A stretch of 64,000 bases of DNA from Macrostomum hystrix. Its lineage: Eukaryota > Animalia > Platyhelminthes. The notes beneath the pieces were generated by a model that saw nothing but the letters and a program-made list of their open reading frames with translations, ran no database searches and was not told the DNA's origin. The DNA lies in assembly GCA_950097015.1 (NCBI GenBank), contig CATNEN010000030.1, positions 1,116,001 to 1,180,000 on the forward strand. Reading direction: 5' to 3'. The translations under genes were made by a program, and so were the position numbers. This document shows, piece by piece, positions 1 through 64,000 of the stretch. How positions within the stretch are numbered: position 1 is the first letter of the stretch; each line of letters begins with the position of its first letter.

Positions 1-500
1 GTCCACAGCGCTGCCTGACCGCCAGAGGGCTCGGCTGTGGCAGGCGGTGATCGAGACCGTCCTGCTGTACAACGCCGAGTCGTGGACGCTGACGGCTACG
101 CTGGAGCGGCAGCTGGACTCGGCGCACTCGGGGCTGCTCCGTGCGGCCTTTCAAGCTGACGAGAGCGTCGGGACGGAGGCTCTGTACGAGAGAGCTCAGC
201 TGCAACGCCCGTCCACCATCCTGCGCCAGCGACGACTTCGACTAGCGGGCCACGTCATTCGGGCCGAAAGCTACTGCCGCCAGCCCGCCCAGGACGTCCT
301 TCTGCTCACCCTGCAGGGCCCGTTCAGGCGCGGCCAGGCTCGGACCCGCCGCTACGTCGACTGCCTGCTGAGCGACGCCAGGGCGCCCGACACTGCCTCC
401 GGCGCGGACCATGTTCGCGCGCTGGCTCTGCGGCGCATCATTTGACGCCGCCCCCCTGACGTTTGGGGCTTGCGTATTTTGTTGTTGTTGTTGTTGTTGT
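1..500 (+). mobile_element. 3' end of a non-LTR retrotransposon (RTE-like): reverse transcriptase C-terminal region and (GTT)n tail; runs off the window's left edge
   Basis: ORF 47..445 contains VLLYNAESWTLT...LRLAGHVIR, typical of the post-RT C-terminal region of RTE-type LINEs; stop at 445 is followed by a short 3' UTR and a (GTT)n tail at ~479-500. Confidence 0.75.
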
Positions 501-1330
501 CATTTCTGCAATTTGTCTTAATTCAGCCGCTGCTACGAGCTACTATTGAAACGCTTTGTGGGTCACCGACCCCGGTGATAGACAATAGCGCCGACCATTA
601 AACACTTTTACGCTATAGTCGGTTGCCTAGGGCAATATGTAATATATGTAATATATCCGACAAATATTACACTAGATATAATGAAAAGAAATGAAAGAAA
701 GCTCTGTAAACCATTTTTATCGCCTTAGACGTTCAGACACATTGTAGACTATTCTTTTCCTTTTATTTTATGTCTCATAATGCGACGTTCGTCTTCGACA
801 TTTATAAGAGCGTTTGTTATATTCACTGACTATTTTACGACTTGAATATTTCTACGAGACGAAAGTATATGAACCCATTTTGCAGAGTGGGTACAAACTC
901 ATTTTACGAGTAATAACTAAAATTAACTTAACCAGGTGATATTATCCTAATGTCAACATATTTTTTGTCTTGGTGCACAATTAATTGCCATGCCTTTTCC
1001 AGGACTCACTATCACACGTACAATTTCTTATTGTTCCAAATCCAACCTAGATGAGGTATGTGGCGCTTGTTTTAACGAATAAAACAAATACACTGAAGGT
1101 AAAACCAATAAAACCAAGAATAGCTTAGCACATGATTGCCCTAAAGCTCGACCACTCGGCAAAATATATTTACGAGTAGAATAATCTGCCTTGATAAATG
1201 TATACAACAGAATGCCAAGTGGAATGAAAACAAATAGATAAAGCAGTACTGTTAGAAAGCAGGACCATTCATCTAATATTTATAGAGCACCCACAGGATG
1301 CCAAACTAACGGTAGTAAGGTAAGAAAAGC

Positions 1331-4300
1331 ATGAATCTTCACCTTGCTTGCAGAAACGGCAGCAGAGAGGCTGTGGAGGCGCTGCTGAAGTCGGGTGCAA
1401 ACCCGGACGCTCGCGACTCCATGGGACGGACGCCGCTGTGGGTGGCAAGCGAAAAAGGTTTCGTAGCTGCCATGGAGCCGCTGTTGAAAGCCGGGGCACA
1501 GGTGGATTGTGCACAGAGTGATGGAGCAACGCCAATTTTCGCGGCAGCACAAGGCGGTGGCGACGCAGCAGTGGCGAAGCTGCTGGATGCGGGTGCGAAT
1601 CCGAACATCCGGCGTCAGGATGGATGCGGGCCATTGCTGATCGCTACACAGACGGGACACGCGGGTGTCGTTTGTTGCCTGCTGGATGCTGGAGCTGAGG
1701 TCAACCTGAGACGGGGGGACAACTCGTCACCACTGCTGATATCGGCTCAATACGGGCAACAGAGTGTGCTAGAGATGCTACTAAATTCGGGACCTGATCT
1801 TCATCTACCGAACAGGAACGGCTCAGGCCCGCTCTATGCAGCCTGCTGTTTCGGCTACACTGCCGCAGTAAAAAAGCTGCACCTGGCTGGAGCTGAGGTC
1901 AACCAATGGAATAGCCTCGGCCTCACGCCTCTGCACAAAGGATCAGAGAACGGACACTCGGAGCTGGTGAATCTGCTGATCGAAATCGGAGCCCAAGTCG
2001 ACGCCCGAGATAACGTTAGAGCTACTCCGCTTCACTTAGCCGCCGAGAACGGACACGCGACTGTCGCACAGACTCTGGTGCGGGCGGATGCGTCTGTGAA
2101 TGCTCAGGACGATGCCGGAGACTCTCCGCTTCACAGAGCAGCGAGGAGAGGGCACGAGAAAGTAGTCTCCGTGCTTGTAACAGCCGGTGCCGACGTGAAC
2201 CTAGAGAACAATGCGGGCGACACTCCGCTAACTGTAGCAGCTGGCCACTGTACCAACTCTGAGATTCTCAGCCTTCTAGTGCCTAACTCATTGACCAAAA
2301 ATATCGAAATGGGATTGACAGCCGCTTTTTTCTTTGGACTCGAAGAAAATGCCCTACAATTGCTAAGCATGCTCAACATGGACGCGAAAGCTCTCCGGCG
2401 CATTTTACCGAGCTCTTGCGCCCAACTGGCCACCGAGTGTCTGCGTCGCATCACTACGCGTATTCGACGCCGATCCAGCTCACCATCATTTTCATTAGCT
2501 GATGTAGAGTAGGTGGTTCTATAATTAAATGATATGACAAGCACAATTCGCCACAATAACTTGAAAAAACAGGGCTTTAAAGTCCATGCAATTTATTCAG
2601 ACTCGAGCAGCCCAACAGCCAGTTCAGCGAGCAGTTGTCCGAGGCCCTCAGGCACGCCGGGTTCACCAGAGAAGGCGCAATCGCTCAGCAGGCCCAGGCG
2701 GACATACTCCAGGACATCGTCCGAAGGATCAAACCAAACATCTGCATCAATGTTGTCGGCAGTTTCAGTGAAGGCTGGGGAAGCTCATTGAAGAGCCTGG
2801 ATGGTCAGATTGACGAAGACTCTGACATCGACTACACCGAGATTCTGCCAGTTGAGCTGCACATAGCTGATTATTGCAAGTGCCAATCGCCAGATCCAGA
2901 TAACCTGCTCAGCTATGAAGGAGGATATTCTCGATTCCGAACAGCAGGCAAGTTTCTTATCGACCAATTGCAATTATATAGACCTGAGTAAAATGTGTAG
3001 ACTTGGATATGCTGCAGAGTAGACTGTGGCGAAGTTTTCCTGGTGGTATCTCGGCTTGACCATAGACAATATTTAAGATCATTGAACCCCCTGCCCATAC
3101 AATTTCAGCCACGAACCCGAGCAATCCCCAGCTGAGGACGTTGCAGTCGCCTGCCATGGACTATGTCAACGCACTGCGCACCTGCTGCTACCCAGACATT
3201 CCTGCCTTGGCTCCTGGTCGACCTACACACATTCCCCCTGAGCTGCTTAAACAACTGAGGTTCGAGCTCCAACATTCATTGTGCCACCTCGTCCGAGCGG
3301 CGCCTCCCGGCAAAGAGGGCGAGTGGCTCCGGCTGAGCACGACCTTCCTGGAGAGGCGGATGATCCGAGGATTCAACACAGAGCAGGGCCAGCTGTTCGT
3401 CATCCTGAAGTTCCTCATCAAGCGACACCTCTCCAACACGGTGAGCGGACTCAAGACCTACGTGGCCAAGACTCTCTTGTTCCGCATGGTGGACGAGACT
3501 CCGGCGAGTGATTGGCGAGCCGACAATCTGCTGCAGCTGACCAGGCGAGCTCTGCAGATTCTGCTCGACGGCCTGCAGCAGGGCGGAGAGCACGAGTGCC
3601 TGCGACATTTCTTTGCTCCCAGGGCCGCCGTGTATCTGCGCAGCGGCCACTCGGCAAAGAGCGACGTCATTGAGGCCGTGAGGAGCAGCATGAACGACCT
3701 GCGGCAGCCTCTGATGAAACTCATGGAACAGTTGGTACCGATCAGCGACTCGACTTTCGCGCCATTTCACCCATTTACTATGACACCTGCCATATATGAT
3801 CTGCATTCCTTAAGCTCTAATATTGACTTGCTGGACCTATATCACGTTGTGTGGACTGTTTTTCGAGACTTGGCAGGTGACTCTTTTCCGTCTATTTCGC
3901 TAATCGAATGCATCCCGGAGTTTGCGTTCTCAGCCCGAGAGAGCCTTAAAGCCATGGCTCAACTGAAGTTGGGCCAGAAAGATGCTGCTCTGCAAACGCT
4001 TAAAGCTGCCGTGCATCACAAAGTGAGCAAATGGGCTGTCAAGGCCCAGCAGAATGTGACAGTGGGGGTGGTGACTGCTGAGTTATGGCTTAAGTTCAAG
4101 AACAGTGACGCCAACTATCGCTTCTGCTTCCGCTACGACAGGCGACCCGAGCTGAAGTTCCTGTCTGAGTTAGCAAGAATCAACTTTCCTCTGAAAATGT
4201 TGTTCTACGCCAATAGGTTCTATATGAACTTCGATGCTTTACTTAAGTGGCTCTGCTTGGAGCTCATTCCGACGGACGCCCTGGTTCCATCCAGACGTTG

Positions 4301-5723
4301 GTTTGACGACTTGCTTCACGAGCCGCATGTCGACGTCCCCGACCTTGCGCTGGCTTTGCGCTTCTGCACAGACGCGGGCATTCTGGCCAGAATCATTCAT
4401 CGAGAAAGGAGCGTCATCGCCACCTTGCCGTCTGTTCGGCAGATGCTGGAGGACTGCATGCGTCGACTTGTGAGTTCAAAAGTTAAATGGCTCTCTTGAA
4501 AATATATACAGAACCTGCTTGGAGCGCTTAGTTTGACATAAACTAGTCAATATGGAAGGAGATGCTGGCTTAAACATTGCAAGATAATTTTAATCATATA
4601 TCCTTCAACCAAGAATGTCCTCTAAGTCACGCACCGATGCCGGCGAGGAATGCTGCGAATGTGGCGGTCTAGTCGCTGCTGTGGAATTCGTTGTAATTTT
4701 CCTGCTAGCTCAGCACAGCACCTTGCTGCTGCTCCCAATGTTGACCTTAATGGGTTTAAGTTCTGGCCTAATCGGCACGTCAAATAGCACAGCTCGCCTG
4801 CTCAAGTCATATGTAGCATCGGTTTGGTCACACAGCCTCTGTGCACCAGGGCATTGTCCAGCTGCAGGACGGTGCCAACAACTAGGTTTATCAGCGGTTT
4901 CATAAAACGGCTGCAGCAATTCTGAACAATTAATTGAGTTGACAAATCTCTCTTGCGCAGAACTAGCTCGCTACGATTCCAAGTTCAAATGGCTCATTGA
5001 CGTGAGCCAAGGTGCAGCCTGATTGGCCGGCCATTCCCTAGAAAGCGCTCCTGCAACCCTACGATGTTCCAGGTTGTCATAGTTTGAAGAAGATAATGGC
5101 TGTGTGATTCACGAACCCCCTTTGATTCAGTAAACACCAACGCTTTCTAGCAGGGTGATTTTTATGAGTATTTAGGGCAGTTTATATCAGCAGGGGGTCG
5201 GTGGCAGAGCGGTTAACGCGTTTGCCTCTCGCACCAATGTCCCTAAGCTCAATTCCGCGGCGAGACATTTTTTTGAGGCGCAGCCACGGAGCTTGTCGTG
5301 CAATTACTGCCTTTGAGGGCCAAATCCAAGGCAGAGTGAAAGTGTACACTGCCTGACGATGAGAAAGTCGCAGCAGATGTATAATACATCCCTGTGTGAG
5401 CGTGTGCCTGCGTACAGTATCTGAGTGCGTGTGTGCTCAGGAGTCAGCGAAATGGGCAGAATTGCCTCCTCGCAGGCTGCGGGTCTAGTGTCACAAAATG
5501 GTGCACCATTACCCACAGCCCTCCTGGAATTATTATTTTGTTAGTATTGTTTCAGCAGCCTTTACACCTGCACCCACTGCAGCCCAATCTGAAGGAGTGC
5601 TGCATCCGTCGGACACTGATGGTCGTGAGTCGCCAGTTGCGCCTGGACACGCGCTGCAGGCGAAGGCGGAGGCGAAGCGGCCGTTTACGCGAGATGCCAC
5701 CTGAGCTACCCTGTGGCAGGTGA
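1331..5723 (+). CDS. Ankyrin-repeat / Mab-21 (cGAS-like receptor, cGLR) fusion gene, copy 1; predicted exons 1331-2508, 2601-2947, 3109-4469, 5583-5723 (~1008 aa)
   Basis: ~10 ankyrin repeats (TPLHxAAxxGH pattern). Donor GA|GTAGGT (2509) to acceptor TTTATTCAG| (2600) keeps frame. Exon 2 has the NTase motif VVGSFSEG...DSDID. AG|GCAAGT (2948) to TTTCAG| (3108) keeps frame. Exon 3 has Mab-21 motifs DYVNAL, RLSTTFLER, LKTYVAKTLLF, CLRHFF. CTT|GTGAGT (4470) to GCAG| (5582) keeps frame into a terminal exon that the paralog also has. Total length 3027 nt is divisible by 3. Confidence 0.85.
4620..4880 (-). mobile_element. Highly decayed Tc1/mariner transposase remnant within intron 3 of cGLR copy 1
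   Basis: Minus-strand fragments in different frames read VLQLDNALVHR (cf. FQQDNAPxH), NLNPL (cf. DLNPIE) and RIPQQRLDRHIRSIPRRHRCV (cf. Tc1 C-terminus IPxxxIxxLIxSMPRRC); stops and frameshifts present; no TIRs seen. Confidence 0.45.
5193..5540 (+). mobile_element. tRNA-derived SINE, family A (near full-length copy)
   Basis: Head GGGGGTCGGTGGCAGAGCGG (A-box-like) ... GCTCAATTCC (B-box-like); body GTACACTGCCTGACGATGAGAAAGTC...GTGCTCAGGAGTCAGCGAAATGGGC is shared with copies at ~41035-41410 and ~61310-61490. Confidence 0.75.
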
Positions 5724-8152
5724 AGAGAGCGACTGAAATAAAATAGTTTGACAAACTCCGCCGTGTTACTAAATGGTCAAAGACAAATTATGGAAAATAA
5801 TTACTGTTTATCAGTAAATCAAGTCAAGTAAGTCTGTTGGATTGAATGATCAGACAGCCAATCAGATTTTGTGGATGGAGTGACTTCTTAGACAATAGGA
5901 TTTGCAAGATGTTAGTCTTATCAGTTTTTTGTATAGAATTAGAAAATCAATGGCCAAAGAGGCCATTTCCGCTCTTTTTTCGTTTCTTTGAAATCCTTAA
6001 AAACTCAAAATCGCTTTGTGATTTGATGATTGCTAGTAGTTTAATAATTTGATATCATTTTATGTAAAAAAGATTAGATTTTGAAAATCTGAGCACTTTA
6101 AATTATGTCAAATTATTTTCATTTCAGGCCAACATGCTTTCACATTACAGTCACATTACTATTCTTTTACATGTGCAAGCCCTTTTGAGAATAAAGATTT
6201 TCATTAATTCCATTTTGAAAACTTGAACACAGAAGCAAAAGAAAACAGAAAATTGTAAAGTTCTTCTTTGTCGGCTTATGATAGAAATTTGTTACTGTAT
6301 TTTATAAGAAATACAGATTTATAAATCTATATTTCTGTATCAATATCTAGACGTCGCCAGGGCACTCGTATATGATTTGAGCGTGGGCCTGCGTTGGGTT
6401 CTTTTAGTCAGAAAAAGTCAAACTTGACAGTTGAGCAGCGGGGAATTGCCCCCCCACACTGAATTTTTTTGTGCTGCACCCGAACGGAACAACGCAAGCA
6501 CACGAACTAGCTCTTCAGACAGTCGAGATATTCAATGTTTCCGGCCGAAGGTCAAATTTTTCCCATAAGAGCTAGTGTATTTGATACACCCATATACACA
6601 GATTAGCACTGCGCCTCAGTGCAGCCTTGCCAGGCCTTCAAAATTTATCAGCATGTCACCCGAATGTGGCTGCATCACCTCCATCATCGGTGGCACCTAC
6701 CTTTATCTAGACGGATTTGCTGGACCTTCAAAGGCTACAACAGGTAGAAATAGGCCACAACGGACACCCTGACACGAATTTCTCCAATTTCACTGATCAA
6801 GCCTAAATATTAGGCGCAGCTCAACCACAGGACACCATCGCATAGTCTGTCAACCAATCAGTCATCACCCAACACTGTTAGCATTCAGGCGCTGCCAAAA
6901 AAGGATCAGGGGGTGAATTCCACTTGGTATAAAAACGGGCGGCAAAATGGCTTGGCAGTCCTACAGTTAACACGTTGGATGATCTTCAAACAGTTGTTTT
7001 AATTCTAGAAGACAAGAAAATACATTTAACAAATACAAAGACCTAAAAAAATTTTGTTTATCAAATTGAGTATTTCTTTTATTTTTTTACGCATTCTGCA
7101 GATGTATAAATCTGTATAATCCATCGGAAAAAACTAATCTAAACGGGGTAATCAACCTGACAATATGCATGACCGCACCGACAATACATGGAATGAAGCA
7201 TAAAAAGCGGAATAGTTATATAAACTAAAGTACAAAGAATAAAGCAAACAAATTATTTCTATGATCAAGTAGCAATGAACTATACACATGAACAAAACAT
7301 TGGCTTCATGACCAAAAGCGAAAAATCCGATTTCGGTTATTTTCCATCAATCAGAAGGGTCGGATCTGGCAAAATGCGATCGCACATCACCTGCCACAGG
7401 GCAGCTCAGGTGGCATCTCACGTAAACGGCCGCTTCGCCTCCGCCTTCGCCTGTAGCGCGTGTCCAGGCGCAACTGGCGACTCATGACCATCAGCGTCCG
7501 ACGGATGCAGCACTCCTTCAGATTGGGCTGCGGAAGGGCACGCAGTTCGTAAAGCAAGACAAGTATTTTTTTTACCAATAATACAACTGAAAATGCGGAG
7601 GTAAAAAAGTAGCCAGGTAACTGCTAAGCTAACGAACATTGCAGCAGAATAAGTCGTCAGACAGGAATTCCCTGCCATCATTTATCTACTTACAGTAGCA
7701 GATGCGTTCTAATAACAGCCTTACTTAGTAGCTATTAATATTACCTCTCCCTAATTTCTTTACGTGAGGGCTCACCAGGCGACGCATGCAGTCCTCCAGC
7801 ATCTGCCGAACAGACGGCAAGTTGGCGATGACGCTCCTTTCTCGATGAATGATACTGGCCAGAATGCCCGCGTCTGTGCAGAAGCGCAAAGCCAGCGCAA
7901 GGTCGGGGACGTCGACATGCGGCGCGAAAAGCAAGTCGTCAAACCAACGATGTAAATCGACTTGCGCTTCCTCTGGAGCGAGCTCGAGAAAGAGACTTTT
8001 TAGAAAAGCGTCAAAGTTCATGTAGAAGCGGTTGCCGTAGAATTGCATAGGCAGAGGAAAATTGTCCCTTGTAAACTGCGGTAGAAACTTCAGATCGGGC
8101 CGCCTGTCGTAGCGGAGAGTGAACCGGTAGTTTGCGTCACTACTGGTTTGAT

Positions 8153-8413
8153 TGTAACCGTCTTAAAGGCTACAACTAAGAAAGGCAGATGTTTGCAGTG
8201 GAACGTAAGATAGGACGTTATGCCTTAGCGGTCTCGCCCGGCTAAGACTTCTGGGCTTGAGTGACTGTATTTATGTGTCAGCATTAACCATAGACAAGAG
8301 GATATTATATGCGCTCTATATTAGGGGCTTTGCTCTAAAGTCTAAGTAACAAGTATGTAAGTTAACGGTGCTGAAGCTTAATATCGCTTGAAACTAGAAC
8401 TGCTGCTGCTACA
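8153..8413 (-). repeat. 3' LTR (261 bp)
   Basis: TGTAACCG...GCTACA; matches 12496..12756; preceded on the minus strand by the polypurine tract. Confidence 0.97.
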
Positions 8414-8417
8414 AATA

Positions 8418-8428
8418 CCCCCCCTCCC
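8418..8428 (-). promoter_or_regulatory. Polypurine tract (GGGAGGGGGGG)
   Basis: Purine run 4 nt upstream of the 3' LTR on the minus strand. Confidence 0.85.
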
Positions 8429-8547
8429 AAAGGCAGGTAAGGGGATAACTCATGAAGCATATAGGATCATAAGCAATGTCAAGCAAACACACCTGCGCGC
8501 GATAGGGAGCAAACGTCAGTGTCAATGGGGTACAATTTACGCATAGT

Positions 8548-11500
8548 TCAAGTGAAAGTGACGCGGCGGGGTCTCAACCGTGAACGCATAGAGTCCTCCG
8601 CATCGGTGGTGATGGGAGGCATTTCGCACTGTGGGCTCGGCAGCCGTGCTGGCTTCACGCGGTCGATGGTCACGTTCGTTGGCGTCCCCCGGATGTCGAG
8701 GGTGAATGTAATTGGTGACCTGTGCAGTACGCGAAACGGACCCTGGTAAGGTGCTTCTAGCGGCTTCCGTACGCGGTCGAGACGGAGCCAGGCGTGGCTG
8801 CAGTCTTCCAGGTTGCCCGGAAGGTGTGTCGGCGTTTGTCGTGTGCGCGGCAAACGGTAGGGGTAGAAAAGGTTGTGGAAGCGATCGGATAGTTGGTGCA
8901 GGCTTGAATCGTCTGTTACTACTGGAGGCACGATTGGTTGCTCGCCGGTCACTCCGGAAAAACGGGCAGTGTCCAGCGTCGTCCGGCTGAATCCGCAGTC
9001 CGAGTAGCACAATTGGCAGTTGTTCAAGCCAACAGCGTCCTCGAGCCCGAAGGGCAGCCTTCAGCGAGCGGTGTGCTCGCTCGACCAGGCCGTTGGCTCG
9101 GGGGTTGTACGCTGAGGTTCTGATGTGATGGATGCCGAACAGCTTGGTAAGTTCTGCCATGAGCTCGGCGCGGAACTGGGCACCCTGGTCCGTGATGAGC
9201 GTCAGAGGTGGACCGAAGCGAGACACCCAGGCGCTGAGGAATCCACGGGCGACGGACGCGGCGGAGATGTCGATCAGCGGGACGGCCTCCAACCAACGCG
9301 TGTAGGCGTCGATGATTGTAAGTAGGTAGCGTGGTAGTTGTCGACCATCAGCTTCCGGGGGCGTTAATGGCCCGACGATATCCATGTGTACCGCTGTGAA
9401 TCGCTGAGAGGGTGTTGGTAGCTGATCTAGTGGTCGGCGCACATGCTGAGTGACTTTGTTGGCTTGGCACTGCTGGCATTCTTCTGCCCAACGGCGCACG
9501 TCGCGCGACATCTCGGACCAAAAGTAGCGGTGGCTGATCAATCGGCAGCTAGCCTTGACACCAGGATGGGCTAATGAATGAATCGATGTAAAGATGTGCT
9601 TTCGCAACTCCGGTGGCACGACTGGCCGCGGATTGGGGTACGATGTCTCACAGAGTAGTTGGCAGTCAGTCAGTCCGATGTCAAAGAGCTTGAAAGCGTC
9701 GGACTCCGGTGTCGGCGTTGAATCCAACTGTTGTGCGCGTGCAATTGCCGGTAGGTCAATGCTGGGTAACGCATGCGTGGTTTCGTCTGTCGGGACTATC
9801 TCCTGTGCGGCGGCGACCAGCGCCTCGGATGTTGAGCTGTTTTCGCGGTCTTTTGAGGGCCGTGACAGTGCGTCGGCGACGACGTTGGCTTTGCCGGCAA
9901 TGTGAACAATGTCCGTGACGATCTCGGAGATTGCCGACATTTGGCGCTGCTGTCTGTCGGAGAAGCGTTCCTTGTTGCTTGCGAAGGCGCCGATAATTGG
10001 CTTGTGGTCGCAGAACACCGTCACCGTCTGGCCTTGAAGCAGATGTTTCCAAGCTTTGATGGCGGCGAAGATAGCGAGTAGCTCCCGATCGAAGGTGCTG
10101 TACGCAGCTTCGGTGTCGGAGAGCTTCCTTGAGAGAAAGGCGAGAGGCGTAGAGTCACCGTCTACTACCTGGTGCAGGCAGGCTCCGAGGGCCATAGAGC
10201 TGGCGTCTGTCGTTACTGTGAAGTTGGCTCGAGGGTGAGGAAAGGCGAGTGTGACGGAGTCGGCGAGTGCGTCTTGCAGGGAACGCCATGCCAGGTCATG
10301 CTCTGGGAGCCAATCGAAGGTGTTGTGCAGAAGTCGTCGCAGCGGGAGCAGTAGTTGCGCGTAGTGCGGAATGTGGCGCTGATAAAAGCCGAACATGCCG
10401 AGGTAGCGCTGTAGCTCCTTGCTGTCCTTGGGCGTCGGGAGGGCTCGTAGGGCGCTCACTCGATCAGGCAGTGGTCGGATCCCGTCTCCGGAAATCTGAT
10501 GACCTAAGAACTCAATGGTGTCCTGGTAGAATTGACATTTGTGAGGGCTCACTCGCAGGCCGGTATCGCTCAGGCGTTGAAGTACGGCATGCAGATGTGC
10601 ATCGTGGTCCTCACGGCCGGCGCTGTGGATCAGAATGTCATCGATGTAGGTGACGACGAATGGCATGTCGCGGAAAATGGAGTCGACAAATCGTTGAAAA
10701 GTGCTAGCTGCGTTGCGCAGGCCGAACGGCATGCGTAGATACTCAAACGAGCCGAATGGCGTGCAGACTGTAGTTTTCTCGATGTCCTCCTCGGCAATGG
10801 GCACGAAGTGGTAGGCCTTGACCAGGTCAAGCTTGCTGAACACTCGTGCGTTGTGGAGTCGATGATGAAAATGACCGATGTGTGGTATCGGGTAGCGATC
10901 TGGCTTGGTCACTGCATTGAGTGCGCGGTAGTCTCCACAGGGGCGCCACGAGCCGTCCTTCTTCTTCACCATGTGGAGAGGGGACGCCCATGGGCTGGCG
11001 GCGGGTCGCACGATGCCAAGACGGAGAAGCTGGTCGAACTCCGCCTTTGCTGCGTCGAACTTGGCTGGAGGGAGTGGGCGGGGGCGGCAGAAAAGCGGCT
11101 TGCTGTCGGTGATGATCTGGTGACTGACTGTGCTTGACGAAGGAGCAGACGAATAGTCTGGGGCTTCTGCTAGTTGTGGGAAAGCGTCGAGAGGTGTTGC
11201 TAGCACTGACGATGTAGCTAGTACGCGCGGTGCTACTTCCGCTGCTGCATGGAGAGAGGCATTGAGCTCCGTAGTCGGGTCATGCACCCGCTTGTTGCGC
11301 ATGTCGATCAGGAGACCGAACTTAGCTAGGAAGTCGGCTCCCAAAATCGGCGGTGTGTTAGTGACAATGAAGTTCGCAGAAAAGAGGCGGCGTAGATCCG
11401 GGACAGCGAGGGATAGCGAGCACTGGCCAAGAGTGTGGAATTCGCGACCATCAACGCTGCGTAGGCGGACTTGCGTGGGAGCCAGCAGGTGTCGAGGAGC

Positions 11501-11728
11501 GAGGTCCAACGGTAGTAGGGAGCGCTCGGCGCCGGTGTCCACAACGAAACGAACAGTTTTTCCGAACAACTTGCAGGGTAGTAACAGCGAAGAGGCCTCG
11601 TTGAGGTCATGGCTCGGCCCTGGCGCATGACCTACATGTTTGTTGGGCTGACGGCGCGCGACTGGGCCGGCGTAGCCTGGCGGCTGTTGAGCACACGCTG
11701 CGGCTTGGATTCGGGCCACTGGCACCAT
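8548..11728 (-). CDS. pol: Pol polyprotein (aspartic protease, RT, RNase H, integrase) with one apparent frameshift at ~8960
   Basis: VDTGAERS (protease), YIDDILI (RT), TTDASS (RNase H), HSLAH...CQQC (IN zinc finger), MDIVGP/TDQGAQF/NGLVER (DDE). The GPY/F tail [12 protein letters not shown] is in a different frame (ORF 8548..9027) after a T5 run. Confidence 0.93.
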
Positions 11729-12456
11729 GGTCGGCAGGTGCGAGCGTCTGCGCCGTAGTAGATGTGGGCGTTGCAGACCTTCTGTCTCTGTTGTCGAGGG
11801 CGTCGCTGCGGTCGAGCCTCTCGAGCACTTCCTTGGGGAGAGGCGGTGGGTGTCGCTGTGGCTCGCGCGATGGTGTGGAAAGGTGTCAGGGGACCGGCGA
11901 CTGCCAGCATGCTGTCGGCGATCTTGGCAAAATTGTCGAGCGCTTCAGACTCATGGCCGACGAGCGCTGAACGGATGTTGCCGGGAAGGGCGGAAAGCAG
12001 GCGAGATTTTACGATCGAGTCGTCTACCTGTAGTCCAACCTCTGTGAAGCGACGCCGGATGTCCGTAACCAGCTGCGTGGGGCGGCGATCACCGAGCTCG
12101 ACAGCTGCGAGCGCTTCTTCGATGCGCTGGTGGCGGTTGGCGCGAAGCATTTCCGTCACGGCCGCCTTCAGCGCTTCGTAGTTGTCTTCAACGTCCACCA
12201 TGTCACAGGCGACATCTTCTGGCAGCGCGGCCAGGGCGTGGTGGAACTTTGTCGTCGAGCAGGTAACGCGTGCTAAGATGAATTGGGATTCCAGCTGGCG
12301 GAACCATACGTCTGGCGCTTTTCGGTAGAAGGGAGCCGGGCGGACCGTGCCACGGTTGCCGGGCTCTTGGACAGTAGGTGTAGTGCTGGCTACGTCGGCG
12401 GAAGCAGAAGGGCCGTGGTTAGCCTCGGTTCGTCGTTGGTTTCGTTTGTTGGGCAT
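11632..12456 (-). CDS. gag: Gag protein (274 aa) with CHCC zinc knuckle
   Basis: [21 protein letters not shown]-terminal Gag motif; C-x2-H-x9-C-x3-C ([18 protein letters not shown]), the knuckle type described for CsRn1-clade elements. Confidence 0.9.
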
Positions 12457-12480
12457 CGCGGTATTGCAGCCTTGTCACAC

Positions 12481-12492
12481 GCTCTGCTACCA
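12481..12492 (-). promoter_or_regulatory. Primer-binding site, probably initiator tRNA-Met
   Basis: TGGTAGCAGAGC lies 3 nt inside the 5' LTR; its first 11 nt are complementary to the 3' end of metazoan tRNAiMet (...CUCUGCUACCA). Confidence 0.8.
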
Positions 12493-12495
12493 ATT

Positions 12496-12756
12496 TGTAA
12501 CCGTCTTAAAGGCTACAACTAAGAAAGGCAGATGTTTGCAGTGGAACGTAAGATAGGACGTTATGCCTTAGCGGTCTCGCCCGGCTAAGACTTCTGGGCT
12601 TGAGTGACTGTATTTATGTGTCAGCATTAACCATAGACAAGAGGATATTATATGCGCTCTATATTAGGGGCTTTGCTCTAAAGTCTAAGTAACAAGTATG
12701 TAAGTTAACGGTGCTGAAGCTTAATATCGCTTGAAACTAGAACTGCTGCTGCTACA
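12496..12756 (-). repeat. 5' LTR (261 bp)
   Basis: Matches 8153..8413; followed by the PBS on the minus strand. Confidence 0.97.
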
Positions 12757-14539
12757 TGATTTTGCATGGACACTGCTCTTGCGTCGAATAAGTTCGCATA
12801 AACCCTGTTCGGACCTCCATTCCTGACTCTGTGATGCGACGCTGCCTTCAATGTGAGGACAGCAGCTTCTCGCTGCTCCAATTTTAGCAGCGCCATTGCT
12901 CTAAAATTCTCTCGAACTGAGAACGCGCAGGCAGGGATTCGGTCGATGACTGATATTTGGGGACACGAATCGCTTCCTAAATCCATCAGCACAGTCCACA
13001 CAACTGGATATAGATCCAGCAAATTGATTTCTTTTTCGCCCTTCTCATTCGATTGAACCGAATGCAGATCATATATGGCAGGTGTCATAGTAAATGGGTG
13101 AAATGGCGCGAAAGTCGAGTCGCTGATCGGTACCAACTGTTCCATGAGTTTCATTAGAGGCTGCCGCAGGTCGTTCATGCTGCTCCTCACGGCCTCAATG
13201 ACGTCGCTCTTTGCCGAGTGGCCGCTGCGCAGATACACGGCGGCCCTGGGAGCAAAGAAATGTCGCAGGCACTCGTGCTCTCCGCCCTGCTGCAGGTCGT
13301 CGAGCAGAATCTGCAGAGCTCGCCTGGTCAGCTGCAGCAGATTGTCGGCTCGCCAATCACTCGCCGGAGTCTCGTCCACCATGCGGAACAAGAGAGTCTT
13401 GGCCACGTAGGTCTTGAGTCCGCTCACCGTGTTGGAGAGGTGTCGCTTGATGAGGAACTTCAGGATGACGAACAGCTGGCCCTGCTCTGTGTTGAATCCT
13501 CGGATCATCCGCCTCTCCAGGAAGGTCGTGCTCAGCCGGAGCCACTCGCCCTTTTTGCCGGGAGGCGCCGCTCGGACGAGGTGGCACAATGAATGTTGGA
13601 GCTCGAACCTCAGTTGTTTAAGCAGCTCAAGGGGAATGTGTGTAGGTCGACCAGGAGCCAAGGCAGGAATGTCTGGGTAGCAGCAGGTGCGCAGTGCGTT
13701 GACATAGTCCATGGCAGGCGACTGCAACGTCCTCAGCTGGGGATTGCTCGGGTTCGTGGCTGAAATTGTATGGGCAGGGGTTCAATGATCTTAAATATTG
13801 TCTATGGTCAAGCCGAGATACCACCAGGAAAACTTCGCCACAATCTACTCTGCAGCAAATCCAAGTCTACACATTTTACTCAGGTCTATATAATTGCAAT
13901 TGGTCGATAAGAAACTTGCCTGCTGTTCGGAATCGAGAATATCCTCCTTCATAGCTGAGCAGGTTATCTGGATCTGGCGATTGGCACTTGCAATAATCAG
14001 CTATGTGCAGCTCAACTGGCAGAATCTCGGTGTAGTCGATGTCAGAGTCTTCGTCAATCTGACCATCCAGGCTCTTCAATGAGCTTCCCCAGCCTTCACT
14101 GAAACTGCCGACAACATTGATGCAGATGTTTGGTTTGATCCTTCGGACGATGTCCTGGAGTATGTCCGCCTGGGCCTGCTGAGCGATTGCGCCTTCTCTG
14201 GTGAACCCGGCGTGCCTGAGGGCCTCGGACAACTGCTCGCTGAACCCTTCATCGGTCTGATAGATTCTGTTGTAAAATAATGTGGTAATAGGGCTGAAAA
14301 AATTCAAACCAAAGCAAGCAACAAGTTGTGATTTTTGGGGTTGAGTGAACGAGCGTCAACGCGTCCTTCTTTTGCACTTTAAGCTCGAATCGGCGGCGAG
14401 GCAAAATTCATTTCGGACGGAGACAAGAAGAGAAGGCTAGTGGGCTTGCGTATCTACTCAATAAGTAGACTACTAGTGCTCCTTAATGTGCAATTTATAC
14501 ACGTAATGGCCAACCCGTAAGTCTCAGTGAAAGTATTAA

Positions 14540-14690
14540 CTGCCTGAAAATACGACAGTCAGGGCAGATGTAGAAGCGTGTGTGTTAGTGTGTGCCCGTG
14601 AACGTAATTCGTGTGTGTGCGTGCGTTTGTGCTCAGGGGTGGGCTGAACGAGCAGGCAGAATTGCCTACTCGCTGGCTGCGGGTCGACAG
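14540..14690 (+). mobile_element. SINE family A, 3' half (diverged)
   Basis: GTCAGGGCAGATGTAG...GTGCTCAGGGGTGGGCTGAACG...GGCAGAATTGCCT...GGCTGCGGGTC matches the body of the 5193..5540 copy. Confidence 0.6.
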
Positions 14691-17600
14691 AATTCAAATG
14701 ATGCATCAGTGAACACAGCAGGGACATACACCGCAGCGGATGACTTTTGGCCGATCGAATGCGACCGCCGCGTGATTCGTCGAAGAGATTCGGTGGCTAT
14801 CTGGATGCAGGAGCTTGGCACTATTCGCCGGAGAGCTTTCGCGTCGACTTGAAGGCTGGCTAGCAGCTCCAATGCGTTATGTTCCAGCCCGAAACAGCAG
14901 GCGGATGTCACAGCTTGCTCAATGTGCTTTACCTTTGTGTCACGTAGCAGCAGTCTTAAAACACCAGCTTTAGAGCAGTTAGCTGCTGCTACGCTTAGCG
15001 GAGTGTCGCCCATATTGTTCTCTAGGTTCACGTCGGCACCGGCTGTTACAAGCACGGAGACTACTTTCTCGTGCCCTCTCCTCGCTGCTCTGTGAAGCGG
15101 AGAGTCTCCGGCATCGTCCTGAGCATTCACAGACGCATCCGCCCGCACCAGAGTCTGTGCGACAGTCGCGTGTCCGTTCTCGGCGGCTAAGTGAAGCGGA
15201 GTAGCTCTAACGTTATCTCGGGCGTCGACTTGGGCTCCGATTTCGATCAGAAACTGAACGAGATCAAGAAAGCCATTCTCAGAGCTCTTGTGAAGTGGTG
15301 TCAGACCCCGACAGTTCGATTGGTTGACCTCAGCGCCAGCCAGGTGCAGAATTTTTACTGCGGCAGTGTAGCCGAACCAGCAGGCTGCATAGAGCGGGCC
15401 AGAGCCGAATCTGTTGGGCAGGTGTGGATCGGCTCCATGGAGTAGCAGTATTTCTAGAACCTTCTGCTGGCCGTATTGAGCCGCTAGTAGTAGAGGGGAC
15501 GAGCCGTCATTTCTTTGTAGATTGACGTCGGCTCCGTAATCAAGTAAGCAGCGAACTACACTGGCATGTCCAGTCATAGACGCAATGAGTAGCGCCCCGG
15601 ATCCATCCTGACGCCGGATGTTCGGATTCGCACCTGCGTCCAGCAACTTCGCCACAACCGCATCGATACCGCCCTGTGCTGCAGCGAACATCGGGGTTGC
15701 TCCATCGTTCTGTGTGTAGTCTACCTGAGCACCAGCAATCAAGAGAGGCTCCAGAGCACCGACGTGACCATGATGGCTAACTACCCACAATGGCGTTTGG
15801 TTCGATGAATCGCGCGAGTCCGGGTTGGCTCCAGACTTCAGCAGAGACGCCACAAGCTCACGGTTGCCCGCTCGGCACGCAGCGTGAAGCTCTGTGTTCA
15901 AAGTTTCGCATGTCATTCTACTCGGTTTGACCGTGAGAAATCGATTGTTTTGCGCAATTTCGAGTGCCGCGCAACATTGTCTAGGTCTATTTACGATGCG
16001 TGCACGAGCGTATTGTACATTTATCTCTGACATTGGCTATGGCAATAGGCGATAACGTAAGCGATTCCCCCCACCCGCTTGGCGTAATGTCTAAAAATAG
16101 AACAAGACTTGCTCAGACAGTGTAATCTGCCCTTCTACGAGTAGCATTCACGGGCGAAACTTGTTTTTTATGAAGTTTCTCTCCGAGTAAATATTGTAAA
16201 AATGCAAAAAAAAGTTTTTTCGCAAGCACATTTTTGTGTTAGAAAAATAGTGTAAGTCAAGCGCATCCATAGTCCAACTCTCAAAATATTTGATTCAAAA
16301 ACGTGCTTTAGCTCGCGCAAACAAGCAATTTACCAAAAGCCAAACAACAAACAACTACAAAATGAAGGGAAGTTTTTGTGTCACTGCACTTTATTTTACA
16401 GAGGCCAACTATGCTATCTTGGGCCCAACCCGTACATTGACGAGGTCTGCGACCCCAGCACCCCACGGCTCAGTCCCACGGCCCCCAGCCGTTCTGTAGT
16501 ACTACCATCACTTGTCCCCCTCATACAGATGCTTAGGCATGATTTGGCATTTTATTGTGCAGTACAATCAACAGTGCTTCCATTGTAATTTGCCTGAAGC
16601 CAAAATGAAATATGAATCTAATGTAAACATGCGTTTAAAAAATCACTGATGTCACGGTGTGTTTTTTCGATAAGATATCTAGTACAACAAGCCCAACAAG
16701 CGCTGATAATCAGCAGTATAATACTTTATTGAGATACTCCATAAAGTTATGTTTAGTCACGTCGATTAGGGCAGTTTAAATTGGTACGAAAGCGAAAATG
16801 AAAGTGATAACGAGCTTTTGAGCAAGACGAATAATTTGATTTTGTTATGATGGTTCAAAATCAACAACGCTTCACCGAGAAATTGATTGTTTAATGATGT
16901 TTCGCAAGTCTAAACATATACTATTTGTTAGCTATAAGGAGTTCTATTTCGAAATTAAAACAAATTTAAACAACATTTTGCATTTAAATATATATATATA
17001 AGAAGTATTTAATGAGTAATGCAATGAGTAATACAATGAGTACTCAATTCAACAATACAATACGAACAATAAACATGACTATAAACTGTTCACATTGTTA
17101 TGGGACCTAAATTGTTTATTCCCTATATCGAAATGACTAGACTTGATTTACGACTTACGTCCCTTTGATTTAGAAGGTACAGTTTTCGATTTTTCCGTTG
17201 AAATTTAGGTCGTTCCTGCGCTTTACTTACAGCAACCGAAACTTGTTTAATGGACCGATCGCGTCTTCTCGACAAGTAACGCCGGACAGTCGACTTGGCC
17301 CCCTCTGCCCAGTAACAGACTTGATGTCGTCCAGCATGTGTCCACAATGCGATCGAGGCCGACAACCGACTGTGGCGCGACATCAGGTAAATCCGGTAAT
17401 GGCATTGAAAGATACTCCGTTAAAAGAGTCGGTCAACAAGTTTTCCGATGTATTAGAGGCAATTTTGGAATCAGTCGACAGTGAAACGTATAACATATAG
17501 TTATGTGCAAATCCTTTGCCTTGTACTACTTTTCGCTCCATAGTCTATGGCACAGCTTAGTTGATATCCAACCTCTGCATTTCGCTAATGCTTTTCACTC

Positions 17601-17940
17601 CATATGGCACAGTTGTAGCCATAGACATACCGGTTCACTCTGTGCAGACTAAAACTTTCTGATTCGATGAGGCTTCGTTAAACAATTGGCGTTAAGCAAG
17701 GCTTCAGCTTTAATTAAACAACGCCGAGCAAGGGTTTTAATGAACATCGTTAAACTATGTCTAATTCCGTGGGAATTCCCTTTGTGTTCTTGTATTTCAA
17801 ACGTTAAGTGTGTATTTTCATTATAAGGCTTCAGCAACGTATTATGGTATAAACGATCACTCAGCGATAATGGCATGTCTATGGCACAAACTGCGCCAAT
17901 CCGCCATGAGCCAGAAGCTTACAAAATTTGGACGCTTATA

Positions 17941-19267
17941 CACTCAGCAACATTGAAAAGTTTCCACCCTCGCGCAAGTTGTATATTTAGAGTTTCAAAA
18001 CCGGTTTTTGTCGCCAGACTTGTGCCATAGACGATTGATGATTTCGTCAACACGCACTTGGGCCATAGACGCCAGACAAGTCGAAGGAAACATTCACATG
18101 TAGCCGTCAGCCTACAGGAGTCTATGATCCACGTTCGCAACCAAACGGAATGGTTCGCCAAATGACCGACCTGGAACGAGCGCGCGCCGTTGGCATGCTG
18201 GACGCTGGGGTGTCCATCCGAGCTATTACTCGCCAAATTGGGCGGTCTCGCACAGCAATCCGCAAACTGCAGATCAAGTGCAGAGAAACTGGCAGCGTGG
18301 CGCTAGCCACGCGCGGCCGGCGGCTCAATTTGCGCAGTACAACTAGGAGGGCGGACCGGCGATCGCTGCGAATGTCGAAGGGAAGCCCCACATTGCCAGC
18401 CACCCTGCTACGGCTGATGTGGGCTGAAAGAAGCAGGCGAGGGGATTTCTGAGCGCCCAAACCATCCGACGACAATAGCGGGAGTTGGGGCTGTGATCCC
18501 GTAAGATGCGCAAACGGCCACGCCTGACCCCAACCCATGTGGCCAGCCGGCAACAATGGGCAATGCAAAGGGTCCAGTGGAGGCAGCAGCAGTGGCGGCG
18601 AGTGATTTTCGCGGATGAGAGCCGCTTTCGATTGTTCCGTGCCGACGGCCGCATTCGAGTGTGGCGCCAGCCACGCCAGGAGATGCTGCCGCAGCACGTG
18701 CAAAACTCAGAGAGCTGCAGCTTCTATTCACGTGTGGGCAGGCATCACAATGCACGCAAAGACGGAGCTCGTGTTCCTGGATGCGACTGTGACTGCCGAG
18801 TCGTATTTGCCAATTTTTTTGCCAAGCCAACCTTCTACAGACGCTGCTGCCCTTCATTGATGCTTCATGTGGTGGCGTGGGGAACAGCGTCCTCCAAGAC
18901 GACAACGCCCCACCGCATCGCGCAGCCGCTGTGGTGCATCTGAAGGACTGACTACTTCGGAATCACTGTCTACCGCGAATCACTGTCTACTGCATGGCAA
19001 CAGCTACCGCAAGATTTTCTGCGACGCCTGGTTGTGGGTATGCCCGGAGAGTGTGCGCTCTGCTGCACGCACGTGGCTGCTGTACGCGTTACTGACCCTG
19101 TTCTGGGCCAGTTGGCACCAGATGCTCGCGTACTTTCTTTGCTGTTCGTTTGCTTCGTTCGAATCCGGATTTTATATCTGTCTATGGCTCAAACCAAAAA
19201 TATCTCCACCTACCAAAACGTTGACCCATCGTGCGCTAGGGTGGAAACTTTTCAATGTTGCTGAGTG
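17941..19267 (+). mobile_element. Tc1/mariner DNA transposon (1327 bp) with a disrupted transposase
   Basis: Perfect 30-bp TIRs CACTCAGCAACATTGAAAAGTTTCCACCCT (17941-17970, 19238-19267), flanked by TA on both sides. HTH-like N-terminus from ATG 18150; FADES and QDDNAPPH catalytic motifs lie in different frames; no SPDLNPIE segment found. Confidence 0.93.
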
Positions 19268-19304
19268 TATTTGTTTCTTTTCAATTATCAATTAAAGTAT
19301 TTTA

Positions 19305-19760
19305 CCAACCGGTAAAAGCATTATAAGGCTTCAGGCCATAGACAAATTAACTCCCCCTATAACGCTGTTGCTTGTCGACCGACAGCCGCCAGATAGCGTT
19401 ATAGGGGGAGTTGATTTGTCTATGGCCTGAAGCCTTATAATGCTTTTACCGGTTGGCTGCCTCGCAGTTAATGGCGATTACGATCTCGGCGCTACGCGCC
19501 TCGATCGACCGCCATTAACTTGCTCGGCACCCAACCGGTAAAGTTCCATTGAGCAACGCTGGGATTCCCGCCATTAAATACCGCGGGGTTTAATGGACGA
19601 CATTAAAACCCCCGTGGAATGTCTATGGTGCAAACAGAACCGCTGGGAATCGCAGCGTTGCTCAATGAAAATATATACCAATGGTCATGTGACCGAGGAC
19701 GCGCAGCGCGCAGCGCCCGAGGTCATAGACATTGATGCCCTCAATAGCCGGTATATATTC
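19305..19760. repeat. Foldback / multi-hairpin element of consecutive inverted repeats
   Basis: 62-bp arms 19305-19366 and 19395-19456 (1 mismatch); 11-bp stem 19466-19476/19510-19520; 23-bp stem (1 mismatch) from 19547 to 19667; AATATATACC/GGTATATATT pair. Confidence 0.8.
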
Positions 19761-22700
19761 TTACATTAACCTACTGAAATCAACTAATGGCGTGTTTAAT
19801 GTGGCTTTTCTTTTCAGTAGGATGTCCTCATTTTGAAAGGCTATGACCAAACTTCATATAACATAACTGGTATATAATTATACGATATAACTGGCTTCAA
19901 GACGAGTCCAATAATGCGAATCATTTGTATTTCAGCAGAATTTAACGAGAAGGAACAAGTAGTAAAACGCTGCGTACGAGCACCAGAAAGTACCAGAAAG
20001 TTTTTTGCATCAAGTCGAGTATGCTAAACCATAGTCCCATTGATAGTAAAAAATGGTCAACGTAATAGTTCACCACAGGCACGAAGATTGGGAATTAGGG
20101 AAAAGCTAGATAGGAAAAATAGAATCTAAGTAATCGAAGTAGCGAAGTAAAATAACTAAGAAAATTACCAGGCTACAGATCACGAGGTGGTCAAGTCAAA
20201 AGTGCGTCAAAAATTATTACGAAAGAAAAACAATTAATTAAATAATTAAGCGACAAATATAAATATTGCACCGAAGACTGCAGTCTCAATTAAGTAGAAT
20301 GCTGAAAGCGCGAGGTTTAAATAGAGAGAACAAGGAAAATGGAAATGAGAAAATCATTATCAGACACATTAGAAACTTATCTACGCTCGTAGAAGATTTG
20401 GGTATCAATTATGTGTGTAAAAGAGATTTAGTCTCACAAGTTGACTTAGAGAAAAAGAAAAAAACAGAGAAAACGCAAAAATGAGAATAATTTTGTCGCA
20501 GAATTAAAAGGGCAAAAAGGACAAAAATATATCTATAAACCTTAATGCTCTAAACAGTGCTAACATATAACTTCGTCTAAATCTGTTGCTGTTACTGATC
20601 AGTAGTTATTAGAAAGAATTCAGCATAACGATATGAAAATACAGTACTAAAAATTTTTGGTCGAATAGCATCCAAAATATTGCCCAGCTAAGAGTAATGT
20701 TCACAACTTCTCTGTACTCTGGTACACACCACAGTTACACGTAATACAGAGATTCAGAGATTCAGCGAGCTTATCGAAATAATTCACTGTCTTAGAAATT
20801 GCAGTTTAATTTTATATTGGATATGTGAAAAATACTTCTACCATTCTTGAATGGCTGAAAGTGCTAAGTCCTTTGGGAAATTACAACACTATAGTTATAG
20901 TGTGTCAATGACTCAACTAGAGTGTGAGCTAACAACCGAACACACAATAAGCCAGGCAGCTAACGAAGCAAATAAATTGACGGCTAATGAAGATTGATGA
21001 AGCGAGAAAATGTTAGAGTACAAGATTGATACAAGGAATTGTGTCTATAGCCTCTCCATTCAATTCCGATCCTAGATCCTTGTGCGACCGAGCTACAAAT
21101 TTTAGTTGTCGGCACTTCTTCCTGTGCACTCAGCGCCATCGATAAAATGCCCATTTCCTCTTCCGCACCCCACCCATTGTTGCTTGGCAGTGTTGCTATG
21201 CTGAGGCAAAAAACGTGTTTCAAGGCATGGGAAGCGGAGTTACTTATCGGCACCCTCTGACCTCGTGGTCTCTTTTGGGAGAACCATGGGAGAAAACCAA
21301 AATTGTTACTGAGGGCTGCTAGCTAAAGCATTCCGGGCAGAGGAATCGGAAAGTGGGCTGCCATAGTTCGCCTCCTTAAAATATTTGTCCTTCAATTTTT
21401 CGCTGGGGTAATGCCACTACTGGCCGACAGTGACAGATGCTTCGCTGTTCTGTCCCGGATAAACATTGCTGCACACAGTCAGCATATTCGTCGGTGTCCA
21501 CCAAATTACACAGTTCGAAATGGGGCGTTTCTTATCATGATGACGAGACCGATGCTTCGATATCGTACCATGTAGTAACTTTAATTTCGGATAAAAGTGT
21601 AAATATCAATGATTGTATATCAATAGCAATCGAAGGCACACCACAGTGTCGAAGACTTACAAGCAACTCGTCAGCCAAGCAGAGCCTTATAAAAGTACTT
21701 TCGTGTTTCAATCGACTTGACTCCAGCCAACCCCAACAAACTCAGGCCGTTGTGTTGGATGAAAAGGTTCCAAAATGCATCAGACTCATCACACTCACTC
21801 AGACTACTGGCCTCTTCATCTAATGAATCATCATCAGCGAGAAACCTACTAGCCTCTCAATCAATGTAGAAATTCTTGTTTATTTTTAGTTTCGATTTCA
21901 AAGCAACTAGGACTGCAGAGGGATGCAGAGGGACAAGAGACAAAGCTTGAGCAAGTGGTGCGGATAAAATATTTTCCAAAGTTAAAAAACTCCACACTAG
22001 AATTTGTTTTACTATACTGCATAGTTCGGTGCCGTAGCCAAAAGGGCAGGCGACACGAATTTGTTCATTTTTTGGTAGCGCGCATCGGGTTATTTGTATT
22101 CGCAATGCAGCAAATGGCAAGATGGGAAAGCTCTGTGTCTGACCTGCCAGTGTTTATACAAACAGCCCTGCGCGCCTACAATCACACAGGTGAGCCCCAC
22201 CAAGAATGACGCAGCAAAGTAGAGACGCCAGCGTGCGTATATGTTCCATAAAAAGACCGAGCGCATTGCATGTGGGTACGTCTGCCAGAGCTGCCTGACC
22301 CCAGTCGCGGATGCAGTTAAGATAGATGGCCGCAAATCCGACCGGACCAATCGCGATTCGATTGTCACGTGATTCCATCAGCAAGAATGGGTGGAGGGAA
22401 GAGGCTTAGAGAGGGATTCCGGTTGGAAGGAGCGTTCTGTACTAGTGATATAAATGTGGGTCAGTGTGGTGTCTATCACTGGCTTAACGACATTGTTTAC
22501 TCAGAATCACCATTTATTGTATTTCAAGCAGCTGTGCTTCGATCGTATGTGAAAATGCCTTGTCCAGCGATTCTGATCTACTTTATTTGCGGTGAGTTTG
22601 CGTTTAAGAAAGTATAAAATATTATATGTTGTTTTTCTCAAAGCAATCTTTTTTTCAAGTTTCATGTCGTTAGTGGTAGTAGCGCTGGGAGACAATGAGC

Positions 22701-24968
22701 GCGTGGTAAAGTACCAGTAGAGACCCATGGATTTCCCGTGCGGCACAGCACGTACATACGAGCTAATAGCAGTTGAAAATATAATTTTTCTCATTGTTTG
22801 GTTTATAAAATGTTTATAAACGAAAAAAATGAGAACGGGGGTCGGTCTGACCCGACTGTCTCGACCTTGATTTGTAACTTCGATTCCCGCAAACTCCAAT
22901 AGAGGCTACAGATGTAGGTTCAGCGGCCTAATACTATCAAACTGCTCAGGTGCTTAATCTACAGAGAGGTCAATCACCCTTTTTGGTCTTCTTTAGACCA
23001 AAACAAAGGATTAGACATCGCAGAAGTGTCAATATAAGCCAAATTGCTCCCTTCGCTCATAGGCATTATCTCAAAGCTGATTGATTGATAGCTGGGAAAC
23101 TGATAATTACTAAGTATTGATATTGGGATAGCTTTTTGGGGCAGGGTCGAGATGAGCTGCTAGCCCGTGGGCTCTAGAGCGAAACACGTGAGGTCTTATC
23201 GCGTACCCAGAGGCGGTGGAATATTGCAGAATCCAAATTCCGAAAAAACACAACGCAATCCTTGGCAAAGCAGCCTACTGCTACCTTGTCCTGCTCGTAA
23301 TCCTCAACTCAATGGATTGTCGGTGACGTCGCTGTATTTTGGCTAACGACTCTTAGAACCCTTGTTAGCTTTCCGCCTTGTACAATCGTATTGCAAAGCA
23401 AATACGAGTTTTTGATTGGAAATCTTAAGTCGAATGGGCCGAGCCGTGCCAAGCAAATGGCACTTTCATGTCCAATTGATTGATCGACCTTTCCTCATCT
23501 TTCATTCGACTGAATTTGTGCCAAGCGGACAACGGACTAGGTTATAGTGCATGTGAGAAGCAGGAAGCCACTTTCTTTGGACTAAGTCATCGCTTCAGAA
23601 TTGTTTGTTTATTGCTAAAATCCAGAGCATTGTCTATATGAATTGTGTAATTATTAATTATTATTATTAAAACATGCCCGCTAACTATAGGTGCTGGTTT
23701 TTTTAATTGTTCTGACAATATTTTACTCGACAAAAGAAGAACATGAAAAAGCGAAGTTTTGTAAGAATTAACTATTGAGCTGGGAAGGGAAGAGAAAAGG
23801 TGTTAAAAATAAGAGCAGCAAAAGCACAAGAGACGCCTCGAATAAAAAAAAAATTTTAATAGCTTCAGGGCAGCTGTTCCCTAATTTTAGAGATTTCTAT
23901 GATGTACTTTGCTAAAGCATCAGTGGTTTCCCAATCGTCTTGTGCCATTATGTAGTTAGATTTCTCTTCTGCTGTTAAGGATGCGAAATAAGGAGATTTC
24001 CTAGAAATGTTCTTTTCAAAATAAGAACGTGTGGTGCTATACATATTCCAACTGTAAAAATATTCGCAGCTACCTGTCTCAACGGACCACTGGTTTTGGC
24101 CGCTAGCAAGCCGGAATACGTGGTAACAACAATCCTGGTGAGAAATACTTCAATTGCCAGTATTTGGCATATTGCTTCATGCTTCTATCTAAAAATAGAG
24201 AATAGAATAGTACCCTAGCCCAGTTGGGCCAGATGTACAGCAACGACCACTAGAAGTAGAAGGAAGGGAAACTACGTCTCTTATAGAAAAAGTTTGTTGT
24301 AAGTTATGTCAAAAGAAGAGCTTTGGATCTGCTTCTAATATGAAACAATCACCATCACCAAATATAAAAAAGTAGAATTTTCTTGCCGCGGTAGCGTATT
24401 TTTCGGCCAAAACCAGCCTACTAAACATTTTCTAAGAAGCGTAGTTTCTCGTCCTTCTACGAGACCATTTTGTCTTCCTTAAACTTTACTTCAGTACAAC
24501 TCAGTAGCTAAAACAGGTAGATGCACAAGCTTCAACTAAAATGTAGAGAATTTATTCTGCTTTCTCATGAAACAAACATTTTGAAAATACGAGCTATGTT
24601 GCACAATACGGAATAACTTAAGTTATTTGTGTTTTTGGTGCGTTAGAATTTCCTATCTGCCCAGTTTATTTTCGGGACAGCCAGTCAGCACATACTGGTC
24701 CGGAAAATGGGGGTTTAGCGGGGAGTTGTCCCTCCAGTTTCTAGATTCAGAGCTCCATGGCTCGATGAACTGAAGCACAGGAACTAAGTGTCGCGCTCAA
24801 AGATGCAAATAGTCTCCCTTTAGTTGAGATTCGAATTCCTGACCTCTTAGTTTGACTCCAACGCTTTAACTATTGGCTACAAGCTCTAAGTCATCTCTTA
24901 CTTATCTAGCGAGTCTGAGCCTAGATATGTCAGGAACTCGTAGTTCCCCTTCGATTTCTTTCCCACAG

Positions 24969-27318
24969 TCCGAAGCCTTCGCCACTCAGGACATCAACGG
25001 CCGCTGGGTCGGCTTCTTCCCAGACCTCATCACCGAGCTGTCGGACCGGCTAGGCTTCCGGCCGGACATCCGGCGAGTGCCAGACGGCCGGTACGGCGGC
25101 TTTGACAACGCCACCGGCCGCTGGGACGGCCTTATCGGCGAGGTGCACAGCCGGAGGGCTGACCTGGCTGCGGCTCCTCTTACTGTCACCGCCTACCGCG
25201 AGGAGGCTGTCGATTTCTCGCACGGGGTTCTGAACTTCGGCCTCGTGGTGGTGGCCCGACCGGCCAAGTGGGTCAACGTGGCTGTGCGCCGCGGACCAGC
25301 CTTCTTCCTGACGGTGTTCGACACCTGGGTCTGGCTGGCCTGTGGAGGCGTCTTGTTGCTAACCAGCCTGCTGCTGTACTGCAACTCTCGGTGCAACCCG
25401 CGCGAGCCGGAGGACCTTAACCTGTTTAGCGCCCTCTGCTCTGTCATTGGCACAGCCTGCTGTCATGGTGTGTGGGGCTCTTTTAAACATCATCGCAAAC
25501 AACGATGGGCAAACAACATCGGGAAAGAGTTAGAATCGGCTTCCAACTGACCAAATTGACCAATTTGAACAAAGGACTTTCTAAAAATGTTTTAATGCCA
25601 AATTAAGACAATGTATTCAATGAACCTCAGGTTATATAAAAAATATTACCTTTTTCTGTATGGCAAATCGTCTTCAGCCTTCCGAAATAGGGTTCATTAT
25701 GACATGATGAGTAGGGTATCACAATTAGAAACGCCGTCAGTGATACCATGGACTCATTATTAGCACGTGTACGATACGTGGACTTTTGACGTCAGTCACC
25801 CACAAACTCTGTCAGGTCCCACGAGTCGGCCGCGCTCTCTGGCCGGCCGCTGTCTGAGCACAGCCTGGTGGTTTTTCGCCGCAATCGCCGCAATCGCCTA
25901 CGCTGGCGGCTTCCTCTGCGCCCTAGTGGCCTCCGAGGGCTCCAGGTCGCGCCACATGTACGCCCCAATGATCAACATCCGGGATCGCTTCAGTGCCGAC
26001 CCCGACTACCTGAAAGACTTCACGCCGGCCTGGATCAAAGGCGGCAGCACCGATCATTTCTTTGCCACGGCAAAGGAGGGCCTGTTCCAGCAGTTCAACA
26101 GGAAGCACTTGGCCGCACTGCGCAAACGGCCTGAACTGCAGGTCTACTCAATGAAGGAACTCATCGGTCTGGTGCTGGCTGATACACAGGTACGTCGTCC
26201 AACTTACTTGTACATATGGCTAACAAACTAATGAGTAAATTCTGTAAATTTCAGAATCACAAGAGACAAAAATTACGGAAGCAAGCATTGATCTTAATTA
26301 AGTATATCGGTAGAAGATGCAGAACTATATAATTTATTTCTCGCAAATTAACAAACATCGGCAGGTACTGGCCGTGATGGAGGCACCAATGGCGGATTTC
26401 TTCGTGAAGAAGACCGACTGCGAGGTCATCGTGCTGGGTGACCTCACCAACGACAAGAGCTACGGCCTGGCGTTCGCGCAGAACTCCAGCCTGCTGGGCA
26501 GATTCAACCTGGAGCTGCTCCGAATGCGAGAGGAGGGCCGCGTGCTGGACATCTACAGGCGTTACTTCGGCTCACCTGGCAGCCTCTGCGGCACCAAGCT
26601 GGAGGCCTCGGCGCGCAGCCAGATCTCCGAGGTAGGTGACGTTCTGGCTAGGATGTTCCGCGGCAGCATCCCACTGACTTTGAAGAGCTTCTTCGGTCCC
26701 ATCGGTCTATACTTCGCCGGAGTCGGGCTGGGACTGCTGGCCTTCCTTGCTGACCTCGTCATTCACCACGGCTATGAAAAGACGCAGGTATGTTGCAGCA
26801 GAGGCACAAAAAAATTATATAATTTTTCAGCAAGGCTGTGGGCTATGGCACATCATTTTGTGAGTCTGGAAATTTGGAAGGAGCAGAAAGCCAATTATGC
26901 CCATTCCTCAAATCTTGAACACCCACGCACACAGATACAGTTCACAGTCACACACTCACAGGCAGGTACATCTGCCCTGATTTTCTGATTGTCAGGCATT
27001 GTAAACTTCCACTGGGGCTTTGACCCTCAAGGGCGTAAATCGCACAATGGCTTCGGTGCGGTATCGAGCTCAAGGACCTTGGTGCGAGAGGCAAACGCGT
27101 TTACCCCTTTAGCAGAGCTCGTATTAAATACTATTTTTTTCTTTATTGGGGACTTCACCTCGCCGAAGTCCGTTATCGCGTTTCGTTCCTTCTTCTAGGA
27201 AAAAATATATCGACCTTTTATGTTTCAGTCGAGCTCCAGTCAGCAGCCGAAGCAGCAGCCTCCGGAGGGCGCGTCTGGCGTCGCCCTGACAACGGCTGTA
27301 CCGCTAACCGAGGAGTGA
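24969..27318 (+). CDS. Divergent ionotropic glutamate receptor / IR-like channel, gene A; exons 24969-25467, 25816-26189, 26365-26787, 27229-27318; 5' exon(s) not identified
   Basis: S1 (GFFPDLITEL...WDGLIGEV...ADLAAAPLTVTAYREEAVDFS), M1, pore loop GTACCHG, M3, S2 (GGST, VMEAP, YGLAF), M4; all GT-AG junctions are frame-consistent; ends ...PLTEE*. Confidence 0.88.
27010..27110 (-). mobile_element. SINE family A, 5' head fragment in the last intron of iGluR gene A
   Basis: Reverse complement AACGCGTTTGCCTCTCGCACCAAGGTCCTTGAGCTCGATACC matches the family head. Confidence 0.6.
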
Positions 27319-27873
27319 AACAATATTAATCATGAGTCCTAATTGATTTTTGTGATTTATTGATTACTCATCTGGACGTTTTAGTCTACAACTAATTAAG
27401 AAAAAAATTGGGTTCGGGACAAGGATGCCTTGCACTGCTCTGGTTCAAAGAATGTAGCAAAAGCTTGCCTTCTATGTCCCTAAAGTTAGATTTTTAATGC
27501 TGGAAAATGTAGCTCAGCGATAATCAAAGCATCGATTTCATTGTAGGAATAACCGATTCATATATATTTTGCACCTATTTTAGCTCACAAGAGCAATGAA
27601 AAGTGCACTCAATGTCTTTAGGACTTTGATTCAAATGTTAAAAGCGTTCATTACACAGTTAGTCTATCGACACAATTACGCTCGTAAGATTGAATATGTT
27701 TTATACAAAACCGCACAATGAGCACATGCTTAATCAAATTTTTTATTTCAAATAAAAGTAAATAACTGCCTGGTACACTTTGGACACGATTAACTATATA
27801 GCCTTTTTCATTGTCTTAATGTATTAATGTCTAGATGTATAAGACAAAATTATTTTGTCTTCAAAATCAGTGC

Positions 27874-28039
27874 ATCAGAGCTCAGGTATTCGTATCAGAG
27901 CTCAGGTGTTCACATCAGAACTCAGGTATTCGAATCAGAGCTCAGGTATTCGAATCAGAGCTCAGGTATTCGTATCAGAGCTCAGGAATTTGAATCAGAG
28001 CTCAGGTATTTGTATCAGAGCTCAGGCATTCGTATCAGA
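27874..28039. repeat. 20-bp tandem repeat (ATCAGAGCTCAGGTATTCGT), ~8 copies
   Basis: Read directly from the sequence. Confidence 0.9.
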
Positions 28040-28602
28040 TAAAAACATATTCTATTGCAGACACTGATGGACAATTAAATTTCGTTAGGAGTCAGGAAAA
28101 CTAAACGATGGTTTACATTTTCAGACGGATTATTCTTTCGTTGAAAAAGAAGTAAAGGTAGAAACGTTTCCTGTAGCAGCTGGCCTACGATCCGGCACAG
28201 CGGGGTGCTGTTCTATTTCCTATTTGCTAAGTGCCAGAAGCTATTTGCAATTTGAACAGCAGCCAGTGTAACTAGCAGATCGGCGAAAGAAGAGCACCAT
28301 TTAGAAAAGAAGCAAATATAGTACACAGCAGAGACACAGGCCAGCGATATTTAAGTAAAGACACTGGCATCAGCAAAATAATTCTGTAGGCTCAAAATAG
28401 TTTGATTTTGCTGATTGAGTGCAGTAAGTTACTGGATCGGTAGCAATCGTTGCAGAATCTGCAAGCACAGCAAATAATAGTTGACAATCAACAGGTGCAA
28501 AAGCTAACACCTGCGAAAAAGCATGCAAAACTTTCTAATAAATTCAACGCAGATTCAAGTCGTTCTATAAGTCAGTACAAGTCACATCTGACAAGCTCAA
28601 GC

Positions 28603-31600
28603 ATGAGACTCATTCTGCTGGCTGCATGCACAGCGGTTCTCTGCACCCTTGTGGTAAGGCCTCAACTAGTTTTCCTCAATCTGAGATATAGGGGCACACG
28701 AGACGAATTCTATGCCCATCCTTGTCTCGATGTACCAAAAATAAACAACCATATTTGAATTTCAGCTATCAGCTCCGCCTCCAAATGCTGCAAGCAAGAT
28801 AAAGAAGCCTGCCGCCCAAGCTGCTACCAAGCCCGCTGCGCCCGCAGCGGCAGCGCACAAGCCTGCGAAGGCAGCAGAGCCCTGCAGGAGACCCGCAAGA
28901 AAAGAAAGCCGGGGACGACGCGACGAGAGACGAAGTCGTCACGACTCTCAAAGGCAAAACAGGCGCCACGGCAGACGATCCGACAGACGAGCCCGAAGAA
29001 GGCGCGATGTGAGACAGAGAAGCAACCGTCGTCGTGCTAGACGCAACCGCAGACGCTCCAACAGACGCTCAGCCAGACGTAACCGCAGACGCTCTGCCAG
29101 ACGCAACCGCAAGAGCCGCGATGTGAGAAAGAGAAGCAACCGTCGTCGTGCTAGACGCCACCGCAGACGCTCCAACAGACGCTCTGCCAGACGTAACCGC
29201 AGACGCTCTGCCAGACGCAACCGCAAGAGCCGCGATGTGAGAAGGAGAAGCAACCGTCGTCGTGCTAGACGCAACCGCAGACGCTCCAACAGACGCAACC
29301 GCAAGAGCCGCGATGTGAGAAAGAGAAGCAACCGTCGTCGTGCTAGACGCAACCGCAAGAGCCGCGATGTGAGAAAGCGAAGCAACCGTCGTCGTGCTAG
29401 ACGCAACCGCAGACGCTCCAACAGACGCTCTGCCAGACGTAACCGCAGACGCTCTGCCAGACGCAACCGCAAGAGCCGCGATGTGAGAAAGAGAAGCAAC
29501 CGTCGTCGTGCTAGACGCAACCGCAGACGCTCCAACAGACGCAACCGCAAGAGCCGCGATGTGAGAAAGAGAAGCAACCGTCGTCGTGCTAGACGCAACC
29601 GCAAGAGCCGCGATGTGAGAAAGAGAAGCAACCGTCGTCGTGCTAGACGCAACCGCAGACGCTCCAACAGACGCTCTGCCAGACGCAACCGCAAGAGCCG
29701 CGATGTGAGAAAGAGAAGCAACCGTCGTCGTGCTAGACGCAACCGCAGACGCTCTGCCAGACGCAACCGCAAGAGCCGCGATGTGAGAAGGAGAAGCAAC
29801 CGTCGTCGTGCTAGACGCAACCGCAGACGCTCCAACAGACGCAACCGCAAGAGCCGCGATGTGAGAAAGAGAAGCAACCGTCGTCGTGCTAGACGCAACC
29901 GCAAGAGCCGCGATGTGAGAAAGAGAAGCAACCGTCGTCGTGCTAGACGCAACCGCAGACGCTCCAACAGACGCTCTGCCAGACGTAACCGCAGACGCTC
30001 TGCCAGACGCAACCGCAAGAGCCGCGATGTGAGAAAGAGAAGCAACCGTCGTCGTGCTAGACGCAACCGCAGACGCTCCAACAGACGCAACCGCAAGAGC
30101 CGCGATGTGAGAAAGAGAAGCAACCGTCGTCGTGCTAGACGCAACCGCAAGAGCCGCGATGTGAGAAAGCGAAGCAACCGTCGTCGTGCTAGACGCAACC
30201 GCAGACGCTCCAACAGACGCTCTGCCAGACGCAACCGCAAGAGCCGCGATGTGAGAAAGAGAAGCAACCGTCGTCGTGCTAGACGCAACCGCAGACGCTC
30301 CAACAGACGCAACCGCAAGAGCCGCGATGTGAGAAAGAGAAGCAACCGTCGTCGTGCTAGACGCAACCGCAAGAGCCGCGATGTGAGAAAGCGAAGCAAC
30401 CGTCGTCGTGCTAGACGCAACCGCAGACGCTCCAACAGACGCTCTGCCAGACGTAACCGCAGACGCTCTGCCAGACGCAACCGCAAGAGCCGCGATGTGA
30501 GAAAGAGAAGCAACCGTCGTCGTGCTAGACGCAACCGCAGACGCTCCAACAGACGCAACCGCAAGAGCCGCGATGTGAGAAAGCGAAGCAACCGTCGTCG
30601 TGCTAGACGCAACCGCAAGAGCCGCGATGTGAGAAAGCGAAGCAACCGTCGTCGTGCTAGACGCAACCGCAGACGCTCCAACAGACGCTCTGCCAGACGC
30701 AACCGCAAGAGCCGCGATGTGAGAAAGAGAAGCAACCGTCGTCGTGCTAGACGCAACCGCAGACGCTCCAACAGACGCAACCGCAAGAGCCGCGATGTGA
30801 GAAAGAGAAGCAACCGTCGTCGTGCTAGACGCAAACCGCAGACGCTCCAACAGACGCAACCGCAAGAGCCGCGATGTGAGAAAGAGAAGCAACCGTCGTC
30901 GTGCTAGACGCAACCGCAAGAGCCGCGATGTGAGAAAGCGAAGCAACCGTCGTCGTGCTAGACGCAACCGCAGACGCTCCAACAGACGCTCTGCCAGACG
31001 CAACCGCAAGAGCCGCGATGTGAGAAAGCGAAGCAACCGTCGTCGTGCTAGACGCAACCGCAGACGCTCCAACAGACGCTCTGCCAGACGTAACCGCAGA
31101 CGCTCTGCCAGACGCAACCGCAAGAGCCGCGATGTGAGAAAGAGAAGCAACCGTCGTCGTGCTAGACGCAACCGCAGACGCTCCAACAGACGCAACCGCA
31201 AGAGCCGCGATGTGAGAAAGAGAAGCAACCGTCGTCGTGCTAGACGCAACCGCAAGAGCCGCGATGTGAGAAAGCGAAGCAAACCGTCGTCGTGCTAGAC
31301 GCAACCGCAGACGCTCCAACAGACGCTCTGCCAGACGCAAACGCAAGAGCCGCGATGTGAGAAAGAGAAGCAACCGTCGTCGTGCTAGACGCAACCGCAG
31401 ACGCTCCAACAGACGCAACCGCAAGAGCCGCGATGTGAGAAAGAGAAGCAACCGTCGTCGTGCTAGACGCAACCGCAGACGCTCCAACAGACGCAACCGC
31501 AAGAGCCGCGATGTGAGAAAGAGAAGCAACCGTCGTCGTGCTAGACGCAACCGCAGACGCTCCAACAGACGCAACCGCAAGAGCCGCGATGTGAGAAAGA

Positions 31601-34600
31601 GAAGCAACCGTCGTCGTGCTAGACGCAACCGCAGACGCTCCAACAGACGCTCTGCCAGACGCAACCGCAAGAGCCGCGATGTGAGAAAGAGAAGCAACCG
31701 TCGTCGTGCTAGACGCAACCGCAGACGCTCCAACAGACGCAACCGCAAGAGCCGCGATGTGAGAAAGAGAAGCAACCGTCGTCGTGCTAGACGCAACCGC
31801 AGACGCTCCAACAGACGCTCTGCCAGACGCAACCGCAAGAGCCGCGATGTGAGAAAGAGAAGCAACCGTCGTCGTGCTAGACGCAACCGCAGACGCTCCA
31901 ACAGACGCAACCGCAAGAGCCGCGATGTGAGAAAGCGAAGCAACCGTCGTCGTGCTAGACGCAACCGCAGACGCTCCAACAGACGCTCTGCCAGACGCAA
32001 CCGCAAGAGCCGCGATGTGAGAAAGAGAAGCAACCGTCGTCGTGCTAGACGCAACCGCAGACGCTCCAACAGACGAAACCGCAAGAGCCGCGATGTGAGA
32101 AAGAGAAGCAACCGTCGTCGTGCTAGACGCAACCGCAGACGCTCCAACAGACGCAACCGCAAGAGCCGCAATGTGAGAAAGAGAAGCAACCGTCGTCGTG
32201 CTAGACGCAACCGCAGACGCTCCAACAAGACGCTCTGCCAGACGCAACCGCAAGAGCCGCGATGTGAGAAAGAGAAGCAACCGTCGTCGTGCTAGACGCA
32301 ACCGCAGACGCTCCAACAGACGCTCTGCCAGACGTAACCGCAGACGCTCTGCCAGACGCAACCGCAAGAGCCGCGATGTGAGAAAGAGAAGCAACCGTCG
32401 TCGTGCTAGACGCAACCGCAGACGCTCCAACAGACGCAACCGCAAGAGCCGCGATGTGAGAAAGAGAAGCAACCGTCGTCGTGCTAGACGCAACCGCAAG
32501 AGCCGCGATGTGAGAAAGCGAAGCAACCGTCGTCGTGCTAGACGCAACCGCAGACGCTCCAACAGACGCTCTGCCAGACGTAACCGCAGACGCTCTGCCA
32601 GACGCAACCGCAAGAGCCGCGATGTGAGAAAGAGAAGCAACCGTCGTCGTGCTAGACGCAACCGCAGACGCTCCAACAGACGCAACCGCAAGAGCCGCGA
32701 TGTGAGAAAGAGAAGCAACCGTCGTCGTGCTAGACGCAACCGCAAGAGCCGCGATGTGAGAAAGCGAAGCAACCGTCGTCGTGCTAGACGCAACCGCAAG
32801 ACGCTCCAACAGACGCTCTGCCAGACGCAACCGCAAGAGCCGCGATGTGAGAAAGAGAAGCAACCGTCGTCGTGCTAGACGCAACCGCAGACGCTCCAAC
32901 AGACGCAACCGCAAGAGCCGCGATGTGAGAAGAGAAGCAACCGTCGTCGTGCTAGACGCAACCGCAGACGCTCCAACAGACGCAACCGCAAGAGCCGCGA
33001 TGTGAGAAAGAGAAGCAACCGTCGTCGTGCTAGACGCAACCGCAGACGCTCCAACAGACGCAACCGCAAGAGCCGCGATTGTGAGAAAGAGAAGCAACCG
33101 TCGTCGTGCTAGACGCAACCGCAGACGCTCCAACAGACGCAACCGCAAGAGCCGCGATGTGAGAAAGAGAAGCAACCGTCGTCGTGCTAGACGCAACCGC
33201 AGACGCTCCAAACAGACGCAACCGCAAGAGCCGCATGTGAGAAAGAGAAGCAACCGTCGTCCGTGCTAGACGCAACCGCAGACGCTCCAACAGACCGCAA
33301 CCGCAAGAGCCGCGATGTGAGAAAGAGAAGCAACCGTCGTCGTGCTAGACGCAACCGCAGACGCTCCAACAGACGCAACCGCAAGAGCCGCGATGTGAGA
33401 AAGAGAAGCAACCGTCGTCGTGCTAGACGCAACCGCAAGAGCCGCGATGTGAGAAAGCGAAGGCAACCGTCGTCGTGCTAGACGCAACCGCAGACGCTCC
33501 AACAGACGCTCTGCCAGACGCAACCGCAAGAGCCGCGATGTGAGAAAGAGAAGCAACCGTCGTCGTGCTAGACGCAACCGCAGACGCTCCAACAGACGCT
33601 CTGCCAGACGTAACCGCAGACGCTCTGCCAGACGCAACCGCAAGAGCCGCGATGTGAGAAAGAGAAGCAACCGTCGTCGTGCTAGACGCAACCGCAGACG
33701 CTCCAACAGACGCAACCGCAAGAGCCGCGATGTGAGAAAGAGAAGCAACCGTCGTCGTGCTAGACGCAACCGCAAGAGCCGCGATGTGAGAAAGCGAAGC
33801 AACCGTCGTCGTGCTAGACGCAACCGCAGACGCTCCAACAGACGCTCTGCCAGACGCAAACGCAAGAGCCGCGATGTGAGAAAGAGGAAGCAACCGTCGT
33901 CGTGCTAGACGCAACCGCAGACGCTCCAACAGACGCAACCGCAAGAGCCGCGATGTGAGAAAGAGAAGCAACCGTCGTCGTGCTAGACGCAACCGCAGAC
34001 GCTCCAACAGACGCAACCGCAAGAGCCGCGATGTGAGAAAGAGAAGCAACCGTCGTCGTGCTAGACGCAACCGCAAGAGCCGCGATGTGAGAAAGCGAAG
34101 CAACCGTCGTCGTGCTAGACGCAACCGCAGACGCTCCAACAGACGCTCTGCCAGACGTAACCGCAGACGCTCTGCCAGACGCAACCGCAAGAGCCGCGAT
34201 GTGAGAAAGAGAAGCAACCGTCGTCGTGCTAGACGCAACCGCAGACGCTCCAACAGACGCAACCGCAAGAGCCGCGATGTGAGAAAGAGAAGCAACCGTC
34301 GTCGTGCTAGACGCAACCGCAAGAGCCGCGATGTGAGAAAGCGAAGCAACCGTCGTCGTGCTAGACGCAACCGCAGACGCTCCAACAGACGCTCTGCCAG
34401 ACGCAACCGCAAGAGCCGCGATGTGAGAAAGAGAAGCAACCGTCGTCGTGCTAGACGCAACCGCAGACGCTCCAACAGACGCAACCGCAAGAGCCGCGAT
34501 GTGAGAAAGAGAAGCAACCGTCGTCGTGCTAGACGCAACCGCAGACGCTCAACAGACGCAACCGCAAGAGCCGCGATGTGAGAAAGAGAGCAACGTCGTC

Positions 34601-36124
34601 GTGCTAGACGCAACCGCAGACGCTCCAACAGACGCAACCGCAAGAGCCGCGATGTGAGAAGAGAAGCAACCGTCGTCGTGCTAGACGCAACCGCAGACGC
34701 TCCAACAGACGCAACCGCAAGAGCCGCGATGTGAGAAAGAGAAGCAACCGTCGTCGTGCTAGACGCAACCGCAGACGCTCCAACAGACGCTCTGCCAGAC
34801 GCAACCGCAAGAGCCGCGATGTGAGAAAGAGAAGCAACCGTCGTCGTGCTAGACGCAACCGCAGACGCTCCAACAGACGCAACCGCAAGAGCCGCGATGT
34901 GAGAAAGAGAAGCAACCGTCGTCGTGCTAGACGCAACCGCAGACGCTCCAACAGACGCTCTGCCAGACGCAACCGCAAGAGCCGCGATGTGAGAAAGAGA
35001 AGCAACCGTCGTCGTGCTAGACGCAACCGCAGACGCTCCAACAGACGCAACCGCAAGAGCCGCGATGTGAGAAAGAGAAGCAACCGTCGTCGTGCTAGAC
35101 GCAACCGCAGACGCTCCAACAGACGCTCTGCCAGACGCAACCGCAAGAGCCGCGATGTGAGAAGAGAAGCAACCGTCGTCGTGCTAGACGCAACCGCAGA
35201 CGCTCCAACAGACGCAACCGCAAGAGCCGCGATGTGAGAAAGCGAAGCAACCGTCGTCGTGCTAGACGCAACCGCAGACGCTCCAACAGACGCTCTGCCA
35301 GACGCAACCGCAAGAGCCGCGATGTGAGAAAGAGAAGCAACCGTCGTCGTGCTAGACGCAACCGCAGACGCTCCAACAGACGAAACCGCAAGAGCCGCGA
35401 TGTGAGAAAGAGAAGCAACCGTCGTCGTGCTAGACGCAACCGCAGACGCTCCAACAGACGCAACCGCAAGAGCCGCAATGTGAGAAAGAGAAGCAACCGT
35501 CGTCGTGCTAGACGCAACCGCAGACGCTCCAACAGACGCTCTGCCAGACGCAACCGCAAGAGCCGCGATGTGAGAAAGAGAAGCAACCGTCGTCGTGCTA
35601 GACGCAACCGCAGACGCTCCAACAGACGCTCAGCCAGACGTGTCCGCATAGGCACTGTCAGACGCAACCGCAAGAGCCGCGATGTGAGAAGGAGAAGCAA
35701 CCGTCGTCGTGCTAGACGCAACCGAAGACGCTCCAACAGACGCTCAACCAGACGTGTCCGCATAGGCACTGTCAGACGCAACCGCAAGAGCCGCGATGTG
35801 AGAAGGAGAAGCAACCGTCGTCGTGCTAGACGCAACCGCAGACGCTACAACAGACGCACAGCCAGACGTGTCCGCATAGGCACTGTCAGACGCAACCGCA
35901 AGAGCCGCGATGTGAGAAAGAGAAGCAACCATCGTCGTGCTAGACGCAACCGCAGACGCTCCAACAGACGCTCAGCCAGACGTGTCCGCATAGGCACTGT
36001 CAGACGCAACCGCAAGAGCCGCGATGTGAGAAGGAGAAGCAACCGTCGTCGTGCTAGACGCAACCGCAGACGCTCCAACAGACGCTCAGCCAGACGTCAC
36101 CGCAGACGCTCGGCCATGCCCTAA
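28603..36124 (+). CDS. Giant secreted arginine-rich repeat protein (~2,470 aa if the single-base indels are sequence errors); exon 1 28603-28653, exon 2 28766-36124
   Basis: ATG 28603 MRLILLAACTAVLCTLV|GTAAGG, spliced to TTTCAG|28766, is in frame with LSAPPPNAASKIKKPAAQ... and then with the RKSRDVRKRSNRRRARRN / RRRSNRRN / RRRSARRN repeats. The other two plus frames hit a stop in each long module. Variants between repeats are synonymous or conservative in this frame. Roughly 15-20 scattered 1-bp indels break the frame in 30800-35200; ends RRSAMP* at 36124. Confidence 0.8.
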
Positions 36125-37164
36125 AACACGCTAGCAGTTCGGTGATGTGATTTTAGATGTTGAGGCTTAAAAGATTTTGGCGCTAAAAATATACCAGCGT
36201 AAACTTTCTATTTGAACTTCGGCAATTAATACTAAATGTTCAAATTTTTCTTTTTTTTGTTATAAACTGCAAGAACGCGCTGTTCTTAGGATATTGTCGG
36301 AAACTGTTGCATATTTTTGAAGACGCGCGTTTGAGTCAAGAGGGTGAAGATGAATAATTATTTCTTTAACTTTTCTTTGTCGTTCATGTTGTTTCTTTAA
36401 GGTGGAGTCTGGTTAAACGCGGATTTGATTTTGGCAACAAAAAGGGCAACTAATATCTGCTTATATTTTGCGGATGAGACTGCAAAATTATTTTGCTAGT
36501 GCTGTTGGGAAGCAGAGAAAGTTAAGTGTATTATCCTAAGCGTAATTTAGCTGATTTCAGAGTAAATACGCTCGTATGTTGCGCACGCTAATATGTGGCT
36601 AGTAGAAATTATCAATTTCCTCCAAAGAGTTATAATGAACTTGATACCTAGCCAGTGCCGCTTATGAATCCCACTAATTCAAGCTTTGTACCCGTTTTCC
36701 GTATTTTGTTGCGGCGAGCATACCGATAGGAGGTTCGACTTAGAGCCAAAGTGCATATGCTTCTCGCATCAATGTCCCTGTGCTCGATTCTGCGGCGAGG
36801 CCAAATTTATGCACAAGGGCCATCCTACAATGGTGTGTCGCAGGGGTCGTTGGATCCTGGCTGTCCATTGCTCCCGGCGAAGCTGGTGTGACATTCTGAT
36901 GGTTGTCACACATGAAACTCTAAGCAGATAAAATACCTTATTTTTTTTATCCATTCGAGAATAAAATCTGAAATTAGGATCGCAATTCAATTTTTGAAAC
37001 CGGATGGTTCTCGACTCTTTTCGATGGACTTATCTCTAATTTGAGACAAGGGCCACTTTGGGAACCCATGCGCTATATCTATTCAATTAAGTTGCAAAAA
37101 ATAGCATTGACCACCGCAGCTTTCATCTTCCCTTCAGATGTCAGTCATCCCCAGCGTCTTCGTT

Positions 37165-37290
37165 TCCAGCGGCTCCCAGGAAGTGTGTGCCTGCGTACGG
37201 TATCTGTGAGCGTGAGCTCAGGAGTCAGCTGAACGGACAGAGTTGGACAGACACTGGCTGCAGGTCTACGGTCACCAAATGATGTGATGT
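37165..37290 (+). mobile_element. SINE family A, 3' fragment
   Basis: GTGTGTGCCTGCGTACGGTATCTG...GCTCAGGAGTCAGC...GGCTGCAGGTCTACGGTCACCAAATGATGTG matches the family body. Confidence 0.6.
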
Positions 37291-38163
37291 TTAAATAAAT
37301 CTGTCATTTTACTAAAAACTTTTCACATGGCAACACGCACAAGTTGTACTTTGTGAACAAAAGATAATCATGTTAAGTAAAATTATTCCTTTTCTGTTCG
37401 ACTTTTTTAAATTATAACACGTGAAATATCTAGAAGAAGCTTTGTTAATTAAATAACAATCTTTCGAAATTGATTCTCGCAAGTACTCGTAAGTAATTAT
37501 GAATTGCTCTAAAGCTGGTTTACTAAATTAACTATATTTATAACTAGCTTAAATATAAAGTTACATAAACTAGTTTTACAACATCATCATAAAGCAAAGT
37601 AAAAGAAAGACAAAAGCTTAGATTTCACATCAAGTGTAGCACTAAGACAATAAGGTGCAAACAATGTTTATCTAGACTTTGTTAATTTTTGTATACGTGA
37701 ATGTTTGAAGCAGATGCTTAATAGTAATGGTACTCATACATTAATAGTACATCAGTATCAAGTGTAAAGATAACATATGTTGTCAGCATTTTAACGGAAG
37801 ACGTTCAGTTGTAATAACTTTGACCTCGGTGACATCTATATATTAAGGATAAAAACAAAAAGCTGTGATTTTAAATACTCGTGCTATATTGTAACTGATG
37901 GTAACATTGCATATTTGTATTAACATTGTAATTTAGCATCTAAAACGACCTAAAAGAGTCAAGCTGAACCAGAGAGAATAAAAGATGTTCTATTTTATTG
38001 TACGAGTAAAATGTAAAAATGGGCACTAAATTGAAACTCTAAGCTGTCATTTGAAATTTTGTTCTCAAATGACAACAACCCTTTATAAAGATTTAAAGAT
38101 TTAAGGAATCTTAAGTAACAAATCAGTCAATTCTTTAGGTAATTTAAATTTATCGGTATTTGT

Positions 38164-38360
38164 AGAATCTCGGGTGACGGAAATCTACCTGGAGAATTTC
38201 GGGTGACGGAAATCTACCTGGAGAATCTCAGGTGACGGCAATCCACCTGAAGAATCTCAGGTGACGGCAATCTACCTGACGAATCTCAGGTGACGGAAAT
38301 CTACCTCGAGAATCTCAGGTGACGGCAATCTACCTCGAGAATCTCAGGTTACAGTAATCT
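38164..38360. repeat. 29-bp tandem repeat (AGAATCTCAGGTGACGGCAATCTACCTGG), ~6-7 copies
   Basis: Read directly from the sequence. Confidence 0.88.
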
Positions 38361-38536
38361 GTCCTTCCGGATTTTCTGCTGACATTATTAAAGGAAAAAC
38401 GGATTAAATATCGGTGCATTATTAGAAATCCCACGCGAAACAAAGCAAAGCATTGGTTGCACGTGGCACGTGCATAAAGTTAGCTTTCTCAGGTAAATAA
38501 ACTGATAACTATGGCAAAACGAAGGTGTCAGTCCAC

Positions 38537-41500
38537 CTAACTCCTAGGCGCCAGCTGTTGCTGATCATCCGAGAATGTGAGGGTGCCGAACGAGGCCTCT
38601 GTGACGGGCTCAGCCGGCTCTGGTGAGTTCTGCAACGGCTGGTTGCCCTGCTAAAACGGAGCGATGTTCGGGCGGTTCACACTTATAATGCAACTCTTCT
38701 CTACAATAATCCACTGTAAGCTACTAGCAGTAGTAATTAGAGATTTTAATCGGTTTATAGAGGACTCGAGTAGACCCAGCCCAGCTATGGTCCCTACCTC
38801 ACCCAATCACTTCGAGTGTATTCGATTAGGGTGAGGTACATTAGTATAAAAATGATAATTGGATTGCGATAAAACAAATCAATAATGTTTTGTCTTTTTA
38901 TTAGGGAATTATTAAAATCACACCTTTCTAATGACTAGGTGGATCAGTAATCAAACGAAGTGCTTAAGAGGGATGGGTCACGCATCTAGGACTAAAATAA
39001 TCACCACATTGCACGCGTAGCCATTTGATTTCCAGTTGATAAATAGGCTTTAATTGGAGTGCTGACATACGCTGTGTGCTTAGAATTATTTGTCTCTCGT
39101 TCAAAAGTGCATGTGTGCCTTTTAAGGACTTCTCAAAGTGGGCTCGCTGGTGTCACTCGTTCTTGCCTCGGAGTATTGGGACGAGTATGAATTGTCGAAT
39201 TCCTTATAGAGTGGATGGAGCGTGATTAGATGCAGACGTTGTTAATTTTCCATCTCCAAGAAGTCCATTTGTCAGTTGAGTGTCTCATTTTTGTTCTCCA
39301 TTGTATCCATTAATTGCATACTTTTAATAAACGCTAGTGTATGATTAAAGAAAAAACTTAAGAATTGATTACGATTTTTTTAATCTGACTAAATCCCTAA
39401 TTCCAATCACTGAATGAGCTGCATTCGAAGGTAAGCCAATTGTCTCTCTTTAGATGTACACTGACTAGCCATTCGATTCCATTCACTGTACATTCGAAGC
39501 TAAGCCTACTGTCTCTCCAGATGTACACTGGCTAGCCATTCGATTCCATTCACTGTACATTCGAAGCTAAGCCTACTGTCTCTCCAGATGTACACTGGCT
39601 AGCCATTCGATTCCATTCACTGTACATTCGAAGCTAAGCCTACTGTCTCTCCAGATGTACATAGCTCAATTTCATTCAGTGTACATTCGAAGCTAAGCCT
39701 ACTGTCTCTCCAGATGTACACTGGCTAGCCATTCGATTTCATTCACTGTACATTCAAAGCTAAGCCTACTGTCTCTCCAGACGTACACTGGCTAGCCATT
39801 CGATTTCATTCACTGTACATTCGAAGCTAAGCCTACTGTCTCCCCAGATGTACACTGGTTAGCCATTCGATTCCATTCACTGTACATTCGAAGCTAAGCC
39901 TACTGTCTCTCCAGATGTACATAGCTAAATTTCATTCAGTGTACATTCGAAGCTAAGCCTACTGTCTCTCCAGATGTACACTGACTAGCCATTCGATTCC
40001 ATTCACTGTACATTCGAAGCTAAGCCTACTGTCTCTCCAGAAGTACATAGCTCAATTTCATTCAGTGTACACTCGAAGCTAAGCCTACTGTCTCTCCAGA
40101 TGTACACTGGCTAGCCATTGAATTCTAAATTCGAGGCATGCCAACCTTGTATCGCTCGTATCGCGTGAAGATGTATATATCGGCCAGAGCGGCAGATGCG
40201 GACAGTAGCAGGCTGGCAAAGTAGAACAGCACTGGACCGGAGAAGCTGTGCAGGGTCAGCGGCAGGCAGCTGCGGAACATGCGCGCCATCTCTTCGCCTG
40301 CCAAGCTCATGGCAACCTATGATAAAAATTACGATAAGAACTTCAAGCACCCGCTGTTAAAAAACTAAAAGTTATTGACATGTAGCTCGCTTAACAAGAA
40401 TGTTGAAACGAGTATCAACATAGAAACGAATATTTCAATTTTTTACTGCCAATAAATTTCATACTTTTCGAAAATCGTCTAAGCTAAAAACAAAATAGCT
40501 ACGTTAAATATGTACTAATGTATGATCGAACAATGGAATGGGTTGAGCGATTGTTACGCAAACTATATTTGATCTAAAATCAGAAATAATATAATTCAAT
40601 GGGTTGTAGCCAAGGAGTTAGAGCATCCGACTCTCGACTTGAAGGTCGAAGGTTCGATTCTCGACTCCATTTGAACAATTTGTGTCCCTTTGCAAGACAA
40701 TTTTAATTCTGCATTGCTTCAGTTCACCCAGCTGTTACGGATGGGTGCCAGCGTTAGCTGGGTAACTGAGGGTGGGTGTGGCGTCCCCGCAGTCCATGGA
40801 CTGAACAGCCGTATGTAGCATTCAGATGCGCCGCGCAATAGCCGCGGCTGTGCTGTCGGCTGCGCTCTGGCTCCGTTGGGGCAGTCGCCATTAACTTAGC
40901 ATTATTGTATCTGCCATAGTTATTTGGGTAACTTAAAAACATTAACTCCGAGGACGTCGGAAATGGACGAAATGCATTGGCTGTAAATTCGTTTCAATGC
41001 TGGTTTTCTCTTGACACAAATATTCATTCGGGAGGGTGAGTAGCAACACCGGTCAAACGCGTTTGCCTCTCGCACAAGGTCCCCAAGCTCGATTCCGCAG
41101 TGAGGCCACATTAACTTTGGGTGCAGCCGCAGAGAGAAAGCTTACTCGTATCGTGCAATTTACTCGAGGGCCAACCACCAGGGCACAGTAAAAGTGTACA
41201 CTGCCTGACGATGAGAAAGTCAAAGGGCAGAAGTACACACCTGTATGAGCGTATGCCTGCGTACAGTATCTGACTTTCGTGTCAGATCTCGTGGGAGTGT
41301 GTGCTCAGGAGTCAGCGAAATGGGCTGAATTGCCTCAATCGAGGGCTGCGGGTCTAGTGTCACCAAATGATGTGCCATTGCCCGCAGCCCTCATGCAAAT
41401 ATTATTTTTATTAAAACATTCATACTACTTTTAATTGAGAATTTTTTAATAAAATGGTTGTTACCGTCTCCGCAGGCGGCAAGCTCTGCCAGCAGGGCCC

Positions 41501-44186
41501 GCTGCCCATCAGGATGTTCTTCACGTAGGAGCTCCTGATGAAGCCGGACTCTCTCAGCTGAAGTATTACCTCGTTGAACGGGCGCAGCCATTTGGAGCCG
41601 CTCTTGAATGCGAAGGCGTAGCTTCGATCGTTGACGAGATTTGCCGCGGCGATTAGCTCGCAGTCGCCAGCTCGGGTGTAATAGTCGGCCATGGCCGATT
41701 CCATCACGGCGAAGTAGCGATCGTCAGTCTTGACGAGCTGCAGCAGTGACTCCACGGACTTCACACTGGCCAGCTTGGGATTCTCTCGCAGGCCGTTCTG
41801 GTACTGCTTGTAGAACATCTGCAGCACCGGATCGCTGGCCTTCTCGAAGAAGGCATTGGTGCTGCTTTTTGCCAGCCAGACCGGCGTGGCGCCCTTGAAG
41901 GAGTCGGCACCGACCGGCTTGATGTCCGGAATGTCTTCGATCCCGAAGTGACGCTCCAGGCCGCCGCGGCTGGCCACCAGGTTGCAGATGAAGGCTGCCA
42001 GGTACGAGGCGGCAAAGGCGCACGAGAACAGCCACCAGAATGCGCTGAGACTGCGGCCAACCAGCGACTGCGGCGAGCGGCGATAGCCTTTGACAAAGCG
42101 AGGAGGTTTTAAAAGTCCTTAAAACCGTGTCTAGAAAAAATGGTGCTCTGACTTAAGTCGAAAGTAACGCATACAGCCATATACAATATCCTTCTGTAGT
42201 CATGCAGAGCCGGTCCCATTGTTATTCTGTAGTCATACAGAGCCAGTCCCATTGTTATTCTGTAGTCATACAGAGCCGGTCCCATTGTTATTCTGTAGTC
42301 ATGCAGAGCCAGTCCCATTGTTATTCTGTAGTCATACAGAGCCAGTCCCATTGTTATTCTGTAGTCATACAGAGCCGGTCCCATTGTTATTCTGTAGTCA
42401 TGCAGAGCCGGTCCCATTGTTGTTCTGTAGTCATACAGAGCCAGTCCCATTGTTATTCTGTAGTCATACAGAGCCGGTCCCATTGTTATTCTGTAGTCAT
42501 GCAGAGCCAGTCCCATTGTTATTCTGTAGTCATACAGAGCCAGTCCCATGGTTATTCTGTAGAGTGACCCACACCTCTATAGCAAGCACCAATGAGTCTC
42601 ACCCTGAAAGCAGCCAGTGCTGACAGCATAGAACAGGCTGCCCAACAGAGAGAAGTCGTTCATTTGGGCCAGGAGGCTGTGGCTGATGAGCGTGTTGCGT
42701 GTATTGTGCTCGGCCTGACGGGCGCGAAACTCGCGCGGATTGTAGCGATCGTTGAGGAACAGAAAAAGTCCAGTCAGGATGAACACCACGATGCAGGCGC
42801 ACCAGACACCGGCGTCAAACACGCTGAGGAAGAAGGTGACGCTGCGGGTCACCTGAGATAATGGCACGACAGAACTTTTAGCTAGACTAGCAATGCATTT
42901 ACCTGTAGCTAACAAAGCGAATAGACTAGCAATCCATTTACCTGTAGCTAACAAAGCGAATGGACTAGCAATCCATTTACCTGTAGCTAACAAAGCGAAT
43001 TGACTAGCAACCCATTTACCTGTAGCTAACAAAGCGAATGGACTAGCAATCCATTTACCTGTAACTAGCAAAGCGAATGGACTAGCAACCCATTTACCTG
43101 TAGCTAACAAAGCGAATGGACTAGCAATCCATTTACCTGTAACTAGCAAAGCGAATGGACTAGCAATCCATTTACCTGTAGCTAACAAAGTGAATGGACT
43201 AGCAATCCATTTACCTGTAGCTAACAAAGTGAATGGACTAGCAACCCATTTACCTGTAGCTAACAAAGTGAATGGACTAGCAACCCATTTACCTGTAGCT
43301 AACAAAGCGAATTGACTAGCAACCCATTTACCTGTAGCTAACAAAGCGAATGGACTAGCAATCCATTCACCTGTAGCTAACAAAGCGAATGGACTAGCAA
43401 TCCATTCACCTGTAGCTAACAAAGCGAATGGACTAGCAATCCATTTACCTGTAACTAGCAAAGCGAATGGACTAGCAATCCATTTACCTGTAACTAGCAA
43501 AGCGAATGGACTAGCAATCCATACTAGCTGTGGTGCCGCATTAACTCACTAACTTGCATGTCTGATGTTTAGTGTACTTGATTTCTTATTTCTTATTTCC
43601 AATGTGCGTAGCTTGTACTCGGGGCACGTTTCTTGTGCTCAGGTTTGTAACGTGCGGTCGCGCTATCTTGTAAGTGGTACGTTGCCACCAGCCCTTTCTT
43701 TAGCGGGTTATACAGGCTGGTTAAGGCCTTTAAATAAAATCATGGATCTAAAGTGGTCGCCTTGCTACGGCACGACACTAGCAATGTCAATTATCTGTAA
43801 TCCATTTACCTGTAGCTACCTATGCGAGTAGACTAGCTATCCATTTACCTGCTTTATGATAGATTTATGTTTACCTGATTGCTCCATCGTGGTTTTCGCA
43901 CCACCACAGTCAGGCCGACATCCAGGTACTCGTGCGAGAAGTCGATGAAATTCTCTCTATGCGAGGTTGCTATCAGAGGCGCGGCCGCAAATTCAGCTTG
44001 GCCGTTTATGACGTCTCCAATCAGGCCGCTCCAATTGCCAGTTTGCTGGTCGTAGGCGCCGAACCGACCATCGGCGACCATAGTGAATTTGGGCTCAAAT
44101 TTCAGTCTCCGGCCGATCTCGCGGACCAGGTCGGGCACGAAGCCGAACCAGGCGCCCTGCTTGTTCAGCATGCAATAGCCCTCCAC
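38537..44186 (-). CDS. Divergent ionotropic glutamate receptor / IR-like channel, gene B; exons 44186-43875, 42852-42603, 42087-41465, 40316-40146, 38650-38537; 5' exon(s) not identified
   Basis: S1 (GFVPDLVREI...WSGLIGDV...AEFAAAPLIATSHRENFIDFS), M1, pore STGCFQG, M3 SYLAAFICNL, S2 (KSST, VMESAM, YAFAF), M4 region RMFRSCLPLTLHSFSGP homologous to gene A RMFRGSIPLTLKSFFGP; junction phases are consistent; the last exon is less certain. Confidence 0.86.
39422..40119. repeat. 67/59-bp tandem repeat (CATTCGAAGCTAAGCCTACTGTCTCTCCAGATGTACA...), ~11 copies, intronic
   Basis: Read directly from the sequence; long and short unit variants are interspersed. Confidence 0.9.
40607..40760 (+). mobile_element. 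tRNA-derived SINE, family B, with a CORE-like central domain
   Basis: GTAGCCAAGGAGTT (A-box-like) ... GGTTCGATTCT (B box), then GTCCCTTTGCAAGACA...TGCTTCAGTTCACCCAGCTGT...ATGGG, resembling the conserved CORE-SINE domain. Confidence 0.6.
41034..41410 (+). mobile_element. SINE family A, near full-length copy in an iGluR gene B intron
   Basis: Collinear with 5193..5540 from AACGCGTTTGCCTCTCGCAC to CAGCCCTC and the AT-rich tail. Confidence 0.75.
42193..42562. repeat. 33-bp tandem repeat (CTGTAGTCATACAGAGCCAGTCCCATTGTTATT), ~11 copies, intronic
   Basis: Read directly from the sequence. Confidence 0.92.
42884..43521. repeat. 39-bp tandem repeat (GACTAGCAATCCATTTACCTGTAGCTAACAAAGCGAATG), ~16 copies, intronic
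   Basis: Read directly from the sequence; diverged copies extend toward 43860. Confidence 0.92.
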
Positions 44187-44850
44187 CTGTTGGGGCGGCG
44201 TGTGTCGCTTTACTAATTTGGAGCTCCAGGTGTAGTCAAAAGGCTGCGTACAGCTGCTCAGTCCATGGACTGTTTGCCCATTCTATCTACCCTAATGTTG
44301 ACTCCAATAAAAAAACAATCATACCTCAATGACGGCAACATTAAGCGATTGGTTCTGTGCTGCCTGACCGGGTGTCAAGATCAACAACAACGCGCTGAAG
44401 AGTACTAAAAAATTCTGCATTGCTGTGATTGTTTAGTTTGTAAAGATTTCTAAAACATGTATCTAGGCCACAATGATTAGCAAAGGCAGGCAAGCTATGC
44501 TTTTAATGTTAAGAAAACGAGTTATTTTATACTTCTCTCTCTCGCACACAATATTTCTCAAACCTCTCTGGTATGTGTGGCTCCGTACACCATACAGTGG
44601 GCAGCTAAGATTAGAAATTCAAAAAAGCCCACCTCCCTCCGCCAAGACAGGAAACGTGCTTCTAAGTTGCTTCGTACGCTCTCACTCATACTCTGTCTCA
44701 CTCTCTATCTCTCTGTGTACATAGAACCCTGTGCCATGTGTGCAGCAATGCACTGCAAAGGCTAAATAAATGCACTGCAAAAACTTAGCAGCTACAGACT
44801 ATTGAGCACATTTCATAGTCTCTAGTCCTTAAAAGGACAGCACAGGTCCT

Positions 44851-46288
44851 TCTAGTTCATTTAGAAACTGAATATCTACCTCTAGTTCATTTAGAAACTG
44901 AATATCTACCACTAGTTCATTTAGAAACTGAATATCTACCTCTAGTTCATTTAGAAACTGAATATCTACCTCTAGTTCATTTAGAAACTGAATATCTACC
45001 TCTAGTTCATTTAGAAACTGAATATCTACCTCTAGTTCATTTAGAAACTGAATATCTACCTCTAGTTCATTTAGAAACTGAATATCTACCACTAGTTCAT
45101 TTAGAAACTGAATATCTACCTCTAGTTCATTTAGAAACTGAATATCTACCTCTAGTTCATTTAGAAACTGAATATCTACGTCTAGTTCATTTAGAAATTG
45201 AATATCTACCTCTAGTTCATTTAGAAACTGAATATCTACCTCTAGTTCATTTAGAAACTGAATATCTACCTCTAGTTCATTTAGAAACTGAATATCTACC
45301 TCTAGTTCATTTAGAAACTGAATATCTACCTCTAGTTCATTTAGAAACTGAATATCTACCTCTAGTTCATTTAGAAATTGAATATCTACCTCTAGTTCAT
45401 TTAGAAATTGAATATCTACCTCTAGTTCATTTAGAAATTGAATATCTACCTCTAGTTCATTTAGAAACTGAATATCTACCTCTAGTTCATTTAGAAACTG
45501 AATATCTACCTCTAGTTCATTTAGAAACTGAATATCTACCTCTAGTTCATTTAGAAACTGAATATCTACCTCTAGTTCATTTAGAAACTGAATATCTACC
45601 TCTAGTTCATTTAGAAACTGAATATCTACCTCTAGTTCATTTAGAAATTGAATATCTACCTCTAGTTCATTTAGAAACTGAATATCTACCTCTAGTTCAT
45701 TTAGAAATTGAATATCTACCTCTAGTTCATTTAGAAACTGAATATCTACCTCTAGTTCATTTAGAAACTGAATATCTACCTCTAGTTCATTTAGAAACTG
45801 AATCTACCTCTAGTTCATTTAGAAACTGAATATCTACCTCTAGTTCATTTAGAAACTGAATATCTACCTCTAGTTCATTTAGAAATTGAATATCTACCTC
45901 TAGTTCATTTAGAAATTGAATATCTACCTCTAGTTCATTTAGAAATTGAATATCTACCTCTAGTTCATTTAGAAATTGAATATCTACCTCTAGTTCATTT
46001 AGAAATTGAATATCTACCTCTAGTTCATTTAGAAACTGAATATCTACCTCTAGTTCATTTAGAAACTGAATATCTACCTCTAGTTCATTTAGAAACTGAA
46101 TATCTACCTCTAGTTCATTTAGAAATTGAATATCTACCTCTAGTTCATTTAGAAATTGAATATCTACCTCTAGTTCATTTAGAAACTGAATATCTACCTC
46201 TAGTTCATTTAGAAATTGAATATCTACCTCTAGTTCATTTAGAAATTGAATATCTACCTCTAGTTCATTTAGAAATTGAATATCTACT
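44851..46288. repeat. 30-bp tandem repeat (TCTAGTTCATTTAGAAACTGAATATCTACC), ~48 highly homogeneous copies
   Basis: Read directly from the sequence; mainly one C/T variant and one 2-bp deletion at ~45800. Confidence 0.95.
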
Positions 46289-46684
46289 TCCAGTTCGTTC
46301 ATAGATTTTCGGACTGGCCATTGGGTCCATAGTTGAAGTGTAATACAAAGTCAATCATCAGTATACCACCCCAGCCTAACTGTGCAGGTGTACAATACAC
46401 TAAGCTTTTCACATCGGTAATGAATGGATCGCGCAGATGTTAATTAGCGGTCCTTCCACATGCGATTCCGGTACTGCAGATCCCATAACTGACTGCAAAA
46501 GGAAGTGAAACTGCTAATTTCACAAATCCTGAAAAATATAATAATTGCTCATCGTTGAGTAGCATAACTACGGAGGACGCGTGCAAATTGTAGACTGAGT
46601 CGAATCCGCCATAGCCTAGTGGGGAAGAGGAAATTGCTTCCTGACAAGTACGCATCCTCCTTTTTCTAGCCGCGAATAATCCCC

Positions 46685-49600
46685 TCCCTCTCCTCCATCA
46701 CAATCTCCCCTCTGTCTTTTCTCTCTCCTCCTTCACCATCTCCCCTCTGTCTTTTTTCTCTCCTCCTTCACCATCTCCCCTCTGTCTTTTTTCTCTCCTC
46801 CTTCACCATCTCCCCTCTGTCTTTTTTCTCTCCTCCTTCACCATCTCCCCTCTGTCTTTTCTCTCTCCTCCTTCACCATCTCCCCCCTGTCTTTTCTCTC
46901 TCCTCCTTCACCATCTCCCCTCTGTCTTTTCTCTCTCCTCCTTCACCATCTCCCCTCTGTCTTTTCTCTCTCCTCCTTCACCATCTCCCCTCTGTCTTTT
47001 CTCTCTCCTCCATCACCATCTCCCCTCTGTCTTTTCTCTCTCCTCCATCACCATCTCCCCTCTGTCTTTTCTCTCTCCTCCTTCACCATCTCCCCCCTGT
47101 CTTTTCTCTCTCCTCCATCACCATCTCCCCTCTGTCTTTTCTCTCTCCTCCATCACCATCTCCCCTCTGTCTTTTCTCTCTCCTCATTCACCATCTCCCC
47201 TCTGTCTTTTCTCTCTCCTCATTCACCATCTCCCCTCTGTCTTTTTTCTCTCCTCCATCACCATCTCCCCTCTGTCTTTTCTCTCTCCTCCATCACCATC
47301 TCCCCTCTGTCTTTTCTCTCTCCTCATTCACCATCTCCCCCCTGTCTTTTCTCTCTCCTCCTTCACCATCTCTCCTCTGTCTTTTTTCTCTCCTCCTTCA
47401 CCATCTCCCCTCTGTCTTTTCTCTCTCCTCCTTCACCATCTCCCCTCTCTCTTTTCTCTCTCCTCCTTCACCATCTCCCCTCTCTCTTTTCTCTCTCCTC
47501 CTTCACCATCTCCCCTCTGTCTTTTCTCTCTCCTCCATCACCATCTCCCCTCTCTCTTTTCTCTCTCCTCCTTCACCATCTCCCCTCTGTCTTTTCTCTC
47601 TCCTCCATCACCATCTCCCCTCTGTCTTTTCTCTCTCCTCCTTCACCATCTCCCCCCTGTCTTTTCTCTCTCCTCATTCACCATCTCCCCCCTGTCTTTT
47701 CTCTCTCCTCATTCACCATCTCCCCTCTGTCTTTTCTCTCTCCTCATTCACCATCTCCCCCCTGTCTTTTCTCTCTCCTCCATCACCATCTCCCCTCTGT
47801 CTTTTCTCTCTCCTCCTTCACCATCTCCCCTCTCTCTTTTCTCTCTCCTCCTTCACCATCTCCCCTCTCTCTTTTCTCTCTCCTCCTTCACCATCTCCCC
47901 TCTGTCTTTTCTCTCTCCTCCATCACCATCTCCCCTCTGTCTTTTCTCTCTCCTCATTCACCATCTTCCCCCTGTCTTTTCTCTCTCCTCCTTCCCCATC
48001 TCCCCTCTGTCTTTTCTCTCTCCTCCTTCACCATCTCCCCTCTGTCTTTTCTCTCTCCTCCATCACCATCTCCCCTCTGTCTTTTCTCTCTCCTCCTTCA
48101 CCATCTCCCCTCTGTCTTTTCTCTCTCCTCCTTCACCATCTCCCCTCTGTCTTTTCTCTCTCCTCCTTCACCATCTCCCCTCTCTCTTTTCTCTCTCCTC
48201 CTTCACCATCTCCCCTCTCTCTTTTCTCTCTCCTCCTTCACCATCTCCCCTCTGTCTTTTCTCTCTCCTCATTCACCATCTTCCCCCTGTCTTTTCTCTC
48301 TCCTCCTTCCCCATCTCCCCTCTGTCTTTTCTCTCTCCTCCTTCACCATCTCCCCTCTGTCTTTTCTCTCTCCTCCATCACCATCTCCCCTCTGTCTTTT
48401 CTCTCTCCTCCTTCACCATCTCCCCTCTGTCTTTTCTCTCTCCTCCTTCACCATCTCCCCTCTGTCTTTTCTCTCTCCTCCTTCACCATCTCCCCTCTCT
48501 CTTTTCTCTCTCCTCCTTCACCATCTCCCCTCTGTCTTTTCTCTCTCCTCCATCACCATCTCCCCTCTCTCTTTTCTCTCTCCTCCTTCACCATCTCCCC
48601 TCTGTCTTTTCTCTCTCCTCCATCACCATCTCCCTCTGTCTTTTCTCTCTCCTCCTTCACCATCTCCCCCCTGTCTTTTCTCTCTCCTCATTCACCATCT
48701 CCCCCCTGTCTTTTCTCTCTCCTCATTCACCATCTCCCCTCTGTCTTTTCTCTCTCCTCATTCACCATCTCCCCCCTGTCTTTTCTCTCTCCTCCATCAC
48801 CATCTCCCCTCTGTCTTTTCTCTCTCCTCCTTCACCATCTCCCCTCTCTCTTTTCTCTCTCCTCCTTCACCATCTCCCCTCTCTCTTTTCTCTCTCCTCC
48901 TTCACCATCTCCCCTCTGTCTTTTCTCTCTCCTCCATCACCATCTCCCCTCTGTCTTTTCTCTCTCCTCATTCACCATCTTCCCCCTGTCTTTTCTCTCT
49001 CCTCCTTCCCCATCTCCCCTCTGTCTTTTCTCTCTCCTCCTTCACCATCTCCCCTCTGTCTTTTCTCTCTCCTCCATCACCATCTCCCCTCTGTCTTTTC
49101 TCTCTCCTCCTTCACCATCTCCCCTCTGTCTTTTCTCTCTCCTCCTTCACCATCTCCCCTCTGTCTTTTCTCTCTCCTCCTTCACCATCTCCCCTCTCTC
49201 TTTTCTCTCTCCTCCTTCACCATCTCCCCTCTCTCTTTTCTCTCTCCTCCTTCACCATCTCCCCTCTCTCTTTTCTCTCTCCTCCTTCACCATCTCCCCT
49301 CTCTCTTTTCTCTCTCCTCCTTCACCATCTCCCCTCTGTCTTTTCTCTCTCCTCCATCACCATCTCCCCTCTCTCTTTTCTCTCTCCTCCTTCACCATCT
49401 CCCCTCTGTCTTTTCTCTCTCCTCCATCACCATCTCCCCTCTGTCTTTTCTCTCTCCTCCTTCACCATCTCCCCCCTGTCTTTTCTCTCTCCTCATTCAC
49501 CATCTCCCCCCTGTCTTTTCTCTCTCCTCATTCACCATCTCCCCTCTGTCTTTTCTCTCTCCTCATTCACCATCTCCCCCCTGTCTTTTCTCTCTCCTCC

Positions 49601-51610
49601 ATCACCATCTCCCCTCTGTCTTTTCTCTCTCCTCCTTCACCATCTCCCCTCTCTCTTTTCTCTCTCCTCCTTCACCATCTCCCCTCTCTCTTTTCTCTCT
49701 CCTCCTTCACCATCTCCCCTCTGTCTTTTCTCTCTCCTCCATCACCATCTCCCCTCTGTCTTTTCTCTCTCCTCATTCACCATCTTCCCCCTGTCTTTTC
49801 TCTCTCCTCCTTCCCCATCTCCCCTCTGTCTTTTCTCTCTCCTCCTTCACCATCTCCCCTCTGTCTTTTCTCTCTCCTCCATCACCATCTCCCCTCTGTC
49901 TTTTCTCTCTCCTCCTTCACCATCTCCCCTCTGTCTTTTCTCTCTCCTCCTTCACCATCTCCCCTCTGTCTTTTCTCTCTCCTCCATCACCATCTCCCCT
50001 CTGTCTTTTCTCTCTCCTCCATCACCATCTCCCCTCTGTCTTTTCTCTCTCCTCCTTCACCATCTCCCCCCTGTCTTTTCTCTCTCCTCCATCACCATCT
50101 CCCCTCTGTCTTTTCTCTCTCCTCCATCACCATCTCCCCTCTGTCTTTTCTCTCTCCTCATTCACCATCTCCCCTCTGTCTTTTCTCTCTCCTCATTCAC
50201 CATCTCCCCTCTGTCTTTTTTCTCTCCTCCATCACCATCTCCCCTCTGTCTTTTCTCTCTCCTCCATCACCATCTCCCCTCTGTCTTTTCTCTCTCCTCA
50301 TTCACCATCTCCCCCCTGTCTTTTCTCTCTCCTCCTTCACCATCTCCCCTCTCTCTTTTCTCTCTCCTCATTCACCATCTCCCCTCTGTCTTTTTTCTCT
50401 CCTCCATCACCATCTCCCCTCTGTCTTTTCTCTCTCCTCCATCACCATCTCCCCTCTGTCTTTTCTCTCTCCTCATTCACCATCTCCCCCCTGTCTTTTC
50501 TCTCTCCTCCTTCACCATCTCCCCTCTCTCTTTTCTCTCTCCTCATTCACCATCTCCCCTCTGTCTTTTCTCTCTCCTCCTTCACCATCTCCCCTCTGTC
50601 TTTTCTCTCTCCTCCTTCACCATCTCCCCTCTCTCTTTTCTCTCTCCTCCTTCACCATCTCCCCTCTCTCTTTTCTCTCTCCTCCTTCACCATCTCCCCT
50701 CTGTCTTTTCTCTCTCCTCCATCACCATCTCCCCTCTCTCTTTTCTCTCTCCTCCTTCACCATCTCCCCTCTGTCTTTTCTCTCTCCTCCATCACCATCT
50801 CCCCTCTGTCTTTTCTCTCTCCTCCTTCACCATCTCCCCCCTGTCTTTTCTCTCTCCTCCTTCACCATCTCCCCCCTGTCTTTTCTCTCTCCTCCTTCAC
50901 CATCTCCCCTCTGTCTTTTCTCTCTCCTCCTTCACCATCTCCCCTCTGTCTTTTCTCTCTCCTCCTTCACCATCTCCCCTCTCTCTTTTCTCTCTCCTCC
51001 TTCACCATCTCCCCTCTGTCTTTTCTCTCTCCTCCTTCACCATCTCCCCTCTGTCTTTTCTCTCTCCTCCATCACCATCTCCCCTCTGTCTTTTCTCTCT
51101 CCTCATTCACCATCTTCCCCCTGTCTTTTCTCTCTCCTCCTTCACCATCTCCCCTCTGTCTTTTCTCTCTCCTCCATCACCATCTCCCCTCTGTCTTTTC
51201 TCTCTCCTCCATCACCATCTCCCCTCTGTCTTTTCTCTCTCCTCCTTCACCATCTCCCCTCTGTCTTTTCTCTCTCCTCCATCACCATCTCCCCTCTGTC
51301 TTTTCTCTCTCCTCATTCACCATCTCCCCTCTGTCTTTTCTCTCTCCTCCATCACCATCTCCCCTCTGTCTTTTCTCTCTCCTCATTCACCATCTCCCCC
51401 CTGTCTTTTCTCTCTCCTCCTTCACCATCTCCCCTCTCTCTTTTCTCTCTCCTCCTTCACCATCTCCCCTCTCTCTTTTCTCTCTCCTCCTTCACCATCT
51501 CCCCTCTGTCTTTTTTCTCTCCTCCCACCTTCTCTTAACTTTCTCCCCTCTTTATTTTTCCTCCTTCCCTCACTATCTACCATCTCTCCTCCTTCACTAT
51601 CTCCCATCTC
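46685..51610. repeat. 35-bp polypyrimidine/polypurine satellite (CCATCTCCCCTCTGTCTTTTCTCTCTCCTCCTTCA), ~140 copies, ~4.9 kb
   Basis: Read directly from the sequence; the + strand is ~90% pyrimidine. Confidence 0.95.
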
Positions 51611-52011
51611 TGTTCCCTCAATATCTCATTGTTTTGTTGATTCTCTTGCTGCCAAGTTTTAATCACCAATCGGTTTTACTACCTTAAATTTAATACTTTT
51701 TTCCTTGTCGTCTTCTTGCGTTGGATTTTGGAAAGCATTGTTGTGTATTTTAGAAATTGTATGCTTTTTATGTCAGCAAAATGCTACTCAGTTTTTTTAC
51801 CGGAGTTGAATTGCTCCTGAAACGGTTATTGTTTAAAACCAGGACTAAAATAAATGCCGCAAAACCTTTCGCTTTAAAAAAATTGTCTAACATTGTTGAT
51901 CCAGTGAGTCAAGCCCCTAGCGGCAATGGGTAAATTCAGGTAGTCGTAAAAGGCTTATACGGCGGTAAACAACTGCCAGAGGGAGTATAAGAAGCAAACT
52001 GAGAATAACCA

Positions 52012-52750
52012 AGCTAGGATTTAGCTAGGAGCTAGGACTTAGCTAGGAGCTAGGATTTAGCTAGGAGCTAGGATTTAGATAGGAGCTAGGATTTAGCTAG
52101 GAGCTAGGACTTAGCTAGGAGCTAGGATTTAGCTAGGAGCTAGGATTTAGCTAGGAGCTAGGATTTAGATAGGAGCTAGGATTTAGCTAGGAGCTAGGAT
52201 TTAGCTAGGAGCTAGGATTTAGCTAGGAGCTAGGATTTAGATAGGAGCTAGGAGCAAGCTAGCTATGAGCTAGGGGCAAGCTAGCTAGGAGCTAGAAGCA
52301 AGCTAGGAGCTAGGGGCAAGCTAGCTAGGAGCTAGGAGCAAGCTAGGAGCTAGGAGCAAGCTAGCTAGGAGCTAGGAGCAAGCAAGCTAGGAGCTAGGAG
52401 CAAGCTAGGAGCTAGGGGCAAGCTAGCTAGGAGCTAGGAGCAAGCTAGCTAGGAGCTAGGAGCAAGCTAGGAGCTAGGGGCAAGCTAGCTAGGAGCTAGG
52501 AGCAAGCTAGCTAGGAGCTAGGAGCAAGCTAGGAGCTAGGGGCAAGCTAGCTAGGAGCTAGGAGCAAGCTAGCTAGGAGCTAGGAGCAAGCTAGGAGCTA
52601 GGAGCAAGCAAGCTAGGAGCTAGGAGCAAGCTAGGAGCTAGGGGCAAGCAAGCTAGGAGCTAGGAGCAAGCTAGGAGCTAGGAGCGAGCTAGGAGCGAGC
52701 TAGGAGCGAGCTAGGAGCGAGCTAGGAGCGAGCTAGGAGCAAGCTAGGAG
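52012..52750. repeat. Low-complexity AGCTAGG-based repeat array with graded unit change
   Basis: 18-bp AGCTAGGATTTAGCTAGG units change to AGCTAGG/AGCA mixtures and then to 11-bp AGCGAGCTAGG units. Confidence 0.9.
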
Positions 52751-54575
52751 CAAATGGTTGCTGGGACTGGCTGTTGGGACTGGTTGATGGGACTATCCGT
52801 CTCGATAAAAGAAAAATCGACGATATGACTTAAAAGGTCTTTTAGGAGCAACTTCAGAAAAAAATAAATAATTGGAAAATCTTTGTGATTTTGATCCGCG
52901 ATTAGGGGCGATGATTTCCCTTGATACTGAGCTGAATTTCTTGCCACAATGTTCTGCTGCAAACTGACTTAATGAGCAATGAAAGAACTTTGTACAGCAA
53001 TCGGAAAGGAGATATATTAATTTTAGAACATGCGGAGACTTTTTTTAACCGTTTAAGAAATTTTAATGGTAGAACTACCAAGGGAGAATTCCCCCATACC
53101 ATTTTTTTACTGCACCCAAACGGAGCAGCGTAAGCAAACAAGAATCAAGTCGCCAGCAGCAGTAGTAGGAGTTAGCAGAACCCTGCCGACACTGCGGAGA
53201 TAGGAGGCTATCTCGCCAGTGTATTTTGGAGTGTGGAGGGGCGCCGAACAGAGGAGGAGGATGATAGGAAGAAAGAATTGGGGTGGGGTGGGTGTGGCGT
53301 CCAATCCGAGACTGGAGGGTGGGGAGGCATGGGGTGGGTGGGTGCCTTTAGCCGGTTCTACTGTATTAAGAGCTAGTAGTGGTCACCGACCTTTATCTTG
53401 ACGGAGTTACACGGAGACGGACGGCGAGGGTGTCCTGTGGTTGAGCTTCGCCCAATATTGAGACAAACCAAAAAGTCTGATCAAGGTCGGTGACCACGGA
53501 AGTGGCAGATGATGCAGGCACATTCGGGTGATGAACTGATCAAGTTTGACATAGGATGCATGAAATAAACTAGCTCTTTTATTAAGTAAACTCAGACCTT
53601 CGGCCAGAACCGTTGAATATCTCGACTGAGTTTATTCAGTACTTGGCCGTATAAGACCAACTATGCAGAATTGAATCAGATTAAAAAAATATCTAATCAC
53701 AGCTTCTCTGCTTAGTGCAGCTCCGGCTCTTCCCAGACGAATATGGTTCGCTACGTCTTCAAAACGCAAGCGGCACTTTCTTGGAAAATAGCTCGTAGAA
53801 GAGATGGCGAAAGAAGCATGGATAGGAAATTGTTTTCCTTCATGTATGGCAAGAAATCCCAGATGCTTTTTCTATTCTATGGCTAACATTTTAGAACCAC
53901 GAAGAACCATTAACCAGAGAAATGCGAAATTCAATTCAATTAGTTAAATGACGCGTTTCGCACGACAACGTGCATCTTCAGGTTTATTTAAAACAAAAGT
54001 GAACGAGTAGAGATTGCGAGTAAAAAAATTTTAAACACTTTTTTGGGCTTTTAGGGTTGTTAGGGTTGTAGCCAACTGTACATGGTGTACAGCCAGTACC
54101 CCTCCCTCAGAATACACGGAGAACATTGCCCGTGCCATGTGTTGGAGTTGAGTGTTGAGGTTGGGGGTATGAGCTTTAATGTTCCAGTCTTCAGAAATCT
54201 GCAATTTTGGAGCACGGCTTTGAAGCGAACTTCTGGTTTGCAGTTGGAGCAACTATTGCATTCTAAGAGATGGTTTTGGATAGCCCACGGTTTCAGCCAG
54301 AGCTCCCTGATTCTAGTGTACAGGTGCCTTTCAGTTTCCGTAGGAGACGCTCTGATCCTCAGAGCAGTTGAAGTGAAAAGTGGCACCAGCACGAAACGCT
54401 AACTTTAGCAAAACGAAAGACAACACGAATGTTGCGATTAAGCGAGTCACGGAATAATTTGCAGATTTTGTTTTGAAAAATTCCGAAGGATAACCGACGA
54501 AAGGGAGGCCAAGAGTTGGTTCGTTGTGATACATGAGGTCAGATTTAACAGTAGCCTGTTTGACTAGTGTTTCAG

Positions 54576-55511
54576 TGCTGGACCCACTCCCAACACTGTG
54601 GCAAGAGCTCAAGCGTTTTCCAAAACGAAATGCTCGCCATCAGTCTCTGTGCGGCTGAACTGCGCCAGAGGCAGCTGACTGGACGGAGGATCTTTTTTCA
54701 CTCCGACAGTCAAGCAGCTCTCAAGGCCTTCAGCCGCTGCACCTCTCGCTCCAGAACCACCTTGGACTGCCACACCCAGTTAAACGGATTGGCACAGTCT
54801 AACAAGGTGGAGCTGATGTGGATCCCTAGGCACGCCGGGTTCACAGGGAATGAGATGGCGGACCAGCTTGCTAAGGCTGGCGCAGCCAGCTCCCTGCGCA
54901 GGGCCCGGAGGCCCCGATCCCCGCTTCTGTGGTCAACTCCAACATCAACCGCTGGATGGAGACCCAGCACCGGAGGAGGTGGTCTAGCACCCTGAACTGT
55001 CGCCAGTCCAGGGCTGCAGTGCCAACCCCCTCTAGTAACCTGCGTAAAGCCTTGCTCAGGCTAAATCGCAGAGACCTGAGAGCAGTCACCATGTCCCTCT
55101 CGGGACATGGCTGCTTCAACAGACACCGCTACCTCCAAGGCCACGTGCCTGAGGAAACGTGTCCCTTCTGCTGCTTCGGACGTGAAAACGCCGAGCATTT
55201 CATCTGCCACTGCCCGGCCTTCACCCGGGCTAGGCTTAAACATCTCGGGCCGGCGCCGACCCTAGTCGAAGCCTGCTCGCCCGAGAGCATTCCACAGCTC
55301 GCCCACTTCCTTCGGGATACCGGCCGAGCTGATTTCTTCCCAGCCTATGGCGAGGAGGATCGCGCGGCGGGATCGACCGACGGACCACCCTGAGCGGCAC
55401 CGCCTCGCTGGAGGCCGTCTGGCTGCCAGGGGTTAGCGATATGGGCGGCATCGGCCGCCTCCTCGCTGCGTCCGTCATGGAGGCTCCCTGCCGCTAAGTC
55501 AAGCCAAGTCA
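54576..55511 (+). mobile_element. 5'-truncated non-LTR retrotransposon (I/R1-group-like) with RNase H and C-terminal zinc knuckle
   Basis: RNase H motifs FQNEMLAI, HSDSQAAL, WIPRHAGFTGNEMADQLAK; C-terminal CPFC...ENAEHFICHCP; (AAGTC)n-like tail; 10-bp TSD AGTGTTTCAG at 54566-54575 and 55512-55521; one frameshift near 54900. Confidence 0.9.
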
Positions 55512-56248
55512 AGTGTTTCAGAGACGAATTTGTTCATGTGGTTCCAAACGAAAGCGCTTGGATAACCATTTTTTTAAACATGTTGGTCAAAAGGTTGAAA
55601 CTTTTCATGGCAAACTGCAAATCAAAGATTTTTACCTTTGATGGGTTTTTTCTTACTGCCAGCCGATCGCCGGAGGACATTACGGTGCCATAACGAGACC
55701 ATCTAAATGAAGATAAAGCGTTTTTAGCGCCACAGATACGCAAAGGACAAGTTTTTTAAGTTCCGGAATCTGCTGGACAACTACTGAGCGAAAATATTTT
55801 AGTGCCAAGGCGACATTTTCTCATAGAAGCAAGAGAGATAGAAACTGTAGCTTGCTCTGCCGAACCAACAACGAAGAGTGCAGCAAAACAATAATACTAA
55901 TATAATGCGATAACAGCACAGTGCCTGCTTATTCCACGCATGCTTATGATTAACAGACGCCCCGATAATGCAACACTGACGGGGAGGGGACGACTTTCCT
56001 GTCAATTTTCAGCTCATACTTCTGGCTCAGAGAAGCGACCTACGAGCTACTCCTGGATGACATCCCGCTTGCCTGGACTGGGATTCGACAGCAGATCAGC
56101 AGCAGCAAAGCAAAGAAGCTCACTTAAAACTAGAAAAGCAGGAAAGTGAAAAAAGCTACCTCTCGAAATTGTTCCAACTAGTGGACTGACTACCGAACTG
56201 TTTATATGTCTGCAGATTGATCGAATGCCCACATCTCAACCATTTCAT

Positions 56249-57974
56249 TTGAGGTGACAGCACACTCCAGTCCACACTTGAGGTGACAACACACTCCTGT
56301 CCACACTTGAGGTGACAACACACTCCAGTCCACACCTGAGGTGACAACACACTCCAGTCCACACTTCAGGTGACAACACACTCCAGTCCACACTTGAGGT
56401 GACAACACACTCCAGTCCACACCTGAGGTGACAACACACTCCAATCCCTACTTGAGGTGACAACACACTCCAGTCCACACCTGAGGTGACAACACACTCC
56501 AGTCCACACTTGAGGTGACAACACACTCCTGTCCACACTTGAGGTGACAACACACTCCAGTCCACACTTGAGGTGACAACACACTCCTGTCCACACCTGA
56601 GGTGACAACACACTCCAGTCCACACTTCAGGTGACAACACATTCCAGTCCACACTTGAGGTGACAACACACTCCAGTCCACACCTGAGGTGACAACACAC
56701 TCCAATCCCTACTTGAGGTGACAACACACTCCAGTCCACACTTGAGGTGACAACACACTCCAGTCCACACCTGAGGTGACAACACACTCCTGTCCACACC
56801 TGAGGTGACAACACACTCCAATCCCTACTTGAGGTTACAACACACTCCAATCCGTACTTGAGGTGACAACACACTCCAGTCCACACTTGAGGTGACAACA
56901 CACTCCAGTCCACACTTGAGGTGACAACACACTCCAGTCCACACCTGAGGTGACAACACACTCCAGTCCACACTTCAGGTGACAACACATTCCTGTCCAC
57001 ACTTGAGGTGACAACACACTCCAGTCCACACCTGAGGTGACAACACACTCCAGTCCACACTTCAGGTGACAACACATTCCTGTCCACACTTGAGGTGACA
57101 ACACACTCCAGTCCACACCTGAGGTGACAACACACTCCAATCCCTACTTGAGGTGACAACACACTCCAGTCCACACTTGAGGTGACAATACACTCCAGTC
57201 CACACCTGAGGTGACAACACACTCCTGTCCACACCTGAGGTGACAACACACTCCAATCCCTACTTGAGGTTACAACACACTCCAATCCCTACTTGAGGTG
57301 ACAACACACTCCAGTCCACACATGAGGTGACAACACACTCCAATCCGTACTTGAGGTGACAACACACTCCTGTCCACACCTGAGGTGACAACACACTCCA
57401 ATCCGTACTTGAGGTGACAACACACTCCAGTCCACACTTGAGGTGACAACACACTCCAGTCCACACCTGAGGTGACAAGACACTCCTGTCCACACCTGAG
57501 GTGACAACACACTCCAATCCGTACTTGAGGTGACAACACACTCCTGTCCACACCTGAGGTGACAACACACTCCTGTCCACACCTGAGGTGACAACACACT
57601 CCTGTCCACACCTGAGGTGACAACACACTCCAATCCCTACTTGAGGTTACAACACACTCCAATCCCTACTTGAGGTGACAACACACTCCAATCCCTACTT
57701 GAGGTGACAACACACTCCTGTCCACACCAGAGGTGACAACACACTCCAATCCCTACTTTAGGTTACAACACACTCCAATCCGTACTTGAGGTGACAACAC
57801 ACTCCAGTCCACACATGAGGTGACAACACACTCCAGTCCACACATGAGGTGACAACACACTCCAATCCGTACTTGAGGTGACAACACAGTCCTGTCCACA
57901 CCTGAGGTGACAACACATTCCTGTCCACACCTGAGGTGACAACACACTCCTGTCCACACCTGAGGTGACAACAC
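56249..57974. repeat. 29-bp tandem repeat (TTGAGGTGACAACACACTCCAGTCCACAC), ~59 copies
   Basis: Read directly from the sequence; contiguous units with no spacers. Confidence 0.95.
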
Positions 57975-58381
57975 AAATTTCTATGCTCGCATTAGCTGAT
58001 AGCTCAAATTCCAATCGGCGCATGTGTTGAAGACGCATGCACAGATTTGAGATATTTAATCAGCTGGTTCTGACTCTCTTTGCCAGAGATAATCCTAATA
58101 CTCCAATCAGATTGCTTCAATCGCCTGGGCAACAGACCCATTGGATTCTAGACCGGCCGGCCAATTAGCGGAAAAGTCTGCCGTTGCCAGCAGCTTTGCT
58201 CCCTCCCTCCCCAAGCACTTCTATACTTTACTGCTCCTCTTGCAGTCGATCTTGTTGGATGCAGTTGAGCTTGGCTTGTTGTTGTGTCGAGTGGTCTGAG
58301 AAATTCAAGGATTTCTAGGAATTCATGAGCCTGACGACAAAGATTTATCAGTAGAAACAGAGCTTCACTTAAACAGTCGCC

Positions 58382-58453
58382 ATGACCTCAGAGGAGGATG
58401 GTGACGAGATATCGGCAGCTTATCGAACTCTGCTTGATACTCAGCAGCAGCAG

Positions 58454-58501
<48 letters not shown>

Positions 58502-61500
58502 ATACCACAGCATCAACAGGAGAACTTCAGCATGGAGCAGCAGTCCAATGGTGCAGCTTTATCTGGCTCTTCTGTCCCGAGATTCACGCCGAGGACAGAC
58601 AGTCAGTGGTCCTACCTGGCTCACAGGCTGGCTGCCTATGGCCGAACTACCTCCATGCCAGGTGAGATCCATTTGGCACATTTCTTGCAAACTAGATCAT
58701 GCCAAACCCATAAGCTATGTGATAAGCCGAGGATTTTCACTCATTTATCAAACGCCCATTCATTATTTAGTAATCAATGAGCTCCACTATGCTCAAAGCA
58801 ACTTTCGGAAAGGTACGGATAATTGTGAATGCATGCTGCCAGCAGGTTTGGACAATCTAGTGTTCAAATCAGCTAAGCATTGGGAAAACAAAATCTTGGG
58901 ATTAAGACGGAAACTTGACGATGTGTCTGTCAGCAAGGCTCCCGTCGTTCCAGCTTCCTGTGCGAGCTTTTTCGAAGACAAATTATCAGTTCATAATGTT
59001 AGTTATAAGCTCGCGAATGATATTTGTTAAGTTTAGACTGTTGTTACTAGCTAAAGCAGCAGAGACATTTCAACGACCACAGCTGGTATCTTCAATGGAC
59101 ACAAAGAGCTCAAACTGGTCTACCGAAGAAAATCAGCAATGATCCACAGGAAAAAAAAGACTGACAATTCGGCGGCTTAGCGGCATGTTTGAAAAAATCT
59201 GAAGATTTTTGTCGCAAAAAATAAACCGACTGTTAAAGATAATCTCCCACAGCCCGCTTTGGTTCACTACAACTGCCTAGCATAAGCTGTAGCTCAGGAA
59301 ACTGACAGATCACTTCCTGACAGGCCATCTCTATGTCCTGCAACTCCCAAATAATCTACTCAAATCCGACAGCGTCAGACTGTCTGCAATGAGTTTCTGG
59401 CAGATCCTGGGTCAAGAGCCCCTTATCTCTTAGAATGGGACAATTTTTTGCCAAAAAGGGAAAATCAGCAGTACTGCTCAGCTAGTCTTCCGCCAGGTTG
59501 TCATCTCAGAGGTTCTGATTCGTTGAGGCGTGACATCACAATGCTCTCAGGTGCAGTTGGCAGGACTTTCAAGGCTCAAGGCATTGCATGAGGCAACTCT
59601 TCTGTAGGAACGGTGAATTATGAAATGAGAGTATGAAAGGATTAAACCTTAACAAGTAAACTAACCTTTGTTTTTTAAAGCATGATTCGCGAAAATGGGC
59701 TTCCATTTCGAAGTCCCTGGGCTCCAATCTGCTTTCATGTTGGGCGCAACCTCGGAGAGAAGGCTCGTTGGTTCGTTGTGCAATTTACGCCTTTCATTTC
59801 CAAATCCCAACTCTCAGTGAAAATGTACTTTAACTCATAATGAGAAAATTCAAAACAGGCATACACATCCAACCAATGCCTGTATGAGTGTGTGCCTGCG
59901 TCAGGGGTCAGCGGAACGAGCAAATGTCAACAGCATGATGTGTGTACGGCTTAGGGTTCGCGGCCGCAGGGTGCACTGCGAGCCGGCCAACCGGCCATCC
60001 ATAACAATACACTGCAATCTTCCCTTCAGTCTGCAACACACTGCAATCCCCACTTGAGATTCTCAACACACTGCAATCCCCACTTGAGGTTCACAACACA
60101 CTGCAATCCCCACTTGAGGTCACAACACACTGCAATCCCCACTTGAGGTCACAACACACTGCAATCCTCACATGAGGTTCTCAACACAATGCAATCCCCA
60201 CTTGAGGTTCTCAACACACTGCAATCCCCACTTGAGGTTCTCAACACACTGCAATCCCCACTTGAGGTTCTCAACACACTGCAATCCCCACTTGAGGTCA
60301 CAACACACTGCAATCACCACTTGAGGTCACAACACAATGCAATCCCCACTTGAGGTCACAACACACTGCAATCCTCACATGAGGTTCTCAACACAATGCA
60401 ATCCCCACTTGAGGTTCTCAACACACTGCAATCACCACTTGAGGTCACAACACACTGCAATCCCCACTTGAGGTCACAACACACTGCAATCCCCACTTGA
60501 GGTCACAACACACTGCAATCCCCACTTGAGGTCACAACACACTGCAATCCTCACATGAGGTTCTCAACACAATGCAATCCCCACTTGAGGTTCTCAACAC
60601 ACTGCAATCCCCACTTGAGGTTCTCAACACACTGCAATCCCCACTTGAGGTTCTCAACACACTGCAATCCCCACTTGAGGTTCTCAACACACTGCAATCC
60701 TCACTTGAGGTCACAACACACTGCAATCCCCACTTGAGGTTCTCAACACACTGCAATCCCCACTTGAGGTCACAACACACTGCAATCCCACTTGAGGTTC
60801 TCAACACAATGCAATCCCCACTGCAATTTTATAAATAAGTTAACAAGCATCGCTAAGCTGCCTTGGAGGGCTACGCAAATCGTATTTGACTAGCTGATTA
60901 TAAGGCAAAGTTCCGACGATTTGCTCAGGCTGCGGGCATTGCTAGATTGTATTTTGTATATATACAAGCACATTGTATAGACTTTTTACCCCCACACACC
61001 GATCAATTTATAACACCTTTTAGCGGCACTTTTTTCACACTTTTAATTTGATTTTATTCGACGAGAGATGAGGTGGGTGAACTGATTGCGCAGTGTGATG
61101 TAGAGAATCAGTTAAAGAGACAAATTAGATAAGATAGATAAGTCTAGCCAATAACTTATATAGGCATTAAATTTAAATCGGTTTCACCTTCAGATTAAAT
61201 AGCCTGCTATAAGAAATTCTACCTGTGGAACTGCTGAAAGGTGTATAAAGTATGTAACTCGTAATACTCTAAATGACAGTTTTGGCTGGTCATAGTCTCT
61301 TGGTAAAAGTTCTTTACATCTGCCCTGACTTTCTCATCGTCAGGCAGTGTACAGACTCCCCCTGTGCCTTTGGGGTTGGCCCTCAAGGGCGTAAATTGCA
61401 CCCCAAATGAATGCGGCCTCGTCGCGGAATCGAGCTCAGGGACCTTGGTGCTAGAGGCAAACGCATTAGACCACTCTGCCACTCAACCCCCTGAAACTTT

Positions 61501-63217
61501 CACCTTAATTCGGTCTGAGTACACCCACCCCACTCCAAGTACTTTTTTCTCTTCCCTCTTGCACCCATCCCACTCCGTGTGATCTCACCCTAAAGTCGAG
61601 TCAGTATAGAAGCAGATGAAAACATTCTGAAAGATTAAGTGATCCCACTAGTCTAAAGGAATTAAGAACAATCGATTTTCCCCGTTCGCAACGAGAAGCA
61701 TGATTATTAATGGATCTAGGTAACATAGAGCGCAGAATTTCGGATAGAAAGCAAAGAGTTCCGTTGCTTCAATAGAAGAATTCTCGCATCTTCCGTTCAG
61801 TTAGTTGTACAACAATGACGACTCAGTGGCCCAAGCTGAATGGAGGCCGCGGGAGACCTCGGGAAACAATGGGCTCATTGCTGGCTATAAGGTGCACTTT
61901 TTTAAATTGCCATCTAAAATAGTCGTTAGAAAGTTGTGGCGAGCGAAATTGACGGACTTGGCGGTGGGAGGTGGAGGCTGCCCAGGAAGGTCTCCGGCTG
62001 AAGTGGGCGGGATCCGAATCCCGTGGAAGGCGCTCCGCTTCCGGTTACGTGACGAATGCGCCCAGGAAATTAGTGCGAGGCGACCTCAACTGAAGCCTCA
62101 ATGTTGCGGTGGCCAATGTGAGAGCTAGTTGGTTTGCAATTCCCATTTGATTTTCTGTGAATCAAAATGAAATAGCCGCATTTTCTGTCAATCGTGCCAT
62201 TCTCTGGCGCCTCTTCTCATGTTTACTTTTGCCTATAGGGTTGCTCACTTTAATAGACAGAACAGTGACACTGTTAGACCTACCTCTATCTATATACGAG
62301 CTGACTGAGAGGTCGCGAGTTCGAATCTCAGCTCAATGGAAATCGTTTTAGTACTTGTACCAACAAGACTACGGAGTGACACGAGGGTGTCTGGAGGAGA
62401 CTAGGGAGTGGGGTGGGTTGACGCGAGGATGTCTGGAGAAGACTGTGGAGTGGGGTGGGTTGATGCGAGGGTATCTGGAGAAGACTGGGGAGTGGGGTGG
62501 GTTGACGCGAGGGCATCTGGAGAAGAATGTGGAGTGTGGTGGGTTGACGCGAGGGTATCTGGAGAAGAATGTGGAGTGTGGTGGGTTGACGCGAGGGTAT
62601 CTGGAGAAGAATGTGGAGTGTGGTGGGTTGACGCGAGGGTATCTGGAGAAGACTGTTGAGTGGGTGGGTTGACGCGAGGGTATCTGGAGAAGAATGTGGA
62701 GTGTGGTGGGTTGACGCGAGGGTATCTGGAGAAGAATGGGGAGTGGGTGGGTTGAAAAGAGGGTGTAGTATGGTGTAGTGTCATGTGCAACAAACTAAAA
62801 AAGTTGGGTGTGTACTTTTCATCATTTAATCTACACTAAGTAACGCAGATACTGATTCGGTGTCGCACCGTAATTTTCATCCTATCCCAGGCGTCAACCG
62901 GCTGTCGGAGGCTTCTAGCACAGCCAGCCGAATCTACTGGTGCCTACTAGGCCTGTTGGCGTCTAGCTTTTGCATCTACCACGTGGTGTGGCTGATCTAC
63001 GCGTTCGAGACCAGCCCAGTTAGCTCCGTGTTACGCCAGGGCGCAACTCCGTTCGTATTTCCTGATGTGACGATCTGCTCTATGACTCCAACTGACCCAA
63101 CGCTAATTTACAAGCACATCAATGTGCACAGCAAGCTGCAGTACTTCTTTACAACCATTATCACACCGCCAAGGCTCAAGCCGCTGGTCCGCATTCGTAA
63201 GGTGCTCAACTCGACAG
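58382..63217 (+). CDS. DEG/ENaC (degenerin/ASIC/FaNaC-family) channel gene, 5' part; exons 58382-58661 and 62891-~63217 (or 63196); continues past the window
   Basis: Exon 1 (poly-Q N-terminus) ends ATG CCA G|GTGAGA, and exon 2 begins after CCTATCCCAG|GC GTC, giving RTTSMPGVNRL...RIYWCLL (TM1)...PVSS...FPDVTIC, the family's pre-M1/M1/post-M1 signature. Confidence 0.8.
58443..58500 (+). repeat. (CAG)n coding repeat giving a poly-glutamine tract
   Basis: CAG run in frame within ORF 58382..58780. Confidence 0.9.
59700..59950 (+). mobile_element. Strongly diverged SINE family A copy in the ENaC intron
   Basis: TTGTGCAATTTACGCC, AATGAGAAA and CCTGTATGAGTGTGTGCCTGCGTCAGGGGTCAGCG occur in the family order. 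Confidence 0.45.
60035..60826. repeat. 29/30-bp tandem repeat (AACACACTGCAATCCCCACTTGAGGTCAC / ...GAGGTTCTC), ~27 copies
   Basis: Read directly from the sequence; related to the 56249..57974 repeat. Confidence 0.93.
61310..61490 (-). mobile_element. SINE family A, 5' half with a clear tRNA-like head
   Basis: Reverse complement GGGGGTTGAGTGGCAGAGTGGTCTAATGCGTTTGCCTCTAGCACCAAGGTCCCTGAGCTCGATTCC shows A- and B-box-like motifs, followed by the family body. Confidence 0.75.
62380..62755. repeat. 42-bp G-rich tandem repeat (GGGTATCTGGAGAAGAATGTGGAGTGTGGTGGGTTGACGCGA), ~9 copies, intronic
   Basis: Read directly from the sequence. Confidence 0.9.
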
Positions 63218-63310
63218 GTGAAAAAATAGAGTGTGAAGAGATATTGTAATTATCTGGCGTCTGTACTTTTTCAGTTAAGAATCGAGCAGTGGGGTGGTAT
63301 TATGCAAGCA

Positions 63311-63490
63311 CAAGTGATATGACTTAGGAGTGGGGTGGCTGCGGGAATGTGCGCAAGCGATATGACTTGGGAGTGGGGTGGCTGCGGGAATGTGCGCAAG
63401 CGATATGACTTGGGAGTGGGGTGGCTGCGGGAATGTGCGCAAGTGATATGACTTGGGAGTGGGGTGGCTGCGGGGATGTGCGCAAGTGAT
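63311..63490. repeat. 43-bp G-rich tandem repeat (GATATGACTTGGGAGTGGGGTGGCTGCGGGAATGTGCGCAAGC), ~4 copies
   Basis: Read directly from the sequence. Confidence 0.85.
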
Positions 63491-64000
63491 AAAATTTTTA
63501 TTGAGGTTGGTATGGCTATTTAAAACTGAGCAGTTATCAAATAAAGGACAACACCAGCCTACTTGATAAAAATAGACCAAAGTCGAGAAAATGGCGTTGT
63601 TATAGTTTCTGACGCCATAAAGTGCACAAAAACACTCGCTTTAAAACGTATGGATATATTTGACACTGTGGTACTGTTTGCAGTGGCTAAAACTCAATGA
63701 GGCGATGCATATAGAGGCTAGCAGAAATCTAGGTCTTAAATCTTGAATTGGCTGCCGGTGCTTAAAAGCCGCGACGGTTATTACTGAATCTGAATATAGT
63801 GAGAGCCAATGCGGCAGAGACCCGGACATTGGAGGCTGGGTTCTGAATAACCGGCATTGGAGCCGCACAATATCCCCACTCTTACAGTCCTCTTTACTCA
63901 GCTGTTTTTCTGTTTCGCATTGTTTCAACTGCATAGCCTTTGAAGGCTGTCTAAAAGCCACTTGAATGAAACAAGTGAAGCCCCCTCACTTCTATTATAG

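Follow-up and report, generated by a model that had tools for sequence, protein, structure and literature searches.

The closest described relatives of the locus analyzed here are the ankyrin-fused cGAS-like receptors (ANK-cGLRs) of the flatworm Macrostomum lignano, catalogued by Li et al. 2023 (bioRxiv 10.1101/2023.02.22.529553 / PMC9980059). Table S2 of that paper includes, for example, PAA67649.1 and PAA58690.1, and Table S3 records five cloned M. lignano cGLRs, among them PAA86972.1 and PAA45980.1. In the parts of the paper cited here, 15 active enzymes are named, from insects, anemones, molluscs, hydras, and corals and none from a flatworm; two M. lignano construct rows carry no active-enzyme label, and the screen used constructs that begin with the enzyme domain and a pool of nucleic acids as ligands. 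Enzymatic activity is reported for no member of the Macrostomum ANK-cGLR family in those parts of the paper or in the other literature searched, and a search of the literature after 2023 on flatworm or ankyrin cGLRs returned nothing beyond the 2023 catalogue and one review. Most flatworms and nematodes are without cGLR-STING. A fused cGLR of a different phylum (Fig. 4C of the 2023 paper) likewise has a protein-interaction module attached to a cGLR core; the ankyrin fusion in flatworms may have arisen independently of it.

We examined a window of 64,000 nucleotides from Macrostomum hystrix in which two genes of this type, here called A and B, lie tail to tail. An earlier note on this DNA had left open whether the architecture had already been described in the lineage; on the evidence of Tables S2 and S3 it has, and the locus is real but not new. 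The M. lignano proteins, as tabulated there, belong to the same family and share the layout, with the ankyrin repeats preceding the cGLR domain. Among the matches of the A/B search was the cluster of PAA45980.1 (P0046/P0163), and the N-lobe motif of PAA86972.1 (GSFAEAWGN..DADVDV) matches that of A and B. In contrast, the C-terminal TPR-like domain, the gene pair, the conversion mosaic, and the retrotransposon insertion seen here have no counterpart in the cited parts of the 2023 work. All 13 of the matches with E<1e-30 that were looked up by name were M. lignano proteins. Since A and B show only 36-63% identity to any protein in the public collections, they are new members of the family, and probably either belong to a sister species or are paralogues that lack annotation. 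Ankyrin repeats are combined with a Mab-21_C region in 31 of 40 homologues, and 33 of the 40 match Mab-21_C.

Gene A occupies positions 1331-5723 of the plus strand. The plus-strand open reading frames (ORFs) 1331..2512, 2635..2991, and 3141..4499 are present, and, as the earlier note had proposed, they belong to a single protein of about 1008 amino acids (aa): four exons joined at 2508/2601, 2947/3109, and 4469/5583 give an open frame of 1008 codons. Exon 1 (1331..2508) carries the start codon, 10 ankyrin repeats (aa 1-328), and a linker, as judged from the ORF, the Pfam Ank/Ank_2 matches, and the repeat register. Predicted intron 1 (2509..2600; GT..AG, phase 2, from the in-frame join) separates it from exon 2 (2601..2947), which encodes the nucleotidyltransferase (NTase) N-lobe with G446-S447 (2758-2763) and D468-I-D470 (2824-2832). 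After intron 2 (2948..3108; GC..AG, 161 nt), exon 3 (3109..4469) supplies D526 (3159-3161), a cGAS-type C-lobe (Mab-21_C), and a TPR-like helical tail (3708-4469), on the basis of Pfam and PDB profile matches. Intron 3 (4470..5582; GTGAGT..AG) contains a high-copy repeat at about 5190-5500, in which ARAGORN found no tRNA, and exon 4 (5583..5723) encodes a 46-aa arginine-rich end (pI 11.7) and a TGA stop.

Support for the three joins offered by the earlier note varied. The 2947/3109 join is confirmed by contigs from four public runs, which skip the 161 nt of intron 2 (joint at 2944/3106, with 3 nt of slack). We take the contigs of these runs to be RNA-like because introns are missing from them. 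They map onto gene A, which is intact, and cover the A-specific parts of exon 1 with 0 to 1 differences. The 4469/5583 join is suggested only indirectly, by the limits of A/B similarity: in exon 4 the similarity (96.6%) restarts at the acceptor AG and stops at the stop codon, and three of the five differences are synonymous in the chosen frame. The alternative exon 4 frame (Q-S-E-G...) was rejected on the same grounds, the conserved block ending exactly at the phase-0 stop and three of five A/B differences being synonymous in phase 0. The 2508/2601 join falls in a stretch (2466-2617) of zero depth in contigs of the public runs; M. lignano proteins align colinearly with the gene A product across it, and the equivalent join of gene B is bridged by a contig of 1361 nt.

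Gene B runs along the minus strand from 16033 to 7387 with the exon order of gene A and is its true paralogue. Exon 1 (14730..16033; ORF and Pfam) encodes a 46-aa N-terminal extension, 10 ankyrin repeats, and a linker. The bridging contig, X4-21, joins this ankyrin exon to exons 2 and 3, and all 21 of the variants listed in its ankyrin part are those of B. The exon's end at 14730 (donor GTATGT) and intron 1 (14267..14729; 463 nt, GT..AG) follow from the 463-nt gap that X4-21 implies, that is, from lengths rather than from a read junction; among candidate sites inspected by eye, a non-exhaustive set, 14730/14266 was the sole in-frame GT-AG pair that gives the contig's 276 nt between B 14985 and 14245. 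An in-frame alternative at 14670/14293 was dropped, as it predicts 363 nt. The reading of X4-21 as a third paralogue, for which its 92% identity to A might speak, was rejected, since all 21 variants match B. Apart from this, a separate third paralogue is present among the public contigs. Exon 2 (13920..14266) encodes an N-lobe with protein sequence identical to that of A from FSEQL onward. Exon 3 is in two parts: the first (12757..13759) runs to an insertion site, and the second (7776..8148) holds the remainder of the helical tail. Intron 3 (7528-7775) and exon 4 (7387..7527), with the basic end and the stop, complete the gene. A contig with gene B's five variants aligns to the equivalent gene A stretch from 5582. 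Gene B is thus also represented among the RNA-like contigs, though it is disrupted in the present assembly.

The earlier note had recognized the minus-strand paralogue and its exon structure but had missed what splits exon 3, a 4604-bp LTR retrotransposon at 8153..12756 on the minus strand. Its two direct LTRs (8153-8413 and 12496-12756; 261 bp each) are 100% identical and have TG..CA ends, and a 4-bp target duplication (12757-12760 and 8149-8152; ATCA on the minus strand) flanks the element. The gag gene (12456-11632) carries DUF7041 and is followed by pol (11728-8537) with the order PR-RT-RH-IN; Pfam matches include RVT_1, RT_RNaseH_2, Integrase_H2C2, rve, and an aspartyl protease. All the hallmarks of an LTR retrotransposon are thus found together. 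The element resembles Ty3/Gypsy-type LTR retrotransposons in its TG..CA LTRs, 4-bp duplication, and gag-then-PR-RT-RNaseH-integrase layout, and it is assigned to them by domain order, at the level of type rather than of a named clade. Gene B as assembled is broken by it: the frame ends at 901 codons, comprising about 884 of its own and 17 into the LTR before a stop. When the element and one copy of the duplication are left out, the two parts of exon 3 share a continuous open frame. Because the LTRs are identical, the insertion is very young, and it is possibly polymorphic.

Both genes encode 10 ankyrin repeats, a linker, a complete cGAS-type nucleotidyltransferase, a TPR-like domain, and a short arginine-rich end. 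The repeats, counted at about 10 in the earlier note, number exactly 10 of 33 aa in register (Pfam Ank_2, E 4e-70 for A and 4.5e-59 for B). Mab-21_C (PF20266) is found in exon 3 with 26.5 and 27.4 bits against a cutoff of 24.1. No Pfam family was assigned to the exon 2 pieces alone, and the Pfam Mab-21 NTase-core model (PF03281) matched neither these pieces nor any (0/40) of the full-length homologues. The catalytic signature is intact, as had been claimed: gene A has G446-S447, D468-I-D470-Y, 53 residues, and then M-D526-Y, gene B is identical there, and both conform to the active-site definition of Li et al. 2023 (GS ... [DE]h[DE]h X50-90 h[DE]h). Of the remaining regions, the basic exon 4 peptide showed no conservation in other family members. 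The window's own contiguous tail was modeled with a pLDDT of 85, and searches with it returned generic helical matches, with no specific relative found by Foldseek against the PDB (best E 0.67), by VIA-align over 48,161 chains (best Z 7.5), or in the ESM Atlas (TM 0.41-0.49 to TPR proteins). From these models, the tail is best described as a predicted family-specific, TPR-like helical domain and nothing narrower.

Membership in the cGLR family, which the earlier note had assigned, is supported by a fold comparison and by the published catalogue, and in part by sequence profiles. An AF2 model of the homologue P0007 (residues 535-1146; 37% identical to gene A over 579 aa) reached a pLDDT of 91. 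This model, which is of the homologue and not of gene A's own protein, aligned with human cGAS 162-521 at a VIA-align Z of 20.0 (rmsd 3.5 A, 271 residues), and Foldseek placed oyster Cv-cGLR1 and cGAS at the top of its matches. Across human and mouse cGAS and Cv-cGLR1 (PDB 7ftu, 4k9b, and 8gjw), the catalytic fold of the homologue model matched with Z of 18.8-20.0 over about 270 residues. A family profile matched cGAS (E 1.8e-6) and Drosophila cGLR1 (E 3e-5) in the PDB over the C-lobe only. The flatworm family shares with cGAS and Cv-cGLR1 the layout of the GS motif and acidic triad and the C-lobe RLS..E motif. However, sequence identity is 14-19%, and in the flatworm proteins the enzyme is preceded by an ankyrin array and followed by a helical domain of about 250 aa. 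Moreover, whereas the enzyme domain of cGAS is basic, that of the flatworm pair is near neutral (pI 6.8-7.8) and the ankyrin array is acidic (pI 5.6-6.1), which makes it less likely that a basic, cGAS-like nucleic-acid groove is the sole sensor. As the earlier note had suggested, the ankyrins may detect protein ligands or take the place of the nucleic-acid surface.

That note had also stated that the two copies differ mainly in their N-terminal ankyrins and post-catalytic region, and A/B identity and the pattern of dS agree. A main tract (A 2622-3808 = B 14245-13060), intron 2 included, is 99.4% identical between flanks of 62-75% identity, and dS is 0.012-0.016 in the core versus 0.62-1.97 elsewhere. 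Shorter tracts lie at A positions ~2011-2210 (100%), 4334-4433 (98%), and 5579-5723 (96.6%), those of 98-100% falling in ankyrin repeats 8-9 and in the tail. Because the 99.4% tract includes intron 2, we attribute the near-identity of the core to gene conversion, of which near-identical tracts spanning noncoding sequence between deeply diverged flanks are characteristic. The pair is thus a mosaic of a deeply diverged old duplication and patchy gene conversion, with the largest tract over the enzyme core and intron. The proposal of diversified sensors on a shared enzyme holds for the pattern, but the near-identity of the core reflects conversion and is no evidence that selection has maintained a shared enzyme; the diverged parts, with dN/dS of 0.20-0.27, are under purifying rather than diversifying selection. 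Ankyrin differences are modestly enriched at canonical binding positions (odds ratio 2.25, p 0.015).

We consider it probable that the locus is a tail-to-tail pair of old paralogues of the Macrostomum ANK-cGLR family that work by the following mechanism. Without ligand the enzyme would be kept inactive. A ligand that engages the ankyrin groove, the helical tail, or both would release it, and through its Asp triad it would convert NTPs into a nucleotide second messenger, cyclic or linear, to be read by STING-type receptors. It is unlikely, in our estimation, that the proteins are instead noncatalytic, Mab21L-like scaffolds whose cGAS-like fold makes no nucleotide signal and serves solely as a structural platform linking two repeat domains. 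The actives named in the cited parts of the 2023 paper include no M. lignano member cloned for that screen, PF03281 finds no match, and acidic residues are lost in some family members (P0037, P0047, P0067, and P0080). However, A and B both retain GS, D-x-D, and the third Asp, as do the great majority of 31 diverged homologues, and the 2023 inactivity, as far as those parts of the paper describe it, is weak evidence because the constructs began at the enzyme domain and the ligands were nucleic acids.

A catalytic protein need not be a cyclic-dinucleotide synthase of the STING pathway. The fold and catalytic triad are common to cGAS and OAS, so the product type is indistinguishable by these analyses; some M. 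lignano family members are predicted to carry a caspase domain in the same chain, and the general lack of cGLR-STING in flatworms points the same way. The output could then be OAS-like linear 2'-5' oligonucleotides, or another nucleotide signal with a different effector as its reader, such as the caspase-linked relatives. The best structural and sequence matches are nevertheless cGAS, cGLRs, and MB21D2, with no OAS entry among the top 50, and we regard such an output as quite unlikely. That the locus is merely decaying, with both copies pseudogenes or transcribed relics, seems to us highly improbable. The retrotransposon in gene B and the redundancy that a very large family can spare would fit decay, but gene A is open over 1008 codons in four exons, gene B is open apart from the insertion, dN/dS is low in the diverged parts, both genes have contigs in the public runs, and the identical LTRs make the insertion very young, possibly polymorphic. 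Returning to a ligand-gated enzyme, we advance a more specific version only tentatively and hold it to be rather unlikely: the ankyrin groove and the TPR-like tail could form two ligand-sensing surfaces that gate the enzyme in an NLR-like manner, responding to protein or other non-nucleic-acid ligands, with conversion keeping the core uniform while the sensors drift and with output to STING. If true, the cGLR-STING system would be complete and expanded here, although the phylum is regarded as having mostly lost it.

With its dozens of ankyrin-fused cGLRs, Macrostomum is an exception among flatworms. The locus provides a clean, RNA-supported gene model of one intact family member, whose enzyme has a repeat-type interaction domain on either side. 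It also illustrates the evolution of the family, in which duplicates are old, gene conversion works in patches, and active retrotransposons disrupt genes. What is known of the function of the ANK-cGLR family is not altered by the locus; its value is as a well-annotated candidate for biochemistry.

Gene A, on the plus strand, assembles from four exons into an open frame of 1008 codons that ends with TGA at 5721-5723. The three ORFs named in the earlier note were found at 1331-2512, 2635-2991 and 3141-4499 and do splice in frame into the protein of ~1008 aa proposed there; the product of exons 1 to 3 aligns with Macrostomum lignano proteins in single colinear BLAST segments spanning both internal junctions (for example, 37% identity over 579 aa to P0007, a homologue from the search collection). 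The plus-strand introns lie at 2509-2600 (GT donor after 2508 and AG acceptor before 2601, read from the DNA), 2948-3108 (GC donor after 2947, CAG/GCAAGT; acceptor before 3109) and 4470-5582 (GTGAGT donor after 4469; acceptor before 5583). Four public runs from a single study each contained parts of the stretch; their read type is not on record, and we took the contigs as RNA from the missing introns. Exons are covered by these contigs; introns 1 and 3 and the upstream flank are empty. Each of the four runs has contigs from which 161 nt are missing at 2944/3106, and, allowing for 3 nt of slack, the missing stretch coincides exactly with the GC-AG intron at 2948-3108. Support for the 4469/5583 junction is indirect: similarity between A and B resumes 4 nt upstream of the exon 4 acceptor and ends at the stop codon, and a B-type contig aligns from 5582, where unspliced B DNA would align from 5579. 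The ankyrin-to-enzyme junction of gene A (2508/2601) is predicted from frame and homologue colinearity. Thus, of the three junctions for which the earlier note had suggested junction reads, one is seen directly, one indirectly and one is predicted. Intron 2 of both genes (2948-3108 and 13760-13919) has the GC donor CAG/GCAAGT and is precisely removed in the public contigs. Intron 3 of gene A also harbors a high-copy repeat (5190-5500), on which each run places dozens of contigs, with depths that add up to thousands; ARAGORN called no tRNA in it, though its start looks tRNA-like.

Both genes could be assigned contigs of their own. Three ankyrin-exon parts specific to gene A (1378-1558, 1670-1826 and 2197-2347), across which A/B identity is only 62 to 69%, carry contigs with 0 or 1 difference, indicating that gene A is transcribed at low depth. 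For gene B, a 1361-nt contig (X4-21) spans the ankyrin exon, exon 2 and exon 3, and all 21 listed variants in its ankyrin part match gene B. From B 14985 to B 14245 this contig has 276 nt, implying a 463-nt intron; of the candidate sites inspected by eye, just one GT-AG pair gives that length in frame, with GTATGT after 14730 and ACAACAG before 14266. The ankyrin-to-enzyme junction of gene B is thus supported by length rather than by sequence across the junction. The four runs (X1 to X4) also contain a more abundant third paralogue, distinct from both A and B (contigs of 1184 to 1471 nt, deeper than A or B); its contigs align at 3578-3751, 4119-4162 and 4245-4276, and its locus lies outside the window.

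The domain content agrees with the earlier reading of ankyrins joined to a Mab-21 enzyme. Exon 1 of gene A encodes Pfam ankyrin repeats (Ank_2, E 4e-70), which form 10 repeats of 33 residues; exon 3 matches Mab-21_C barely over threshold (26.5 bits versus 24.1), and exon 2 alone matched no Pfam family. The catalytic signature is intact, as had been claimed, with G446-S447, D468-I-D470-Y, a 53-residue spacer and M-D526-Y, and these acidic motifs and their spacing fit the definition of cGAS-like receptors (cGLRs), [DE]h[DE]h X50-90 h[DE]h, given in the text of Li et al. 2023 (bioRxiv 10.1101/2023.02.22.529553, PMC9980059). When the PDB was searched with a profile built from 31 family members plus the window pieces, mouse cGAS scored E 1.8e-6 and Drosophila cGLR1 scored E 3e-5; the match lies in the C-lobe and takes in the RLS..E motif.

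The structure comparison with cGAS suggested earlier gave a clear match, obtained on a homologue rather than on gene A: enzyme plus tail were modelled with a family alignment on P0007 residues 535-1146 (37% identical; pLDDT 91, pTM 0.91). Foldseek returned oyster Cv-cGLR1 first, followed by cGAS entries and human MB21D2 (E ~3e-7, probability 1.00). VIA-align superposed 271 residues on human cGAS (Z 20.0, rmsd 3.5 Å), with model residues 24-358 spanning human cGAS 162-521, the entire catalytic domain. In the model, GS follows strand 1, D-x-D begins the long strand 2 and the third Asp sits on strand 146-155, the same placement as in the cGAS-type fold. Model residues 360-612 lie outside all structural matches. 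Gene A's own tail (3708-4469, 254 aa), folded separately (pLDDT 85), yielded a helical-repeat domain plus a small sheet, which bears out the helical tail described from the sequence. Its best matches were E 0.67 in Foldseek, Z 7.5 among 48,161 chains in VIA-align and TM 0.41 to 0.49 to TPR proteins in the ESM Atlas; the modelled tail thus resembles TPR/solenoid proteins only in a generic way. With the ankyrin array N-terminal and this tail C-terminal, the enzyme has repeat-type domains on both sides.

Gene B lies on the minus strand and repeats the exon order of gene A, as the earlier note had stated; what that note missed is a 4604-bp LTR retrotransposon (8153-12756) that interrupts exon 3. 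The element has 261-bp LTRs that are 100% identical with TG..CA ends, a 4-bp target duplication (ATCA), a gag ORF (DUF7041) and a 1063-aa pol ORF with protease, RT, RNase H and integrase. The identical LTRs indicate a very young insertion, possibly polymorphic, and the apparently intact element probably belongs to a family recently active in this genome. Without the element and one duplication copy, gene B is an open frame of 1055 codons; as assembled, it runs into a stop after 901 codons, 17 of which derive from the LTR, with loss of ~170 tail residues. Elsewhere in the window, an ORF at 47-445 looks like the C-terminal end of a reverse transcriptase from a non-LTR retrotransposon. Positions 28000-36000 have a GC content of 0.59 and an AT skew of ~+0.5; at 46000-52000, the two strands differ extremely in composition (GC skew -0.7 to -0.9, AT skew -0.4 to -0.7), which suggests a block of pyrimidine-rich low-complexity or satellite sequence.

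A and B differ mainly in the N-terminal ankyrins and the post-catalytic region, as first noticed, but the explanation offered for this pattern, diversified sensors on a shared enzyme, was not supported. Across ankyrins, linker and tail, nucleotide identity is 62 to 75% and dS is 0.62, 1.97 and 0.85, respectively, values that mark A and B as old duplicates. Against this background stand near-identical tracts at 2622-3808 (99.4%, dS 0.012 to 0.016), ~2011-2210 (ankyrin repeats 8 and 9, 100%), 4334-4433 (98%) and exon 4 (96.6%). The first includes intron 2, with 3 differing positions, and near-identity that extends through an intron is the product of gene conversion rather than of selection for a shared enzyme. 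Moreover, dN/dS in the diverged parts is 0.20 to 0.27, indicating purifying selection. At the six canonical binding positions per repeat, ankyrin differences between A and B are somewhat more frequent than elsewhere in the array (21/59 versus 53/269; odds ratio 2.25, Fisher p 0.015), which is suggestive but weak.

Exon 3, used as the query in an exhaustive HMMER search, matched 167 cluster representatives, 52 with E<1e-30; all 13 of the latter looked up by name were from M. lignano, and bivalve proteins among the matches looked up had E values of 1.8e-11 or weaker. Ankyrin repeats were found in 31 and Mab-21_C in 33 of the 40 homologues scanned. The best identity of the two genes to public proteins was 36 to 63%, so genes A and B themselves are absent from public protein sets. 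The family had already been catalogued: Li et al. 2023 (bioRxiv 10.1101/2023.02.22.529553, PMC9980059) name ANK-cGLR among cGLR domain layouts, describe cGLRs as missing from most platyhelminths, list M. lignano proteins with Ank_2 (Table S2) and include five M. lignano cGLR entries cloned for a screen (Table S3). Of the Table S3 proteins, PAA45980.1 belongs to a cluster among our exon 3 matches, and PAA86972.1 has an N-lobe motif that matches the window's. Two predicted M. lignano proteins, P0063 (PAA59752.1) and P0167 (PAA80948.1), combine a cGLR-family region and ankyrins with a C-terminal caspase (Peptidase_C14, E 2e-25); from sequence, this could reflect either a sensor fused directly to its effector or gene models that were merged.

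The analysis established the architecture of A and B, showed that their catalytic residues are intact, that the family has the cGAS fold and that both genes are transcribed. We hypothesize that a ligand would engage the groove of the ankyrin array, the helical tail or both, that the enzyme would then produce a nucleotide second messenger and that this signal would pass to STING-type receptors. In Li et al. (PMC9980059), a pI >8.5 is linked to cGLRs that sense nucleic acids; the enzyme domains here are near neutral (6.8 in A, 7.8 in B) and the ankyrin arrays acidic (5.6 and 6.1), which makes a ligand other than nucleic acid plausible. The 46-aa, arginine-rich end encoded by gene A exon 4 (pI 11.7), not conserved among other family members, could nonetheless bind nucleic acid. 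In the 2023 screen (PMC9980059), constructs of the enzyme domain were tested with a pool of nucleic acids; its 15 active enzymes come from insects, anemones, molluscs, hydras and corals, no flatworm enzyme is among the named actives and the active-enzyme column is empty in two M. lignano rows of Table S3. This outcome would be consistent with enzymes that require their flanking domains or a different ligand; it is also compatible with a non-catalytic role. We found no literature after Li et al. 2023 on flatworm or ankyrin cGLR function. The initial observation is confirmed and its interpretation partly supported: the locus is a new pair within an already catalogued family, to which it adds a retrotransposon-broken copy, a conversion mosaic, a GC-AG intron and a TPR-like tail.

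Follow-up and report, generated by a model that had tools for sequence, protein, structure and literature searches.

The closest described counterparts of the gene reported here are lysine/arginine-rich repeat proteins of flatworm adhesives. Adhesion protein 3 of Theama mediterranea (Tmed-ap3) consists of a signal peptide followed by a domainless K/R repeat of 3,700 aa (PMC9229212). Its expression is tail-specific (PMC9229212), and its knockdown gave no phenotype. RNAi of Mile-ap3 in Minona ileanae resulted in adhesive vesicles that lose their electron-dense core (PMC6745481). ap3 was reported not to be found in macrostomids (PMC9229212). Heparin blocks adhesion, an effect that the authors credited to its binding to the KR regions of Mlig-ap1 (PMC6410801). 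The function of the K/R regions in flatworm glue has been called enigmatic (PMC9229212, PMC8621496), and clusters of positive charge can arrest translocation (PMC4791137 and references therein).

In a 64,000-nucleotide stretch of Macrostomum hystrix DNA (the window), we identified a two-exon gene in which a spliced signal-peptide exon is joined to a long Arg-rich array (Table 1). RNA contigs from runs X1 and X2, which carry no tissue labels, lack exactly the GT..AG intron at the junction 28653/28766, and no RNA depth was present within the intron. The preliminary description of this DNA had placed a 17-codon exon (28603-28653) in frame with exon 2 at 28766 and proposed RNA as the check; the sequence and the contigs of the two runs agree with it. 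It had also stated that the open reading frame list misses the gene, which holds for the spliced start but not for the array, fragments of which (e.g., 29009-30907 and 35234-36124) are listed. In exon 2, RNA contig coverage reaches 28985. When reads were compared over 28300-29120, no RNA coverage was found upstream of 28581. A TATA-like site at 28566 was discounted, as it lies just 15 nt before the first transcribed base seen. No canonical AATAAA was present within 375 nt at the 3' end.

Table 1. Features of the Arg-rich gene, in window coordinates.
Feature	Coordinates	Strand	Description
Transcribed 5' leader	28581..28602	+	28581 is the furthest-5' base in any RNA contig (X1)
Coding exon 1	28603..28653	+	17 codons; signal peptide n- and h-region
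Intron	28654..28765	+	112 nt, phase 0, GT..AG; skipped in RNA contigs
Exon 2 start	28766..29002	+	Signal-peptide end, K/P/A-rich linker, Cys57, irregular Arg-rich lead-in
Indel-free 5' array	29003..30832	+	610 codons
Central array	30833..35164	+	17 single-base indels, 10 of them insertions and 7 deletions; earliest stop at 30905
Indel-free 3' array	35165..36124	+	Four variant units, unique C-terminus (…SAMP), TAA at 36122-36124
Candidate poly(A) region	36224..36260	+	Hexamers AATTAA (36224) and ACTAAA (36231), then T-rich tract; from sequence alone

The Arg-rich array comprises 86 repeat units (29003-36124) and ends in TAA. The unit lengths of the 5' array are 54, 78, 90, and 114 nt, corresponding to an 18-aa core module with 4- or 8-aa add-ons, and all unit lengths of the array are multiples of 3. 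Of the 18 residues in the core module, 9 are Arg, 2 are Lys, and 1 is Asp, and each 8-aa add-on contains 5 Arg; the K/P/A-rich linker, the Arg-rich modules that follow it, and the composition of both module types are thus as described before. The 4 variant units at the 3' end carry a Val/Ile/Gly/Thr insert. Five Arg codons (CGC, AGA, CGT, CGA, and AGG) are all used in a single frame, the most frequent unit variants are synonymous (AGA/CGA in ~20 units), and the other 2 forward frames meet a stop in every unit. Base shuffles reached such an Arg-rich frame in 1/5000 and 0/5000 trials.

Composition figures were taken from a read-through model of the spliced protein with an X at each of the 17 breaks. 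The modeled protein has 2,468 aa, 51.9% Arg, and a net charge of +1365. Its K+R content is 58.9% (Arg 52%, Lys 7%), with 13% Asn, 12% Ser, 0.2% Gly, 0.2% His, and one aromatic residue in total. Exon 1 has the hydropathy and the −3/−1 pattern of a typical signal peptide, with an 11-residue Kyte-Doolittle mean of up to 2.8, and cleavage is predicted by the −3/−1 rule to occur probably after Ser19. Hydropathy analysis revealed no hydrophobic or membrane segment after exon 1. Cysteines are confined to the N-terminal region, as previously noted (residues 9, 14, and 57), and Cys57 is the sole cysteine of the mature chain. A net charge of 0.56 per residue combined with a hydropathy of 0.16 (the folding boundary being 0.62) places the protein deep in the disordered zone.

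Database searches are in line with the earlier statement that the protein has no folded domains: no Pfam family matched the leading 689 aa of exon 2 (beyond which the repeat simply continues to the stop), and there was no PDB match. A search with the unique linker, as proposed at the outset, was run by phmmer with the linker and first unit against 1.84 billion representatives and returned no match. Word-indexed searches queried with that 689-aa piece (scored on residues 1–110 and over its whole length) also returned none; they cover only proteins of 0.55–1.75 times the query length, so a relative of 2,400 aa would escape them. The ESM Atlas yielded no homologue, and metagenome contigs yielded no match either by protein or by DNA pattern. 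Elsewhere in the window, six ORFs had no exact database counterpart, a neighbouring exon had no homologue, and the Atlas assignment went no further than 'animal Mab-21-type'.

We consider it rather likely that this is a functional two-exon gene for a secreted, disordered polycation of ~320 kDa, which would form the condensing or cohesive part of a gland secretion. The RNA junction, the typical signal peptide, the charge-hydropathy position, and the ap3 precedent support the secreted disordered polycation put forward in the preliminary description, with glue, mucus/rhabdite, seminal, eggshell, and defence roles as candidates. Building on the observed splice junction, signal-peptide-like first exon, residue composition, and lack of domains and membrane segments, we propose the following sequence of events. 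The polycation would enter the ER through its signal peptide and would be stored in dense-core granules, complexed with polyanions such as sulphated glycans or acidic or phosphorylated proteins. After release, its guanidinium groups would bind multivalently to the anionic glycocalyx, to the substrate, or to partner proteins and would thereby produce a gel or glue, which a competing polyanion could loosen; Cys57 may permit dimerization. By analogy, the polycation would act like flatworm ap3 and like the KR arms of Mlig-ap1. Within this reading, an adhesive gland would account for about one third, and a rhabdite/mucus or reproductive (prostate, cement) gland for the rest. Eosinophilic gland granules of flatworms hold Arg-rich basic protein, which is background here and not part of our evidence. 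Literature searches for Arg-rich rhabdite histochemistry or Macrostomum protamine found nothing relevant.

The continuous protein of ~2,470 aa and more than 50% Arg that was originally described holds only in the read-through model; as assembled, the frame meets a stop at codon 731 (nt 30905) and would give a product of 730 aa with 48% Arg. If the indels were real, the locus would be a truncated or decaying paralogue with this short product at most, and a sister copy would be the source of the RNA; we regard this as unlikely. Apart from the stop itself, several observations fit decay. Over ~270 bases, the RNA contigs and the window disagree at 3, and the differences are common to all 3 samples covering those positions. 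All are G>A: 28814 (Ala34Thr), 28888, and 28927 (the last two synonymous). The Arg-rich repeat is abundant in RNA, but its commonest variants there, a module carrying GTC as a synonymous change and a form lacking 3 nt, both frame-preserving, are absent from the window. The RNA contigs may therefore stem from an allele or a sister copy rather than from the exact window copy. In addition, one deletion recurs 3 times in the array, and the assembly is not generally noisy, since 5 non-coding arrays in the window have 292 substitutions and 1 single-base indel.

Against decay, (i) 16 of the 17 indels alter run length and all 10 insertions copy a neighbouring base (P about 3e-4), a signature of long-read error; (ii) the first 1830 and the last 960 nt of the array have 0 indels (P about 2e-4 if uniform), the final 960 nt being clean again with an in-frame stop at the end; (iii) decay is expected to add substitutions faster than indels, whereas the indel zone has 0 private substitutions compared with 7 in the flanks; and (iv) in the 5 non-coding arrays, substitutions far outnumber single-base indels (292 to 1). 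Because the indels are run-length changes (but for one), all lie in the middle of the array, and are accompanied by no private substitution, they are, judged from these patterns, probably consensus or assembly errors. The error reading needs a local explanation, because the indel rate of 2.4/kb in the Arg-rich array far exceeds that of about 0.1/kb in the other arrays of the same assembly; one such explanation would be that few reads are usable across a multi-copy repeat of 7 kb. The full length of 2,468 aa depends on the indels being errors, as they probably are.

A second alternative is a precursor that proprotein convertases of the secretory pathway cut into many cationic peptides of 10–33 aa with roles in defence, cell penetration, or signalling, to which we assign a small chance. 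The protein has 172 R-X-[K/R]-R sites; if it were cut completely by a furin-type enzyme and trimmed, peptides of 9, 16, 21, and 25 residues would recur, and some cleavage in vivo would be hard to avoid. However, the repeat contains 169 such sites compared with ~404 expected from composition. The 38-aa unit has 3 compared with 6.6 expected (P = 0.02), and the deficit in the 18-aa unit is not significant (P = 0.19). With fewer furin sites than expected by chance, the protein does not look like a designed polyprotein. Dibasic processing would yield mainly scraps of 1–7 residues, and Gly amidation signals are missing from the main modules (G-basic-basic occurs just twice in the entire protein). 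Because the protein has a single aromatic residue, the products would have no aromatic or hydrophobic face and would thus lack the amphipathic character usual in lytic peptides. The protein does not show the pattern of neuropeptide or antimicrobial polyproteins, in which repeated bioactive units lie between dedicated convertase sites, often with Gly amidation signals. The polyprotein alternative raised in the preliminary description is thus weakened: its sites are numerous, but fewer than composition predicts, and amidation signals are lacking in the main modules.

A protamine-like sperm nuclear protein, or a precursor of one, is very improbable. The protein shares with protamines and protamine-like sperm nuclear basic proteins its Arg richness, disorder, and Ser adjoining Arg: the repeat has Arg clusters, 285 RS/SR dipeptides, and 165 basic-basic-X-Ser/Thr sites, and its 52% Arg approaches the 60–80% given for protamines (PMC3073880). 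By contrast, protamines are small, nuclear, and without signal peptides, whereas this protein has ~2,470 aa, or 730 aa even as assembled, and a dedicated hydrophobic signal-peptide exon that is spliced on in RNA. Pfam revealed no H1 globular or protamine domain, and basic runs in the regular modules have a maximum length of 3. The K/P/A-rich linker is reminiscent of a histone H1 tail, which would fit a nuclear protein. Finally, that the array is a non-coding minisatellite merely following a short spliced exon has a negligible chance and is largely refuted by the RNA junction and the frame tests: minisatellites are many in the window and the assembled frame is broken, but the Arg-rich open frame lies far beyond what shuffles give, holds five Arg codons in units that are multiples of 3, continues the frame of the spliced signal peptide, and is abundant in RNA.

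A secreted polycation of this kind would lend itself as a natural model to studies of underwater coacervation driven by arginine and of how ~1,450 basic residues get through the ER translocon. As a domain-free, Arg-based gene with a unique 5' probe region, it is a clean target for RNAi and in situ hybridization. Gland secretomes probably under-count such Arg-rich genes, because they are invisible to trypsin proteomics and easily masked as satellites. More tentatively, Macrostomum-type flatworms might possess a whole family of such secreted polycations, each a stand-alone protein of Arg/Asn/Ser repeats (up to ~2,500 aa) that evolved independently of GRK-type ap1/ap3, in which basic runs apparently capped at three and under-used furin sites would allow intact passage of the ribosome, Sec61, and Golgi; such proteins could form the arginine coacervate core of a molecularly undescribed gland granule (glue, rhabdite, or ejaculate).

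Comparison with the adhesive proteins was made against published descriptions for ap3; phmmer and word-indexed searches gave no match to ap proteins within their length windows and low-complexity filtering. The read-through protein contains 0 GRK, 0 GRKHS, and 0 SRK motifs. The 5-mer NRKSR is common to the Mlig-ap1 antibody antigen and the core module (83 copies); this coincidence was rejected as non-significant (P = 0.06). The comparison revealed that (i) Mlig-ap1 of Macrostomum lignano likewise brings more than 3,600 K/R-rich residues through the secretory pathway and has a proposed polyanion binding (PMC6410801), but its KR arms flank a CTL-vWD-C8-TIL-EGF core, whereas the Arg-rich protein has no domain; (ii) Mile-ap3a/b are likewise stand-alone K/R-rich repeat proteins, and the dense-core role proposed here is by analogy with them, although they are proseriate proteins with GRK repeats; and (iii) Tmed-ap3 shares the overall layout, in which a giant, domainless repeat of low complexity comes after a signal peptide, a comparable K+R content (~52%, 1051 K and 880 R of 3,700 aa, compared with 58.9%; PMC9229212), and fragmentation in transcriptome assemblies, but it is GRKHS-based, Lys-dominated, and Gly- and His-rich, whereas the present protein is Arg-dominated and Asn/Ser-rich. 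Because the design matches but the GRK motif is absent, we classify the protein, from its sequence features, as ap3-like rather than as ap3: its design has a flatworm precedent in Tmed-ap3 and Mile-ap3, and its repeat differs.

The plus-strand ATG at 28603 opens a 17-codon hydrophobic leader, which constitutes exon 1 (28603–28653) of the poly-Arg gene and is followed by a 112-nt, phase 0 intron (GTAAGG…TTTCAG) and by exon 2, which is in frame from 28766. Exon 2 encodes the end of the signal peptide, then a linker rich in K, P, and A, and then a lead-in that is Arg-rich but irregular; including exon 1, the segment ahead of the repeat has 96 aa. The array consists of 86 repeat units extending from 29003 to the TAA at 36122–36124. 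These units are 54, 78, 90, or 114 nt long and are built from the 18-residue core RDVRKRSNRRRARRNRKS and add-ons of 4 or 8 residues. A recount of the units agreed with the preliminary description in the counts for the Arg-rich modules and in the cysteine positions (Cys 9, 14, and 57), and the in-frame splice that it had proposed was confirmed by the intron, which is seen in the DNA and skipped in the RNA contigs described below. The 4 terminal 114-nt units (35564–36019) have a Val-Arg-Ile-Gly-Thr-Val block in place of an Asn/Arg/Ser/Ala block, and no other patch of the mature chain is as hydrophobic; these units may form a separate C-terminal interaction region. The unique 5′ or 3′ parts of the gene have no second copy within the window.

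The leader comprises a basic n-region, a hydrophobic core of 15 residues, and a small-residue c-region, and the −3/−1 rule suggests that cleavage likely occurs after Ser19. No membrane anchor was found (no 19-residue window past the leader has a hydropathy above 0.1), nor any N-glycosylation sequon. Values of 0.56 for charge and 0.16 for hydropathy per residue place the protein far within the disordered zone. Searches with exon 2 queries, in which a full-length relative could have been missed owing to limits on length, revealed no relatives in Pfam, PDB, Atlas, or sequence databases, and the lack of Pfam and PDB matches is in line with the earlier view that the protein has no folded domains.

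Contigs from 4 sequencing runs (X1 to X4) were aligned on 28300–29120. X1, X2, and X3 come from a single study, and their run type was only guessed. The X1 and X2 contigs, with 5′ ends at 28581 and 28590, precisely lack the GT..AG intron, and neither the intron nor the DNA upstream of 28581 is covered by them; therefore, these contigs are RNA. The junction 28653/28766, which the preliminary description had proposed to check in RNA, is present in both. The X3 contig spans the linker. Three G>A differences from the window (one Ala>Thr, 2 synonymous) are common to X1, X2, and X3, and the transcript therefore belongs to a different allele or strain, or to a close paralogue. Among repeat contigs, depth runs into the hundreds to thousands, a measure that cannot rank genes. 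In the dominant ones, aligned on 29003–29120, a GTC codon appears as a synonymous change and 3 nt are deleted in frame at 29069; neither occurs in the window, and thus more abundant sister genes exist. An Arg>Ser variant, likewise among the most abundant on 29003–29120, is also absent from the window, and X4, from a different study, contains head-to-tail repeat units bearing the 3-nt deletion. The repeat variants and the X4 units point to expression of paralogues or of an orthologue.

We conclude that the poly-Arg locus is a real gene. Its structure, splicing, and composition are directly observed, and its product is, in our judgment, probably a secreted disordered polycation that would be cohesive or gel-forming once released from gland granules. 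The protein would enter the ER, be stored condensed with polyanions inside the granules, and after release serve as a cohesive or gel-forming component. The gene should interest researchers in bioadhesion and secretion and lends itself to easy testing.

The preliminary description had also offered a polyprotein cut at convertase sites. R-X-[K/R]-R sites are indeed numerous (172 in total), but the repeat holds 169 of them versus approximately 404 expected from composition. When the 38-aa unit is counted once, it has 3 sites versus 6.6 expected (P = 0.02) and a longest basic run of 3 versus 6.1 expected (P = 0.016); the 18-aa core by itself showed no significant departure from composition in the same test. 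Thus, the sequence looks, if anything, arranged to limit cleavage and long basic runs, which would fit an intact structural polycation; ER translocation can be arrested by positive clusters (PMC4791137). Dibasic processing is predicted to yield scraps of 1–7 residues, no Gly is available for amidation in the main modules, and the whole protein has a single aromatic residue. Partial cleavage in vivo is possible, and a peptide precursor is improbable.

A truncated or decaying copy is likewise doubtful. As assembled, the spliced frame reaches a stop at codon 731 (nt 30905), and the array has 17 single-base indels, all within 30833–35164. Because the frame is broken and an X is placed at each break, the read-through length of 2,468 aa is a model (mass approximately 320 kDa; net charge +1365; 51.9% Arg, 13% Asn, 11.7% Ser, 6.9% Lys); it reproduces the earlier estimate of ~2,470 aa, which the assembled frame does not. 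Four observations point to assembly error: (i) 16 of the 17 indels alter the length of a base run, and each of the 10 insertions copies a neighbouring base (P ~3e-4); (ii) no indels occur in the first 1830 nt or the last 960 nt of the array, both adjoining unique flanks (P ~2e-4 if uniform); (iii) private substitutions number 0 in the indel zone versus 7 in its flanks, the opposite of the pattern under neutral decay; and (iv) 5 non-coding arrays of the window, serving as controls, have 292 substitutions and 1 single-base indel, and therefore genuine tandem-array variation here is by substitution. Since the controls are nearly indel-free, the assembly as a whole is not noisy and the error must be local, perhaps caused by few usable reads mid-way in a 7-kb repeat common to paralogues.

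A nuclear protamine-like protein is very unlikely; protamine identity was rejected on account of the signal peptide and of a size far above that of a protamine. That the array is a non-coding satellite is barely conceivable, as only frame +0 of its plus strand is open (50–55% Arg, a content reached by 1/5000 and 0/5000 base shuffles) and every unit has a stop in the other 2 plus-strand frames. Five kinds of Arg codon are used in frame +0 (CGC 440, AGA 373, CGT 230, CGA 16, AGG 5), and Lys is AAG in 137 of 138 cases. The most widespread variant of the array is synonymous; synonymous changes show no clear excess when counted as distinct events, and synonymous variation is therefore modest support for coding.

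The poly-Arg gene sits between 2 convergent ionotropic glutamate-receptor-like paralogues, whose ligand-binding exons are 47% and 43% identical. The neighbouring genes mark the DNA as that of an animal. The LTR retrotransposon, with identical 262-nt LTRs (8152–8413 and 12495–12756), is a very young insertion. The ankyrin plus Mab-21/cGAS-like pair has a 1.19-kb tract of 99.4% identity. The region 54929–55390 of the non-LTR-like fragments had no Pfam match, and the poly-Gln ORF may represent a regulatory-gene exon.

Features of the window surrounding the poly-Arg gene
Feature	Coordinates	Strand	Remarks
Convergent ankyrin plus Mab-21/cGAS-like gene pair	1331–4499; 12705–16033	+; −	
LTR retrotransposon	8152–12756		gag ORF 274 aa, pol ORF 1063 aa
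Ionotropic glutamate-receptor-like paralogue	24873–27320	+	
Ionotropic glutamate-receptor-like paralogue	~41420–44186	−	minisatellites within introns
Dense non-coding minisatellites	44851–46296		30-nt units
Dense non-coding minisatellites	46688–51525		35-nt units; strongly pyrimidine-skewed
Dense non-coding minisatellites	52012–52753		18–62-nt units
Fragments resembling non-LTR retrotransposon RNase H and C-terminal Cys/His part	54567–55393	+	by eye
Dense non-coding minisatellites	56249–57975		29-nt units
Short ORF with (CAG)n poly-Gln tract	58382–58780	+	
Dense non-coding minisatellites	60005–60822		30-nt units

Among known flatworm adhesive proteins, Tmed-ap3 of Theama mediterranea is composed of a signal peptide and a domainless 3,700-aa GRKHS repeat and is expressed in tail adhesive cells (PMC9229212); its knockdown gave no detected phenotype. 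Mile-ap3 of Minona ileanae is a stand-alone GRK protein, knockdown of which abolishes the dense core of adhesive vesicles (PMC6745481). The poly-Arg gene resembles ap3 in design; however, its protein has no GRK motif and the length-limited searches found no homology to ap3, and the gene is therefore not classed as ap3, which was reported as not found in macrostomids (PMC9229212). Mlig-ap1 of Macrostomum lignano has more than 3,600 aa of KR regions flanking a domain core, and adhesion is blocked by heparin (PMC6410801); by contrast, the poly-Arg gene has no ap1 domain core. The poly-Arg gene would represent the secreted giant polycations of flatworms in an Arg/Asn/Ser form, an architecture with published precedent.
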